DNA from: an uncultured archaeon
GTDB lineage: Archaea > Asgardarchaeota > Heimdallarchaeia > Heimdallarchaeales > Kariarchaeaceae
Reading direction: 5' to 3'
DNA length: 57,759 bases
Assembly (NCBI GenBank): GCA_964645535.1
Contig: CAZYCQ010000002.1
Span: 63,851 to 121,609, forward strand
The position numbers and the translations under genes were made by a program. Under the pieces are notes generated by a model. The model was not told where the DNA came from. It saw only the letters and a program-made list of their open reading frames with translations, and made no database searches. Within the stretch, counting starts at the first letter, position 1. Each line of letters starts with the position of its first letter. This document shows positions 1-57,759 of this stretch, one piece after another.

Positions 1-84
1 GAGGATGAGTTTGAGGAAGATTCTGATGAAGAAGAAGATTCAGAATATGATGTGGAAATAATTACAGAAGACGACGAGAGTTAG
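1..84 (+). CDS. 3' end of a gene truncated by the window edge (highly acidic C-terminal tail)
   Basis: Frame 1 is open from base 1 (EDEFEEDSDEEEDSEYDVEIITEDDES) to TAG at 82-84. Confidence 0.6.
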   Translation, partial: EDEFEEDSDEEEDSEYDVEIITEDDES

Positions 85-266
85 GCATCCCTTTCTTGGT
101 CACGTTTCATTAATCGGGGAAGGACAAATCCGAGGAATGCCAAGGCAGCAATGGGCACGGCTCCATTGATCCCGGATCTGATGATGACAGGATCAGTTGC
201 GCCCAATACAGGCACCATCTCTTGTAGGATTGTCAACGAGAATGCCAATCTAAATAGTTTCATCAT
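81..266 (-). CDS. Small putative membrane protein
   Basis: 61 aa; hydrophobic segment AVPIAALAFLGFVLP followed by a charged tail; fills the gap between neighbours. Confidence 0.45.
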   Translation of the reverse strand: MMKLFRLAFSLTILQEMVPVLGATDPVIIRSGINGAVPIAALAFLGFVLPRLMKRDQERDA

Positions 267-311
267 ATTAACCCGTGACTGAGGCTTAAAAAAGCTTTTG
301 CAAATCTGTGA

Positions 312-749
312 TCAAGGGACAAATTCAATTCGATTTGGCCTTCCAGGATAAAGCTTCAGATTGGGATTTTCATTTGCAAGCTTGCGGATATAGGTTCGCA
401 CCGTTGGCTGTGGGACTTTCAAGGCATCTGCGATTTCGTTGGTGCTCATAATGGTGTTGGGATGGGATTGAAGGTATTTCCATACCAAGTCATAAATGTA
501 GCCCGGAGGGCGATTGGCGTTTCTTCGTCTTGGTTTTGAACTTCCGACGGGAATGTTTTTCACCGCTTCCAACTTTTTTTCCAAGGAAAGACCACTGAAA
601 TCTGGGTTTTCGAGGAGAGCAGAATATACTTGAATGGCTTCAATTGTGAACTGTGTTTGGCTTATTCCTAACTTTGTAGACCCTTCTTTGACAAGATCAA
701 CAATTGAAGAATCCCATCTTTGTGATACGGCAATTTTTCTGGTTCCCAA
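312..749 (-). CDS. Putative DNA-binding protein (RHH-like N-terminus, winged-HTH C-terminus)
   Basis: N-term RKIAVSQRWD..LVKEGSTKLGISQTQFTIEAI resembles ribbon-helix-helix; C-term STNEIADALKVPQPTVRTYIRKL is a typical HTH. Confidence 0.65.
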   Translation of the reverse strand: MGTRKIAVSQRWDSSIVDLVKEGSTKLGISQTQFTIEAIQVYSALLENPDFSGLSLEKKLEAVKNIPVGSSKPRRRNANRPPGYIYDLVWKYLQSHPNTIMSTNEIADALKVPQPTVRTYIRKLANENPNLKLYPGRPNRIEFVP

Positions 750-818
750 ATTGACTCAACATTAAGGACACAGTTACTTAATATAATCTCTTTGGTAACA
801 ATTAAGTGGATTCGCTAC

Positions 819-3533
819 CTAAAAAAAATCGTTGAGGGTAGTTTGATCAGTCATCAATTCTTCTTCAATATCTTCCTCCACAAAATCAACTACATCAGGC
901 TCTACCTCAAGAGGTTCTCCGACTTTTACCTCATGGAGAACAGATTCCGCAATCTTGTTTCCAAGGAGTTTCGAAACTTTTTCCTTCCCAACCTTCAAGA
1001 GGTCTGCTGGGCGTTTGATTCCATTTATGTAAAGAAGGCGTGCTCTTTTTCTCCCGATCAGGTTGAGTGAGGTCAATGGAATAAGATCCTCAGAGATTCC
1101 ATACTTCACTCTCAATGTGAGGGTTTTCAACTGTTTCTCGTGGTCATTCAACTTGAAGAGTCTAGCGATTTCGGCTGCGGAATGAAGTAACCATTCTGCA
1201 CTGGAGATTAGGTTATGGAGGTCTCCAGAAGTTACATTGTATTTTTCATAGATCTCAGATTCGGATTTTTCGGATATCCAATCCTGTAGAACTTTTGCGG
1301 TCTTGATTTCTTGGAGGAAGAAATCCCATGTGACGTCATCTCGATCTGGAACCATAAGATCATCAATGACTGCATCAGCAATGTCAATCATTCCATCCAT
1401 TTCCTTTTCTCGGACGTAAAAATTCCGGATATCGGGAGTTGAACTGATCAGATGGAGATAGGCAAACTCGGAGATTTTCTTTCCTTCAGCAGAGATGAGT
1501 CCCTTCTTAAGCATTAAGGCAGTCAATGGATCCAGATATAGCTGATTGACACGATAGCCGAAAGGAGTGGGTTTGTAGGGTTCTTTGGAAGAGATCAATT
1601 TTGCCTCCACCAGCAGTTCAAGAGTTGAATGAATCAATTCCTCAATAAAGAACACCTGTCCCTCATTCTGATATCCGAAAAATGTGGTTGAAATAATGTC
1701 TAAGGCACTATCGAAGTCATAGACATCACCACTGACCACAAAAGAAAGCAGATGTGTCCGCAAAGAGGGCTCAGATCCGAACTTGGAATAGATTTCCTCA
1801 GTATCCGCCTCAATATACCGTCTCATGATCTCGTCTTTTTCCGAGAGATTACGGGCGATCACTATGGCCTCTCCATAGGGATCATAGCGGGGACGACCTG
1901 CCCGTCCAGCCATCTGCTTGTATTCCAGCACCGGGATCATTTGGGTATAGCCGTCTGAATACCTTGAAAGCGTTCTGATCACCACTCTCCGGCTGGGGGT
2001 GTTAACCCCAGCAGAATTGTGGGAAACCAAGGTTTCAGCAATAAGTAGATGATCCGTACTTTCTGGAAGAGCAACATCATAGACTGTGTCACATCCAGAA
2101 ATTATTTTCTTATGGGTTATTGGAAACCAACCGGTCGATTCGTTTTGTAGGGGTTTTGACTCAATAGAATAAAAAGGCAGGTGAAAGAGCAGATCTCCTT
2201 GGCAAAGTTGCCTTGCAGGGATTAGAAGTTGCCGGTCTTTTCTCCGTACTAGGAAACGATGCCCTTGGGAGGTGACAATTCTTGCACCGGCTTCGGTCAT
2301 CACCTGAATCAATGGACTCCCATTGCTAAGTTTCACCACTGCCTCTGGAGCGACAAGTTTTGGAATACCATGAATAAGGGCGGGAAGCTTGACCTGCTGA
2401 CCTGCTTCAATTAGGAGATGGATTGTCTCAATGGAGAGCAATCCCCGATCAGTCTGGAATCGGGTATCCGGAGCGAAACAGAGAGTGGGTGAAGCAGATA
2501 TGATTTTAAGAATCCCTTGTCTGAATGCTTGTTCAATGATTTTCCGGTGTGCATTCAATAATCCAGCATGATGGAAGGCAACTCCTTTTTCAACAACATT
2601 AGCCAGATCCAAGCTCAATTGGGTTCGTTCACCAGTGCGCAGGATACGGGATGCCAAATGCTTCAGGTTTTGTTTTTCTTCTGCTGAAAGATATCGATAG
2701 TAATGTGAAGCGATCTTCCGGGCGGTTTGTACGACGCTTGATCTGGTGCTCGCAAATACCAGGCATTGGCCACCTTTCAAGACAGCATCGATGGCGAGGG
2801 GTACATAGCCATGTTTTTCTGATGGAGACCCGATTTCCTCAACAGTACGATCCATCCAGAACACATCACCACCAACCCAAACCCCCTCCTTAAGGGCAAC
2901 AGGCCTCCATTCTGACAGAACCAAGTCAGCATCCAGCCATTCTGCGATATCCTCTGCATTTCTGATCGTAGCCGATAGGGCAAGGATCTGGCAATTCGGA
3001 AGCTTTTGGCGGACTTGGGAAAGGACAACTTCGAGAACAGGACCCCTATGTGGATCATTGATCAGATGAACCTCGTCAGAAACGATCACGGAAATATTGT
3101 TCAACCAAGATGCCTGATGCCTGATGATTGAATCGAACTTTTCATTGGTTGCAATGATGATATCCCGAGAGCCCAGCCATTCGATGCCGGATTCATAATC
3201 TCCGCTTGCAATAGCGACTTTGTATCCCATGGCCTCTGCAGCTTCTGAGAATTCTTCATATTTTTCAGAGGCAAGAGCACGTAACGGGGCAAGATAAACT
3301 GCTTTTCCACCATTCTTACTCAATTTTGAAAAAATTGCCAGCATGGCAATCAATGTCTTACCGCTGGCAGTGGGAATTGCCACAACGAGGTTCTGCCCCT
3401 CTAATAACCCTTTTTCGATGCATTCTGCCTGTGGAGGATAAAGCTTCTCAATTCCCTGTTGCTTAAGAAACGAAATGAACCGAACGTCAATGTCAATATC
3501 CTCCACATTCATATAGTCCCAAATGGTATTCAA
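819..3533 (-). CDS. hel308: Ski2-like SF2 DNA helicase Hel308/Hjm, intein-containing
   Basis: Q motif LYPPQ, Walker A PTASGKT, DEVH box, LSAT, FHHAGL, QMAGRAGRP, C-terminal HhH-like LNLIGRKRAR. Confidence 0.93.
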   Translation of the reverse strand: MNTIWDYMNVEDIDIDVRFISFLKQQGIEKLYPPQAECIEKGLLEGQNLVVAIPTASGKTLIAMLAIFSKLSKNGGKAVYLAPLRALASEKYEEFSEAAEAMGYKVAIASGDYESGIEWLGSRDIIIATNEKFDSIIRHQASWLNNISVIVSDEVHLINDPHRGPVLEVVLSQVRQKLPNCQILALSATIRNAEDIAEWLDADLVLSEWRPVALKEGVWVGGDVFWMDRTVEEIGSPSEKHGYVPLAIDAVLKGGQCLVFASTRSSVVQTARKIASHYYRYLSAEEKQNLKHLASRILRTGERTQLSLDLANVVEKGVAFHHAGLLNAHRKIIEQAFRQGILKIISASPTLCFAPDTRFQTDRGLLSIETIHLLIEAGQQVKLPALIHGIPKLVAPEAVVKLSNGSPLIQVMTEAGARIVTSQGHRFLVRRKDRQLLIPARQLCQGDLLFHLPFYSIESKPLQNESTGWFPITHKKIISGCDTVYDVALPESTDHLLIAETLVSHNSAGVNTPSRRVVIRTLSRYSDGYTQMIPVLEYKQMAGRAGRPRYDPYGEAIVIARNLSEKDEIMRRYIEADTEEIYSKFGSEPSLRTHLLSFVVSGDVYDFDSALDIISTTFFGYQNEGQVFFIEELIHSTLELLVEAKLISSKEPYKPTPFGYRVNQLYLDPLTALMLKKGLISAEGKKISEFAYLHLISSTPDIRNFYVREKEMDGMIDIADAVIDDLMVPDRDDVTWDFFLQEIKTAKVLQDWISEKSESEIYEKYNVTSGDLHNLISSAEWLLHSAAEIARLFKLNDHEKQLKTLTLRVKYGISEDLIPLTSLNLIGRKRARLLYINGIKRPADLLKVGKEKVSKLLGNKIAESVLHEVKVGEPLEVEPDVVDFVEEDIEEELMTDQTTLNDFF
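2016..2480 (-). mobile_element. Mini-intein (155 aa, no endonuclease) in Hel308 motif V
   Basis: ASPTL|CFAPDT...VTSQGHRF...VYDVAL...LVSHN|SAGVN: Cys1, block B TxxH-like motif, block F, terminal His-Asn, Ser+1; removal restores PTLSAGVN. Confidence 0.92.
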
Positions 3534-3616
3534 ACCTTTAAAACAATAGGGAAGACCCCATTAAAAGTGAAATCGATCTACAAAAGATTTTTTTAACCCG
3601 CAGAAATCACCCAATT

Positions 3617-4180
3617 GTGTTCAAAGGCAATCTTGTTCGATTGCGACCCTTCGAGAAGGAGGATGCAGCAATCATTGCATCGAGGATCAATCATTTTGAA
3701 ACCTTAATGGGCATTGGCAGACCCTTACCCATTTCCCTTCAGGAGGAGGAGGAATTTGTCGATTATGCCATTCGAGAGACAAACAAGGGGAGGAGCATCT
3801 TTTACATTATTGAAGAGAATTTGGAAGGTCAGATCATTGGAAGTGCCTCACTCAAGGGGATCAATTCCAGGAATAGAACTGCGGAATTGGGAATTGCAAT
3901 TTTCGAGCCAAAGAATTTCAATAAGGGGTATGGAACCGAAGCAACAAAACTTATACTTAAGGTTGCTTTCAGTGTGTTGAACCTCAACAGAATTGAACTG
4001 AACGTCTATGAGTACAACTCTCGTGCAAAACATGTCTATGAGAAGATAGGGTTCAAGGAAATTGGAAAACGAAGGAAATTCATGTATTATGGAGGAAAAT
4101 ACTACGACAGTTTTCTCATGGATATTCTGGCAACTGAATATTTCGACGAATATGGAAAAGAAGACATCGTGCAGATATGA
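3617..4180 (+). CDS. RimJ/RimL-family GNAT N-acetyltransferase
   Basis: VRLRPFEKED, AELGIAI, NKGYGTEA, NSRAKHVYEKIGFKEIG. Confidence 0.88.
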   Translation: MFKGNLVRLRPFEKEDAAIIASRINHFETLMGIGRPLPISLQEEEEFVDYAIRETNKGRSIFYIIEENLEGQIIGSASLKGINSRNRTAELGIAIFEPKNFNKGYGTEATKLILKVAFSVLNLNRIELNVYEYNSRAKHVYEKIGFKEIGKRRKFMYYGGKYYDSFLMDILATEYFDEYGKEDIVQI

Positions 4181-4288
4181 ATTCAGTTTTAAACCAGTCT
4201 GTGAGTGGCACCAAATGTTATATACCGGTATTTTGTACATTTATTAAGTCAGTCACAGATTGAATTTAGGTAGAGTAGGCGGATCAAA

Positions 4289-7200
4289 GTGGAGACCAGC
4301 ATCGATAGGGATATCATCTCGGGATTTCTTGAGTTCTTCAAGAACTTCCAAGATGAGGACGGACAATACAAATATTCAGATGAGATCACGAGAATCATCA
4401 TTGACGGTGAGCGGAGCTTGGTCATTGACTACAATGATCTGTATCTCATGGATTCAACCCATGAACTGGGACTGAGCTCTGCTTTACTTGAGTTTCCCGA
4501 AAAAACCATTGAACTTGGTACCATCGCCTTGGAGACCCATATCAAGGAGGAAAATTTCGATTATTTTCAAGAAGTCAAAACCATCAATCGAAGCAGGTTC
4601 CACGTCCGTTTCGTCAATATTCCTTCAAAGACACCGCTGCGGAACATCCGCACTAATCAATTGGGTACCTTCAGAGCTGTTGAGGCGATTGTTGTCCGAA
4701 CAACAGAGATCAAACCCATGATTGATGAAGGGTTCTTCATCTGTAAATTGAATCCTGAGCACCAATTCAGGTATTCCCTGAATCAAGGAACCTTCAGCTC
4801 ACCAAGGCAATGCATAGAACCGTCCTGTAAGAGCAAAGATTTCACACTCTCGATTGAGGATTCCACCTTGATTGATTGGCAAGGACTGACGCTTCAGGAA
4901 AGACCAGAAGAGCTCCCCTCAGGAACCAGTCCGAAATCACTGAATTGCAGGCTTCTTGACGACTTGGTTGATAAGGTCAGACCAGGGGACAGGGTGATTG
5001 CCACCGGAATTGTTCGGACAAAAAGCCCAGAAGGATTGAAAAAAGGCAAGCAGGCTATTCTCGACATTTGGCTGGATGTAAACTATATCGAGCCACTGAA
5101 TAAGGAAACAGACCTAACAGAAATTTCCTTGGCCGAAGAGGCAGAATTCTATGAATTGGCAGAAAATCCGGACATCTACGAAATGATCATCCATTCCTTG
5201 GCACCCCAAATCAAGGGATTGGAAAGGGAAAAGGAAGCGATCATGTACTTCCTTTTTGGAGGGGTTGACAAGCTTCATCCCAACGGCTTCAAAAATAGGG
5301 GACAGCCCAACATCCTTTTGGTGGGAGACCCGGGTGTGGCAAAATCCCAATTATTGAAGGCGGTGCATAAAGTAGCTCCAAGAGGTGTCTATACATCCGG
5401 AAAGGGATCATCGGCCGCAGGTTTGACGGCAGCAATTGTTCGGGATCCTGATACAGGAGAATTGACCCTTGAAGCAGGAGCAATGGTTCTTGCAGATAAG
5501 GGAGTCTGTCTGACAGGAGATACAGAGATAATGCTCGGGGATGGGAGAATCATGCCGATAGAGGAGATTTACAAACAGGGGAGAGGGATGGAAATCCTCA
5601 GTTTCAACCAAGAAACATTAGAACAGGAGATCAAGCCTGTTAAAGCGGTTTCTCGTCGGTTTTCCAAGAAAATTTACGAACTTACATTTGAAACAGGAGA
5701 CGTTTTGAAGGCGAGTCCAGAACACCCATTTCCAGTGTGGGAAAACGGCATTGTCTGGAAGTCGGCAGAAGATCTTGCAGAGACCGATTTGGTGATTGAC
5801 TACAGGAGATACAGGTTCAATGGTGAACCGATGTACAACCCTTCAATAATTGAGTTTCTTGGGTATCTCATTTGTCTTGATTCAGAGGGGAAGATCAAGA
5901 TTCACCAAGAACTTGAGGAAACTATTTTCAGAATCAAAAGTCTTGCGAAAATACATAATCTTCCCTACAAGCATCTTGGAGATTCCATTCAATTTGAATG
6001 GAAATTGGTATCGCCAAGGTTGAAGAATTCAATTGGCAGGATCATTACAGGAAAGAAGGACATCATTGCCTTCCTTTACCAATTACGACCCGAAGAACTC
6101 CGACCTGCGATTACAGCATTAGCCAATCTCAGAGGAAGGTTTACGGAAACCGGGAATTTCATTATTGCAATTGAATATGGAATGGCAGAACCTATCAGGA
6201 AAATTCTGCGCAAAGTTGGAGTGGCAAGTGAACTGAATGGAGACAATATCAATATTTCCGATTACAGTAGCTTGTGCAGATTGAGTTCCTCCCGTTTTGT
6301 CCAATCCCTCCAAGTCATGTTCAACAATCAAATTCGGAAAAGAAGAAGATTAAACGAGAAACAACATGGAAATAACCTATTATATCAATTTCCGGAACTT
6401 GAACCACTGATTGAAAAAGGTCAGCAGGTCATGGTCGGAGAGAAGACACAAATGATTGAACCGTTTGAGGAAACTGCCATAAAGTTTGTCACAAATGACC
6501 TTGCATTCAACCACCTTGTGAAAAAACGGGAGCTTCCTGGAGAGAAGGTCTACAACCTCCAAGTGGAGGATTCCGAGACATACTTTGCGAATTTCATTCC
6601 AGTGCACAACTGTCTGATTGACGAATTTGATAAAATGAGCGAGAATGATCGATCTGCAATCCATGAGGCCATGGAACAACAGACAATTTCAGTTGCCAAG
6701 GCAGGGATTGTTGCAACACTGAATTCCAGGACAGGAGTTCTTGCAGCGGCAAATCCAGTACATGGAAGATACGAAGACCACCGGACATTTGTGGAAAATG
6801 TCGACCTTGGACCGACAATCCTCTCCCGTTTCGATCTCATCTTCATTCTCAGGGATATCCCAGATGAAAAGGAGGACGAAAGTAAGGCCATGCATATCCT
6901 AAACCTGCACATGAATTACGATACGAATTTGGTTGAGGATCCGCCAATACCTTTGGACAAGCTGAAAAAATACATTATGTTTGCCAAGCAGAAATGTGAA
7001 CCGAGATTGACTCAAGAAGCCATTAACACCATCCAAGAATTTTATGTCAATCTGAGGAACAATGTGAAGAGAGGAGACAGGAATGCCATTCCCATCACTG
7101 CAAGACAACTTGAAGGGATTGTGCGTTTGGCAGAAGCTCGGGCAAGAGTTGCATTAAGGGACAAGGTAACCAAGCAGGATGCTCAAAAGGCAATTGACTT

Positions 7201-7489
7201 GATGGTCTACAGTTTGCAGCAGATAGCCATTGACCCCGAGACCGGAGAATTGGACTATGATGCCTTTGCAAGTGGCCATACCAGCACCAAGAGATCCCGC
7301 ATCTCCCGACTGATGTCGATCATTGAAAACCTCCAGAGCATTTCCTCGGGTCCGTTCGAAGAGAAAGATGTATATCGTGAGGCAGAGGCAGAGGGACTTG
7401 ATCTGGAATTTGTTCAAAAGGCGATTTATGACCTCGTACGTCAAGGTGCGCTTTACCGTCCGGAAGCAGGAAAATTAAGCAAGCTGTAA
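4289..7489 (+). CDS. mcm: Replicative helicase MCM, intein-containing
   Basis: Zn finger, QERPEELPSG, Walker A GDPGVAKSQ, SSAAGLTAA, Walker B IDEFDKM, LSRFDL, ITARQLE, C-terminal winged helix. Confidence 0.97.
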   Translation: METSIDRDIISGFLEFFKNFQDEDGQYKYSDEITRIIIDGERSLVIDYNDLYLMDSTHELGLSSALLEFPEKTIELGTIALETHIKEENFDYFQEVKTINRSRFHVRFVNIPSKTPLRNIRTNQLGTFRAVEAIVVRTTEIKPMIDEGFFICKLNPEHQFRYSLNQGTFSSPRQCIEPSCKSKDFTLSIEDSTLIDWQGLTLQERPEELPSGTSPKSLNCRLLDDLVDKVRPGDRVIATGIVRTKSPEGLKKGKQAILDIWLDVNYIEPLNKETDLTEISLAEEAEFYELAENPDIYEMIIHSLAPQIKGLEREKEAIMYFLFGGVDKLHPNGFKNRGQPNILLVGDPGVAKSQLLKAVHKVAPRGVYTSGKGSSAAGLTAAIVRDPDTGELTLEAGAMVLADKGVCLTGDTEIMLGDGRIMPIEEIYKQGRGMEILSFNQETLEQEIKPVKAVSRRFSKKIYELTFETGDVLKASPEHPFPVWENGIVWKSAEDLAETDLVIDYRRYRFNGEPMYNPSIIEFLGYLICLDSEGKIKIHQELEETIFRIKSLAKIHNLPYKHLGDSIQFEWKLVSPRLKNSIGRIITGKKDIIAFLYQLRPEELRPAITALANLRGRFTETGNFIIAIEYGMAEPIRKILRKVGVASELNGDNINISDYSSLCRLSSSRFVQSLQVMFNNQIRKRRRLNEKQHGNNLLYQFPELEPLIEKGQQVMVGEKTQMIEPFEETAIKFVTNDLAFNHLVKKRELPGEKVYNLQVEDSETYFANFIPVHNCLIDEFDKMSENDRSAIHEAMEQQTISVAKAGIVATLNSRTGVLAAANPVHGRYEDHRTFVENVDLGPTILSRFDLIFILRDIPDEKEDESKAMHILNLHMNYDTNLVEDPPIPLDKLKKYIMFAKQKCEPRLTQEAINTIQEFYVNLRNNVKRGDRNAIPITARQLEGIVRLAEARARVALRDKVTKQDAQKAIDLMVYSLQQIAIDPETGELDYDAFASGHTSTKRSRISRLMSIIENLQSISSGPFEEKDVYREAEAEGLDLEFVQKAIYDLVRQGALYRPEAGKLSKL
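5507..6610 (+). mobile_element. Intein (368 aa) just before MCM Walker B, with a degenerate LAGLIDADG-type insert
   Basis: ADKGV|CLTGDT...ASPEHPF...VYNLQV...YFANFIPVHN|CLIDEFDK; the internal FLGYLICLDSEG resembles an eroded LAGLIDADG block. Confidence 0.93.
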
Positions 7490-7524
7490 TGACTATGTTT
7501 TTAACGCCTTAGCTGTTTATTCTG

Positions 7525-8082
7525 TTGATGCTTGATGATCTTTCCCTTGAATTGAAGCGGATTGAATTCGACTTCGAAGAGGGGATTGTACATGTCATTG
7601 GAAAGAAGGATCTGGATGCCCTTGACATAGATGGAATCAATATCCGGCTCGTAGAGGGCCAGAGTACCAAGATGCCTTTTTGGGTTGCTGAGCTTCTGGT
7701 ACAGGAGGGATTGGCAGAGTTTGCCGATGATGCAGAAATCAATTACCGGACGCTTGCGCAACTTGCCCATGAAGAAGCAAGAGAGAAACGTTTGGCAAAA
7801 CTTCCCACCAAACTGTTCATAAGAAGAGTGAGGTTTGAAATTGAACGGCTCAGCAAGGAACGCAACCGTATCGCTCTCCGAAAGCTTGCCAGCATTGAAG
7901 GCTCCTTCAACAAGATCATCAAGCAACGAATGAGAAAATTAATCCAAGAAGCACTCATAAGTTCCGAAGAGACAAAGAATACCGCCTTACTTGAAGAAGA
8001 GGAATGGTTGCTCAACCGATTAAGGGCATTGCTGAATACTTGGCAAGAATCACTTGGATTTGGGGACATTCATTTGGATTGA
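7525..8082 (+). CDS. gins: GINS complex subunit (B-domain-first, Gins23/Psf2-Psf3 type)
   Basis: Immediately downstream of mcm; N-terminal beta domain with MPFWVAELL motif, helical C-terminus with RMRKL and EEEWL. Confidence 0.8.
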   Translation: MMLDDLSLELKRIEFDFEEGIVHVIGKKDLDALDIDGINIRLVEGQSTKMPFWVAELLVQEGLAEFADDAEINYRTLAQLAHEEAREKRLAKLPTKLFIRRVRFEIERLSKERNRIALRKLASIEGSFNKIIKQRMRKLIQEALISSEETKNTALLEEEEWLLNRLRALLNTWQESLGFGDIHLD

Positions 8083-9683
8083 GCAATGACAGCCCGAATG
8101 AAACCAAGGTATGGAGGGGATGGAGACCAAGGAGTGGACTTGAATTCAGGATGGAATTGCGTTCCCACAAAATATGGATGACCGTTCATCTCAAGGGTTT
8201 CAGCAAGATTGTTCCAAAAGCCGGTGAAATTTAGGTCTCCAGTGATCATATCAATAAGTTCAGGATTGATCTCATACCTGTGCCGATGCCGTTCAACAAT
8301 TTTGGTGGAGTTATACAGCCTTGCAAGAAGTGAGTCCGGTTTTAAGTCAATTTCATAGTTTCCCAATCTCATGGTTCCGCCCATTAGTTCAACATTTTTC
8401 TGATCCGGGAGGAGATCGACAATAGGAAAGCTCGTGTTTTTGCTCATTTCGGTGGAATGGGCTTCATGAATGCCAAGTACATTTCTACAGTATTCTACAA
8501 CGGCCAATTGGAATCCAAGACAGATTCCAAGGAAGGGCTTCCCGGTCTCCCTTGCAAATTGGATCGCCCGAATTTTTCCCTCAGTGCCTCGATCACCAAA
8601 TCCTCCAGGAATTAAAATACCATCAACATCTTCAAGAATCTTGATTTTCTCTTCGTCATTCTCAAACAGCTCGGTTGAAATCAATCGCAGTTCTACATCG
8701 TAGCCTTCCATCCAAGCGGCATGCTTGAGGGCTTCGGTGACAGAGATATAGGAATCTTGGAGTTGAGTGTATTTTCCGGGGACTCCAATCACAACCTTTC
8801 CTTTCAGTTTGGACAATCGTTCAGCAAGATTGTGAAATTTCGTGAAGTCAGGAGTCTGTTCTCGAGCCTCAAGGAGGAGATATTCCCGAAGAAGTGCCCC
8901 GAGACCCTGTTCCTCCAAATTTAAGGGGGCTTTGTACACATTGTCCAAATCAGGGAGTTGGAGAACGGCACGGTCGGGGACATTTCCGAAATTGGAAATT
9001 TTTTCAAGGGCTTTTGAACCGATATGCACGTCGCTTCTACAAATTATTACATCAGGAGAGATCCCAGCAGCCCGGAGTTCACGGACGGAATGCTGGGCGG
9101 GTTTGGTTTTATGCTCTTGGATGTGTTTGGGAAACGGGACATAGGTAACAAGTACCGTACTGACGATGAACCTTTCTCGATTGCGTCTCATCTGCCTTAC
9201 CGCTTCAAGGAAGGGCTCACTTTCAATGTCCCCTATAGTGCCCCCCACCTCCACAACCATGATATCTGGAGTGTATTTCTGCCTTTGCTCCTCCAGTCTT
9301 CCAATGATTTCATTGATGATATGGGGGACAATCTGCACGGTTTGTCCCAAATATTCCCCTTTTCGTTCTTTCATGATGACATTGTAGTAGATCTGCCCTG
9401 TAGTGATGTTTTGTTCCTTTGAGACTTCCACACCCAAGAAGCGTTCATAGTGTCCAAAGTCGACATCCAACTCGCCCCCGTCAGCGGTGACAAAAGTCTC
9501 ACCGTGTTCCATCGGGTTCATTGTTCCCGCATCCAAGTTCAAATATGGGTCAATCTTGACAATATGCACCTTGCGTTGTCGGGCTTGAAGGGCGGCACCT
9601 ATAGAACATGTAACAATCCCCTTTCCCAATCCCGAGAGGACTGAACCCAAAACAAACACATAACGTGCAGGGGTTTCCGGCAT
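8070..9683 (-). CDS. pyrG: CTP synthase
   Basis: GSVLSGLGKG, KIDPYLN, EHGE, KTKPAQHSV, GICLGFQ, RHRHRYE, QFHPEF. Confidence 0.98.
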   Translation of the reverse strand: MPETPARYVFVLGSVLSGLGKGIVTCSIGAALQARQRKVHIVKIDPYLNLDAGTMNPMEHGETFVTADGGELDVDFGHYERFLGVEVSKEQNITTGQIYYNVIMKERKGEYLGQTVQIVPHIINEIIGRLEEQRQKYTPDIMVVEVGGTIGDIESEPFLEAVRQMRRNRERFIVSTVLVTYVPFPKHIQEHKTKPAQHSVRELRAAGISPDVIICRSDVHIGSKALEKISNFGNVPDRAVLQLPDLDNVYKAPLNLEEQGLGALLREYLLLEAREQTPDFTKFHNLAERLSKLKGKVVIGVPGKYTQLQDSYISVTEALKHAAWMEGYDVELRLISTELFENDEEKIKILEDVDGILIPGGFGDRGTEGKIRAIQFARETGKPFLGICLGFQLAVVEYCRNVLGIHEAHSTEMSKNTSFPIVDLLPDQKNVELMGGTMRLGNYEIDLKPDSLLARLYNSTKIVERHRHRYEINPELIDMITGDLNFTGFWNNLAETLEMNGHPYFVGTQFHPEFKSTPWSPSPPYLGFIRAVIAQSK

Positions 9684-9725
9684 ACCCCCTTTTCTTCAGT
9701 CCATAATATAAGACCTATGATTCAA

Positions 9726-10040
9726 TCAGCTCTCAGTTTGTTCCAATTGGCGTCTCAAAAAGCTGGCGTATTCATTGACGGCTCGTCTTCCTTCTGGAGT
9801 GATGGAAACTATGGTTGTAGGCTTGAGATCAACAAAAGCCTTGGAGATATCCACATATCTGTGGGATTGCAGTTTTTTCAGATGACTTGACAGGTTTCCG
9901 GAGGTCAATGAAAGCGCCTCTTTGATCTCGGGGAAGGTGGCATTGGGTCGAGGGAGCAGGAACAAGAGGATTGCCAACCTTGCAGGAGTATGAATTACCT
10001 CATCGATATCCAAAAGCTTCCGCAGATCCTCGTCCTTCAA
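9726..10040 (-). CDS. Winged-helix (ArsR/MarR-like) transcriptional regulator
   Basis: IHTPARLAIL..TFPEIKEALSLTSGNLSSHLKKL..ITPEGR. Confidence 0.88.
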   Translation of the reverse strand: MKDEDLRKLLDIDEVIHTPARLAILLFLLPRPNATFPEIKEALSLTSGNLSSHLKKLQSHRYVDISKAFVDLKPTTIVSITPEGRRAVNEYASFLRRQLEQTES

Positions 10041-10050
10041 CGAAAGACCC

Positions 10051-19700: not shown

Positions 19701-22700
19701 ATGGGATTATCCAGAAAATCAAAATGCAATCTAATGTTTCTGACATTGACCAACTCAGACCATTGCTTCATCTCGACCAAACATGGAAAGAAGAACGGAC
19801 GGCAACACCATCTCATTTTTGAGAAAACCGCCTTGGAAAGGTTTCTCGAACGGATCTATCCAAGAACTTACGTAAAGTGGGCACTTGCGGAGGGAATTGG
19901 ATTTGAACTCAATCAGCTGGTGAAAAGGCAGCTCATCATCTTTGCCTTGGAAATGGACAGAATTGGCCTGCAACAGTTCCTCTGCAACAGTAAAGTCCAT
20001 CGTTTCTTTGTTTCCTCAAATCGCAAGGTTCTCACCAATGTTTTCAACACTATTCTTGTACCGATTGCCGCAAGGGCAAAAATGATGAATGATCTGCGGG
20101 ATACATCAAAACTCAGGATAAGCCAGGTTCTGGAGGATTTGCCGATCAAGACGGGAAAGTTCAGCAATGCCGCAGATCGGCTGGAATATATCCTCAGCGG
20201 AATAGTCAATGCAATGCTTGGCAGAACCATTTTTTTCAGACAGCTCTTGCAGGGAATGAAAACACTCAATATCTTTGAGCATCCCAACCTCACGGAAGAT
20301 TTCAGTGAAATTGGAATTGTCTCCATCAAAACCATCGATAGGGATACCATTGAACAGCTCCGGAAATACACATCCCTACCATTGACGGAAAAGCATGTAG
20401 ATGCCATTATCCATGCCTACTCCCTTGGAATCCGGTTCCGGAAATCTGCAACATTTTCTCAGAACAAACAGGGAAACGATCTGCTCGTGAAATTTGATCT
20501 CACAGATATCACGGCCATCATGAACGAATTGCATGGACATCTCCCTGAAGAAGACATGCCTGTAGTGGAAACCTTCCTTAGATCCGAAAAGGAACCAAAA
20601 AGAATCATCAAAATGGAGATGAAAACCACCGGAGGCTATCCTCGTAACCTTCTCAAAAATCTCTATGACTTGGAGACTTCAACCGCATTCAGGTTTGGTG
20701 CCGATTTTCTGAGATCCCACTTTTTCGATTTGAAAGGAGTATTGGATAATTGGAATTCTGAATTTCCATACCTGCAACTCGATGTGAATCAGCCTAGAAG
20801 ATATCTTGATCCAACCCCCCTTCAAGACACCAAGAAATTTCCACAAGGATTGACCACAATTCTGAATACGGAAAGAAGAACTCGGTCAAGGCTCATCAAA
20901 AGCATTGTCAAACAAGATTTCCTGAAAAGGCTCCCAGAGCAGTTCATTGAGAAATATCTCATCCCCTACCTTGAAACCCTCCAATCAACAACCGATGCAG
21001 CCATCTTGGAGGAATGGCTCAGATCAGGAAACGTTATCAGACCGAACATGAATGCCATCATCGACTCCTCTCAGCAGGCTTATTCATATGTGAAACAAAC
21101 AAAAATCCAAGTGATTACTCCAAATGGAATGAAGGGGTGGATCTGTCTCAGAAATGACAAACCGCCATTCAGAATCGAAAATAACCAATTGGTGTTTGGA
21201 CCGGATCTGGTTGATGAGACAGGCAGACCTATCATGGACAATCCATTCAAGATGCAGGAGCCAGAACTGAAAGAGATACTCAACCAAGCAATAGGGGAAA
21301 TCAAGAATCAACTCCCTTGGGTCATGAAAGACAATCCTGCACAGGCACTCTTCACAACCGAACAGATCAAGGCAATTCAGGAATTCATCAATAGAATCGA
21401 ACACTTTGAAAGTGTACCCGACAACATCCCTCCATCCGTCAAGAACCTACTCATCCAATACCTTAAGGATCGATTGATCAGAAATCCCTCTTTTGGATTA
21501 CCCGACATACATGTGAGAACAATTAAGGGATATGGAAACCATCATTTCCATCGCCTCTTGGAATTTCTTTCTCAAAACAGGTTCATCTCGCCAGACATGT
21601 ATGACGAATTCATACTTACACTCCATACTGCTCCAAATATTCGACCACGCAATAGCATTCCCCTTGGAACAGAAGAAATATTTGCATTCGTCGAACTGCT
21701 CCCACCAAGCTACAAGGCATACCTTGAAATCGACAACTGGACTTTTGCACCTGATTCCAAACCAATCTCATCTACCAGACCCTTACAACCCAGACAAATC
21801 AACACCATCGTCAACAACAATCCCAAGGAATTAACCATGGCCACCAACATCAACCCCCAGTACGGTGCCCTCTTTTTCAGAAAACCAGTTGGACTCAAGA
21901 AAGTCCACTTTCCAACCAAAAAAATACATCTGAACACAAAAATCGTCTCATTCACCGGAAGCCTGTTCGATCTCTCAAGATTCAACGTCGTCCCAACCGA
22001 TGCCTCCCTGCAAGACATCGCACCACAATGGAGAGAACATACCTTCGTGGGTACAAATGCAAAGGGTAGTCTTGTCAAAGCCCTTATGGAAGCCATTGAT
22101 GAACCACAAAATCATAATCCCGCCATGGAACTCATCTACTTCGGAGATACAAAGACTGCAATCGGAGCATACCTGGCCCCGTTGTTCGATCTGCTAGATA
22201 CACCATCCAAACAAAAAATAACTGCAATCGCAAAGAAACATGCCACTACCATCGCAACCAAACTCAAAGAAAAAACCATTGTCAGATCCATCGAAAAAGG
22301 AAAACTAAAGGTTGACTCCACTCAGTTCCAAGCATTCCAGCACTTCAAGATCAACCATAACAACGCCATCCTTTGGTATGTCGATGCCGTCATGGAAAAA
22401 CCAAAACTTAATGCAAACCTCAAAATCAGAAAGGGAATCGATGTCCTCGCAGCACTCACATTCGATCCAACCAGAATCTCAAAGCCAAACAACTCATTCA
22501 GAATCACCCAAATTATGATCGTAAAGAAAGTCAAAACAGGACCCACACAGGCCCAAAAACTGCTTCAACTCCAAAAAGGCATACTCACCTATGAAATGAT
22601 GCTCCTAAATAAGGCACGAACCATCACAAAAAATAACCTCAAACAGATCAGAACCGCTTTCACCAAACTTAGAACAAGCAGAAACAAACCATACCAGTTC

Positions 22701-23030
22701 TCCAAAAAAACACTCCAAATTGCTCCCTCCATCATTACCCCCTCAAATATCATCAAAGCACCATCTGGCCAAATCATCCCATTCACCAAAAAATTTACAC
22801 CCTACTACTTTGCATTCGATAGAAACCATCTCATCGGAAAACACAAGAAAACTCCCAAGATTGATCCAGAAGAAATCATCAACCAACTCTTCCTGACCAA
22901 ACAAGAACTTCAAAAACATCTCAACATACCAATGAATACCTTTCTCAGCAAACTAAGAACATTGAACAACCAAAAGGAAATCCAGAAGTTCTGCCAACTC
23001 TCCTTGTCAACCAAAAAAAAACATAAATAA
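19701..23030 (+). CDS. Large hypothetical protein (up to 1109 aa)
   Basis: 3.3 kb open frame; no family recognised; start uncertain. Confidence 0.75.
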   Translation: MGLSRKSKCNLMFLTLTNSDHCFISTKHGKKNGRQHHLIFEKTALERFLERIYPRTYVKWALAEGIGFELNQLVKRQLIIFALEMDRIGLQQFLCNSKVHRFFVSSNRKVLTNVFNTILVPIAARAKMMNDLRDTSKLRISQVLEDLPIKTGKFSNAADRLEYILSGIVNAMLGRTIFFRQLLQGMKTLNIFEHPNLTEDFSEIGIVSIKTIDRDTIEQLRKYTSLPLTEKHVDAIIHAYSLGIRFRKSATFSQNKQGNDLLVKFDLTDITAIMNELHGHLPEEDMPVVETFLRSEKEPKRIIKMEMKTTGGYPRNLLKNLYDLETSTAFRFGADFLRSHFFDLKGVLDNWNSEFPYLQLDVNQPRRYLDPTPLQDTKKFPQGLTTILNTERRTRSRLIKSIVKQDFLKRLPEQFIEKYLIPYLETLQSTTDAAILEEWLRSGNVIRPNMNAIIDSSQQAYSYVKQTKIQVITPNGMKGWICLRNDKPPFRIENNQLVFGPDLVDETGRPIMDNPFKMQEPELKEILNQAIGEIKNQLPWVMKDNPAQALFTTEQIKAIQEFINRIEHFESVPDNIPPSVKNLLIQYLKDRLIRNPSFGLPDIHVRTIKGYGNHHFHRLLEFLSQNRFISPDMYDEFILTLHTAPNIRPRNSIPLGTEEIFAFVELLPPSYKAYLEIDNWTFAPDSKPISSTRPLQPRQINTIVNNNPKELTMATNINPQYGALFFRKPVGLKKVHFPTKKIHLNTKIVSFTGSLFDLSRFNVVPTDASLQDIAPQWREHTFVGTNAKGSLVKALMEAIDEPQNHNPAMELIYFGDTKTAIGAYLAPLFDLLDTPSKQKITAIAKKHATTIATKLKEKTIVRSIEKGKLKVDSTQFQAFQHFKINHNNAILWYVDAVMEKPKLNANLKIRKGIDVLAALTFDPTRISKPNNSFRITQIMIVKKVKTGPTQAQKLLQLQKGILTYEMMLLNKARTITKNNLKQIRTAFTKLRTSRNKPYQFSKKTLQIAPSIITPSNIIKAPSGQIIPFTKKFTPYYFAFDRNHLIGKHKKTPKIDPEEIINQLFLTKQELQKHLNIPMNTFLSKLRTLNNQKEIQKFCQLSLSTKKKHK

Positions 23031-23066
23031 CCAAAAGAAAATCCCAAATTGGGATACGTCCCTTTT

Positions 23067-23149
23067 GACACCGTTCTAGAGCCTGGTACTAGGCTGGACT
23101 GCTAATCCAGTGCCCTATGGGCGCGCGGGTTCAAATCCCGCCGGTGTCA
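23067..23149 (+). tRNA. tRNA-Ser(GCT)
   Basis: Acceptor GACACCG/CGGTGTC, D-stem CTAG/CTAG, anticodon arm CTGGA-CTGCTAA-TCCAG, long variable arm GCCC-TAT-GGGC, T arm GCGGG-TTCAAAT-CCCGC; CCA not encoded. Confidence 0.93.
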
Positions 23150-23255
23150 TCAATCTACAACCAATTTTTCACTTCACACATTAACTTATATTGCAAAAAG
23201 ATACGAATTCAAAGGGCGGCGAAGGTTTTAATAATTGCAACCCAAATCCCTGTTG

Positions 23256-23978
23256 ATGCTTGACAATGATCTTTTGGAAAAGAGATTATCAAAGTGGATC
23301 GGATATGGGAATTTACAAAGTGATTTTTGGATGTTAGGTATGGAAGAGGGTGGTGAAGTCAACCGAAAGATGATAAATGTGCGGCTTTCGCTTCCAGAGG
23401 TGGGTGATTGGCATCATGCAATGGAAAAGATGGCGGAGGCAGGAGGAATCGAAAACAAATGGATACGTGCGCATCCATCGCTTCAACCCACATACTACAA
23501 GATCATCAGAATTTTTCTGATTGCAACTGGTCGAGATAGCCCCAACCTGAAGGAGAAGGCAAGGAAGTTTCAACGCGATCAATTTGGTAGAAAAGGAGGT
23601 GATCATTTAGTAGCAGAACTGATGCCTTTGCACAATCACAACCAGTCACATTGGATTTATAACAGGTTTTCAAATAGACCAGACCTTTCAAGTCGGGAAT
23701 CCTACATGAGGAAATGGTTAGGCAGAAGAATTAAGCTTTTCAGAGAGTTGATAGAGGAGTATGACCCGAAAGTGGTTCTTGCCTATGGAAAAGGGTATTG
23801 GGATCATTTCAAGCTTCTAGGTGAAAGGAAATTCAAAGAAATTCTTGATGGGTTTGCGCAAACAGACGGGCGAATTGTGCTTATCCCCCATCCTACAGCC
23901 AAAGGGCTAAAGAATAGTGATTTCGATGAGGTAGGAAATTGGATAAAAGAAAACATCTATTCAAGCAGATTATTGTGA
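23256..23978 (+). CDS. Uracil-DNA-glycosylase-superfamily-like protein
   Basis: GYGN..FWMLGMEEGG (motif A-like), PKVVLAYG, LIPHPT (motif B-like); ATG at 23256 preferred over TTG at 23235. Confidence 0.55.
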   Translation: MLDNDLLEKRLSKWIGYGNLQSDFWMLGMEEGGEVNRKMINVRLSLPEVGDWHHAMEKMAEAGGIENKWIRAHPSLQPTYYKIIRIFLIATGRDSPNLKEKARKFQRDQFGRKGGDHLVAELMPLHNHNQSHWIYNRFSNRPDLSSRESYMRKWLGRRIKLFRELIEEYDPKVVLAYGKGYWDHFKLLGERKFKEILDGFAQTDGRIVLIPHPTAKGLKNSDFDEVGNWIKENIYSSRLL

Positions 23979-24216
23979 CTATGATTTTGATAAAATTATC
24001 CAAAAGGAAAATATGGAGAGAATGATATTCTTGTAAGCATAAATGGATAATTTTAACGTGCAGGTACAAAAATCCAGTTTGAAAGTTCTTCATCCTCGTT
24101 TCTGGGGTTCTGAACGGAGAATGAAAAATCAGGAAGGCAATTGGTTTAAACAGAAGACAAATCACTTGTTCAAAAGGTCATGCATAATTTTTTACGTACA
24201 TCAGGATAAATTAGTT

Positions 24217-25425
24217 GTGGAACGAAAGCAACTTCTTGCCATTTTTGGAATACTGATGATAGGATTGATCATGGGCCCCTATGTTCATTTCCAAGCTTAC
24301 CAACAATTCAGGACAGATCAACGCAGATATGGAAAAATATACGATATTCAATGGGTGGATAACCCTGAATTCCTGAACGTTACTGACAGGAAGGTACGGG
24401 GGAATCTGGAGACTGCTAATTACCGGACAATATTGAGAGATCATACAATATATTGGTTGTCATCTAGAGCTGATGAGGAGGGAAACATCGATGATTATTT
24501 TCTTCTGGAGATTGAATTTTCGGAGAATTTCAAATTTGTCAAGACCCTTAAGCAGATTGATCTTCCCTTCATATCAACTTCAGATTTTCGGGGGTTTGAC
24601 GTTGTCAATGGCCATTATTTTACCCTTCAGACGATCAGCGCGAATAACATTCCTGAATTGAACCTTTTGGAATTCAATTCGAGCGCAGTCATATCTAACC
24701 GGACGCTGGAGCTATCCAAGCACGATGACAATCTCTTTGATTCAATTAGATTGGATTGGTTCCAGATTTATGGAGGAAACCTTTTTACAATTGAAAGATT
24801 CTATCTTCCGGTTTCAGAGGGAGGAGCGTCCGTCTATTCAAACATTTTTTCCCGTTTGGTAAAATATGACCTTGATGATCTTTCGCAGATCGATGCAGTG
24901 AATCTAACATTTCCATATGTAAGGAGTAGCTCTATCAGGAATGGATCCATTTGGGTGGAATATGGACACCTTCCATATGAGAACATCACCTACTATGCAT
25001 CATCATCACAAACCATTACCTCAGGTTATTATGAATTTGATCTTGAAGCCCTCTTCAAGGGGGATGCTGAGGTCAAAAGTGCTGTCTTTCGCCATCATGG
25101 GATTTTTTCACCATATCCGTTTTTTGTCAATTACAATGGAAGCATGGTGGATTTCAACAGGCATAGATCCATTCTTGCGGAATCAGCATACATCATCCCT
25201 TATTCCTATAGATTGAGAGCCAATGATGAGGTATTGGCAGGTTTTGAGATTCTTGAAATGACAGAGCGAAACATTAACTATTACATTGATGACGTAGAAA
25301 TGGCAAAGGTGTTCCTCGGCTATTCAATTATTGTCATGATCCCTTTCATTTTGCTTTGGAGAAAGGTGAAGGGAGAACCAAATTTCAATAATGGATATCT
25401 GACAAATCAAGATAACAACAAATGA
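24217..25425 (+). CDS. Membrane-anchored extracellular protein of unknown function
   Basis: N-terminal hydrophobic LLAIFGILMIGLIMG, beta-rich body with several N-x-S/T sequons, C-terminal TM; GTG at 24217 preferred. Confidence 0.7.
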   Translation: MERKQLLAIFGILMIGLIMGPYVHFQAYQQFRTDQRRYGKIYDIQWVDNPEFLNVTDRKVRGNLETANYRTILRDHTIYWLSSRADEEGNIDDYFLLEIEFSENFKFVKTLKQIDLPFISTSDFRGFDVVNGHYFTLQTISANNIPELNLLEFNSSAVISNRTLELSKHDDNLFDSIRLDWFQIYGGNLFTIERFYLPVSEGGASVYSNIFSRLVKYDLDDLSQIDAVNLTFPYVRSSSIRNGSIWVEYGHLPYENITYYASSSQTITSGYYEFDLEALFKGDAEVKSAVFRHHGIFSPYPFFVNYNGSMVDFNRHRSILAESAYIIPYSYRLRANDEVLAGFEILEMTERNINYYIDDVEMAKVFLGYSIIVMIPFILLWRKVKGEPNFNNGYLTNQDNNK

Positions 25426-25520
25426 GCCATTGCAAGACATGTTCTCAGAAACATTTGGACAAGAAGAGTGTTCAAAAAAACACACAATGAGCCATCCTCC
25501 ATTCAATCAGGAAGATTTTT

Positions 25521-26018
25521 TCAGGAAAGGAGTTTCAGCCTTCTGAGCAGATTAATCTGACCGACATGGTGTTGTTCATGACGATGGATGTGGAAGAGAG
25601 CCCACTCAAGAGTGGTCGATCCCATCTTTGATTCGAACATCCGATCAAGATCTGTCTCATCGAATTGCTCAAGAAATTCCAAGACATTCAGTCGCACTTC
25701 TTTCAAGGTTTCAAGATAGAATTCCAGAGGTTTTCCAATTCGTTGGGGGATACCTATCCTCAATGGAAAGGCGTACTTCCATTTCTCAAAGTCGATTTCC
25801 TCTCCTGCAATATGTTCAAAGATCCACGAGTTCTCAACATCCGCGATATGGAAGAGCATAGTGCCGACAGTTTCAATTCTTGCCGGATCTGGACTGAAGT
25901 CAAGCTCATCTTGGGTGATTCCCTCAATTTCCTTGAGGAGATAATTGCGGGTATCTTGGAGCATCCCCTTTAGCAGCCCCATCCGGTCAGAGGTCACTTT
26001 CGGAATTTCCTTGGTCAT
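25521..26018 (-). CDS. DinB/YfiT family protein
   Basis: TVGTMLFHIADVE..W and LFHIHRHEQHHVGQI His triad. Confidence 0.9.
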   Translation of the reverse strand: MTKEIPKVTSDRMGLLKGMLQDTRNYLLKEIEGITQDELDFSPDPARIETVGTMLFHIADVENSWIFEHIAGEEIDFEKWKYAFPLRIGIPQRIGKPLEFYLETLKEVRLNVLEFLEQFDETDLDRMFESKMGSTTLEWALFHIHRHEQHHVGQINLLRRLKLLS

Positions 26019-26088
26019 AGGATGACCACACCAAGTAGCAATAAAAACATATCTGCCCAGAGGAAGACCCTTTTATTTCTCAGAATGC

Positions 26089-27051
26089 ATGGAAACTGAA
26101 ATGAAGGCAGTTTATTTCATGCGATACGGTCCTCCCGAAGTTCTCGAAATGAAGGAGGTCGATACACCTATTCCCCAAGAAAATGAAATATTGGTCGAAA
26201 TTGAGGCGCGAACCATCTCCATGGGAGATTGTGAGGTAAGAAGCTTTACCTTCCCTCATTGGATTTGGTTACCCATCCGTCTCGCTTTTGGGATCAGAAA
26301 ACCACGAAACAAGATCATTGGTCAGGATTTTGCAGGGAAGGTGGTTGAGGTCGGTTCGAAAGTCACTCATTTCGAGGTTGGAGACAGGGTGACGGGAAGT
26401 ACAGACTGGAGGATGGGAGCCTATGCGGAATACATTGTGAGACCAGAGAGTTCCGTCATAGCAAAGATTCCTGAAGGAGTAAGGATGGAGGATGCAGTGA
26501 CCCTTCCCCTTGGAGGGATGAACGCCCACACATTCGTCAAATTGGGAAATTTCAAGGAAGGAGATGAGGTTCTTGTCAATGGTGCAGGGGGTACGATCGG
26601 CACCTATGTATTGCAGTTGCTCAGGAATTCCGGAATTGAGGTGACTGGGGTGGACAGTGAAGAAAAGCTAGGCTTATTGCAGGAGTTGGGTGCGTCGCAG
26701 GTACTTGATTACAGAAAGGTGGATTTCACCCGTCTTGACAACAAATATGACGGCATCATCGACATGCCGGGAAAGATTAATTACAGGAGGGCACTCAGAT
26801 GTCTAAAGGAAGACGGAAGGTTGATCCTGACCAATCCGCGTGCAAGTGCCTTATTTAGATCAAGGGTGTCTGAAAAAGTCATAACTGGTATTGCATCTGA
26901 GGATCGAAAAGATCTTGAGACGCTATTAGAAATGCTTGCCACAGGAAAGATTCGGGCGGTAAATGACAAAAGGTTTGCACTCGATGAGGTTGTTGCAGGG
27001 CATGAGTATGTGGAAAGTGGAAATAAGAAGGGAAATGTGCTCCTGGTCTGA
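26089..27051 (+). CDS. MDR-family NAD(P)-dependent oxidoreductase (quinone-reductase-like)
   Basis: YGPPEVL, GQDFAG, GAYAEY, NGAGGTIG, KKGNV. Confidence 0.9.
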   Translation: METEMKAVYFMRYGPPEVLEMKEVDTPIPQENEILVEIEARTISMGDCEVRSFTFPHWIWLPIRLAFGIRKPRNKIIGQDFAGKVVEVGSKVTHFEVGDRVTGSTDWRMGAYAEYIVRPESSVIAKIPEGVRMEDAVTLPLGGMNAHTFVKLGNFKEGDEVLVNGAGGTIGTYVLQLLRNSGIEVTGVDSEEKLGLLQELGASQVLDYRKVDFTRLDNKYDGIIDMPGKINYRRALRCLKEDGRLILTNPRASALFRSRVSEKVITGIASEDRKDLETLLEMLATGKIRAVNDKRFALDEVVAGHEYVESGNKKGNVLLV

Positions 27052-27143
27052 TATGAGTATATTTTTTGGTTCGGAATAGGAGGAATGAAGTAGAAAGATA
27101 GAAAAGTAGAAAAATTTATCATGGATTTAATCAATATGACGAT

Positions 27144-27410
27144 ATGGCTGCAACAGTCAAGTTGAAAGATGAGGACAAGAAACGGCTAGATCGGTTAAGA
27201 GCAAAACTTCTCCTTGCAGGGGTCAATTTGAAACAGGAGGAACTCCTTTCTCGGTTAATTGATCTTGGGGAGAATTTTCTGCCCGGATTGGATCAACTTC
27301 AAATGAAAAAGCTGTCTGGGGAAGAAAAGAAAAGAATCATGGCCAGAAAATACAGACTAGGAGGAAAATCTTGGAAAACAATAGATCAAGAACTTTATGG
27401 AGGGAAGTGA
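27144..27410 (+). CDS. Putative VapB-type antitoxin
   Basis: 88 aa, RHH-like TVKLKDEDKKRLDRL, C-terminal IDQELYG; abuts the PIN gene. Confidence 0.7.
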   Translation: MAATVKLKDEDKKRLDRLRAKLLLAGVNLKQEELLSRLIDLGENFLPGLDQLQMKKLSGEEKKRIMARKYRLGGKSWKTIDQELYGGK

Positions 27411-27830
27411 ATGGCAATTCTCCTTGACACAAGTTTTCTTTATTCATTTTTTGACGAACAGGACAAATATCATAATGATGTTAGAAAATTCTATGCAATG
27501 ATGCTTGATGGAGAATATGGAGTACCTATCCTTTTGGATTACGTTTTTGATGAATTTATCACACTTGTACAAATCCGGACTGGAAGGAATGATATTGCAA
27601 CGGAGTTGGGGAAGCTATTGTTGGAGGATTGTGAAAGCTTTATGATGTTTTCGTGGGTCAACTCAAATGAATTCTGGAAGGCTTGGAATCTTTTCCAGCA
27701 TCAGGAAGGATCAAAATTTCTTTCTTTCACGGATTGTATTTTGATTGAGTTTGCCAAGACCAATAGAGTTGGTCAAATTGCCACCTTGGATCGACATTTC
27801 AGATCGTGGATGCACACAATTCCCGAGTGA
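27411..27830 (+). CDS. vapC: PIN-domain VapC toxin
   Basis: ILLDTSF, VFDE, LSFTDC, IATLDRHF acidic PIN residues. Confidence 0.88.
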   Translation: MAILLDTSFLYSFFDEQDKYHNDVRKFYAMMLDGEYGVPILLDYVFDEFITLVQIRTGRNDIATELGKLLLEDCESFMMFSWVNSNEFWKAWNLFQHQEGSKFLSFTDCILIEFAKTNRVGQIATLDRHFRSWMHTIPE

Positions 27831-29054
27831 TCAGGCGTACCAGATGCCGACGGGCACGAATATCTCCTTGGTGGAAAGGGATCCATGCTGACCCTTATGG
27901 GGAGTGTCATAATGCTCGAGTTCCACCACCTCGGGCACATCATGGATGTAGCCGTCCTCGAACATCAGCACATGGCTTCCGACTCGTTTGAGGAAATTAT
28001 CACCGCAGACCTTTGCACCCATCAGATCAAGTGCTTCATTTCCGGTCAGGATGAGTCCCCGACCGTTGGCCAACTGTTCAAGAACTCGAAGTGACCTATC
28101 CGGATCGTCGGCGTAGGAATGGATGACTCTGCCGCTGGTGCCAAGGGTGACGCCTCTTGCCTTATGTTCTGCCCACTCTGCACGGCTCATGAACCGGCAT
28201 TGTTTGAGATCCAGTTGAGATTGTCCATGATCACTGGTTAGGAGAATGAGAGTGGAGGTTCCAGCAAGAGTAGCAACAAGGTTCTTGACAAATTGATTGA
28301 TTGCATGTATGGCATGGACATATTCATTTGATTCAGGCCCATGGCGATGGCCAAGATGATCTGCCATGCCAAGATAGATGCCGAGGAATACGGGTCCATT
28401 GCGGATGACACCCACTGCCTTTTGCAGAGCCTCTTCAAGATCAGTGTACGAAAGCCGATCTGTTCCTTGACCGATGATATCAGGCAGTCCTTCAGGGGGC
28501 AATTGAGAAGGAATAAGAAGTTTGATGGTGAATTGATCGGCAATTTGCATTGGAAGGGGAGTTCCCCGGATGTAGTCAGCAACAGTCGCATGTTCGAAGA
28601 TGCTGGCGGAGCTCTTTCCTTTGGGATATTTGCCATTGAGGCTGTTGAAGAGCGTATTCAGTCGTTCGCTGTAAATATTGTAACCGACCATGCCATGGCA
28701 GGCAGGAAGGGTGCCATAAGCCATGGAGGTCAGATTGGTGGACGTCATGGTGGGAAAGACGGAATATGCGACGGTTCCGTGGGTTTGTACGTTTTCCCAA
28801 AGGTACCCTCCAATTCGTTCAAGATGTTCAGCACCAACACCATCGGCCATGATAAAAACGATGTTTTCATAGGAATCGGTGGCATTTCTGATTTTTTTGA
28901 GGACATCTCGGTTGATGGCACCGGTTTCCCCAAGGAAAGGAGCAAGAAGTGCAGGAAGTGCACCTGCATTTGTGCGTTCAAGGTCGGGACGGATCAGTCC
29001 CAAAGGTTCGTCAAGATAACTGGGACGTATCCCGAACGTTTCAAGGAACTCCAT
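27831..29054 (-). CDS. Alkaline phosphatase superfamily protein (nucleotide pyrophosphatase/phosphodiesterase type)
   Basis: ADGVG, SVFPTMT, DHLGH, TSDHG, GQHGS. Confidence 0.88.
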   Translation of the reverse strand: MEFLETFGIRPSYLDEPLGLIRPDLERTNAGALPALLAPFLGETGAINRDVLKKIRNATDSYENIVFIMADGVGAEHLERIGGYLWENVQTHGTVAYSVFPTMTSTNLTSMAYGTLPACHGMVGYNIYSERLNTLFNSLNGKYPKGKSSASIFEHATVADYIRGTPLPMQIADQFTIKLLIPSQLPPEGLPDIIGQGTDRLSYTDLEEALQKAVGVIRNGPVFLGIYLGMADHLGHRHGPESNEYVHAIHAINQFVKNLVATLAGTSTLILLTSDHGQSQLDLKQCRFMSRAEWAEHKARGVTLGTSGRVIHSYADDPDRSLRVLEQLANGRGLILTGNEALDLMGAKVCGDNFLKRVGSHVLMFEDGYIHDVPEVVELEHYDTPHKGQHGSLSTKEIFVPVGIWYA

Positions 29055-29093
29055 GGATCACCTGTGATTTGGGGATTAATGAAGGTTCTGCGA

Positions 29094-29714
29094 TTATTTG
29101 TTTTGTGTGACTTGAATAAAGGAATCTCTATGGAATTGGATCTCAATCTCTTCTGAAGATTTCTGTTTTGCTTCAAGACTGAGGTAGGTTTTGGTATCCA
29201 ATGGTCGGTTATGGAAGAGGTGTTGAAGATCATCTTTAGATGTGTGCAACTCGATGTTGTATGGGCTGATGGTCTTGACCATTCGATGAGGAACGAGCAT
29301 GCGTTCGGAGGAAAAGCCCAATTTTGAGAGGTATGAACGAAGCCCACCGCCACCGATAATGAAGGAAACCTTTCTGTCCTTATGGAAAATCACATCAAGG
29401 ATCTGACCCACATTTTCTCCTTGGGCATCAAATACCTGCTTTGTTCGGAGCGTGGTGAAAGAAAGACCTTGTGGCTCTTCCTTTTCAAGAGTTCTCACAT
29501 ATTTTTTGGGCACTTTCAGCCGAACTTTGCCCTCTACCTCAAGGATTTGTTCAGGTTTGATGAAAAACACATCCTTTCCTTTACGTGAGACGAAGTATTT
29601 CAGAGAAAAATCGGGATCAAGGATGAAATCGAAAATCCTTCCAAGATCCTGACCATCAAAATCGATCACCTGGCGGTGTTCCATGTCCTCATAGAGCTCG
29701 GGTTCGCTTGACAT
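29094..29714 (-). CDS. Tandem PRC-barrel domain protein
   Basis: Two repeats: QVIDFDGQDLGRIFDFILD and QVFDAQGENVGQILDVIFH. Confidence 0.8.
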   Translation of the reverse strand: MSSEPELYEDMEHRQVIDFDGQDLGRIFDFILDPDFSLKYFVSRKGKDVFFIKPEQILEVEGKVRLKVPKKYVRTLEKEEPQGLSFTTLRTKQVFDAQGENVGQILDVIFHKDRKVSFIIGGGGLRSYLSKLGFSSERMLVPHRMVKTISPYNIELHTSKDDLQHLFHNRPLDTKTYLSLEAKQKSSEEIEIQFHRDSFIQVTQNK

Positions 29715-29928
29715 CGTATATAATTCGTCATTGAATAAGATAAATCTTTTCCCTTGTTGGGTAGCAGCGATGAAGCTGTAATAATTTCTGATCTTTTTGT
29801 GTGCGACGGCAGTCCATTTTTTTGTCGTTGGGTCGTGAAAATCAGTCCAACCTATGAAGTCATGTTTTTTTTTTGGAATTTGAGAGATCCAAGGGAAGAA
29901 GGATAACCAAATGACAGAGAAAGGTTAT

Positions 29929-30351
29929 TCAATCGAAATGGAGAATGTTTAGACCAATTTCTTCAGAATGGATACGTTGGATCGAGAGATCAAAGGCTTG
30001 GATGGTTATTTCAAGGGTAGGGCCAACTACTCCCTCCTGGAGATGACCGGAAATTGTTGAGAAATCCCGTCTTCCAAGAACGACGTGCGGGTGGACGTAA
30101 GGGGTTCCATCCTTCACGGTGATGTTGCCGGTTAGGGAGGTAACTTCCATCGGTTCTGCAAAGACCTTTTCCACAAATGTCTTTTCCTTTTGGTTGAAAT
30201 ACCTGAGAGTTGCTTCTTTAACAGCTCCAACTGCCATGAGTGTCCCACTAGGGATAAATTGATCCTCAAGGAATGCCAAAAGGGTTTCCATGATTTTTTC
30301 ATCAGGATCCAATCTGAGGAAAAAGATTGATCCATTTCCTTTGAATTCCAT
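29929..30351 (-). CDS. PPC domain (DUF296) protein
   Basis: LRLDPDE, VGAVK, EVTSLTGNI, HPHVVLG, GHL. Confidence 0.9.
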   Translation of the reverse strand: MEFKGNGSIFFLRLDPDEKIMETLLAFLEDQFIPSGTLMAVGAVKEATLRYFNQKEKTFVEKVFAEPMEVTSLTGNITVKDGTPYVHPHVVLGRRDFSTISGHLQEGVVGPTLEITIQAFDLSIQRIHSEEIGLNILHFD

Positions 30352-30463
30352 AAGTAAGTCTCTTCTTTGAGATTATTAATATTTCTTGAAGAGAGTTTGG
30401 GGATGGCTGTAGTGAAATTGGTGCTTCCGATAGCCTTTAACTCAGTGAAGGCGTTATCAGTAT

Positions 30464-31498
30464 GTGGAAATTGGAATCGACAGCTTTGCAGCAGCCAAAA
30501 ACGAGAGCGGGAATGCCAATGTTCAGGCGATACAGGAAGTGATTGAACGAATTGTTGAAGCAGATCGGAGCGGTCTTCACTTTTTTGGCTTAGGGGAACA
30601 TCATAGACCCGAGTTCTTGGATTCAGCAGCCCACATGATACTTGCGGCAGCATCCCAACAAACCTCCAAAATCAGGCTTGGAAGTGCAGTGGTGGTGTTA
30701 AGCGCCGCAGACCCTGTCAGGGTTTTCCAAAATTACGCCACCTTGGATTTATTGACCAATGGCAGGGCAGAGATTGTTGTAGGAAGGGGTTCCTTCACGG
30801 AGGCGTTTCCCCTATTTGGCTACTCACTGCATGACTATGATGCCTTATTTGATGAAAAATTGGATCTTCTATTGAAAATACGTAAGAATGAAAGAGTGAC
30901 ATGGTCAGGAAGGTTCAGACCACCTTTGAATGATCAGCCAATTTATCCGAGACCTATCCAAGAGTCACTTCCTATTTGGGTAGGGGTTGGAGGAACTCCA
31001 GCGTCATTCCAGAGGGCTGCACGATTTGGGTTACCCTTAATGGTTGCCATTATTGGAGGCGAGACTCGACGGTTCAGACCTTTGGTAAATCTATATAGAA
31101 ACGAGTTCATGGCATCAGGTCATTCCCAAAAGTTCCTTAAGGTGGGAGTGCATTCACAGGGATATGTGGCTGAAACCACTGAAGATGCCATTCGGGATTA
31201 CTATCCAGGATATAAGGAGATGTTCGACCGGATTGGACGGGAACGGGGATGGCCTCCTGTAACCATGGACAGGTTCCTCTTTCAGGCAGGACCGACAGGG
31301 GCGTATTTGATTGGCGATCCTCAAACAGTTGCGGAGAAGATCGTTCGTCATAGTAGATCCCTTGGAGGGGTTGTCAGATATACTTTCATGATGGATAATG
31401 CTGGTTTATCTCAGGAGCAGATTCTGAATTCGATTAGATTGATAGGAAAGGAAGTTATCCCGATGGTTCATGATTTGCTTGAGGAAAATGAGCCTTAG
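30464..31498 (+). CDS. Luciferase-like (LLM) flavin-dependent oxidoreductase
   Basis: GLGEHH, IRLGSAVVVLSAADPVRVFQ, GRGSF, GVGGTP. Confidence 0.92.
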   Translation: MEIGIDSFAAAKNESGNANVQAIQEVIERIVEADRSGLHFFGLGEHHRPEFLDSAAHMILAAASQQTSKIRLGSAVVVLSAADPVRVFQNYATLDLLTNGRAEIVVGRGSFTEAFPLFGYSLHDYDALFDEKLDLLLKIRKNERVTWSGRFRPPLNDQPIYPRPIQESLPIWVGVGGTPASFQRAARFGLPLMVAIIGGETRRFRPLVNLYRNEFMASGHSQKFLKVGVHSQGYVAETTEDAIRDYYPGYKEMFDRIGRERGWPPVTMDRFLFQAGPTGAYLIGDPQTVAEKIVRHSRSLGGVVRYTFMMDNAGLSQEQILNSIRLIGKEVIPMVHDLLEENEP

Positions 31499-32859
31499 TG
31501 TTTACCTTTGCTGGAGAGGTTGAAATGACTAACTCGAATTGATGGCAGGATTGCAGATCCACCAAAAAATCCAGCCACTTGCTTGGGATTGTTGCCGGGT
31601 TCTGTGTCCTTGAAGATAGCCTGTAAGGAATCAGTCCATCTGAAGTTCTTGAGTGAATGGACAATTTCCCCATTTTTGATGCGGAAAAGCCCGTCTCTTG
31701 TTAAACCAGTACAAATCCCCTGTGGAGGATTGACAAAATTGTTGTAGAAAAGGTTAGAGATATAGATTCCGTCATCAACCGAGGCGATCAGATCTTCTTC
31801 GGATTTAGAACCGGTCTTGATGGTGGTGGCAGTAAAGAGGGGCATTTCACCCTGAAACCCTTGGAAATTTCTTCCATTTGATTCGACACCCAGCTTTTTG
31901 GCATTTCGGAGGTTGTAGGCGAAATCCTTCAGGACACCTTCTTCTATGTAGACAATGGGATTAGTCGCAACAAGCTCTGAATCAAAATTTCTTGCGCCGA
32001 GGTGATCAGGGTTGAGAGTGTCGTCAATTGCGGTCAAACGGGAATCAAATATCTGTTCACCCAGTTTGTCCTTAAGAAAACTTGAATGGGTGATCAATCC
32101 TTCTGAAGAAGTGGCAAAGGCGACAAAGAACCAGAGTGCACTGAAAGCCAAGGGAGAAAGGACGGCCTCATATGCACCAATTTCCATCTCTTGTTGGTTC
32201 AGCCCCTTGACAGCACGGGAGGCAATCTGTTCCGCCTCCTCCGGGAGTTTCAATGCATCAATGGTTCTTCCCGCAATTCGTCCAGTCGATCGCGATTCAC
32301 CCGTTCCTTCTGTTGCGGCAACATTGATGACAGATGTAAGCCAACTATTTCCACGATATCCAGAAACCCCATTCGTGTTCATCATCAGCAAATGGCTTTT
32401 GACGAACCGTAGGTTGCCTGCTACGGCAGAAATCTTTGAATCTGTGTTTTTTGCGGTTTCAACAATGCTTTGAACCCCTGAGGCAATGTCTTCAGGGTCG
32501 AAATCATTGATCGGAACCTTCAGATCGGGAAATTCCATTTGATCCGAAATGAAGCCGGGAAATTCCGTATCATCCTCCGATTTCTTGGTCAGCAGAAGCG
32601 CATCTTCGAGCATGGAATCTATGTTCCGTTCATTCGGATTGGATCCCTGATAGCCGCTTACCTTCTGTCCAATCTGTGTTTTCAGGAAAAATCCAGTGCT
32701 GGTCTCATAGACATTCTGTGTGATATGGTTTTCACCGAATCGGGTACCTATATCCTCACTTGTGAAGACATTGACATGCGCATGGTCGGCACCCATCTGC
32801 TTTGCCTTATCCAAAATCATTTTTGCAAGTTCTTCAAGTCGTTCCTTTGTTTCTGTCAT
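31495..32859 (-). CDS. pmbA: PmbA/TldE family protein
   Basis: Downstream of tldD; FDSE, GLTRDG; lacks HExxxH; ATG at 32859 has a GGGGTGA Shine-Dalgarno. Confidence 0.85.
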   Translation of the reverse strand: MTETKERLEELAKMILDKAKQMGADHAHVNVFTSEDIGTRFGENHITQNVYETSTGFFLKTQIGQKVSGYQGSNPNERNIDSMLEDALLLTKKSEDDTEFPGFISDQMEFPDLKVPINDFDPEDIASGVQSIVETAKNTDSKISAVAGNLRFVKSHLLMMNTNGVSGYRGNSWLTSVINVAATEGTGESRSTGRIAGRTIDALKLPEEAEQIASRAVKGLNQQEMEIGAYEAVLSPLAFSALWFFVAFATSSEGLITHSSFLKDKLGEQIFDSRLTAIDDTLNPDHLGARNFDSELVATNPIVYIEEGVLKDFAYNLRNAKKLGVESNGRNFQGFQGEMPLFTATTIKTGSKSEEDLIASVDDGIYISNLFYNNFVNPPQGICTGLTRDGLFRIKNGEIVHSLKNFRWTDSLQAIFKDTEPGNNPKQVAGFFGGSAILPSIRVSHFNLSSKGKH

Positions 32860-32863
32860 CTTT

Positions 32864-34327
32864 TCACCCCTTAATTCCCATGTGGACATTTTCAAATCTT
32901 CCCCAAGGCCCTCCATGGCTGACGATCCCCACCTGCATTACGGGAGAGCCTTTTCCACAATATGGTAGCCCATAAATCTCGGTTTCCCGAGTCAGACCGG
33001 AAGTTGCACCCCAAAATTCAGGAGTAATGGCCTGATAGGTTACGTCCCGCAAGGTTTTGGTGATTTCACCATTTTCGATCCGATACCCGATTTGGGTATT
33101 GAACTGGAAGTTTAACCGTTTGTCGTCGATGGAATGACTTTTCCAGTTGATGGCAAGGATGCCATCCTTGGTATCCTCAATCAGCTCATCGATATTCTTG
33201 AAAGAACCATCCTGATCAACTTTTGGAGCTTCAAGAAAGAGGTTGTTCATTCGAATTATGGGAATGTTGTTGTAGTTTTCTGCACGGGAGTTCCCGGAGG
33301 AACGTTCAAGACCCAGAAGTGCGGCATGCTCCCTATCGCTTTCATAACCTACGAAAATCCCTTCTTTTATTACGGGTACAGGACGTGCCAGCACTCCCTC
33401 ATCATCATACTTGAAATGCCCCAGAACATCAGGCATTGATGGATCCTGTGTGATATTGACAAGTTCGTTTCCGTATTTCAGGGAGTTGAGCTTATCTGGG
33501 GTCAACCATGAGGTGCCTGCAAAATCTGCTTCATATCCTAGCACCCTATCCAATTCAGCAGGATGACCGCAACTTTCATGGATTGTAAGACCAAGTTGAT
33601 AAGGTTCAAGGATGAGGGTGCCTTTGAAATCCTTTGGGCAGTCCTCAGCAGTTGTAACCAGTTCGGTTGCCTCTTTGTTGACCTGTTCAGCTTTGGCAAT
33701 GGGATCAAACATTTCAACCGCTTCCCATCCCCTTGTCATGAAGTTCTGCAATGTTCTCTGCTGCGTATGGGGAGGAGATACCGCAACACCATTGACAAAG
33801 GCACCAGTAAAAAGGATCCTTTGTGTGATGTCATTGCCATCCGAACTATAGAAATGAACAAGTTGATCCCTTGCACGATAATAGGTATTTGCCATCCTTA
33901 TGACTGGACTTCCTTCGATTGTTCTCTTGTTGGCTTCCAAAAGAACCTCTGCTTTTTCCTCAAAGTCCATTTCTAGAGGGTCTTTGTCTATACGAACACT
34001 ATAACGATCCTTGTAGACAGGTTCGGGGACGAGGTCGACCTGTTTGGGACGAGGCACCATTGCAGACGCGCGAACCACTTTCCAAGCAGCCTCAGCGGCT
34101 CGCAGAATTCCATCTTTGGTCAAATCATCAGTGGCCGCAAAACCCCATGCATTGTTCGCCCTTACACGAATTCCAACTCCTTCAGTCTGCCTCCTGCCAG
34201 AATTGAACTGTTGTCCGTTTCTAAACGAAATTGTCTCTTCCCTGTGACGAACAAACCGAATTTGTGCCAAGGTAAATCCTGGCCGATCTCCAAGAAGTTT
34301 GAATACTTCATTAGCCAAATCTTCCAT
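32864..34327 (-). CDS. tldD: TldD family metalloprotease
   Basis: GVGIRV, HESCGH, YDDEG, RMNN, CGKG. Confidence 0.92.
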   Translation of the reverse strand: MEDLANEVFKLLGDRPGFTLAQIRFVRHREETISFRNGQQFNSGRRQTEGVGIRVRANNAWGFAATDDLTKDGILRAAEAAWKVVRASAMVPRPKQVDLVPEPVYKDRYSVRIDKDPLEMDFEEKAEVLLEANKRTIEGSPVIRMANTYYRARDQLVHFYSSDGNDITQRILFTGAFVNGVAVSPPHTQQRTLQNFMTRGWEAVEMFDPIAKAEQVNKEATELVTTAEDCPKDFKGTLILEPYQLGLTIHESCGHPAELDRVLGYEADFAGTSWLTPDKLNSLKYGNELVNITQDPSMPDVLGHFKYDDEGVLARPVPVIKEGIFVGYESDREHAALLGLERSSGNSRAENYNNIPIIRMNNLFLEAPKVDQDGSFKNIDELIEDTKDGILAINWKSHSIDDKRLNFQFNTQIGYRIENGEITKTLRDVTYQAITPEFWGATSGLTRETEIYGLPYCGKGSPVMQVGIVSHGGPWGRFENVHMGIKG

Positions 34328-34386
34328 AGGAGAAGGTTTGGGTCACGGGATATAAAGGATAAGGATGCCCCAATGAGCAACCCCCC

Positions 34387-34410
34387 ACGATTAAGGGAAA
34401 TTTTAATCGT
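34387..34410. promoter_or_regulatory. Perfect 8-bp inverted repeat (candidate operator) in the divergent tldD/methyltransferase promoter region
   Basis: ACGATTAA-N8-TTAATCGT. Confidence 0.4.
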
Positions 34411-34458
34411 AAGTTTCCTTTTACTGACCAATGCCAAGGGATTTTAACGTTAAGAAGA

Positions 34459-35292
34459 ATGATTATGAGAGTGAAACCCAAGCGATTACCGGTTGTGACC
34501 AACAAAACCCTTGCCATTCTTCGCGAACACCTGGAAGAAGATGGACAAGTAGAGATCTCTCTTGATCTGGGGTTATCACAAACAGTGGTTGAAATCAAGA
34601 ACAAAGAGGTGATTCTGCCGTCAGGGGAAAAATTCACCATACCGGCTTCGTTTGATCCAAAGAACAACGTCTGTTACTTCATCAAGGGAGGTCAGCTTTT
34701 TCCCTTGCAGATGTTTGACCCTGAACGCAATTTTGCATATCAACTTGCACCGACAAGCTTTCGCCCCATATTGAGAATCTCAGCCACCCAGATGCACAAA
34801 AAACCTTTCTTGGATAGGCTGGAAAAGGAAAGGCTCACCGGAAGCGTTCTTGATGGAGGCACTGGACTGGGATACAGTGCAATCATTGCATCCCGGACAG
34901 CATCAGAGGTCATCACCATTGAATGGGATCCAAACGTAATTGAAATGGCAACATATAATCCCCATTCAGCAACCCTTTTTGAGGCTGAAAACATTAAGCT
35001 TATTCAGGGAGACATTACAACAGAAATCAAACAATTTGAAAACCAACGGTTTGACAACATCATCCAAGATGGAGGAATGCCGAAAAGCTCAGGGAGGTTC
35101 TTCTCACAATCACATGCCCATCAACTTTTCAGAGTTCTGAAACGGGGAGGACGGTTGTTCTTCTATCTTCCGAGAAAGGGGATAAAAAGCGGGAGGGATT
35201 TCGGGAGGGAACAGGTGATTCGCATGCGGAATGCAGGATTCAAATTGATTGAAAGGGACATTGATGGATCCTATGCGATATTTCGCAAATGA
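34459..35292 (+). CDS. Archaeal-type SAM-dependent methyltransferase
   Basis: ISLDLG, ISATQMH, motif I VLDGGTGLGY, IEWDPNV, QGD, RVLKRGG. Confidence 0.85.
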   Translation: MIMRVKPKRLPVVTNKTLAILREHLEEDGQVEISLDLGLSQTVVEIKNKEVILPSGEKFTIPASFDPKNNVCYFIKGGQLFPLQMFDPERNFAYQLAPTSFRPILRISATQMHKKPFLDRLEKERLTGSVLDGGTGLGYSAIIASRTASEVITIEWDPNVIEMATYNPHSATLFEAENIKLIQGDITTEIKQFENQRFDNIIQDGGMPKSSGRFFSQSHAHQLFRVLKRGGRLFFYLPRKGIKSGRDFGREQVIRMRNAGFKLIERDIDGSYAIFRK

Positions 35293-35358
35293 AATTTTAC
35301 TTTCAATTACCCCTCTCTCATCTTAAATAGCTCAGAATTAAACTACACATGGTCGAAA

Positions 35359-36846
35359 ATGAGCCTAGGCGTCGTAGTGGCTACTGAAACCAGTCCAACT
35401 CCAAATATCTTCCATTTTGTGATTTCTGAGGAAAACGCCAGATCAGTGGCAGAAAATGGGACATTTGTCCAGATTCGAAACAAGGACAATTCCTTGACAT
35501 TGGGCATGATTCAGACATTGAGACGAACCAACAGGTACTTTTCATCCACGGACGTCATTCATGGCTCTTCATCCGGTTTGGCACCACCCCAGCTATTCCC
35601 AGCAGAAAAATGGGACTACATCATTGCAGAAACAAAAGTGCTAGGAGTGTATAAGGAAGGATTGCAACAAAGATCCACAAAACCGGTACTTCCAGGTTCG
35701 GAGGTGGATCTGACAGATCCCAAGATACTTGAAAGGTTTTTGGGTCTTGATCCCTCAGGACTCCATATTGGAAGTCTCAAACAGATGCAAGTGCCAGCAA
35801 GAATAGGTATTGATAGACTACTCCAAAAGCATCTTGCCATTTTAAGTATTTCAGGCGGAGGAAAATCCTATACCACCTCAGTAATCATTGAGGAATTGCT
35901 ACGACGGAGACCCGAAGAAGGACGACCGGCATTGGTGATGTTCGATGTGCATGGAGAGTTTGGGGGGTTGGAAGCCATCAACTCAAATCCCAAATTCAGG
36001 AATGCCAAGGTAAAGGTAATCGACGCAACTTCACTGAAACTTGCCACAGCCTATCTGAAAAGCAGTGATTTCATGGCTTTGCAACCCACCATGAGCCCAG
36101 CCCAAGCAAGAGAGCTGAGTAGAGCCATCAGTTTGCAGAAGAGAGCTAACAAACCCCTGACTATAGGATCACTTAAGCAGCAGGTGGGAGCAATGGAGAT
36201 GAATAATCTAGTCCAAGAGGCACTTCTTGGATGGTTGGGCGTTCTTGAAAATCTTGGGTTTTTCAGCTATTACGAAGATCCAGACCTGGAAACTACACTT
36301 GAACCGGGAACACTTCTCATCCTTGATCTTTCAAGCATCATTTCCCTATGGTCCAAACAGGTCGTTGTCTATTACTTCCTGAAACGGATATTTGAACTAC
36401 GGAGGGAACGAAGGATTCCCCCAACGGTTACTTTCATTGAGGAAGCCCATCAATTCTGTCCTGAAACAACAGTTTCTCCAACCAAGAAAATCATTGAAAC
36501 CATTGCACGTGAAGGAAGAAAGTTCCTATGTTCTTTGGTTCTGATTTCTCAACGACCGGTCAATCTCTCCACAACAGCTCTCTCTCAATGCAATTCCCAC
36601 CTGATCATGCGGATACTAAACCCACATGACCTCAATTACATCGCGAAAACCTCAGAAGGAATCACCAAGGAAACTCTTGATACAATCACATCCTTGGGAG
36701 TGGGGGAAGGGTTGCTTACAGGAAATGCGGTCAACTACCCGATTTTCGTCCAAATAAGAAAGAAACTGACAAGTGCTTCGTTTGATGAGATATCCTTGGC
36801 TAGAGAAAGCCTAAGATATGAGAAGCTCTATTCAGAGATGGAATGA
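35359..36846 (+). CDS. herA: HerA-like ATPase/helicase (HAS barrel plus FtsK/HerA domain)
   Basis: N-terminal barrel, KHLAILSISGGGKS, FDVHGE, IEEAHQF, AREGRKF, ISQRP. Confidence 0.85.
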   Translation: MSLGVVVATETSPTPNIFHFVISEENARSVAENGTFVQIRNKDNSLTLGMIQTLRRTNRYFSSTDVIHGSSSGLAPPQLFPAEKWDYIIAETKVLGVYKEGLQQRSTKPVLPGSEVDLTDPKILERFLGLDPSGLHIGSLKQMQVPARIGIDRLLQKHLAILSISGGGKSYTTSVIIEELLRRRPEEGRPALVMFDVHGEFGGLEAINSNPKFRNAKVKVIDATSLKLATAYLKSSDFMALQPTMSPAQARELSRAISLQKRANKPLTIGSLKQQVGAMEMNNLVQEALLGWLGVLENLGFFSYYEDPDLETTLEPGTLLILDLSSIISLWSKQVVVYYFLKRIFELRRERRIPPTVTFIEEAHQFCPETTVSPTKKIIETIAREGRKFLCSLVLISQRPVNLSTTALSQCNSHLIMRILNPHDLNYIAKTSEGITKETLDTITSLGVGEGLLTGNAVNYPIFVQIRKKLTSASFDEISLARESLRYEKLYSEME

Positions 36847-36849
36847 CGT

Positions 36850-38763
36850 TCATTTCCGTTTGAAACGAGATCTGCGGGTTTCACGCGCTTCCAAGGCATC
36901 ATTGAAACGTCTGCAAGCAAAGATGACGTCTGAGGCCACCTGACGAGGAATCCCCAATTTTTCCGAAAGGGTTTCAGAACTTTCTTTCGCTATGTTTGAA
37001 ACAGTCTTGTATTCCTTTATCAAGAGTTGCCTGCGTTTTTCCCCGATTCCAGGAATATCGTCCAAGATGCTTTTGAGACCTTCCTTCTCTCTTCTTTTCC
37101 GATGGTATGTCACAGCGAATCGATGCGCCTCATCCCTTCCGCTTCTCAGGAGCAACATGCCGGGACGGTTTTTCTTGAACTGAAGAGGGGGTTGGCTTGG
37201 ATCTACATACACTTCCTCAAACTTCTTTGCCAAACCGATAACAGGGATATTTCCAAGCCCCACATGATCTAGTGCATCTTTGGCTTTAGCTAGCTGGATC
37301 TGCCCACCGTCAATGACGATCAGATGCGGAAGTTCGAGTCCGAACTTATCAAGAGAACCATCATGGTCAGCATACCGCCGTTGAACCACTTCATACATGG
37401 ACGCAAAATCATCCTGTCCAATCACAGTCTTTACCTTAAATCTTCGATAGCCTTTCTTGTATGATTTGCCGTTAACGAAACGTACGCATGATCCAACAGT
37501 CTGGTTGCCTTGAAGGGTCGAAATGTCGAAAGTATCGATGATAGAGGGAGGAGTTGCAAATTGAAGCATCTCCTGCAAGTCAAGAACCCTTTTGGAGTAA
37601 GCCATAGTTCTTGCCTTGTCACTCTTCTGCCCGATGGCAAGTTGTCGACGTATATGATCAACCAAATTTTTCTCTGCCAAAAGAATGAGGGGCTTGTCTT
37701 TGGTTCGAGGCTTGACAACCCGATACCCGATGGTCTCAAGGGTTTCCTTTAATGAAGGGTAAGGGGTAGCATTCAAAACTCTCTTGATTTCACGGTTCAG
37801 GCTATGCATCCCGAGGATGTCCATGACACCCTGTTGGACGAAATTTTCGAAGGGATTTTCCTCGTTAGGATCCATGTCTTCTTTATACATGAATACCGGA
37901 GTCTGTTGCACCACTCTTTCATTGACCACCTTAAGAAGGTTGAAGCCAAATGCATCCTCAAGTTCCTTTGTGACGATGACAAAGGAATCGGGCATCTCAA
38001 CCACCACGTGTTGTGTCTGGAGTGTACGTTTCAAACCTGCAAGAATGTCCCGATATTCAGCAGCCTTTTCAAATTCCAAATTGGAAGCAGCCTGCTTCAT
38101 TTTACGTTCGACTTTCTTCATGATTGTGGGGATCCTCCCTTCCAGAAAATCGATGAGATTCTGAAGTTCCTCCTTGTAATGTTCAGGATCAACCTCGACT
38201 TCACAGGGTCGGAGACATGTCTTTGTCCGCCGTCTCATGCATGTCTTCGCCCAAGTTTCTGCATCGCCCAAATGGATTTCCTGGGCACAGTCAGCTACCG
38301 GAAACATTCTGAGCCCAAATTTCAGACTTTTCTTCAACGACTTTACATTGGGGAAGGGACCCAAATACAGGAAATCCCTGCGTTTTTGATCCCGTGTCAT
38401 TCTCACACGTGGAAATGTCTCTCCCACAGTGATTTCAAGAACAGGATAGGATTTTCCATCCTTCCAGTGTGTATTCAGTCTGGGTTGATGCTCCTGAATC
38501 AGATTGTATTCAAGAAGAAACGCTTCAGCCTCGTTGTTTACCTCGATGATTTCGATTTCTGTGCCCAATTGCCTGATGAATTGAGATTTTGAAAAATCAT
38601 TGGAGGGGGTAAAGTGGGAACGGAGTCGTTTGTGAAGATCCTTCGCCTTGCCGACGTAAATGATTTCCCCATACTTGTCTTTGATCAGATAGACTCCGGG
38701 AGCATGAGGCATGGATTTCAATTGCTGTTCAATCCGATCAGACGTTGAAGACATTAGATACAA
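36850..38763 (-). CDS. uvrC: Excinuclease ABC subunit C
   Basis: GIY-YIG PGVYL..IYVGKAK, four-Cys region, UVR domain LEFEKAAEYRD, FDIS, IDGG, RDEAHRFA, HhH GIGEKR. Confidence 0.95.
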   Translation of the reverse strand: MYLMSSTSDRIEQQLKSMPHAPGVYLIKDKYGEIIYVGKAKDLHKRLRSHFTPSNDFSKSQFIRQLGTEIEIIEVNNEAEAFLLEYNLIQEHQPRLNTHWKDGKSYPVLEITVGETFPRVRMTRDQKRRDFLYLGPFPNVKSLKKSLKFGLRMFPVADCAQEIHLGDAETWAKTCMRRRTKTCLRPCEVEVDPEHYKEELQNLIDFLEGRIPTIMKKVERKMKQAASNLEFEKAAEYRDILAGLKRTLQTQHVVVEMPDSFVIVTKELEDAFGFNLLKVVNERVVQQTPVFMYKEDMDPNEENPFENFVQQGVMDILGMHSLNREIKRVLNATPYPSLKETLETIGYRVVKPRTKDKPLILLAEKNLVDHIRRQLAIGQKSDKARTMAYSKRVLDLQEMLQFATPPSIIDTFDISTLQGNQTVGSCVRFVNGKSYKKGYRRFKVKTVIGQDDFASMYEVVQRRYADHDGSLDKFGLELPHLIVIDGGQIQLAKAKDALDHVGLGNIPVIGLAKKFEEVYVDPSQPPLQFKKNRPGMLLLRSGRDEAHRFAVTYHRKRREKEGLKSILDDIPGIGEKRRQLLIKEYKTVSNIAKESSETLSEKLGIPRQVASDVIFACRRFNDALEARETRRSRFKRK

Positions 38764-38945
38764 GCATAGATGGGCTTGAAATCAGATAAGCTTTTACACA
38801 TGGACACAAACATAGAGTAAAATAAAATTACTTATTAAGATTATTGATTGTAACAAATTCCATGTTTGTTCCCATAGAAAGAGTAACAATTTGGCAAACT
38901 TTATAATGTCATATCAGATATTCGAAAAATAAGGAGCTGATATTA

Positions 38946-41900
38946 ATGGTCGTTCTTTCCCTTGCACGTAAATATGTATTCAGAAGACCGTCCCAGAACC
39001 TTGCAGTTTTTCTGGGAATTACCTTGGGAGTTTCTTTGTTTGTTGGAATCCAAGTGGGAAGCGCATCCCTTGGAGAAGGATTCGGGGCACTCCAGAGATT
39101 CTCACTTGGGGAAAGGGACGCGATTTTCTCACCCGCATTCACACCGTTTTTCGTAGACAATGAGACAATATCCTATGCATTTGCCGAAGCTTTGGGTCAA
39201 CAGGCAGACCCCAGCACCATCAAGGATTACGCATCTTTGTTGGAGGCCAACGAAACGGTAAAAAAATATGTGGAGGAGATCAGTCCTCGGTTGGAGCTAT
39301 CCTTCACCATGGTTCATGATGAAAGCGGCTCCATTGAGATCTCGGAATTGGTGAAAGGAATTTCACCGGACGAACGGACTTTCGGAAGACTTTTGGATAA
39401 GGGAGGAAATGAACTGAAGTTGGAGAACCTAGCTCCAGGGGAAGTCTATATGGGAAGAGGTCTGGCAGACATCATGTTCCCAGACCAAGAGGAAATCATT
39501 GGAGAAAATATTACATTAAGTACCACCCTTTTCAGTTTCTCCCTTCCAAGCAATGATTCTTTTATTTCCTCAAAACCCGTTTTCCTCAACACCACTGTGA
39601 CCATTGCAGGGATATTTGAGGAGGAAGAAAAAGGACAGGAAGCCCTGTCACAGTTTATTGCCGTTCCTCTGGATTGGCTACAGGAATTGATCCACAAGTC
39701 ATATCTTGAGGCGCAATTGGCACAACCATTGCCATTGCAGTTTTCCGAACCAATCATAGGTTATGGACCGACCCCGATCAATCGGTTAGTCATCAATTGG
39801 AAAGATGATATTGATGAGGATCCGGAAAAAAGAGAAATTGCATTCAATGCAACAAGAGATGCTTTCAAAGAATTAGTCGGTCCAGGATTTGACGAATTCT
39901 ACACCTATACCAACTCACTTCAACTCATCGATGAGATCATTGAAGGAATTACTGAAAGCATGACCTTGATTCTCAATATTTTTGGAGCCCTGATTGCCAT
40001 CGCGGCATTGCTTGTCATTGTCAACATCCAATCAATGGCCTTGCAGGCACGGGAGAAGGAAACAGGGATTATGAGGGCGATAGGGGCAAACCGCAGGCAG
40101 TTGATTCTCACCAACCTTTCGGAGAGCCTGTTTCTTGGCCTTTTTGGATCAGCTGCAGGGTTGATCGGAGGAGCCATTTATGGGAAGGTGCTCATTTTTC
40201 TTTTGGGATACGTATTTGACTTTCCCGCCAATGTGATACCATTGGTGATAACAAGAGATATCATCACGAGTTCATTCTGGGCAGGAGTCATTGTTTCACA
40301 GATTACAGGCCTTATACCGGCAATCAATGCCTCAAGGATCAATATTGCACAGGTACTTCGAGGCCTCAGACCGCCAAGCAAACCCTCATTTGGAAGAAAG
40401 AGCCTGTATTTCGGGATCCTTGCCTCAATTCTGGCAGTCATCAATCTCTTGAACCTCAAAATGAATCCACTCACGGAAGGAAAAGATGCCTTTATTCACA
40501 TGGAAGATACCACCCAAATCTACTTGGCCGTGGCTTTTCTGCTAGTGGGCCCTTCACTCATCTTCGCGTATTATCGTTCCAAGAAGATCGGTTTGACTAT
40601 TGCCAGTCTCGGTCTTTTGATATGGGGATACTTCAATATCTTTGTAGTTTTCGACTGGATTGAGACAGGCAATGGTGGGCTCAACTACATGCTGTACATC
40701 ATGTTGAGCATTTTGGGAGGAACCATCACCCTTATCGGCATGAATCTTGATATTATCGCAGTCATAGGCGAGAAGATATTCTCGGCGTTTGCAGGAGTAC
40801 GGAAGACCCCTATTCGAGGAACTGCCATGGTGGCCTTCAGACAGATGAAGAGCAAAAAAGTCAGGAGCACATTGACCTTTGCCCTATTTGCGACTATCCT
40901 CACTCTGAACATATTCCTTGCAACTTGGAGCAATAGCTTCAGATATGGATTCGACAATTTGATCATTGAGACAACGGCAGGCTCTGACATCATGTTGCTC
41001 TCGGGCCAACCGGTTCCCTCAAGTGCCAATTTCAGCCAGCAAGTATTGGAACAGTTCGGACAGGGAACCACTACTGAAAGCGGTCTCCATATTGAATTTC
41101 TTAAGCCATTCACGGTTTCGAAGGAAACGGATGCCTTGCTGGATGCAGATGGAAACAGAACAATGACAGTATCCTTGACAAAGATTTCTAAAAACAGTCT
41201 CTGGGATAAGGACGGAAATTGGGTGCTCCGTTTTGATCTGGAGGACAACAAGACAGGGACAATTTTTGAAGTGGGTGATGATAACCCGGATGAACCTGCA
41301 GCCAATGCGGAAGACCATGCAGTATGGAAGGCATTGGTGAACAACCAAACCTTGCCAAACAAGGATGGTGAACCCCGACCAATCATAATTACGGGAACTA
41401 TAGCCGAGGCCGACATTGGAGGATTTAGAGAAACTCATCGTCCAGGAGATTCAGTGTATTTGAATCTTACAGACGGATCAGTACAAGAATTTGTTATTGG
41501 AGCCATTGTTCTTGGCAATCCCTTGGTTGATTTTCTCTCACCACCCCAGCAGGGTCCAAACTTTGGAAGTCTTTGGTTTGTCAATGATTTCTGGAGTGAA
41601 AGGTTGTTGGCGTTTGATGGTGTGAACAGATTGGAGAACGCCTATCTCGGCAAGACAGACGCACCAGAGATCAGTGACAAGAGGATCGAGAAGTTGGCTA
41701 CAGAAATCGAGGTTTTCGCCAACAGCAAGGATAGTGAATTCCGCAATAAGTATGGGCTTTTTGGAATTTATGGATTTTCAGTTTTCTCGGTGTATGAATC
41801 TTTCTTGGAGATCCAATTCCGCTTTTTCAATTTCCTCCAGGCCTTTACATCCATGGGATTTGTGGTCGGAATTCTCGGGCTCTTCGTGGTTGCCCTCAGA

Positions 41901-42218
41901 TCGGTGGCGGAACGTCAGAGAGAGATCGGAATGCTTCGGGCACTCGGATTTAGGCGATTTGATGTGGTATTGGCGGTGGTCATTGAATTGATTGTCATGG
42001 GATTGATAGGCTTGATCATAGGACTATTCAATGGAACTGTACTTGGATATGCCCTAATAAATATCGGAACAGATGGAGATGCAGCCTTCATCATTCCTTG
42101 GCTACCAATTCTCGGGTATATCGCGTTGACTCTTGGGTCTGCCTTTATTGCAGCAGTCTTTCCAGGATACAGAAGTTCCAGAATTCCGCCGAGTGATGCA
42201 CTCAGGTACACTGGTTAA
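38946..42218 (+). CDS. FtsX/MacB-like ABC permease (duplicated)
   Basis: Two FtsX motifs (REKETGIMRAIGA; ERQREIGMLRALG), large extracellular domains, C-terminal PSDALRY. Confidence 0.9.
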   Translation: MVVLSLARKYVFRRPSQNLAVFLGITLGVSLFVGIQVGSASLGEGFGALQRFSLGERDAIFSPAFTPFFVDNETISYAFAEALGQQADPSTIKDYASLLEANETVKKYVEEISPRLELSFTMVHDESGSIEISELVKGISPDERTFGRLLDKGGNELKLENLAPGEVYMGRGLADIMFPDQEEIIGENITLSTTLFSFSLPSNDSFISSKPVFLNTTVTIAGIFEEEEKGQEALSQFIAVPLDWLQELIHKSYLEAQLAQPLPLQFSEPIIGYGPTPINRLVINWKDDIDEDPEKREIAFNATRDAFKELVGPGFDEFYTYTNSLQLIDEIIEGITESMTLILNIFGALIAIAALLVIVNIQSMALQAREKETGIMRAIGANRRQLILTNLSESLFLGLFGSAAGLIGGAIYGKVLIFLLGYVFDFPANVIPLVITRDIITSSFWAGVIVSQITGLIPAINASRINIAQVLRGLRPPSKPSFGRKSLYFGILASILAVINLLNLKMNPLTEGKDAFIHMEDTTQIYLAVAFLLVGPSLIFAYYRSKKIGLTIASLGLLIWGYFNIFVVFDWIETGNGGLNYMLYIMLSILGGTITLIGMNLDIIAVIGEKIFSAFAGVRKTPIRGTAMVAFRQMKSKKVRSTLTFALFATILTLNIFLATWSNSFRYGFDNLIIETTAGSDIMLLSGQPVPSSANFSQQVLEQFGQGTTTESGLHIEFLKPFTVSKETDALLDADGNRTMTVSLTKISKNSLWDKDGNWVLRFDLEDNKTGTIFEVGDDNPDEPAANAEDHAVWKALVNNQTLPNKDGEPRPIIITGTIAEADIGGFRETHRPGDSVYLNLTDGSVQEFVIGAIVLGNPLVDFLSPPQQGPNFGSLWFVNDFWSERLLAFDGVNRLENAYLGKTDAPEISDKRIEKLATEIEVFANSKDSEFRNKYGLFGIYGFSVFSVYESFLEIQFRFFNFLQAFTSMGFVVGILGLFVVALRSVAERQREIGMLRALGFRRFDVVLAVVIELIVMGLIGLIIGLFNGTVLGYALINIGTDGDAAFIIPWLPILGYIALTLGSAFIAAVFPGYRSSRIPPSDALRYTG

Positions 42219-42233
42219 GGAGGTTCAGAAAAA

Positions 42234-42926
42234 ATGGCGGATAAAATGCTTGAACTTAGAAACGTGACAAAAATCTATAACGAAGGCACAACACGGGAAG
42301 TTGTTGCTGCCAAAGACGTCAACATCACCATCTACAAGGGAGAAATGGTGGCTCTCATGGGGCCGTCTGGTTCTGGAAAGTCCACACTTCTCAACCTGAT
42401 TGGAGGTCTGACACCAGTGACCTCAGGTCATATCCTGATTGATGGTGTTGACGTTACAGATTTTGGAGATGAGCAACGGGCAGCCTTGCGAAGAGACAAG
42501 ATCGGATATATCTTTCAGCACTTCAACCTCTTGGATTTCCTCACTGCTGAGCAGAACGTAATGCTCCCACTGCTCATACAAGGGGAAACGTTTGCACATG
42601 CCAAGCGCAGAGCAGTCATGCTCCTTCGGGAATTGGGGTTGGGCGGAAGAATCGAACATTACCCAAATGAACTTTCAGGAGGACAGGAACAGAGAGTGGC
42701 TATAGCAAGGTCACTGATTACCCAACCGGCCATCATTCTCGGAGATGAGCCAACTGGAGATTTGGATCTGGAATCCTCAACAGATGTCATGCGACTGTTC
42801 AGGCGGGTAAACAAGGAAAATAAGCAAACATTGTTGCTTGTAACCCATTCAGAGTATATTGGCTCACTGTGTGATAGAATACTCCGAATAGATGACGGAC
42901 AGATTGTTGAGGAGGTGGAAAATTGA
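42234..42926 (+). CDS. LolD/MacB-type ABC ATP-binding protein
   Basis: GPSGSGKS, LSGGQEQRVAIAR, DEPTGDLD, VTH; AAGGAGG Shine-Dalgarno. Confidence 0.95.
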   Translation: MADKMLELRNVTKIYNEGTTREVVAAKDVNITIYKGEMVALMGPSGSGKSTLLNLIGGLTPVTSGHILIDGVDVTDFGDEQRAALRRDKIGYIFQHFNLLDFLTAEQNVMLPLLIQGETFAHAKRRAVMLLRELGLGGRIEHYPNELSGGQEQRVAIARSLITQPAIILGDEPTGDLDLESSTDVMRLFRRVNKENKQTLLLVTHSEYIGSLCDRILRIDDGQIVEEVEN

Positions 42927-44743
42927 CGACCATCATAGTTTCCCAACCCACGTTCAAACCATTGTTGAGATTGAATGAAGGCTATATCAAGGACATCAGG
43001 AAGATTCTAAAGAAAGGGTATCCTTTGATTGCCAGAAAGACAATTAGAGATCAGGAATTAAACCAGTTTCTCTTAGTCATGGCCAAGAATACCAAATCCA
43101 CAAAATTTGAGAAATTGCAGGGGAGAATCCGTAAAAGGCAAGAGCACCATAGATCACAGGTGATCAAGCAACTCCTGAGACTTTTCAGGAAGGATCCAGA
43201 ACTCCGTAATTCATTAGAGGTCTTTCTCAATCTAGAAAGACTTTATGATGCAAAATTTGAGGGAGCACGGTTAGCAGAGAAATTATCCGAAAAAGCAGCA
43301 TCCCAAGTCAACAGGCTATTGCAAATGGGAGAATTTGTCTTCATGGAAAATACAGACCGAAAAACGCTCTTCCTTCAAGACACGCAAATCCAATTTGCAG
43401 TTGGCGAAACCTACGAATCAGAAGAGATAATCGATGAGCTTGTCCTGACCGTTTTTGGAAGGGAGCATGTCACATTGATTGAGGAACAGATTCAAAAGAT
43501 GAGCAATACGTTGGCCAAGGTAATTGAGAAGATAAATGATTACATTAGAGAATTCAATCAAATTGCCAATGACAAAAAGAAAGAACAAATGGTTGAACTT
43601 TCCAGCGTCTTTCTCGGCAAGATTCTTGGAATCCGTGAACCATTGAATTTATCAAAGAAACAACTGTCACGGTATGTTTCGCTCAAAGATGAGATCACCG
43701 AGGAAGCGGACAGCCAAACTGGAAAGCAATTACTTGAACTGTTCAACCAATGGTATGAAATTGACAGGCTTCAAAGAACTATCTTGACCATTGAAGCCCT
43801 TGAGGATACTATTTCAGCAAATGTTGATTTGTTGAGGGACCTTCACAAGACCATTGAGGAATCCATTGTAGGAGGAAAGGACAGTCAGGTCATAGAGGAA
43901 TTCATTGGTTTCGCTATAGATACCTATGGAGCTTTTGAGGAATTCCGATTGGTCACGGAGGTATTCCAGGATATTCCCAGCTTCACCACCCTCAAAGGAG
44001 GATTGCTTGAAGATGTTGAAGAAGAGATTTTCACAATTCCAGAGGATGTGCTGATTCATGCAGACACCGTTTTCAAAAGCTTCCAGTTGGTCAGCAATAC
44101 AGTCTATGCCCTTAGGGGCATTGATCTGGAGGTGAAAAGAGGTGAATTTGTGGCCATCATGGGACCATCAGGATCTGGAAAAACCACCTTATTGAACATC
44201 CTTTCTGGATTGGATAAACCTGATAAAGGTAAGGTGATTGTTGATGGAATCGATATGAGAAAAGCCTCAGAAAAAACATTGGTGAAGTTCAGAAGGAATA
44301 CGGCTTCTTTCATCTATCAAAGCTATAACCTGCTGCCAGTATTGAATTCCCTGGAAAATGTTCGCCTTCCTTCCGATTTTGGAACCAATAATCCGATCGG
44401 CAATAAGACCAAACGTGCAATGGAATTGTTGGCAGAGGTAGGCCTTGAAAGATTCGCAAGAACCAGTCCCAAAAACCTCTCGGGAGGGCAGCAACAACGA
44501 GTAACCATTGCAAGATCCCTGCAAAACATGCCGAAGATCGTCTTCGCAGATGAACCCACAGGTGATCTGGATCATAAGACAGGAGACCAGATCATGGAAA
44601 TCCTCACCAACATCAATAAGGATCTTGGAGTCACCCTGCTTGTCGTCACCCATGATAGGAGAGTTGCGGAAATGGCGGACAGAATCGTACACATGCAGGA
44701 CGGAAAAATCATCAAAGAGGAAATCGTGAAAAAAGAGAAATGA
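42923..44743 (+). CDS. LolD/MacB-type ABC ATPase with an N-terminal helical/coiled-coil extension of about 370 aa
   Basis: C-terminal GPSGSGKT, LSGGQQQR, ADEPTGDLD, VTHD; N-terminal part is charged and helical with no TM. Confidence 0.9.
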   Translation: MTTIIVSQPTFKPLLRLNEGYIKDIRKILKKGYPLIARKTIRDQELNQFLLVMAKNTKSTKFEKLQGRIRKRQEHHRSQVIKQLLRLFRKDPELRNSLEVFLNLERLYDAKFEGARLAEKLSEKAASQVNRLLQMGEFVFMENTDRKTLFLQDTQIQFAVGETYESEEIIDELVLTVFGREHVTLIEEQIQKMSNTLAKVIEKINDYIREFNQIANDKKKEQMVELSSVFLGKILGIREPLNLSKKQLSRYVSLKDEITEEADSQTGKQLLELFNQWYEIDRLQRTILTIEALEDTISANVDLLRDLHKTIEESIVGGKDSQVIEEFIGFAIDTYGAFEEFRLVTEVFQDIPSFTTLKGGLLEDVEEEIFTIPEDVLIHADTVFKSFQLVSNTVYALRGIDLEVKRGEFVAIMGPSGSGKTTLLNILSGLDKPDKGKVIVDGIDMRKASEKTLVKFRRNTASFIYQSYNLLPVLNSLENVRLPSDFGTNNPIGNKTKRAMELLAEVGLERFARTSPKNLSGGQQQRVTIARSLQNMPKIVFADEPTGDLDHKTGDQIMEILTNINKDLGVTLLVVTHDRRVAEMADRIVHMQDGKIIKEEIVKKEK

Positions 44744-44850
44744 CGTATACCAAAATCAATACACAAAGTCAAATGAAGGGGTATTGCTGATTTTTCTCGA
44801 AGCGACATGTCGGCGAATATTTTTTTTAGGAGAATGAGCTTTTTGATGTT

Positions 44851-45630
44851 ATGAAGCTATTTCATGTTGAAGGGAAAGAGCTGAAACCAATGGAAGTTGG
44901 GGAAAACCTTGTCTTCCTAGATGGTGATGTCTATGTCATTGATGCAGAAGATAAGATCTGGATCTGGATTGGTCAGGATGCTTCTGTTGAGGAGGGAACC
45001 GTGGCCGCATGGGTCTCCAATAAGATGGATCAGGAACGGGATGGACTGCCAGACGTCATAACAGTCGTTCAAGGTGAAGAACCAGAGGAATTGCTTTCCA
45101 AGATTAACTTTACCGTCGAGGATGGAGATACTCCCGGATTTTTGAGACCAGCAGAACTGGATATGGTGGAATTCAAAATGTACCGTGTCTATACGGAGGG
45201 AGAAACGCCAGATTGGGATGAGGCGAAGGTAGAGGAAGTGCCGTTGGACAAAGCCTCACTTTCCTCAGATGATGTCTTTGTTGTGGATGGGAATGAAGTA
45301 ATCTATACTTGGATTGGAAAGAATGCCGCACGAGAAGAAAAGTTCCAAGGCCAGAAACTCATGCAAAAGATAGATGCAGATCGAAGTTACCTGCCAATTC
45401 AGGTCACCATTCAAGAAGGAGAAGGCACAAAGGCCGAAAAAGCATTTCTCAAGTTTCTTGAGGAGGTCAAGGGAAAAGGGCCGCAACTATCAGTTGAAGA
45501 CCAGCGTGAAGCCACCTACAAGCCGGAGGAGTACAAAACGGCAGAGGAACATAAGAAGGAAACACCAGACAAAATTGAAGCAAAAAAGAAGAGAGGATTT
45601 TTCAGCAGGTTGTTCGGACGTAAGAGCTAA
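44851..45630 (+). CDS. Two-domain gelsolin-family actin regulator
   Basis: Two gelsolin repeats (GDVYVID..IWIWIG..S..E..VQGEEP; LSSDDVFVVD..IYTWIGK..EE..QEGE) joined by the linker GDTPGFLRP. Confidence 0.9.
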   Translation: MKLFHVEGKELKPMEVGENLVFLDGDVYVIDAEDKIWIWIGQDASVEEGTVAAWVSNKMDQERDGLPDVITVVQGEEPEELLSKINFTVEDGDTPGFLRPAELDMVEFKMYRVYTEGETPDWDEAKVEEVPLDKASLSSDDVFVVDGNEVIYTWIGKNAAREEKFQGQKLMQKIDADRSYLPIQVTIQEGEGTKAEKAFLKFLEEVKGKGPQLSVEDQREATYKPEEYKTAEEHKKETPDKIEAKKKRGFFSRLFGRKS

Positions 45631-46376
45631 GTATGAGCCAATGAATTTAATGTGGACAGATAGCGGCTTGTACAACAGGAGTCCAGAAAAATGAAACCGA
45701 AATGGCTCTCCAAAAGGCGATTGACATGTTCAGTAGAGGAACAAATGTATTGGCCGGTTGCAATGGAAACCCCCCTTCTCAGAAGGTACTGGGTAGCCTC
45801 TTCACTGAAGTAACCATTATTGAAGTAGATCCAGAGAGAACTCCCTTTCAATGATTGGTAACCCTGAAGTTCGAGAAGGAATTCAGGTTGCTCCCTTAAT
45901 CTTGATGAAAGACCAATTCGATTTGCAAGCGCTGTGCTTCCTGCAAGCATGTCAATGGACTGAAACCGTCGAAATGCCTGTCTGAAGTTTTCATAGGCAT
46001 TTTTGACCAAGGCAACATCTTTGAGATATGCACTGTTTCCTCGAGTCAAAACGGTTGCAATACCAAAGGTTTCAAGTGTCTCTAGCTGGTGCAGCGCATC
46101 TGCCCTTTTCATTTGAACCGTGAGAAGCAAGCGGGAAGCCCAAGAATCCTTGAGTTGTTCCAAGAGGGAAAGAAGAGTCAAGTCCAATCGTTCATATTCT
46201 GCATCAACCAAGACCTTCAGGGAACCTGAATGAACAAGAACATCCTCAAGGGAGATTCCTAAGGCCTTGAGTCGTGAGAGCTTGACCGCGATACCTCTGA
46301 TATTTGTTCTTTTGAGTTCGGTTAATGTTTCATTTGTAGTTTCGCATGATTTGATAGTACATAGGAAGGTATTCAC
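45627..46376 (-). CDS. Hypothetical protein
   Basis: 249 aa ORF filling the gap; no family recognised. Confidence 0.6.
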   Translation of the reverse strand: MNTFLCTIKSCETTNETLTELKRTNIRGIAVKLSRLKALGISLEDVLVHSGSLKVLVDAEYERLDLTLLSLLEQLKDSWASRLLLTVQMKRADALHQLETLETFGIATVLTRGNSAYLKDVALVKNAYENFRQAFRRFQSIDMLAGSTALANRIGLSSRLREQPEFLLELQGYQSLKGSSLWIYFNNGYFSEEATQYLLRRGVSIATGQYICSSTEHVNRLLESHFGFIFLDSCCTSRYLSTLNSLAHT

Positions 46377-46594
46377 CTTTCAAAATATAACCTCCAATAG
46401 ATTTTGTGTCTAACCTTTTGTTTGTAACATAATAGAAAATTGTTTGGGTAGGTGAATAACAATCACCCATCATGTGTCAGTCATTCATAGGAATGAGGAA
46501 ACATGATGACAAGCAAAAGGCAGTGGAGGAACCATCATAATCCCATATTTGGAACAGGAATCATAAAAAGGATGCCGTTTCAATATGTTTTCGT

Positions 46595-47512
46595 ATGTCT
46601 AAAGAATCCTCACCTCCGAAAAAGCAACGGATCAAACTGAAAACAACATTTTTCCGGGAACTCAAGCAGAAGGGAAGAAGGAGGGACTTGAAGGACATCA
46701 TCGATTTTCTGGAGATTGACAACATCATTGGACTCACAGATTTGGCCAAAGTTGTCGATATTCTTAACCAGTTTGCACAAAGTGAGAAGGATACTCTGAT
46801 AAGATCCTTGATAAGCCTTCCCAATAATTTCCAGAATGCCGTTGGGATGAAACTTGCAATTGAATCCAAGTGGTGGGAGACCAACCTTGAGGATACCAAA
46901 CAACTAATCAAGGAATTTGCCACACATAGGTTTTGGCAACTGAGAGACCTCGCAGCAGAACTCCTTGCAAACCTTGTGATTGATCTTGCTGAAGAGAAAG
47001 CGTTGCTTATGGAATATGCCACATCTTCAGATGTGAAAGAAAGGCAGATGGCAACCAATGCCGTAATGCTTATCCTTAAGCTTGAGGAATCAGTGGATCA
47101 ATACAATGAAGTCATTCTGACCCTTCTACGAGATGAGGATTTCCTTGTTCGTTATAGCCTTGCATATAATGGTTTTGGAGGAGTAGGACTGAAGTACCAT
47201 CCTGAGAGGACGATTGCATTCATTCAGGAGCTTGCAGAAAAGTATGACGAAGAGGAGATCAAAGAATGTGTTTTGGCAACACTCACCCATGATCTTGCTA
47301 AGGAATATCTTGAAGTGGCCTTGAAAATCCTTGCAACATACATGGAAGATACAAGAAATTCAATTCGAAGGATGCGCCATAGCGTCTTGCAGAATTTCGT
47401 GCATGAAAACAAAGAAGAGATCCAAAGATTTCTGGAAACGAGGATTGAATCAGAGGAAGCTTTGGATCATTGGGCAAACCTTGCTGCAGCAGGTCTATTC
47501 GATGAGCAATGA
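46595..47512 (+). CDS. HEAT-repeat protein (AlkD/DNA alkylation repair-like)
   Basis: All-helical repeats FWQLRDLAA, DVKERQMA, DEDFLVRYSLA, HPERT. Confidence 0.65.
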   Translation: MSKESSPPKKQRIKLKTTFFRELKQKGRRRDLKDIIDFLEIDNIIGLTDLAKVVDILNQFAQSEKDTLIRSLISLPNNFQNAVGMKLAIESKWWETNLEDTKQLIKEFATHRFWQLRDLAAELLANLVIDLAEEKALLMEYATSSDVKERQMATNAVMLILKLEESVDQYNEVILTLLRDEDFLVRYSLAYNGFGGVGLKYHPERTIAFIQELAEKYDEEEIKECVLATLTHDLAKEYLEVALKILATYMEDTRNSIRRMRHSVLQNFVHENKEEIQRFLETRIESEEALDHWANLAAAGLFDEQ

Positions 47513-48505
47513 ACAATTGTTCCATGAAACGATGAGAGATTCCAGTTCTTTTTCAGAATGGCGATGATAGGTGGATGGAAGCTGAACTATATAGTCCAAG
47601 ACGTTCTGGATGGTAGGAGTTGGTTTTTTGGTTATCAAGCCGATCCTGATGATCGGCAGGAGAAGAGCCTCCACATTGCTCTTGGCACCACCATATTTCT
47701 CCATGGAGATCTGGCTTGATACCTTGTGGGTAAATTCAGTGGTTTCGGGAGGAGGAATGTCTACATCACCTTTCAAAAGTGAATGAGCCTTGAGAAGCTT
47801 GTCATCAAGCAACAACTCAAAATTGGGAAGCATGGCATTGACAGCCTCGTCAAACATAGCATGAGCCAACCGTTTTGTACCCTCTTCAATGAATCCTTGC
47901 GGGTAAGGCTGTTTCACTAGAGCAAGAACTGGTGAAACGACATTCAAGGCGAGTTTCCGATGAATTTCTAGATTGATGTCAATGGTTCTTTTCACTTGAA
48001 AATATTTTGAAAGAAGCTTTTCGACCTTGATCACATGAGTATCATCTGTTTTTGAATCCTCAGCCTTTCGACCGATGATTGTCTCGGCTTTTCGGTGATA
48101 GTAGACATTAGTCTTGTCAATTTGGGTGGCAGACCACCAAACGGTGCCCAAAACAATGGGATTATCTTTGAATCTAGCTCGGATAGCCTCATAGTTGCCG
48201 ACACCATTCTGTAGACTGATGATTAGCGGAATATTGCTGATATGGGGACGAAGTGAGCGGATTAGATCATCTGTCTGCTGTGATTGGCAGGTAACAATAA
48301 TGAGATCCACCTCAATCTTCTTTGGCAAGCTTTGGATGTTTTCAACAGGTAGGACAGTAGAGGTTTCCTCTACACCAACCACTTTGATCGGAAGGTTGGG
48401 GTACGGTTCGTGTCTCCGTAGAAGAATAACCTCATTTTCATCGGAGAGGAATGCCCCCACCACAGTTCCGATTGAACCTGCACCTGCAATTAATATTTTT
48501 TGCAC
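47495..48505 (-). CDS. panE: Ketopantoate reductase family protein
   Basis: GAGSIG, SLQNGVG, RKLALN, SSQ. Confidence 0.75.
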   Translation of the reverse strand: MQKILIAGAGSIGTVVGAFLSDENEVILLRRHEPYPNLPIKVVGVEETSTVLPVENIQSLPKKIEVDLIIVTCQSQQTDDLIRSLRPHISNIPLIISLQNGVGNYEAIRARFKDNPIVLGTVWWSATQIDKTNVYYHRKAETIIGRKAEDSKTDDTHVIKVEKLLSKYFQVKRTIDINLEIHRKLALNVVSPVLALVKQPYPQGFIEEGTKRLAHAMFDEAVNAMLPNFELLLDDKLLKAHSLLKGDVDIPPPETTEFTHKVSSQISMEKYGGAKSNVEALLLPIIRIGLITKKPTPTIQNVLDYIVQLPSTYHRHSEKELESLIVSWNNCSLLIE

Positions 48506-48605
48506 AGATATATAATGAATTAGAATCCTATTAATGCATTTTCGGCATCAACCTGAAAATGGGTTCACTTTTGTTTTGAAATGCTTCACCATGCCACCAA
48601 AGAGT

Positions 48606-49961
48606 TCAGGAAAAGGGTTGGAGTGGATCAAGCTCAGGCAATTCATCCAATGGAGGGAGGGGATCAAGAGGAGGTAGCAGGCTGGGTTCTTCCTCTTTTT
48701 CAAGAGTGGATTCCGGGGAGGAAACAGAAACAATGGGCTTACTTTTCTGCATGCTTGATTCATAGGGACGCATTGCCTCATCTTTCTTGGCCTGCTCTTG
48801 ACGACCATAGGCTTCACGGACAGCCTCAAGTGTCTTTTCAAGATGCGCAAGATTTTTCGGGTTCTTCATCAGTTTCAATTTCAGTTCTTCAATATCGGTT
48901 TCCACTGCCACTTTCTGTAATTTTGCCATGAAGTCTTCAAGGATGTGCTTGACAGACATGTAAAGTCCAATCTTTTCCATGGCAATTTTTTGGTCAATTT
49001 TCTCTATCAAAAGTTCATTCTGAATGAAATTGTCCAGTTCCTCTAAAAGTTGAAATTCAGTAGGCAGAGAAAGGCTTAGGTCAGCACTGATTTCTTTAAC
49101 TCGATTGATATAGGCTTGAAGATTACGATGGAAATGAATTAAAATGCGTTTGAGTTTAGACAGATCTCGGGAATTCAGATCAAATTCATTGCCTTCATTA
49201 TCAAGGAGATCCAAATCCATTAGAGCTTCTTGAAGACCATCCAATTGGTTATGGATTAGGTCAAGCTCGCCAGGAAGCTGAATTGCATCTGAAGAAACAT
49301 GTGCCAAAGAATCAAGGGACTGTGCAATATTCTCAAAGCGGGAGAGAAGTTCGACATCAGTTTCTGTCAGGAAGCTTGGTTTAATCAGCTCACGAAGAGC
49401 CATGATATGGAGTTGCCGGAACCGGAATTCCAAAAGGGCAAGGTCATCTACATCTACAATCTGTCCCCTTGCTTTGGCCTCTAGGAATTCAGCATACCTT
49501 CTTTCAATTTCATTCAGGTCAGCTTGATCAATCTTGTCATCCTTCAGTTTACGTTCCACAAACGATTTCAGAAGGATTGATTTGTAGTTTTGACCCAATT
49601 GTACCTTTGGATCAACAACCTTTTCTTGAATGTCCCATTCTGCCCTTACTTCTTGACGTTGTTGGGCAGGGGGTTGACCCCATGATTGAGGAGGTCTCCG
49701 TGGAGAGTGGATCGGCTGTTGTCGTACAGGTGGTCGAGACGGAGCAACTTGACGTTGCACAGGGCGACGAGGGGGTTGAGACCATGCCTGTGCCGGAGGG
49801 CGTTGCTGAGGAGGAGGGCGATAGACCGGTTGCTTTGGAGGGCGTTGTGCCACAGGAGCTGCAGCGACTTTGGCACCGCAATAAGGACAGAACCGGGCAT
49901 TCGGTCTGAGAGCACGGTGACATCTTGGACAGATCATTCTAAGATCATGTAAATTCGGCAC
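48606..49961 (-). CDS. Zinc-ribbon, Pro/Gln-rich, coiled-coil protein
   Basis: CPRC..FCPYCG ribbon, about 70 aa PQ/R-rich segment, long helical region, LPPLD-repeat tail. Confidence 0.8.
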   Translation of the reverse strand: MPNLHDLRMICPRCHRALRPNARFCPYCGAKVAAAPVAQRPPKQPVYRPPPQQRPPAQAWSQPPRRPVQRQVAPSRPPVRQQPIHSPRRPPQSWGQPPAQQRQEVRAEWDIQEKVVDPKVQLGQNYKSILLKSFVERKLKDDKIDQADLNEIERRYAEFLEAKARGQIVDVDDLALLEFRFRQLHIMALRELIKPSFLTETDVELLSRFENIAQSLDSLAHVSSDAIQLPGELDLIHNQLDGLQEALMDLDLLDNEGNEFDLNSRDLSKLKRILIHFHRNLQAYINRVKEISADLSLSLPTEFQLLEELDNFIQNELLIEKIDQKIAMEKIGLYMSVKHILEDFMAKLQKVAVETDIEELKLKLMKNPKNLAHLEKTLEAVREAYGRQEQAKKDEAMRPYESSMQKSKPIVSVSSPESTLEKEEEPSLLPPLDPLPPLDELPELDPLQPFS

Positions 49962-50112
49962 ATTATTAAGGTAATGCCTTCAAATACCGTTTTTGCACAC
50001 AAATTCCATGGCATTTTTGACAAACGACCAATTCCATGAACGAATTGCTAAATTCATGTCTTGTCTTATCCTCATCTTTATATTTAACGTCTCATTATAG
50101 GTATTGAGACAT

Positions 50113-50826
50113 ATGGGGTTCCAAATCACAAGCATCGCAGATTTCCTGAAAAACGCAACCAAGTCAACCGTCAATGCAATCAAGGATCCAAAAGGAGCAA
50201 TTGAGGGAAGAAGGAATTGGCTGTCCAGAAGTTCCATCTGGCCACTTACCTTCGGCATCATGTGCTGTGCACTTGAAATGATGGCATCAGGTGTTGGAAG
50301 ATTCGATGGAGAAAGGTTCGGTGTTATCTACCGTCCATCTCCCAGACAAAGTGACGCAATCGTTGTGAACGGACCAGTATCCCACAAGATGGCTCCAAGA
50401 CTGAGATTGCTCTGGGATCAAATCCCTGAACCCAAATGGGCAATTGCAATGGGTGAATGTGCCACTTCAGGAGGTCCATTTTGGGAAGCATACAGCATTA
50501 TCGGAGGGGCAGATGAGATCATCCCCATTGATGTATACCTACCAGGATGTCCAGTACGACCTGAAGCATTGTTCTTCGGCATTGGGGTACTCCAGCAGAA
50601 AATTGCTGCCGGGTCAAAATGGAAGAGGCCCAAGGTTCCAGAATATCTCGATGAAGATGCCATCAATACCGTCAAAGGTATAGAAAACAAGGCAGGATGG
50701 GCAAACATGCCTATAGAGGATGTTGAATCTATTCCAGCTCAGGGGCCCCTCGCACCCAAAAGAAAGATCGACATGGATGCCACCCGCAATCCCTATCCCC
50801 ACAAAAGCGAATTGGAACAGGAATGA
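50113..50826 (+). CDS. nuoB: NADH-quinone oxidoreductase subunit B
   Basis: CCALEM, SPRQSD, PEPKWAIAMGECA, IPIDVYLPGCPVRPE; ATG at 50113. Confidence 0.93.
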   Translation: MGFQITSIADFLKNATKSTVNAIKDPKGAIEGRRNWLSRSSIWPLTFGIMCCALEMMASGVGRFDGERFGVIYRPSPRQSDAIVVNGPVSHKMAPRLRLLWDQIPEPKWAIAMGECATSGGPFWEAYSIIGGADEIIPIDVYLPGCPVRPEALFFGIGVLQQKIAAGSKWKRPKVPEYLDEDAINTVKGIENKAGWANMPIEDVESIPAQGPLAPKRKIDMDATRNPYPHKSELEQE

Positions 50827-50828
50827 AA

Positions 50829-51452
50829 TCACAACCTGTGCTCCTCATCTAGATGCTTCAGATCATTGAGTGCAACAATTACCCGTTGATTATCGATTTC
50901 TTGCAGGATTGTCAAGGAACAGTTTCTGAGACTGAAATAAATACCTCCTTTCTGGTCATCATGCAATCTCAACCAATTTTGGATGATAGCCACGATTGTC
51001 TGGTGATGAGACACAATAACGAATCTTTTGGCGGGATGCCGTTCAAGCCAAGCAATGAATTTGCGGATACGCACGTCAAGTTCACGCCATGTTTCTGCAC
51101 CTTCATAGGGACGCCAATCCAGCACTTCCGGATGCATAGGTGCCTTCAATTTGGCGGCTTCTGACCGGGGCATGCCTTCAACAACACCCTGACCGATTTC
51201 CCTCAAATCCTCACGAACCATGATTTCCACACCAAGTCGTTCGGCAATTGGTTCCGCCGTCTGCAAAGCACGCCGAAGGTCACTGCTGAGAAGGATGACC
51301 TCACCGGTCACCAAATGTGATAGCCGGTCAGCAACAAGGGCAGCCTGTTTCTTGCCATGATCTGTCAATCCCACATCTGACCAACCGCCGACAAAGGATT
51401 CCGTCTGATGGAAACCAAGGCCATGCCTAATCAAAAACAGGGTCTTAGTCAC
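50829..51452 (-). CDS. Histidine phosphatase (phosphoglycerate mutase family)
   Basis: LIRHG, SSDLRRALQTA, LRE, VSH, NCS; GTG at 51452 preferred. Confidence 0.9.
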   Translation of the reverse strand: MTKTLFLIRHGLGFHQTESFVGGWSDVGLTDHGKKQAALVADRLSHLVTGEVILLSSDLRRALQTAEPIAERLGVEIMVREDLREIGQGVVEGMPRSEAAKLKAPMHPEVLDWRPYEGAETWRELDVRIRKFIAWLERHPAKRFVIVSHHQTIVAIIQNWLRLHDDQKGGIYFSLRNCSLTILQEIDNQRVIVALNDLKHLDEEHRL

Positions 51453-51554
51453 GAGACAATGGAAGGTTTCATCGGATATAAACACACGGAAAATACCGAT
51501 TGGATGTTTGGGAGAAAAAGGCAGATATTTAATCCTCAATACACTCCCGCAATC

Positions 51555-52505
51555 ATGGATGTTGCAATCATCGGTGCAGGAACTATTGGACGACGCCTCT
51601 CAAGAAGTTTCAGGGCTTGTGAACAGACCGAGGTCACCCATGTTGTCGATATCGACGAACACAAAGCAAGGGAACTTGCAGATGAATTGGGGGCGAAGTA
51701 CAGCACAGATTACACAAAGATTATGGACAATGTAGATATTGTCTATGTAGGGGTTCCACCAGCATATCATGCGCAGATCACGATAGATGCACTAAAAAGC
51801 GGCAGGCATGTCATCTGTGAGAAACCCATTGCGGCAACGACTGAGGATGGACTCAGAATGGTGAAGGCTGCGGAAAGCTCCAAGTCCGTTACTGCAATCA
51901 ATCTACCCTTCAGGTTCTCCCCTGCCCTCGAGTACATGAAAGAGACACTCGATACCGGAACCTTAGGACAACTCAAGTACGGGGAACTCCGGTTTCGTTT
52001 CCCCAAATGGCCACGGAAATGGCAGAATGTGGAATGGCTCAAATATCGGGAGCAGGGAGGTCCCCTGAGGGAAGTCGGGACCCATTATTTCTTTGCCCTT
52101 TTCGAATTGTTCAGCAATGTCAAACGGGTCATGGCATTCACCGATTTTGGAAAGGACAATGCCTGTGAGACTCAAAGTCTAGGGATAATCGAAACAGATC
52201 AGGGATTGGTCACACTGAATCTCATCACAGGCGGGATGGAAGACGAGGAAAACACCCTGTATCTCTATTTTGATCAAGGTGTCCTCAAGTTTGCCAAATG
52301 GTACCATTTGTCATTGCAACCGAAAAATGAGACGCTTGTCGAGGATAGGGTAAATGCAGAGCTTGAAATGGTCAAGACCTTTGTCAAGGCCGTGAAAGGA
52401 GACCGGAAAGCAGAAGAAAAGCTCGTCTCCTTCAGGGATGCCCTTGATGCGCAGAAGGTACTTGATGCCGTATATAGGTCAAATGGACAATGGATTGACC
52501 TGTAG
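51555..52505 (+). CDS. Gfo/Idh/MocA family oxidoreductase
   Basis: VAIIGAGTIG, HVICEKP, GGPLREVGTH; ATG at 51555 preferred. Confidence 0.9.
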   Translation: MDVAIIGAGTIGRRLSRSFRACEQTEVTHVVDIDEHKARELADELGAKYSTDYTKIMDNVDIVYVGVPPAYHAQITIDALKSGRHVICEKPIAATTEDGLRMVKAAESSKSVTAINLPFRFSPALEYMKETLDTGTLGQLKYGELRFRFPKWPRKWQNVEWLKYREQGGPLREVGTHYFFALFELFSNVKRVMAFTDFGKDNACETQSLGIIETDQGLVTLNLITGGMEDEENTLYLYFDQGVLKFAKWYHLSLQPKNETLVEDRVNAELEMVKTFVKAVKGDRKAEEKLVSFRDALDAQKVLDAVYRSNGQWIDL

Positions 52506-52557
52506 AAATACCCCAATTGGAAAACCTTTTGGATTAACCATCCTTGGAAGAGGCAGT

Positions 52558-54552
52558 ATGGAACAGAAACTCATCCAACCTGAGGACTATCTGCAATTGG
52601 CCAAGGTTGCCGAAATTGAAAGTGCAAATGGTATGATTGCATGGACACAGATCAAGCCGGCTCCTGCCGAAAAATCATACACTTCACACATCAGAATGCT
52701 CAAGAACGGCAAAATCAGACAATTCACATCCGGAACCAAAAAAGATCATACCCCGAAGTTCTCACCTGATGGAAAGAAATTGCTCTTTCTCAGCAATAGA
52801 GGAGGAAAGACCCAAGCGTTTGTGATAGATCTTGAATTCGGAGGAGAGGCACTCCAAATCACGAATCATCCAAATGGCATAACCTCTGCGGAATGGGCAC
52901 CTGACAGTGCAAGAATTGCCTTCACAGCACGTATTAACAAGAAGGAAGAAAGGAAGGAATATGAAACCAAAGAACCTCCAAAAACAGAGTTTGACATCGA
53001 ACTGAAAAAACTGGAGGAGAAAAAGGAGAAAGAGGAACTCATGGATCCCTATGTCACCGATGAACTGGTTTATCGTGAGGGAACCTCATACCATGACAAA
53101 AGAAAGCAACATATCTATGTCCAAAACCTAGATCAGAAGAAAGCATTCAGGATTACCAAAAGATGGACGGACCATACATCCATCAAGTGGATGGACAACA
53201 ATACAATCATTGCATTCGCTAAAATCAAGGAACCCACGGATCTTTCCAAGGAAGTGACCCTCCTCAGGTTCGACCTGAACGGATTGGATTTGACTGATGA
53301 GAAAGACCTCTATGTAGCACTTCAAGACGGAAAGGAAATAGCCACAATTTTCGGATATTTTGGATTCCCCATCGAAGTTTCCCCTGACGGAAAACATGCA
53401 CTGACCTACAGGATCAAACGGCCAGATCTTGCGGGAAATGTCTCCGTCCTCATCAGGGTAGACCTTCAGACAGGAGGACATGAGGATCTCACCGTAGCCC
53501 TTGACAGAAATGTGTCCAACCCCAAATGGATCAACCAAGACGAGATTGCCTTCAATGTTGAACACCATGGAACCATCGATCTCAGAAAGATGAACATTCA
53601 GACCAAGGAAATCACGGAAATCTTCCAAGGAGAGGAAGCCATCCTCTCATGGACATCCCTTGGAGAAACATTCTATTTTACAGCAACCAGCGTCGAGCAT
53701 CCTTGGGCTGTCTGGAAATTCAATGGCAATCTTGAACTTGTTGAGGATCCCAATCAAGAATACCTTGATCAGCACATTGTCGTCCAGCCAGAAGAGATCT
53801 GGTTTGACTCACCATATGGAGGAAAATTCCAAGGATGGTACTTTCCCCCTGCCCACCCGACTGAAGAAAAACCACCATTAGCTCTCCACATCCATGGAGG
53901 CCCCCATGCAATGTGGACACCAGCCTTAACAATGTGGCATGAATTCCAATGCTTTGCTGCTAAAGGATATGCTGTACTTGCAACCAATCCACATGGAAGC
54001 ACAGGATATGGAGAAAAATTCACAACCGCCATTGTCGGAGAATGGGGAGAAAAAGACTTCCATGACATTCAAAATGCCCTTGAAACCATTAAGGACAGAT
54101 ATGACCAAAACAGGATGTATGTGCTCGGAGGATCATATGCTGGCTTCCAAACAGTGAATGTCATCAGCAGGGACAAAAGATTCAAAGCTGCTGTGGCACA
54201 AAGAGGGGTCTATGACAATATCAGCTTTACCCTCACTACCGACATCCCATTATGGTTCTTGGATGAACTTCAAGGTGACCCATGGGAAACCCACGAAAAA
54301 TTCTGGAAACTCTCGCCACTGAGCAGAGCAAAGGAAATCCAGACCCCGCTACTGATCATTGCCGCAACAAATGATTTCAGGGTACCAATCTCGCAATCTG
54401 AAGAACTGTTCGCAGCACTCAGACTCCAAAACAAAGAAGCTGTCCTTGTAAGATACCCTAGAGATGGACATGAGCTATCCCGGTCTGGAGAACCAAACCA
54501 CGTCGTAGATAGACTCAAAAGAATGATCCAATGGTTCCAAGAACACAAATAA
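52558..54552 (+). CDS. S9 family peptidase (acylaminoacyl/dipeptidyl peptidase)
   Basis: Propeller repeats FSPDG/WAPDS, HGGP, GGSYAG nucleophile, D-x-R-V, GH triad; ATG at 52558. Confidence 0.93.
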   Translation: MEQKLIQPEDYLQLAKVAEIESANGMIAWTQIKPAPAEKSYTSHIRMLKNGKIRQFTSGTKKDHTPKFSPDGKKLLFLSNRGGKTQAFVIDLEFGGEALQITNHPNGITSAEWAPDSARIAFTARINKKEERKEYETKEPPKTEFDIELKKLEEKKEKEELMDPYVTDELVYREGTSYHDKRKQHIYVQNLDQKKAFRITKRWTDHTSIKWMDNNTIIAFAKIKEPTDLSKEVTLLRFDLNGLDLTDEKDLYVALQDGKEIATIFGYFGFPIEVSPDGKHALTYRIKRPDLAGNVSVLIRVDLQTGGHEDLTVALDRNVSNPKWINQDEIAFNVEHHGTIDLRKMNIQTKEITEIFQGEEAILSWTSLGETFYFTATSVEHPWAVWKFNGNLELVEDPNQEYLDQHIVVQPEEIWFDSPYGGKFQGWYFPPAHPTEEKPPLALHIHGGPHAMWTPALTMWHEFQCFAAKGYAVLATNPHGSTGYGEKFTTAIVGEWGEKDFHDIQNALETIKDRYDQNRMYVLGGSYAGFQTVNVISRDKRFKAAVAQRGVYDNISFTLTTDIPLWFLDELQGDPWETHEKFWKLSPLSRAKEIQTPLLIIAATNDFRVPISQSEELFAALRLQNKEAVLVRYPRDGHELSRSGEPNHVVDRLKRMIQWFQEHK

Positions 54553-54652
54553 TCAATTACAAAAAATGGGCACTCAAAAAGATACCAATGGACATTTTTT
54601 TAAGAACTCAAAACATCAGAAAAAATAACGTCAGCACCCATGTGCTGTACAA

Positions 54653-54737
54653 GCAGGGGTCGCCCAGCCTGGTCAACGGCGTCGGGTTTAGGTCCCGATC
54701 CTTCAGAGGTTCGTGGGTTCAAATCCCACCCCCTGCA
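54653..54737 (+). tRNA. tRNA-Leu(TAG)
   Basis: Acceptor GCAGGGG/CCCCTGC plus A73, anticodon arm TCGGG-TTTAGGT-CCCGA, long variable arm, T arm GTGGG-TTCAAAT-CCCAC. Confidence 0.95.
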
Positions 54738-54743
54738 TTTTTT
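54738..54743 (+). terminator. Oligo-T archaeal terminator after tRNA-Leu
   Basis: T6 immediately after the discriminator base. Confidence 0.5.
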
Positions 54744-54796
54744 AAATCATTTGTTCTTTGCAAAAGGTTATGTGGTACTTTTACTTTTAGGGAATT

Positions 54797-55444
54797 GTGG
54801 TACTTGAGGCAGTTTTTCTTGACGTGGACGGAACCCTGACAAAGGGACCAAGCTGTTGGCAACTTGCTCACCGGCAGTTTGGCGTGGAGGAGCAGGCGAA
54901 CAGGTATTATGAATTGGCGATGCGGAAGGAGATCGACTATGATACTTGGGCACGTCTAGATGTTGAGTTATGGAGAGGGAGGTCGTTTGATGAGTTGTGT
55001 ACGGCTCTTCTTCCCCCGAGACTCATGCAGGGGGTCAAGGAAGGGATAGCTAGGTTCAAAGATCATGGAATCAAGGTCATCCTTGTGAGTGGAGGAATCA
55101 ATGTTTTTGTGGAAGCAGTCAAGGAAGAAGTAAAGGCAGATCTTGCCTTTTCGAACATCATTCATCATGAGGATGGAGTGATCACAGGAAAGGTGGATGT
55201 ACATGTGGGCACCACAAAGCAACCCATTGTAGAACAGGTTGCAAGAGAATTGGATATTGACCTAAACCGCGCAGGGTGCATAGGCGACCATTACAATGAT
55301 CTGGATATGTTCAAGTCGGTCGGTTATCCGGTTGCCTTCAACCCAAAGACAAAAGAGATCAGGCGGGTCGCCAAACGGACAGTCCAAGGAAATGATTTCA
55401 GGAAAGCTGTTGACGCCCTTTTCAGCTTGACAAACGGATTTTAA
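54797..55444 (+). CDS. HAD-IB family phosphatase (phosphoserine-phosphatase-like)
   Basis: DVDGTL, LVSGG, K, GDHYND. Confidence 0.88.
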   Translation: MVLEAVFLDVDGTLTKGPSCWQLAHRQFGVEEQANRYYELAMRKEIDYDTWARLDVELWRGRSFDELCTALLPPRLMQGVKEGIARFKDHGIKVILVSGGINVFVEAVKEEVKADLAFSNIIHHEDGVITGKVDVHVGTTKQPIVEQVARELDIDLNRAGCIGDHYNDLDMFKSVGYPVAFNPKTKEIRRVAKRTVQGNDFRKAVDALFSLTNGF

Positions 55445-55500
55445 CATTTTTTCACAGAAAGGAATTTATCATTGAGAATCCGTAATTAGTTAGAATAAAT

Positions 55501-56841
55501 TTGGTTGCAGAACTCCTCATCATCAACAACATTATACTTTCCATCGCATTGCTCATTGCGGTTCAGTTCTTCTCCTACTGGAAAGTGATCCGAGTAAAAG
55601 AACTGGGGCTAGTTGGGATGATTTTCTTTTCTGCCTATATTGCGATTTTGGCAAATAATGCCTCGGTTCTTACAGGTGACACATTATGGTTTCAACTGGC
55701 GGTTTTCAATTTCAATACAATTGGACTTGCCTTGATCTATTTCTACTTGAATCTGCACAAAAACAGATTTGAAAAGGCCATCAAAATAGTCTCATGGATT
55801 TGGTACATCCTGCTTACAATCCTTCTTCTTTTCTGGAAATCTTTTGAGCAACCAGATCGGGCGTTGGTGCTTTTCTTTTTTGAGATGAACCATACGCGGG
55901 GAGATGCCCATCCCCTAGGGGCAGGGTTGAAGGTGACTTTCAATGGAAGGGAGACGATCATCTACAGTACAAGCCATCAGATAATCGGTATTCTTTTTTG
56001 GTTGTTTTCAGTCACCCTCTCCCTTTATCAACTGTATCGGATGGAAGTTCCTGATCACCAACAACCACAAATCCAAGAACGTATCCTGAAATCCAGACGC
56101 AACTTCCTGATCGAAAGAGCTCTGCATTTCATCTGGATTATCAGCCTATTGCCAATCTTCCCTACAGATGCCACAACACAGAGCATACTTTCGGCATTCA
56201 ACATCCTCGTCCTGATCTCCTATTCGATTATTGCCTATACGGTGCTGACCTATCCTGAGGCATTGGTCATGAGCAAGGATCAATTTGCAGAAACCTTCAA
56301 AAAGATCACAGAGTCGTTTCAGATCTATTCCCGTTCTGTTTCAAGAAACACATACATCAGCAAATTGGTAAATATCATTGAAAATTACAACATCACGGAT
56401 TTGAAGGGCAGTGGCATTGTCATTCGCGATCTTGAGGAACCATATGGGTTCTACATCTCCAAATCCAGCCTGATCAGATACAATGTAAGCTTCAAGGATG
56501 CACTGAATACACTTTTGATTGCCAATTTCATAGCAGCATTCTCTTCCTTTTCGGACGAGATCTTTGACCAACGCGGCACCAATCCCCGAGTCCAACGCAC
56601 ACGCAATGGCGAATTCGAAGTTTATGTCCTGATCATTGATGACCTCATGTTTGCCTATCTGTTTCGAGGGATCAGCCTTCTGCTCAATACCAAGATGAAC
56701 AGACTGGCACAAAGGATAATGGAGGATAAAGAGATCAGAAGGTATCTCTATGCTGAAAACGCAAGACAGAACCCGGAAATATTGAAGAAGATTGAAAGGC
56801 TGGTACATGAGGAAATTTTAGTATCTGAAATGAAATTTTGA
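55501..56841 (+). CDS. Seven-transmembrane protein with a C-terminal longin/roadblock-like cytoplasmic domain
   Basis: Seven hydrophobic segments ending at YPEAL; C-terminal LIANFIAAFSSFSDEIF helix followed by three beta strands. Confidence 0.75.
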   Translation: MVAELLIINNIILSIALLIAVQFFSYWKVIRVKELGLVGMIFFSAYIAILANNASVLTGDTLWFQLAVFNFNTIGLALIYFYLNLHKNRFEKAIKIVSWIWYILLTILLLFWKSFEQPDRALVLFFFEMNHTRGDAHPLGAGLKVTFNGRETIIYSTSHQIIGILFWLFSVTLSLYQLYRMEVPDHQQPQIQERILKSRRNFLIERALHFIWIISLLPIFPTDATTQSILSAFNILVLISYSIIAYTVLTYPEALVMSKDQFAETFKKITESFQIYSRSVSRNTYISKLVNIIENYNITDLKGSGIVIRDLEEPYGFYISKSSLIRYNVSFKDALNTLLIANFIAAFSSFSDEIFDQRGTNPRVQRTRNGEFEVYVLIIDDLMFAYLFRGISLLLNTKMNRLAQRIMEDKEIRRYLYAENARQNPEILKKIERLVHEEILVSEMKF

Positions 56842-56843
56842 CG

Positions 56844-57416
56844 TCATTCAATTGGCACGGGACTGCCACCGCCACTTGAACGCACAATGTCCAAGATGGT
56901 CACTCGAATTTCTAACCAGCAATGAAGATCTTCATGAGCTGGGTCTTCCCTGAATTCGATATAGACAAAATTCCCTTCTGTGCGTGTTGAATCGGTGAAA
57001 AGGGAATATGGACGAAAACAATACCGGCTCGTTTCAATATTGGGGTTAGGGATGACCCTATCATCGGGATTGGGCCAAGGATCTGTTTCAAAGACATTGG
57101 TACAATATTCGTCATTAGAGTCGATATATGCAGAATATACACTAGCATACTGATGCGATCCAGGTATAAAATCCCCGATCCCTGTACCGGTGTAAGTTTC
57201 CGAATAAACCTTGTACTCATTAGTATCAATGAGCAACCAAAATTCGATCTTGAATTCACCCTCATTATTTGGATCATGAGTTTCTGCTGCATACATCTTA
57301 TATTCTATTAGAAATTGATACAAATCCTCTGCATTTGTTTGATAAGTGGAAAGCGGCATTAATACAGAGATCATCATCATTATGAAGAAGATTGTCTTTA
57401 ACTTTCGTTTTTGCAT
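56844..57416 (-). CDS. Secreted protein, possibly C2-like Ca-binding beta-sandwich
   Basis: Signal peptide MQKRKLKTIFFIMMMISVLMPLSTYQTNA; Asp-rich loops THDPNNEGE and FETDPWPNPDD. Confidence 0.7.
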   Translation of the reverse strand: MQKRKLKTIFFIMMMISVLMPLSTYQTNAEDLYQFLIEYKMYAAETHDPNNEGEFKIEFWLLIDTNEYKVYSETYTGTGIGDFIPGSHQYASVYSAYIDSNDEYCTNVFETDPWPNPDDRVIPNPNIETSRYCFRPYSLFTDSTRTEGNFVYIEFREDPAHEDLHCWLEIRVTILDIVRSSGGGSPVPIE

Positions 57417-57549
57417 AGATCCATCACCGAAATTCTGGGTGATGCATGTAGACGGGTATGGTTTTTAAATGCTTGTTTTTTTTTTGTAATTTTTCAAGAA
57501 TTATGAAAATTCCCTAAAATTTATAAAATAAATAAAATTTGATGGATCA

Positions 57550-57759
57550 ATGAGGTTTTTTTCTAAAATTCGTCCACTGTTGATTGCATATCGACGTACG
57601 AATTGGGAGGTAGTATCACTTATATTCCTCTTGAGTTTGGCTTCAGTACAGGTACACCAAGTCCAACAAGCCACACAAGACATCAATGCTCTGAAACGCT
57701 TAGCGAATGGATCGATTTTTGACCTATATGCTATTTATTATCCCGTTTCTTCCTATGAC
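57550..57759 (+). CDS. 5' end of a probable membrane protein, truncated by the window edge
   Basis: ATG at 57550 is open to the last base: MRFFSKIRPLLIAYRRTNWEVVSLIFLLSLASVQ... Confidence 0.5.
   Translation, partial: MRFFSKIRPLLIAYRRTNWEVVSLIFLLSLASVQVHQVQQATQDINALKRLANGSIFDLYAIYYPVSSYD

Follow-up and report, generated by a model that had tools for sequence, protein, structure and literature searches.

The abrupt reversal of strand composition at the tRNA-Ser gene of an Asgard-type archaeon is, we are highly confident, one case of a genome-wide, orientation-independent footprint that is anchored on tRNA genes. In the genome under study (G000; 3.6 Mb) the tRNA-sense strand is depleted of G and T and has gained A and C over the 1–4 kb upstream of nearly every tRNA, and the reverse holds downstream. 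The effect is large enough to alter protein composition. Local strand asymmetry is usually taken to record replication or transcription, and in eukaryotes tRNA genes are known to block forks, to be hot spots of recombination and to attract transposons; in the literature we found no paper describing a tRNA-anchored skew. We hypothesise that the tRNA is the point from which DNA synthesis or single-strand exposure proceeds outward and leaves the footprint; we prefer this reading tentatively, and on base composition it points to a previously undescribed DNA process that would start at tRNA genes. A new finding is that the skewed ORF on the upstream side of tRNA-Ser is a member of an orphan family, found only in the three congeners that bear the skew.

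The strand switch at the tRNA-Ser gene

The window, the whole stretch of 57,759 nucleotides that was analysed, contains the following features.

18856–19350, plus strand: 164-aa ORF, probable partner of the P0001 ORF in one inserted unit
19701–23030, plus strand: P0001, 1109-aa ORF of an orphan tRNA-adjacent family (ORF calling and translation)
20600–23065, no strand: upstream skewed zone, in which the tRNA-sense strand is poor in G and T and rich in A+C
23066–23151, plus strand: tRNA-Ser(GCU), the switch point (ARAGORN; Rfam RF00005, 55 bits)
23235–23978, plus strand: P0002, 247-aa ORF without family, directly 3' of tRNA-Ser, with G-enriched silent sites
24043–31498, no strand: downstream zone with a weaker silent-site excess of G over C and genes of both orientations
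52438–55444, no strand: second switch of the same type, centred on tRNA-Leu(UAG) at 54653–54737

A recount gave G 18 and C 48, with A 79 and T 35, at 22801–22980, and G 59 and C 19 at 23281–23460. The G and C figures are exactly those counted by hand in the first-pass annotation, and ORF calling agrees with it in placing the ORFs on both sides of the tRNA on the plus strand. In 400-bp windows GC skew is −0.53 at 22600–22999 and +0.26 at 23200–23599, the upstream value standing beside an AT skew of +0.36 to +0.41. The switch ranks 14th among ~31,000 positions scanned across the 3.6 Mb genome, and its keto-skew amplitude of +0.34 to +0.35 is attained by 0.27% of random positions, for which the standard deviation is 0.074. 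The flip is real and is not a local oddity.

The A/C bias had also been described as growing toward the tRNA, and along the P0001 ORF third-position skews do rise in that direction, GC3 skew from −0.01 to −0.66 and AT3 skew from +0.04 to +0.50, with a four-fold GC skew for the whole gene of −0.52 against a background of −0.19. The G/T richness proposed for several kilobases beyond the tRNA holds for G only. Silent sites exceed background in G over C by +0.5 in the first downstream gene, P0002 (four-fold GC skew +0.31, delta +0.50), and by +0.1 to +0.3 out to ~31.5 kb, with four-fold deltas of +0.11 to +0.31 in 8 of the 9 genes of the downstream zone, but T shows no excess on the downstream side here, where raw keto skew is −0.007. 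The second switch in the window has an amplitude of +0.25, with four-fold deltas of −0.30 in the gene upstream of tRNA-Leu(UAG) and +0.35 in the gene downstream. An MT-HerA-UvrC-FtsX block was considered as part of the tRNA-Ser footprint and rejected, because its four-fold AT skew is equal in G000 and the congener G002 despite a differing position relative to tRNA-Ser.

A footprint shared by tRNA genes

When A+C to G+T switches are ranked by strength genome-wide, 20 of the top 22 are no more than 100 bp from a tRNA gene; 7 of these 20 mark intron-bearing tRNAs that ARAGORN missed and only Rfam found, so that the skew, which located them alone, serves as an annotation-free tRNA finder. Amplitude is positive at 35 of 37 testable tRNAs (mean near +0.30), and the 3.6 Mb contain at least 33 switches that centre on a tRNA and agree in sign. 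The switch is also present in the metaplot of all tRNAs that the first-pass annotation had proposed as a check, including four-fold sites separated by gene orientation: the four-fold skew has the same sign in co-oriented and anti-oriented genes, and intergenic DNA agrees. The bias peaks at four-fold silent sites, fades to background within ~3–4 kb of the tRNA, and reverses sign across the tRNA gene itself when plotted in 40-bp steps. On both sides it is the strand whose 5'-to-3' direction leads away from the tRNA that is enriched in G+T. All four bases are shifted while GC4 stays constant, with C>T (log2 odds shift 0.63–0.74) and A>G (0.61–0.71) contributing about equally on the outward strand in every neighbour context, none of which forms the strict motif of an enzymatic deaminase.

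The two sides are correlated from tRNA to tRNA (rho 0.57, p=4e-4) and are unequal in strength. Delta-keto4 is −0.28 upstream against +0.17 downstream (Wilcoxon p=0.009), and since the upstream effect is thus 1.6 times the downstream one, the direction of the tRNA matters.

Transcription-associated mutagenesis would give such a pattern if a strong tRNA promoter were bidirectional or read through, leaving the non-template strand exposed and deaminated. The sign agrees on both flanks, two deamination-type transitions are present, the dependence on tRNA orientation implies a transcriptional role, and mutation of tRNA flanks is raised in eukaryotes, although there over tens of bases and not kilobases (PMC6130373). 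However, the antisense upstream side is the stronger, and the effect extends 3–4 kb on both sides of genes that end in T-run terminators. Codon demand, a proxy for expression, has no significant link to amplitude (rho 0.28, p=0.12), SRP RNA, RNase P RNA and the 23S 5' flank are all without a switch, and the top-ranking switches include no protein-gene promoter. We therefore regard transcription as an unlikely cause.

A tRNA-directed base deaminase that is brought by the nascent tRNA and edits nearby DNA too would fit the specificity for tRNAs among stable RNA genes and the finding of deamination-type changes at both C and A. AID/APOBEC enzymes descended from tRNA deaminases, and somatic hypermutation spreads 1–2 kb from promoters. 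Yet there is no marked context preference, and a diffusing enzyme is not expected to give a strict mirror asymmetry over 3–4 kb, which makes this explanation very improbable.

Further sites complete the controls. Two tRNA calls made by ARAGORN only and absent from the Rfam tRNA matches show no switch either, nor do three intein sites that a homing endonuclease might target, though fixed inteins may be uncut now. A mirror switch without a tRNA lies at ~17.0–17.9 kb of contig C36, where an Rfam search found no RNA gene.

Position, foreign DNA and replication origins

The first-pass annotation had allowed that other tRNAs might lack the switch, or that the flanking genes might simply carry their bias with them after horizontal transfer; other tRNAs show it too, and the bias follows position, not gene. 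Copies of the P0001 family are unskewed on contigs C107 and C84 and skewed at the tRNA-Ser locus, and this variation by place, with the gradient inside a single gene, shows that the bias is positional and not gene-intrinsic. At tRNA-Gln a 3.7-kb insert, as judged against G002, separates the tRNA from its ancestral neighbour, which in G002 lies 150 bp from the tRNA; the neighbour retains its skew in G000, and the switch is located at the insert boundary. In a synteny comparison of the G002 tRNA-Val(tac) site with contig C77 of G000, the skew is weak.

These observations bear on the possibility that the flanks are horizontally acquired islands of their own composition. tRNA genes are classic integration sites, and the upstream ORF is orphan and insert-like. 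But the skew is graded inside a single gene, ~35 tRNAs share a fixed mirror polarity, the four-fold shift has the same sign for both orientations of flanking genes, and recent inserts of the family are the least skewed. Beside tRNA-Ser, no integrase domain was found in the neighbouring ORFs, and the 22 kb that follow contain no second copy of the tRNA's 3' end. The gradient within a gene and the unskewed recent inserts led us to reject the island reading, to which we give almost no credence.

The first-pass annotation had offered two readings, of which bidirectional foci of strand-specific mutation or repair are supported by the metaplot, and tRNAs as replication start sites were not established. 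Were every tRNA gene a regular origin, with Orc1/Cdc6 bound and MCM loaded, the top-strand switch from amino to keto bases would be its classical signature, and the sign is right at 35 of 37 tRNAs; several alternatives directed outward fit the sign equally well. Against this, archaeal chromosomes have one or a few oriC and here there are ~40 sites in 3.6 Mb, at least 33 of the same sign; the skew is gone by 3–4 kb and does not last to the terminus or over a replichore; the flanking genes have no tendency to face away from tRNAs in the metaplot counts; and dependence on tRNA orientation is unexpected for a symmetric origin. No Orc1/Cdc6 domain was found in the ORFs at 15.4–32.9 kb, and a repeat scan of 22.9–45 kb gave just short chance repeats. 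We consider regular origins highly improbable, and conclude that the site is neither a chromosomal origin nor foreign DNA.

An orphan family beside tRNA genes

P0001 shares a conserved core (D432, E437, E438, G500, N582, G612 and Y634 in alignments A1 and A2) and a tRNA-adjacent position with its family, the two features by which the family is defined. Its paralogs are 22–28% identical in protein sequence. In G000, 7 of the 8 family loci lie 3–422 bp from a tRNA, 6 of them within 250 bp, in every orientation and next to seven kinds of tRNA; the eighth extends to the contig end, and the broken copy at tRNA-Gln is 5 bp from the tRNA when its second ORF is included. Four copies are C-terminal remnants with the 3' end facing the tRNA, and comparison with G002 shows one copy to be an insertion. 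The ORF upstream of tRNA-Ser behaves like an inserted element. A paralog of the 164-aa ORF (C7:67517-68002; 52% identical) is found immediately upstream of the remnant at tRNA-Gln; the 164-aa ORF thus travels with P0001 and probably shares an inserted unit with it.

A profile search of the order found the family in G000, G001 and G002 only, among 47 genomes, and 22 matches were found among 1.84 billion representatives. Searches of public genome contigs with alignment A1 and P0001 as queries returned no relatives, and Pfam gave no match at E<=1, family members included. No ESM Atlas entry reached 0.9, the best being 0.86 in unannotated clusters, and scores below 0.9 count as leads at most. The model of the whole protein is weak (pLDDT 59.5) and that of the core domain good (pLDDT 84); neither has a Foldseek match at E<=0.001 or a VIA match above Z 5, and nothing in P0001 was recognisable as the domain or fold of a nuclease, polymerase, recombinase, reverse transcriptase, integrase, transposase or Cas protein.

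Distribution among related genomes

The same pattern is seen in two congeners, at 13 of 13 tRNAs in G002 and 2 of 2 in G001, so that among the sampled genomes G000, G001 and G002 bear the amino-to-keto tRNA skew. The tRNA-Ser of G002 is 98% identical and is followed in the same place by an ortholog of P0002, and the upstream neighbour of tRNA-Ser differs in each of the three congeners. DNA identity between G000 and G002 is only 65–80% and is saturated. The strong effect is absent from the congener G003 and from most other sampled genomes of the order; G012 has a tRNA-centred asymmetry of a different spectrum, and another family has a purine/pyrimidine variant of the skew. NucS and EndoV were not found in any genome of the family containing G000–G003 and so cannot account for the difference within the genus, and UDG is present in the skew-bearing genomes.

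It could be proposed that the P0001 family is a selfish element whose protein acts at tRNA genes in general, by nicking or breaking them or by priming DNA synthesis, with repeated repair leaving the skew and the tRNA-adjacent copies being its insertions. Its confinement to precisely the three skewed genomes sampled, the tRNA-adjacent position of most loci, the remnants and the demonstrable insertion all speak for this. On the other side, copies stand at only ~8 of 40 tRNAs, P0001 has no recognisable domain or fold of a suitable enzyme, three close relatives sharing both traits amount to a single phylogenetic event, and G012 has its asymmetry without this family or any other tRNA-adjacent multi-copy family in 13 loci. 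We think it doubtful that the family is the cause.

Hypothesis

We propose that the tRNA gene may act as a repeated start from which DNA synthesis or single-strand exposure runs for a few kilobases in both directions. We infer the outward direction from the sign of the skew alone. The likely setting would be recombination-dependent or R-loop-dependent repair or restart in a lineage whose tRNA genes may double as hot spots of insertion and rearrangement, and the outward strand would gather deamination damage or misincorporation of the G:T type. The process could be tied to the tRNA's own direction, a coupling suggested by the stronger upstream side. The upstream ORF would then be an old insertion of the tRNA-adjacent orphan element, later rewritten in place. 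Were the source a simple double-strand break, deamination acting on the resected 3' overhang would give the opposite sign. Other points against this reading are the intein sites without a switch, the lack of a significant link between amplitude and codon demand, the tRNA-less switch on C36, and the absence of a strong effect from G003 and most other sampled genomes of the order, for which nothing that was tested accounts.

A more specific version, which we offer as a long shot, is that tRNA genes of this Asgard lineage are preferred starts of recombination- or R-loop-dependent synthesis and that the single-ORF P0001 element homes there specifically, exploiting or provoking it, much as eukaryotic retrotransposons target sites of Pol III. 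Synthesis from dozens of small origin-like sites would in that case write a mutational gradient into the flanks.

There are ~40 sharp, kilobase-scale, mirror-image records that all centre on a single gene class and are able to recode neighbouring proteins; the skew produces long stop-free ORFs and distorts predictions of codon usage, horizontal transfer and origins near tRNAs. The patchy distribution, with three congeners bearing the skew and a fourth without it, is a comparative handle on cause. If tRNA genes are indeed starts of synthesis or break repair, the footprint would be a sequence-only map of an unrecognised DNA transaction in the archaeal lineage nearest to eukaryotes.

Comparison with known systems

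The tRNA switches resemble bacterial oriC, archaeal origins and the upward jumps at human origins in that A+C richness to the left on the top strand gives way to G+T richness to the right, whichever way the genes point, and in that silent sites show the change. They differ in number (~40 per 3.6 Mb), in lying exactly at tRNA genes, in decaying over 3–4 kb, in an amplitude far above the usual archaeal replication skew and in their asymmetry with tRNA direction. In the asymmetry of the vertebrate mitochondrial H-strand, the strand that is single-stranded for a time gathers C>T and A>G changes in a gradient from the start of strand-displacement synthesis; that is one origin per 16-kb genome, whereas here many local gradients lie on a cellular chromosome.

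Mobile elements targeted to tRNAs include yeast Ty3 and Ty1, Dictyostelium TRE and tRNA-homing Tn7/CAST. The P0001 family is like them in lying tens to a few hundred bp from varied tRNAs, on either side and in some cases as truncated remnants, and unlike them in that none of the corresponding enzyme domains or folds was detected and its mobility is deduced from a single between-species insertion polymorphism.

By definition, GRINS are segments duplicated at >80% identity within polyketide synthase (PKS) clusters; they show intense correlated GC and TA skews and have been linked to gene conversion, a form of recombination (PMC8256042). Both GRINS and tRNA flanks have abrupt keto/amino skews, strongest at third codon positions, and both shift amino-acid use (Pro/Thr/His/Gln versus Gly/Val/Cys/Trp). 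Upstream of tRNA-Ser the mean absolute GC and TA skews exceed 0.15 and are correlated, as in GRINS, and neither a nearby duplication (>500 bp, >80% DNA identity) nor long direct repeats were found; in contrast to GRINS, the tRNA flanks are single-copy DNA with a fixed mirror polarity around tRNAs. Finally, eukaryotic tRNA flanks are foci of C>T and G>A mutation (Thornlow et al., 2018; PMC6130373), but that effect covers ~10–40 bp of flank with no mirror skew (PMC6130373), whereas the footprint described here extends over kilobases in an archaeon, which is without RNA polymerase III.

The switch at tRNA-Ser

The first-pass annotation had described an abrupt change of strand asymmetry at tRNA-Ser, and its base counts were reproduced exactly (G18/C48 at 22801-22980, G59/C19 at 23281-23460), as was its observation that both flanking segments are plus-strand coding.

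Features at the tRNA-Ser locus of the window
19701-23030, plus strand, upstream ORF (P0001, 1109 amino acids), from the ORF call
23066-23151, plus strand, tRNA-Ser(GCU), found by ARAGORN and Rfam
23235-23978, plus strand, downstream ORF (P0002), from the ORF call

In 400-bp windows GC skew runs from about -0.1 at 20 kb down to -0.53 at 22.6-23.0 kb, where AT skew is +0.36 to +0.41, and stands at +0.26 just past the tRNA. The bias had been said to build toward the tRNA, and this is borne out within the single 1109-amino acid ORF, along which GC3 skew starts at -0.01 and ends at -0.66 while AT3 skew climbs from +0.04 to +0.50, third codon positions being where the bias peaks. The skew is strong enough to alter protein composition: amino acid use is shifted in the C-terminal half of this ORF (K, T, P and H up; G, V, D, E and R down). 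Of the G/T richness claimed downstream, the G component stands: relative to a genome coding-strand background of -0.19 for silent-site G versus C, the excess is +0.50 in the first downstream gene and, beyond it, between +0.1 and +0.3 as far as about 31.5 kb. The T component does not, there being no T excess on the downstream side of tRNA-Ser at this locus. The second tRNA of the window, Leu(UAG) at 54653, has the same switch pattern.

Across most of window positions 8000-55000, A exceeds T at 4-fold degenerate sites of the plus strand in both gene orientations (AT4 about +0.1 to +0.35), which may be a larger-scale strand asymmetry lying beneath the tRNA footprints. At 27144-27830 an 88-amino acid ORF is immediately followed by a PIN-domain (VapC-like) ORF, an arrangement usual for a toxin-antitoxin pair.

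Anchoring at tRNA genes across the genome

The source genome (G000) is assembled as 3.62 Mb in 176 contigs, the window being C2:63851-121609, and its genes, including an MCM with intein and a Gtr1/RagA-Arf GTPase, together with intron-bearing tRNAs, are those of an Asgard-type archaeon. With each ARAGORN tRNA oriented by its own strand, mean GC skew upstream is -0.20 in the nearest 400 bp and fades to -0.06 at 3 kb, with an AT skew of +0.23, while downstream GC skew is +0.08 to +0.11 and AT skew -0.13. The sign flip falls across the tRNA gene itself (40-bp bins), and the switch also appears in a metaplot around all tRNAs that includes 4-fold sites split by gene orientation, one of the checks that the first-pass annotation had proposed. 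Nor is tRNA-Ser a special case, as 35 of 37 testable tRNA predictions have a positive amplitude (random positions: mean 0, sd 0.074).

In a blind genome-wide search for A+C to G+T switches, made over ±1.5 kb at 31,190 positions (values from -0.30 to +0.61, sd 0.067), 13 tRNAs fell within the top 20 peaks. Seven other top peaks proved to be intron-containing tRNAs overlooked by ARAGORN; thus, 20 of the 22 strongest switches in the genome are no more than 100 bp from a tRNA. The tRNA-Ser(GCU) site ranks 14.

Two ARAGORN-only calls, tRNA-Asn(att) (C1:17827-17901) and tRNA-Asp(atc) (C22:26612-26707), are not among the tRNA matches that Rfam lists for this genome. Their amplitudes are just +0.05 and +0.07, so neither has a skew switch; one of them is located within a long ORF, and both are probably false predictions. 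A two-sided mirror switch is also present at C36:~17000-17900 (locus L006:1500-2400), within a 1.2-kb intergenic gap holding no tRNA and no other Rfam match. At C11:63405-68426 the silent sites of a 1673-amino acid intein-bearing ORF are strongly C-rich (GC4 -0.5 to -0.8), rising toward the contig end, which suggests an unassembled tRNA just past it.

A mutational bias

The 4-fold shift has an identical sign in genes co-oriented with the tRNA, in anti-oriented genes and in intergenic DNA, and fades over 3-4 kb. Every base changes in frequency on the tRNA-sense strand upstream: A is up by 0.07-0.11 and C by 0.055, G is down by 0.05-0.10 and T by 0.06-0.08, with GC4 content unaltered. These shifts are C>T plus A>G on the strand running 5'-to-3' away from the tRNA (log2 odds shift 0.63-0.74 and 0.61-0.71, respectively), with no strict sequence motif for the two transitions, the shifts being present in every neighbour context. 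The skew is a positional effect, since it forms a gradient inside one gene and since copies of the same family (P0001, described below) differ by place: those at C107 and C84 are without skew, and the one upstream of tRNA-Ser is heavily skewed. The bias is mutational, and is not one of coding, selection or HGT.

Specificity and direction

No switch was found at the SRP RNA, the RNase P RNA or the 23S rRNA 5' flank, no protein-gene promoters are among the top blind-scan peaks, and three intein sites, including that of the window's MCM, have none.

The intein-bearing gene of the window
4289-7489, MCM gene, intein at about 5528-6610, no skew switch at the insertion site

After subtraction of the orientation-specific background, 4-fold keto skew is -0.28 on the upstream side and +0.17 on the downstream side (paired Wilcoxon p=0.009), a 1.6-fold stronger effect upstream, so that footprint strength depends on tRNA direction. 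The two strengths are correlated per tRNA (rho 0.57). Codon demand was no significant predictor of amplitude (rho 0.28, p=0.12). Transcription-associated mutagenesis alone fits these data poorly: divergent transcription from the tRNA gene would be consistent with the observed sign, but other RNA genes with strong transcription lack the effect, the antisense (upstream) side is the stronger, and terminators follow immediately after the tRNAs.

An orphan family beside tRNA genes

P0001 belongs to a family of proteins of roughly 1100-1300 amino acids, its paralogs being 22-28% identical. When 47 genomes from the order were searched with a family profile, matches were confined to G000 and the congeners G001 and G002, and 1.84 billion representative proteins gave just 22. 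Searches for domains, Atlas neighbours and similar folds gave no match to P0001, even with a confident core-domain model (pLDDT 84), which includes the invariant D432/E437/E438.

P0001-family copies in the source genome
Window 19701-23030
C107:2538-5876
C11:4555-7572
C84:6483-10054
C19:16777-18980
C7:68209-69684
C24:2553-3284
C42:8508-9275

At seven of these eight loci a tRNA (Ser, Phe, Met, Pro, Gln, Ile or Arg) is 3-422 bp away. Six of the seven are 250 bp or less from it, and the broken copy at tRNA-Gln comes to 5 bp if its second ORF is counted; the eighth locus reaches a contig end. Copies occur on either side of the tRNA in all orientations, four are C-terminal remnants with the 3' end toward the tRNA, and a 164-amino acid ORF (window 18856-19350) co-travels with the large ORF. 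This is the sole multi-locus family among the tRNA neighbours of the genome, and is probably a tRNA-targeting mobile element. In G002, the ORF immediately upstream of tRNA-Ser (L118:9083-9823) has 57% amino acid likeness to G000 C55:893-1219 beside tRNA-Val(GAC), and the two may represent a second, smaller tRNA-adjacent family.

Insertion and rearrangement

The gene found 150 bp downstream of tRNA-Gln(UUG) in G002 has its ortholog in the source genome (C7:64409-65938) 3.7 kb from the tRNA, beyond a P0001-family remnant; judged by this gene order, the family unit is a demonstrable insertion. The displaced ortholog is still skewed and the insert only weakly so, with a one-sided switch at the boundary of the insert.

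What lies upstream of the tRNA-Ser(GCU) gene (window 23066-23151; contigs G002:C13 and G003:C2) differs in each of three congeners, an 8-kb block inversion being among the differences. G002 has a 98% identical tRNA with the P0002 ortholog after it; upstream of that tRNA are two other ORFs and, inverted, the methyltransferase-HerA-UvrC-FtsX block that lies 11-19 kb downstream of tRNA-Ser in G000. In G003 the tRNA sits between UvrC and HerA. By these comparisons tRNA-Ser is a rearrangement breakpoint, and tRNA genes act as such in the congeners compared. The block retains in G002, despite the inversion, the 4-fold AT skew described above for the window.

Distribution among relatives

The amino-to-keto pattern is present at 13/13 tRNAs sampled in G002 and 2/2 in G001. 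It is absent from G003 (same genus label, 35% GC versus 41%; six tRNAs), and little or no pattern was seen in seven further genomes of the order (G004, G006, G009, G015, G033, G038 and G042). The complete genome of another family, G012 (loci L015-L027), is likewise asymmetric around its tRNAs, with another spectrum, 4-fold sites being purine-rich upstream and pyrimidine-rich downstream whatever the gene orientation.

These data bear on whether the P0001 element itself causes the footprint. The idea is attractive because family and skew co-occur exactly, but it is weakened by G012, which has neither the P0001 family nor any tRNA-adjacent multi-copy family, and we regard it as unlikely. Neither NucS nor EndoV turned up in the taxonomic family holding G000-G003, G012 has both, and UDG is present in G000-G002; such content might shape the spectrum, and leaves the localisation unexplained.

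Possible mechanism

To either side of the tRNA, G+T has increased via both transitions, on a scale of 1-4 kb, on the strand whose 5'-to-3' direction leads away from the gene. This could arise if leading-strand-like synthesis proceeded outward from the tRNA, by R-loop priming, recombination-dependent restart or post-resection gap-filling with G:T misincorporation; alternatively, the outward-pointing strand might be exposed as single-stranded DNA, or transcription might diverge from the tRNA gene. The sign would be compatible with all three, and the opposite sign would be expected if the tRNA were broken and its resected 3' overhangs deaminated, if forks stalled on arrival, or if repriming left gaps on the leading-strand template. 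Given these sign-compatible models and the poor fit of transcription alone, we tentatively favour, at slightly less than an even chance, a process coupled to tRNA-gene activity in which DNA is synthesised or exposed outward from the gene, at sites which are also hot spots of insertion and rearrangement.

Comparison with known systems

Full-text literature searches found no description of a kilobase-scale skew anchored at tRNA genes, and of skews the Asgard complete-genome paper treats cumulative GC skew alone (PMC11291895). Thornlow et al. describe mutagenesis of tRNA flanks in eukaryotes (PMC6130373), but there it extends across tens of bases, whereas here it covers kilobases. The keto/amino skew is shared with GRINS of polyketide synthase clusters, which are also linked to gene conversion, although GRINS, unlike the tRNA footprint, are duplicated segments (PMC8256042).

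Follow-up and report, generated by a model that had tools for sequence, protein, structure and literature searches.

The window analysed here, a stretch of 57,759 nucleotides from an uncultured archaeon of the Kariarchaeaceae (Heimdallarchaeia), encodes a two-domain gelsolin (2DGel) that ends in a polybasic, amphipathic peptide resembling the membrane-targeting sequence of MinD. We propose, with a probability of roughly 0.55, that this peptide is a weak, reversible membrane-interface anchor that would place Ca2+-regulated capping and severing of actin at the cell cortex. The protein itself is probably a gelsolin of the Heim2DGel type, which severs and caps actin filaments and binds actin monomers under the control of Ca2+, a control that we infer for this orthologue. 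Both the protein family and its tail were already known. The membrane-anchor reading is new relative to the literature searched (Asgard gelsolin together with amphipathic helix or membrane binding, and Heim2DGel), in which no such proposal for an Asgard gelsolin tail was found.

The gene is complete and occupies positions 44851..45630 (+), stop codon included, as an ATG-to-stop open reading frame of 259 aa. Pfam recognizes two Gelsolin repeats in it (PF00626; 95.9 bits against a cut-off of 21), which makes it a member of the superfamily. A search of the PDB with the window protein returned 46 gelsolin-family matches, headed by 7whf_G (E 4e-38, residues 2-257). The preliminary description, made from the sequence alone, had recognized a two-domain Asgard gelsolin at this locus, and the two PF00626 repeats, the match to 7whf and the domains of the AF2 model all bear this out. 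The source genome (3.6 Mb in 176 contigs, 89% complete, with the window at C2:63851-121609) yielded a single gelsolin-family locus, the one described here, together with just one eukaryote-like actin (455 bits). Close relatives come from MAGs of Heimdallarchaeota; two of the homologues carry the label Kariarchaeaceae.

The domain structure was assessed on an AF2 model of the whole window protein, for which a 28-sequence alignment served as input. Gelsolin domain 1 (residues 1-92; 44851..45126, (+)) includes the Pfam stretch 22-82 and was modelled as strands and a helix over residues 2-90, with pLDDT mostly 78-89. Gelsolin domain 2 (residues 105-206; 45163..45468, (+)) includes the second Pfam stretch and has pLDDT 83-96; it is closed by an amphipathic helix (residues 194-206) that belongs to the fold. 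Among the 28 homologues D26 and D141, which lie in the GD.Y and DD.F strands, are invariant together with E163, and E48 is conserved in at least 90%. As candidates for the Ca2+-binding Asp/Glu pairs of the two domains, these four residues are putative Ca ligands.

Between the domains lies the motif G-F-L-R-P-A (residues 96-101; 45136..45153, (+)), which aligns to GFLKHV of 7whf and corresponds in position to the WH2-like motif of Heim2DGel that runs up the face of actin. Residues D93-L98 are invariant in the alignment of 28 homologues; across the clade G-F-L is invariant, and the residues that follow it vary (RPA, VPA, KHA, KAA and others). The preliminary description had compared GFLRP with the actin-contacting linker of known Asgard gelsolins. 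That comparison holds for the position of the motif but not for its sequence, as L-R-P-A departs from the WH2-like inter-domain consensus L-[KR]-[KR]-[VT] of Heim and Thor 2DGels (PMC9433394).

Domain 2 is followed by a disordered, charged linker (residues 207-243; 45469..45579, (+)) of 37 aa, close to the 40 or so described earlier, with 8 K/R, 10 D/E and gaps in the alignment. The C-terminal 53 residues as a whole are not a folded domain: pLDDT is below 50 from residue 224 on, and the tail does not dock on the gelsolin domains in the AF2 model. A villin-type headpiece was not among the Pfam matches of the window protein at E up to 1, in keeping with the disorder of the tail in AF2. Thus, the architecture is that of the Heim2DGel type, with two gelsolin domains and then a disordered, non-gelsolin charged tail, as judged from AF2 and from the full-length alignment with 7whf. 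The tail opens with a conserved element, S-V-E-D-Q-R-E-x-x-Y-[KR]-P-E (residues 214-226; 45490..45528, (+)), seen in both the alignment and the AF2 model, where residues 215-221 form a short helix. Within the clade of the window protein, conservation reaches 90% or more at S214, E216, D217, R219 and E220. This element may be the counterpart of the first tail residues of Heim2DGel, which are ordered and bind Ca. It is absent from the LC_3-type protein.

Upstream of the gelsolin gene, at a distance of 107 bp, the window encodes a 606-aa ABC ATPase with an N-terminal arm of about 390 aa (42923-44743). This long-arm ATPase keeps its place before the gelsolin in same-genus relatives and also in genomes G003 and G007 (L042-L044, L025), and family f2, the sister family, instead has an ABC ATPase of plain type downstream of its tail-less gelsolin paralogue. 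On the other side a convergent 249-aa open reading frame without an assigned family (45627-46376, (-)) overlaps the gelsolin stop by 4 nt; it adjoins the gelsolin in same-genus relatives too and is followed by a HEAT-repeat protein (46595-47512). Since the two frames share only 4 nt, an overlapping reading frame is ruled out as the cause of the tail conservation described below.

The C-terminus of the window gelsolin reads KKKRGFFSRLFGRKS. Its last part, which we propose as the membrane-interface anchor (residues 245-259; 45583..45627, (+)), consists of the polybasic run K-K-K-R and the amphipathic stretch G-F-F-S-R-L-F-G-R-K-S, and the assignment draws on the sequence, on the orthologue matrix and on the likeness to MinD. 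The preliminary description had called this end MinD-type and had suggested a helical wheel as a check. On such a wheel F250, F251, L254 and F255 fall within an arc of 140 degrees. The membrane-targeting sequence (MTS) of E. coli MinD is KGFLKRLFGG (PMC5471200), and the corresponding 10-mer of the window protein is identical to it at 6 of 10 positions. The physical parameters match as well: the hydrophobic moment is 0.50 for the window 10-mer versus 0.55 for the MinD MTS, mean hydrophobicity is 0.40 in both, and the aromatic/aliphatic term on the Wimley-White interfacial scale is -3.95 versus -3.38 kcal/mol. By sequence, then, the peptide has the features of a MinD-type MTS, namely a short amphipathic stretch at the extreme terminus, a Phe/Leu face and a basic flank. 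AF2 did not predict a helix for the last 12 residues, a result that is neutral as to a helix on membranes.

Chance does not account for this end. Among 13,093 open reading frames of at least 70 aa in the source genome, only the window gelsolin has the strict motif at its C-terminus. Looser ends, defined as any cationic, aromatic C-terminal 14-mer, occur in 19 of 2,763 long open reading frames, many of them hydrophobic in appearance, like membrane segments. No protein of the source genome scored above the family cut-off for MinD, the best reaching 42.7 bits against 201.75 as distant ParA-like matches, and borrowing of the anchor from a resident MinD is accordingly rejected.

The basic flank of the window peptide is stronger than that of MinD, amounting to +6 over the last 14 residues. 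To our knowledge gelsolin does not dimerise, so the affinity for membranes could be marginal; the stronger polybasic run may offset the weakness of a single copy. For MinD itself, one copy of the helix does not by itself give significant binding, and dimerisation is required (PMC8155659). The earlier statement that the protein "anchors filaments at the cortex" thus goes beyond the evidence, a lone helix of this type being too weak for stable binding.

The distribution of the peptide was followed in a set of 86 archaeal two-domain gelsolins, with a tree built from the core domains only and the tails left out. The tree separates a Heimdall clade of 64 rows from a Thor/Loki-type clade of 22 rows (SH-aLRT 97). 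A polybasic-aromatic end peptide is present in 45/64 gelsolins of the Heimdall clade versus 0/22 of the Thor/Loki type. Ends of the GFFxRLF type account for 29 of the 64 rows and Trp-rich basic ends (for example, KKPWWKFW) for 15, and in one row the motif stands at the N-terminus; five rows carry a C-terminal domain of about 110 aa, one a Zn ribbon, and 13 are tail-less or have a tail of another kind. Absence of the tail from close orthologues, which had been named in advance as grounds for abandoning the membrane-tail idea, is thus not the case. The position matrix from the 29 orthologues is K-K-[KR]-G-F-[FWL]-[SA]-[RK]-L-F, and the motif recurs in orthologues with core identity as low as 37%.

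At the same time, the sequence of the peptide drifts. In an orthologue with 93% identity, 4 of the last 15 residues differ and the character of the peptide is unchanged. Tail or linker length ranges from about 25 to 64 aa among Heimdall-clade orthologues, and the total tail length in the GFFxRLF class from 26 to 64 aa. Despite this variation the final 14 residues stay basic and aromatic, with a median charge of +3 to +5 and 3-4 aromatic residues. Moreover, the well-supported branches of the core tree can be explained only if Phe-type and Trp-type ends have replaced one another three times or more. Constant chemistry combined with drifting sequence would be easier to reconcile with a lipid interface than with a specific protein pocket.

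Related lineages handle the C-terminus in different ways. The window's family has one tailed gelsolin gene as a rule, unlike the sister family f2 (L028-L041), in which most genomes encode two gelsolin paralogues, a tail-less one of 208 aa and a Trp-tailed one of about 226 aa that ends in a peptide of the K-K-W-W-Q-F-W-K type. This pairing suggests a division into soluble and anchored gelsolin pools. In other sister gelsolins (P0043:345-459, P0054:290-400, P0047:170-372) the short tail is replaced by another end module on a long Pro/Glu-rich linker, either a C-terminal domain of about 110 aa ending in G-H-x-Y-N/R or a Cys4 Zn ribbon. The alternative C-terminal domains matched no Pfam family, and ESM Atlas returned only unnamed stand-alone Asgard proteins or clusters. 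Since some lineages of the same family have exchanged the peptide for such modules, the anchor is not indispensable.

The peptide is also found in other positions and on other proteins. One gelsolin of the Heimdall clade, P0053 (L056:267-1043), begins with M-S-F-L-R-R-L-F-G-Q-R-K, continues with a Glu/Lys linker and the two domains, and lacks a C-terminal tail. A stop two codons ahead of the ATG and a GGAG preceding it favour this long form, and an internal GTG start is possible instead. An unrelated 99-aa family of Hodarchaeales (P0190-P0225; for example, L062:1231-1527) has a conserved K-K-K-G-[FL]-[FL]-x-R-L-F-G end. AF2 models the 99-aa protein with pLDDT 81 as four strands plus helices, and the end peptide follows directly after the fold. 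The family matched no Pfam entry, and a Foldseek search with the AF2 model gave no PDB match at E <=0.001; the best match, an IQGAP RGC domain, had E 0.044 and TM 0.44 and was rejected as an identification of the fold.

Similar termini are seen in the source genome. A small GTPase of the MMR_HSR1 type (C1:20163-20774; L054) starts with M-M-N-G-F-L-Q-R-L-F-T-K-K-K, just before the P-loop, and a winged-helix/PCI-like protein (C53:15928-16725; L055) starts with M-S-F-F-K-K-I-F-G-K. A 190-aa orphan (C10:34770-35342; L053) ends in a basic Phe/Trp peptide. A back-translated DNA pattern for G-F-F-x-R-L-F-G, applied to 83 genomes of the class, gave 9 matches versus 5 in the reversed control, which is near chance, and is too narrow to serve as a survey. 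The real terminal motifs among its matches were only those of the gelsolins of the source genome and of G007 and those of the 99-aa family. Because the peptide occurs at the N-terminus of P0053, on the 99-aa family and at the starts of the GTPase and the winged-helix protein, it appears to behave as an autonomous module.

Experimental data are available for the homologue from Heimdallarchaeota LC_3. This protein, Heim2DGel (PDB 7whf; Akil et al. 2022), severs, caps and sequesters actin under Ca2+ control (PMC9433394). In its crystal structure the first 10 residues of the tail are ordered and bind Ca, and the tail past them is disordered (PMC9433394). The isolated LC_3 tail neither associated nor co-sedimented with F-actin and did not bundle it, and in U2OS cells the Ca-dependent loss of F-actin was the same when the tail had been deleted (PMC9433394). 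A GFP-tail fusion and the full LC_3 protein were both excluded from the nucleus, which GFP alone enters, and the GFP-tail images were described solely in terms of nuclear exclusion, not of membrane staining (PMC9433394). The authors called the role of the tail "unclear" and suggested a part in cellular location, mentioning neither an amphipathic helix nor membranes (PMC9433394). Taken together, these findings speak against a latch and against actin binding by the tail, and they fit weak membrane association without being specific for it.

Lipid need not be the binding partner at all. The end peptide could instead be a short linear motif that docks on a protein (a membrane protein, an adaptor or a chaperone) common to several Heimdall families, in which case localisation would depend on that protein. 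Such a motif would account for the conservation of the peptide on an unrelated 99-aa family, immediately after the fold, and for the fairly regular core, K-K-[KR]-G-F-[FWL]-x-[RK]-L-F, of the 29 orthologues; the place of the gelsolin gene after the long-arm ABC ATPase in several relatives could be read in the same way. A pocket binder would not be expected, however, to undergo at least three replacements involving dissimilar Trp-rich peptides, as the tree requires, nor to vary freely at its non-hydrophobic positions. The pattern is that of a known lipid-binding helix, and no candidate receptor was identified. We consider docking on a protein unlikely, although it leads the alternatives.

A related idea keeps the lipid but turns the peptide into a regulatory switch, such that anionic lipid, much like phosphoinositides bound by eukaryotic gelsolin, would cause uncapping by releasing gelsolin from actin, or would inhibit severing near the membrane. 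Here the lipid-binding evidence for an anchor counts equally, and a human gelsolin segment, QRLFQVKGRR, shares with S-R-L-F-G-R-K of the window protein its R-L-F plus basic cluster character (PMC545074), although the likeness spans only 3-5 residues. It is hard to picture how actin would be displaced by a peptide that sits on a flexible spacer of 25-64 aa, far from the actin-binding surfaces, and that in P0053 is N-terminal; moreover, activity of the LC_3 protein in cells was unaffected by loss of the tail (PMC9433394). A switch of this kind seems to us improbable, and ranks behind docking on a protein partner.

Finally, the tail could act on actin or on gelsolin itself, either as an extra F-actin-binding site, as the basic, Phe-ending C-terminus of the villin headpiece does, or as a latch holding the protein shut when Ca is absent. 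The family offers precedents for both in the C-terminal latch helix of vertebrate gelsolin and in the actin-binding headpiece at the C-terminus of villin, and K-K-x-K-G-[LF]-F presumably resembles the end of that headpiece. Against this, Pfam found no headpiece domain, AF2 leaves the tail undocked, and the N-terminal placement in P0053 together with the variable spacer opposes a fixed intramolecular geometry. The LC_3 tail, moreover, showed neither F-actin association nor bundling and could be deleted without effect on Ca-dependent F-actin loss (PMC9433394). The preliminary description had itself raised the latch or actin-binding helix as the alternative to a membrane tail, and in light of these results we regard it as very improbable.

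A weak membrane anchor, the reading that we prefer, could work as follows. The end peptide would be unstructured in solution and would partition into the anionic cell membrane on its cytoplasmic side, with Lys and Arg binding head groups and the Phe/Leu face inserting. The linker would serve as a flexible, charged entropic spacer between the domains and the anchor peptide. Because one such helix is expected to bind weakly, attachment of the gelsolin would be reversible. Gelsolin, and any barbed ends or actin monomers that it holds, would thus be biased toward the cortex, near the entry of Ca2+, and not fixed there.

Coupling of actin to the membrane in Asgard archaea bears on protrusions and on crawling motility (PMC13716822). 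So far there has been no named linker between the eukaryote-like actin of these organisms and the membrane, and the gelsolin family offers a concrete candidate; a link of the window gelsolin itself to Asgard protrusions is speculation. The presence of tail-less and tailed paralogues in one family and of other end modules elsewhere suggests that Heimdall lineages divide the work, and the swapped modules would point to regulated placement of actin turnover before the origin of eukaryotes. A broader reading, which we offer tentatively and which is more doubtful than the anchor itself, sees the ancestral heimdallarchaeial gelsolin as a peripheral membrane protein. The cationic-aromatic end peptide would then exemplify a portable membrane-targeting code of general use in these archaea, usable at either terminus and common to small GTPases and other families, by which Ca2+-gated capping and severing of eukaryote-type actin would be organised at the cortex. 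On this broader reading, such a code would represent a prokaryote-style answer to the problem of actin-membrane linkage, which eukaryotes later built from other parts.

Among known systems the closest is Heim2DGel, which has in common with the window protein the two gelsolin domains, the inter-domain GFL motif and the charged tail. The alignment with 7whf reaches both C-termini and pairs the terminal peptide of the window protein with K-K-K-G-F-F-G-R-L-F-G-R of 7whf. On the other hand, core identity is just about 37-39%, the window protein has L-R-P-A where Heim2DGel has L-K-H-V, an insert in domain 1 distinguishes the two, and Heim2DGel is without the S-V-E-D-Q-R-E element. With the E. coli MinD MTS the peptide shares its place at the extreme C-terminus, the glycine-bracketed core G-Phi-Phi-x-[KR]-L-F-G and the basic flank. 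The MinD MTS is a transplantable module, and the window peptide type is likewise portable. The peptide may function as a MinD MTS does. Its carrier, however, is an actin regulator and not a ParA/MinD ATPase, so that ATP-driven dimerisation and the avidity of two helices do not apply; the sequence is too short to separate common descent from convergence. In FtsA, SepF and MreB a short terminal amphipathic helix likewise brings a filament system or its regulator to the membrane. Those proteins tether filaments of FtsZ or MreB, whereas the cargo proposed here is a eukaryote-type gelsolin acting on eukaryote-type actin. Vertebrate gelsolin, too, contains a basic, R-L-F-containing peptide that binds anionic lipid, the PIP2-binding segment 2 (residues 160-169 of the human protein; PMC545074). 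The two differ in that segment 2 is located within the G1-G2 region and controls uncapping, whereas the window peptide hangs on a spacer at the terminus, and the likeness is one of a few residues; still, segment 2 indicates that contact with lipid is an old theme of the gelsolin family.
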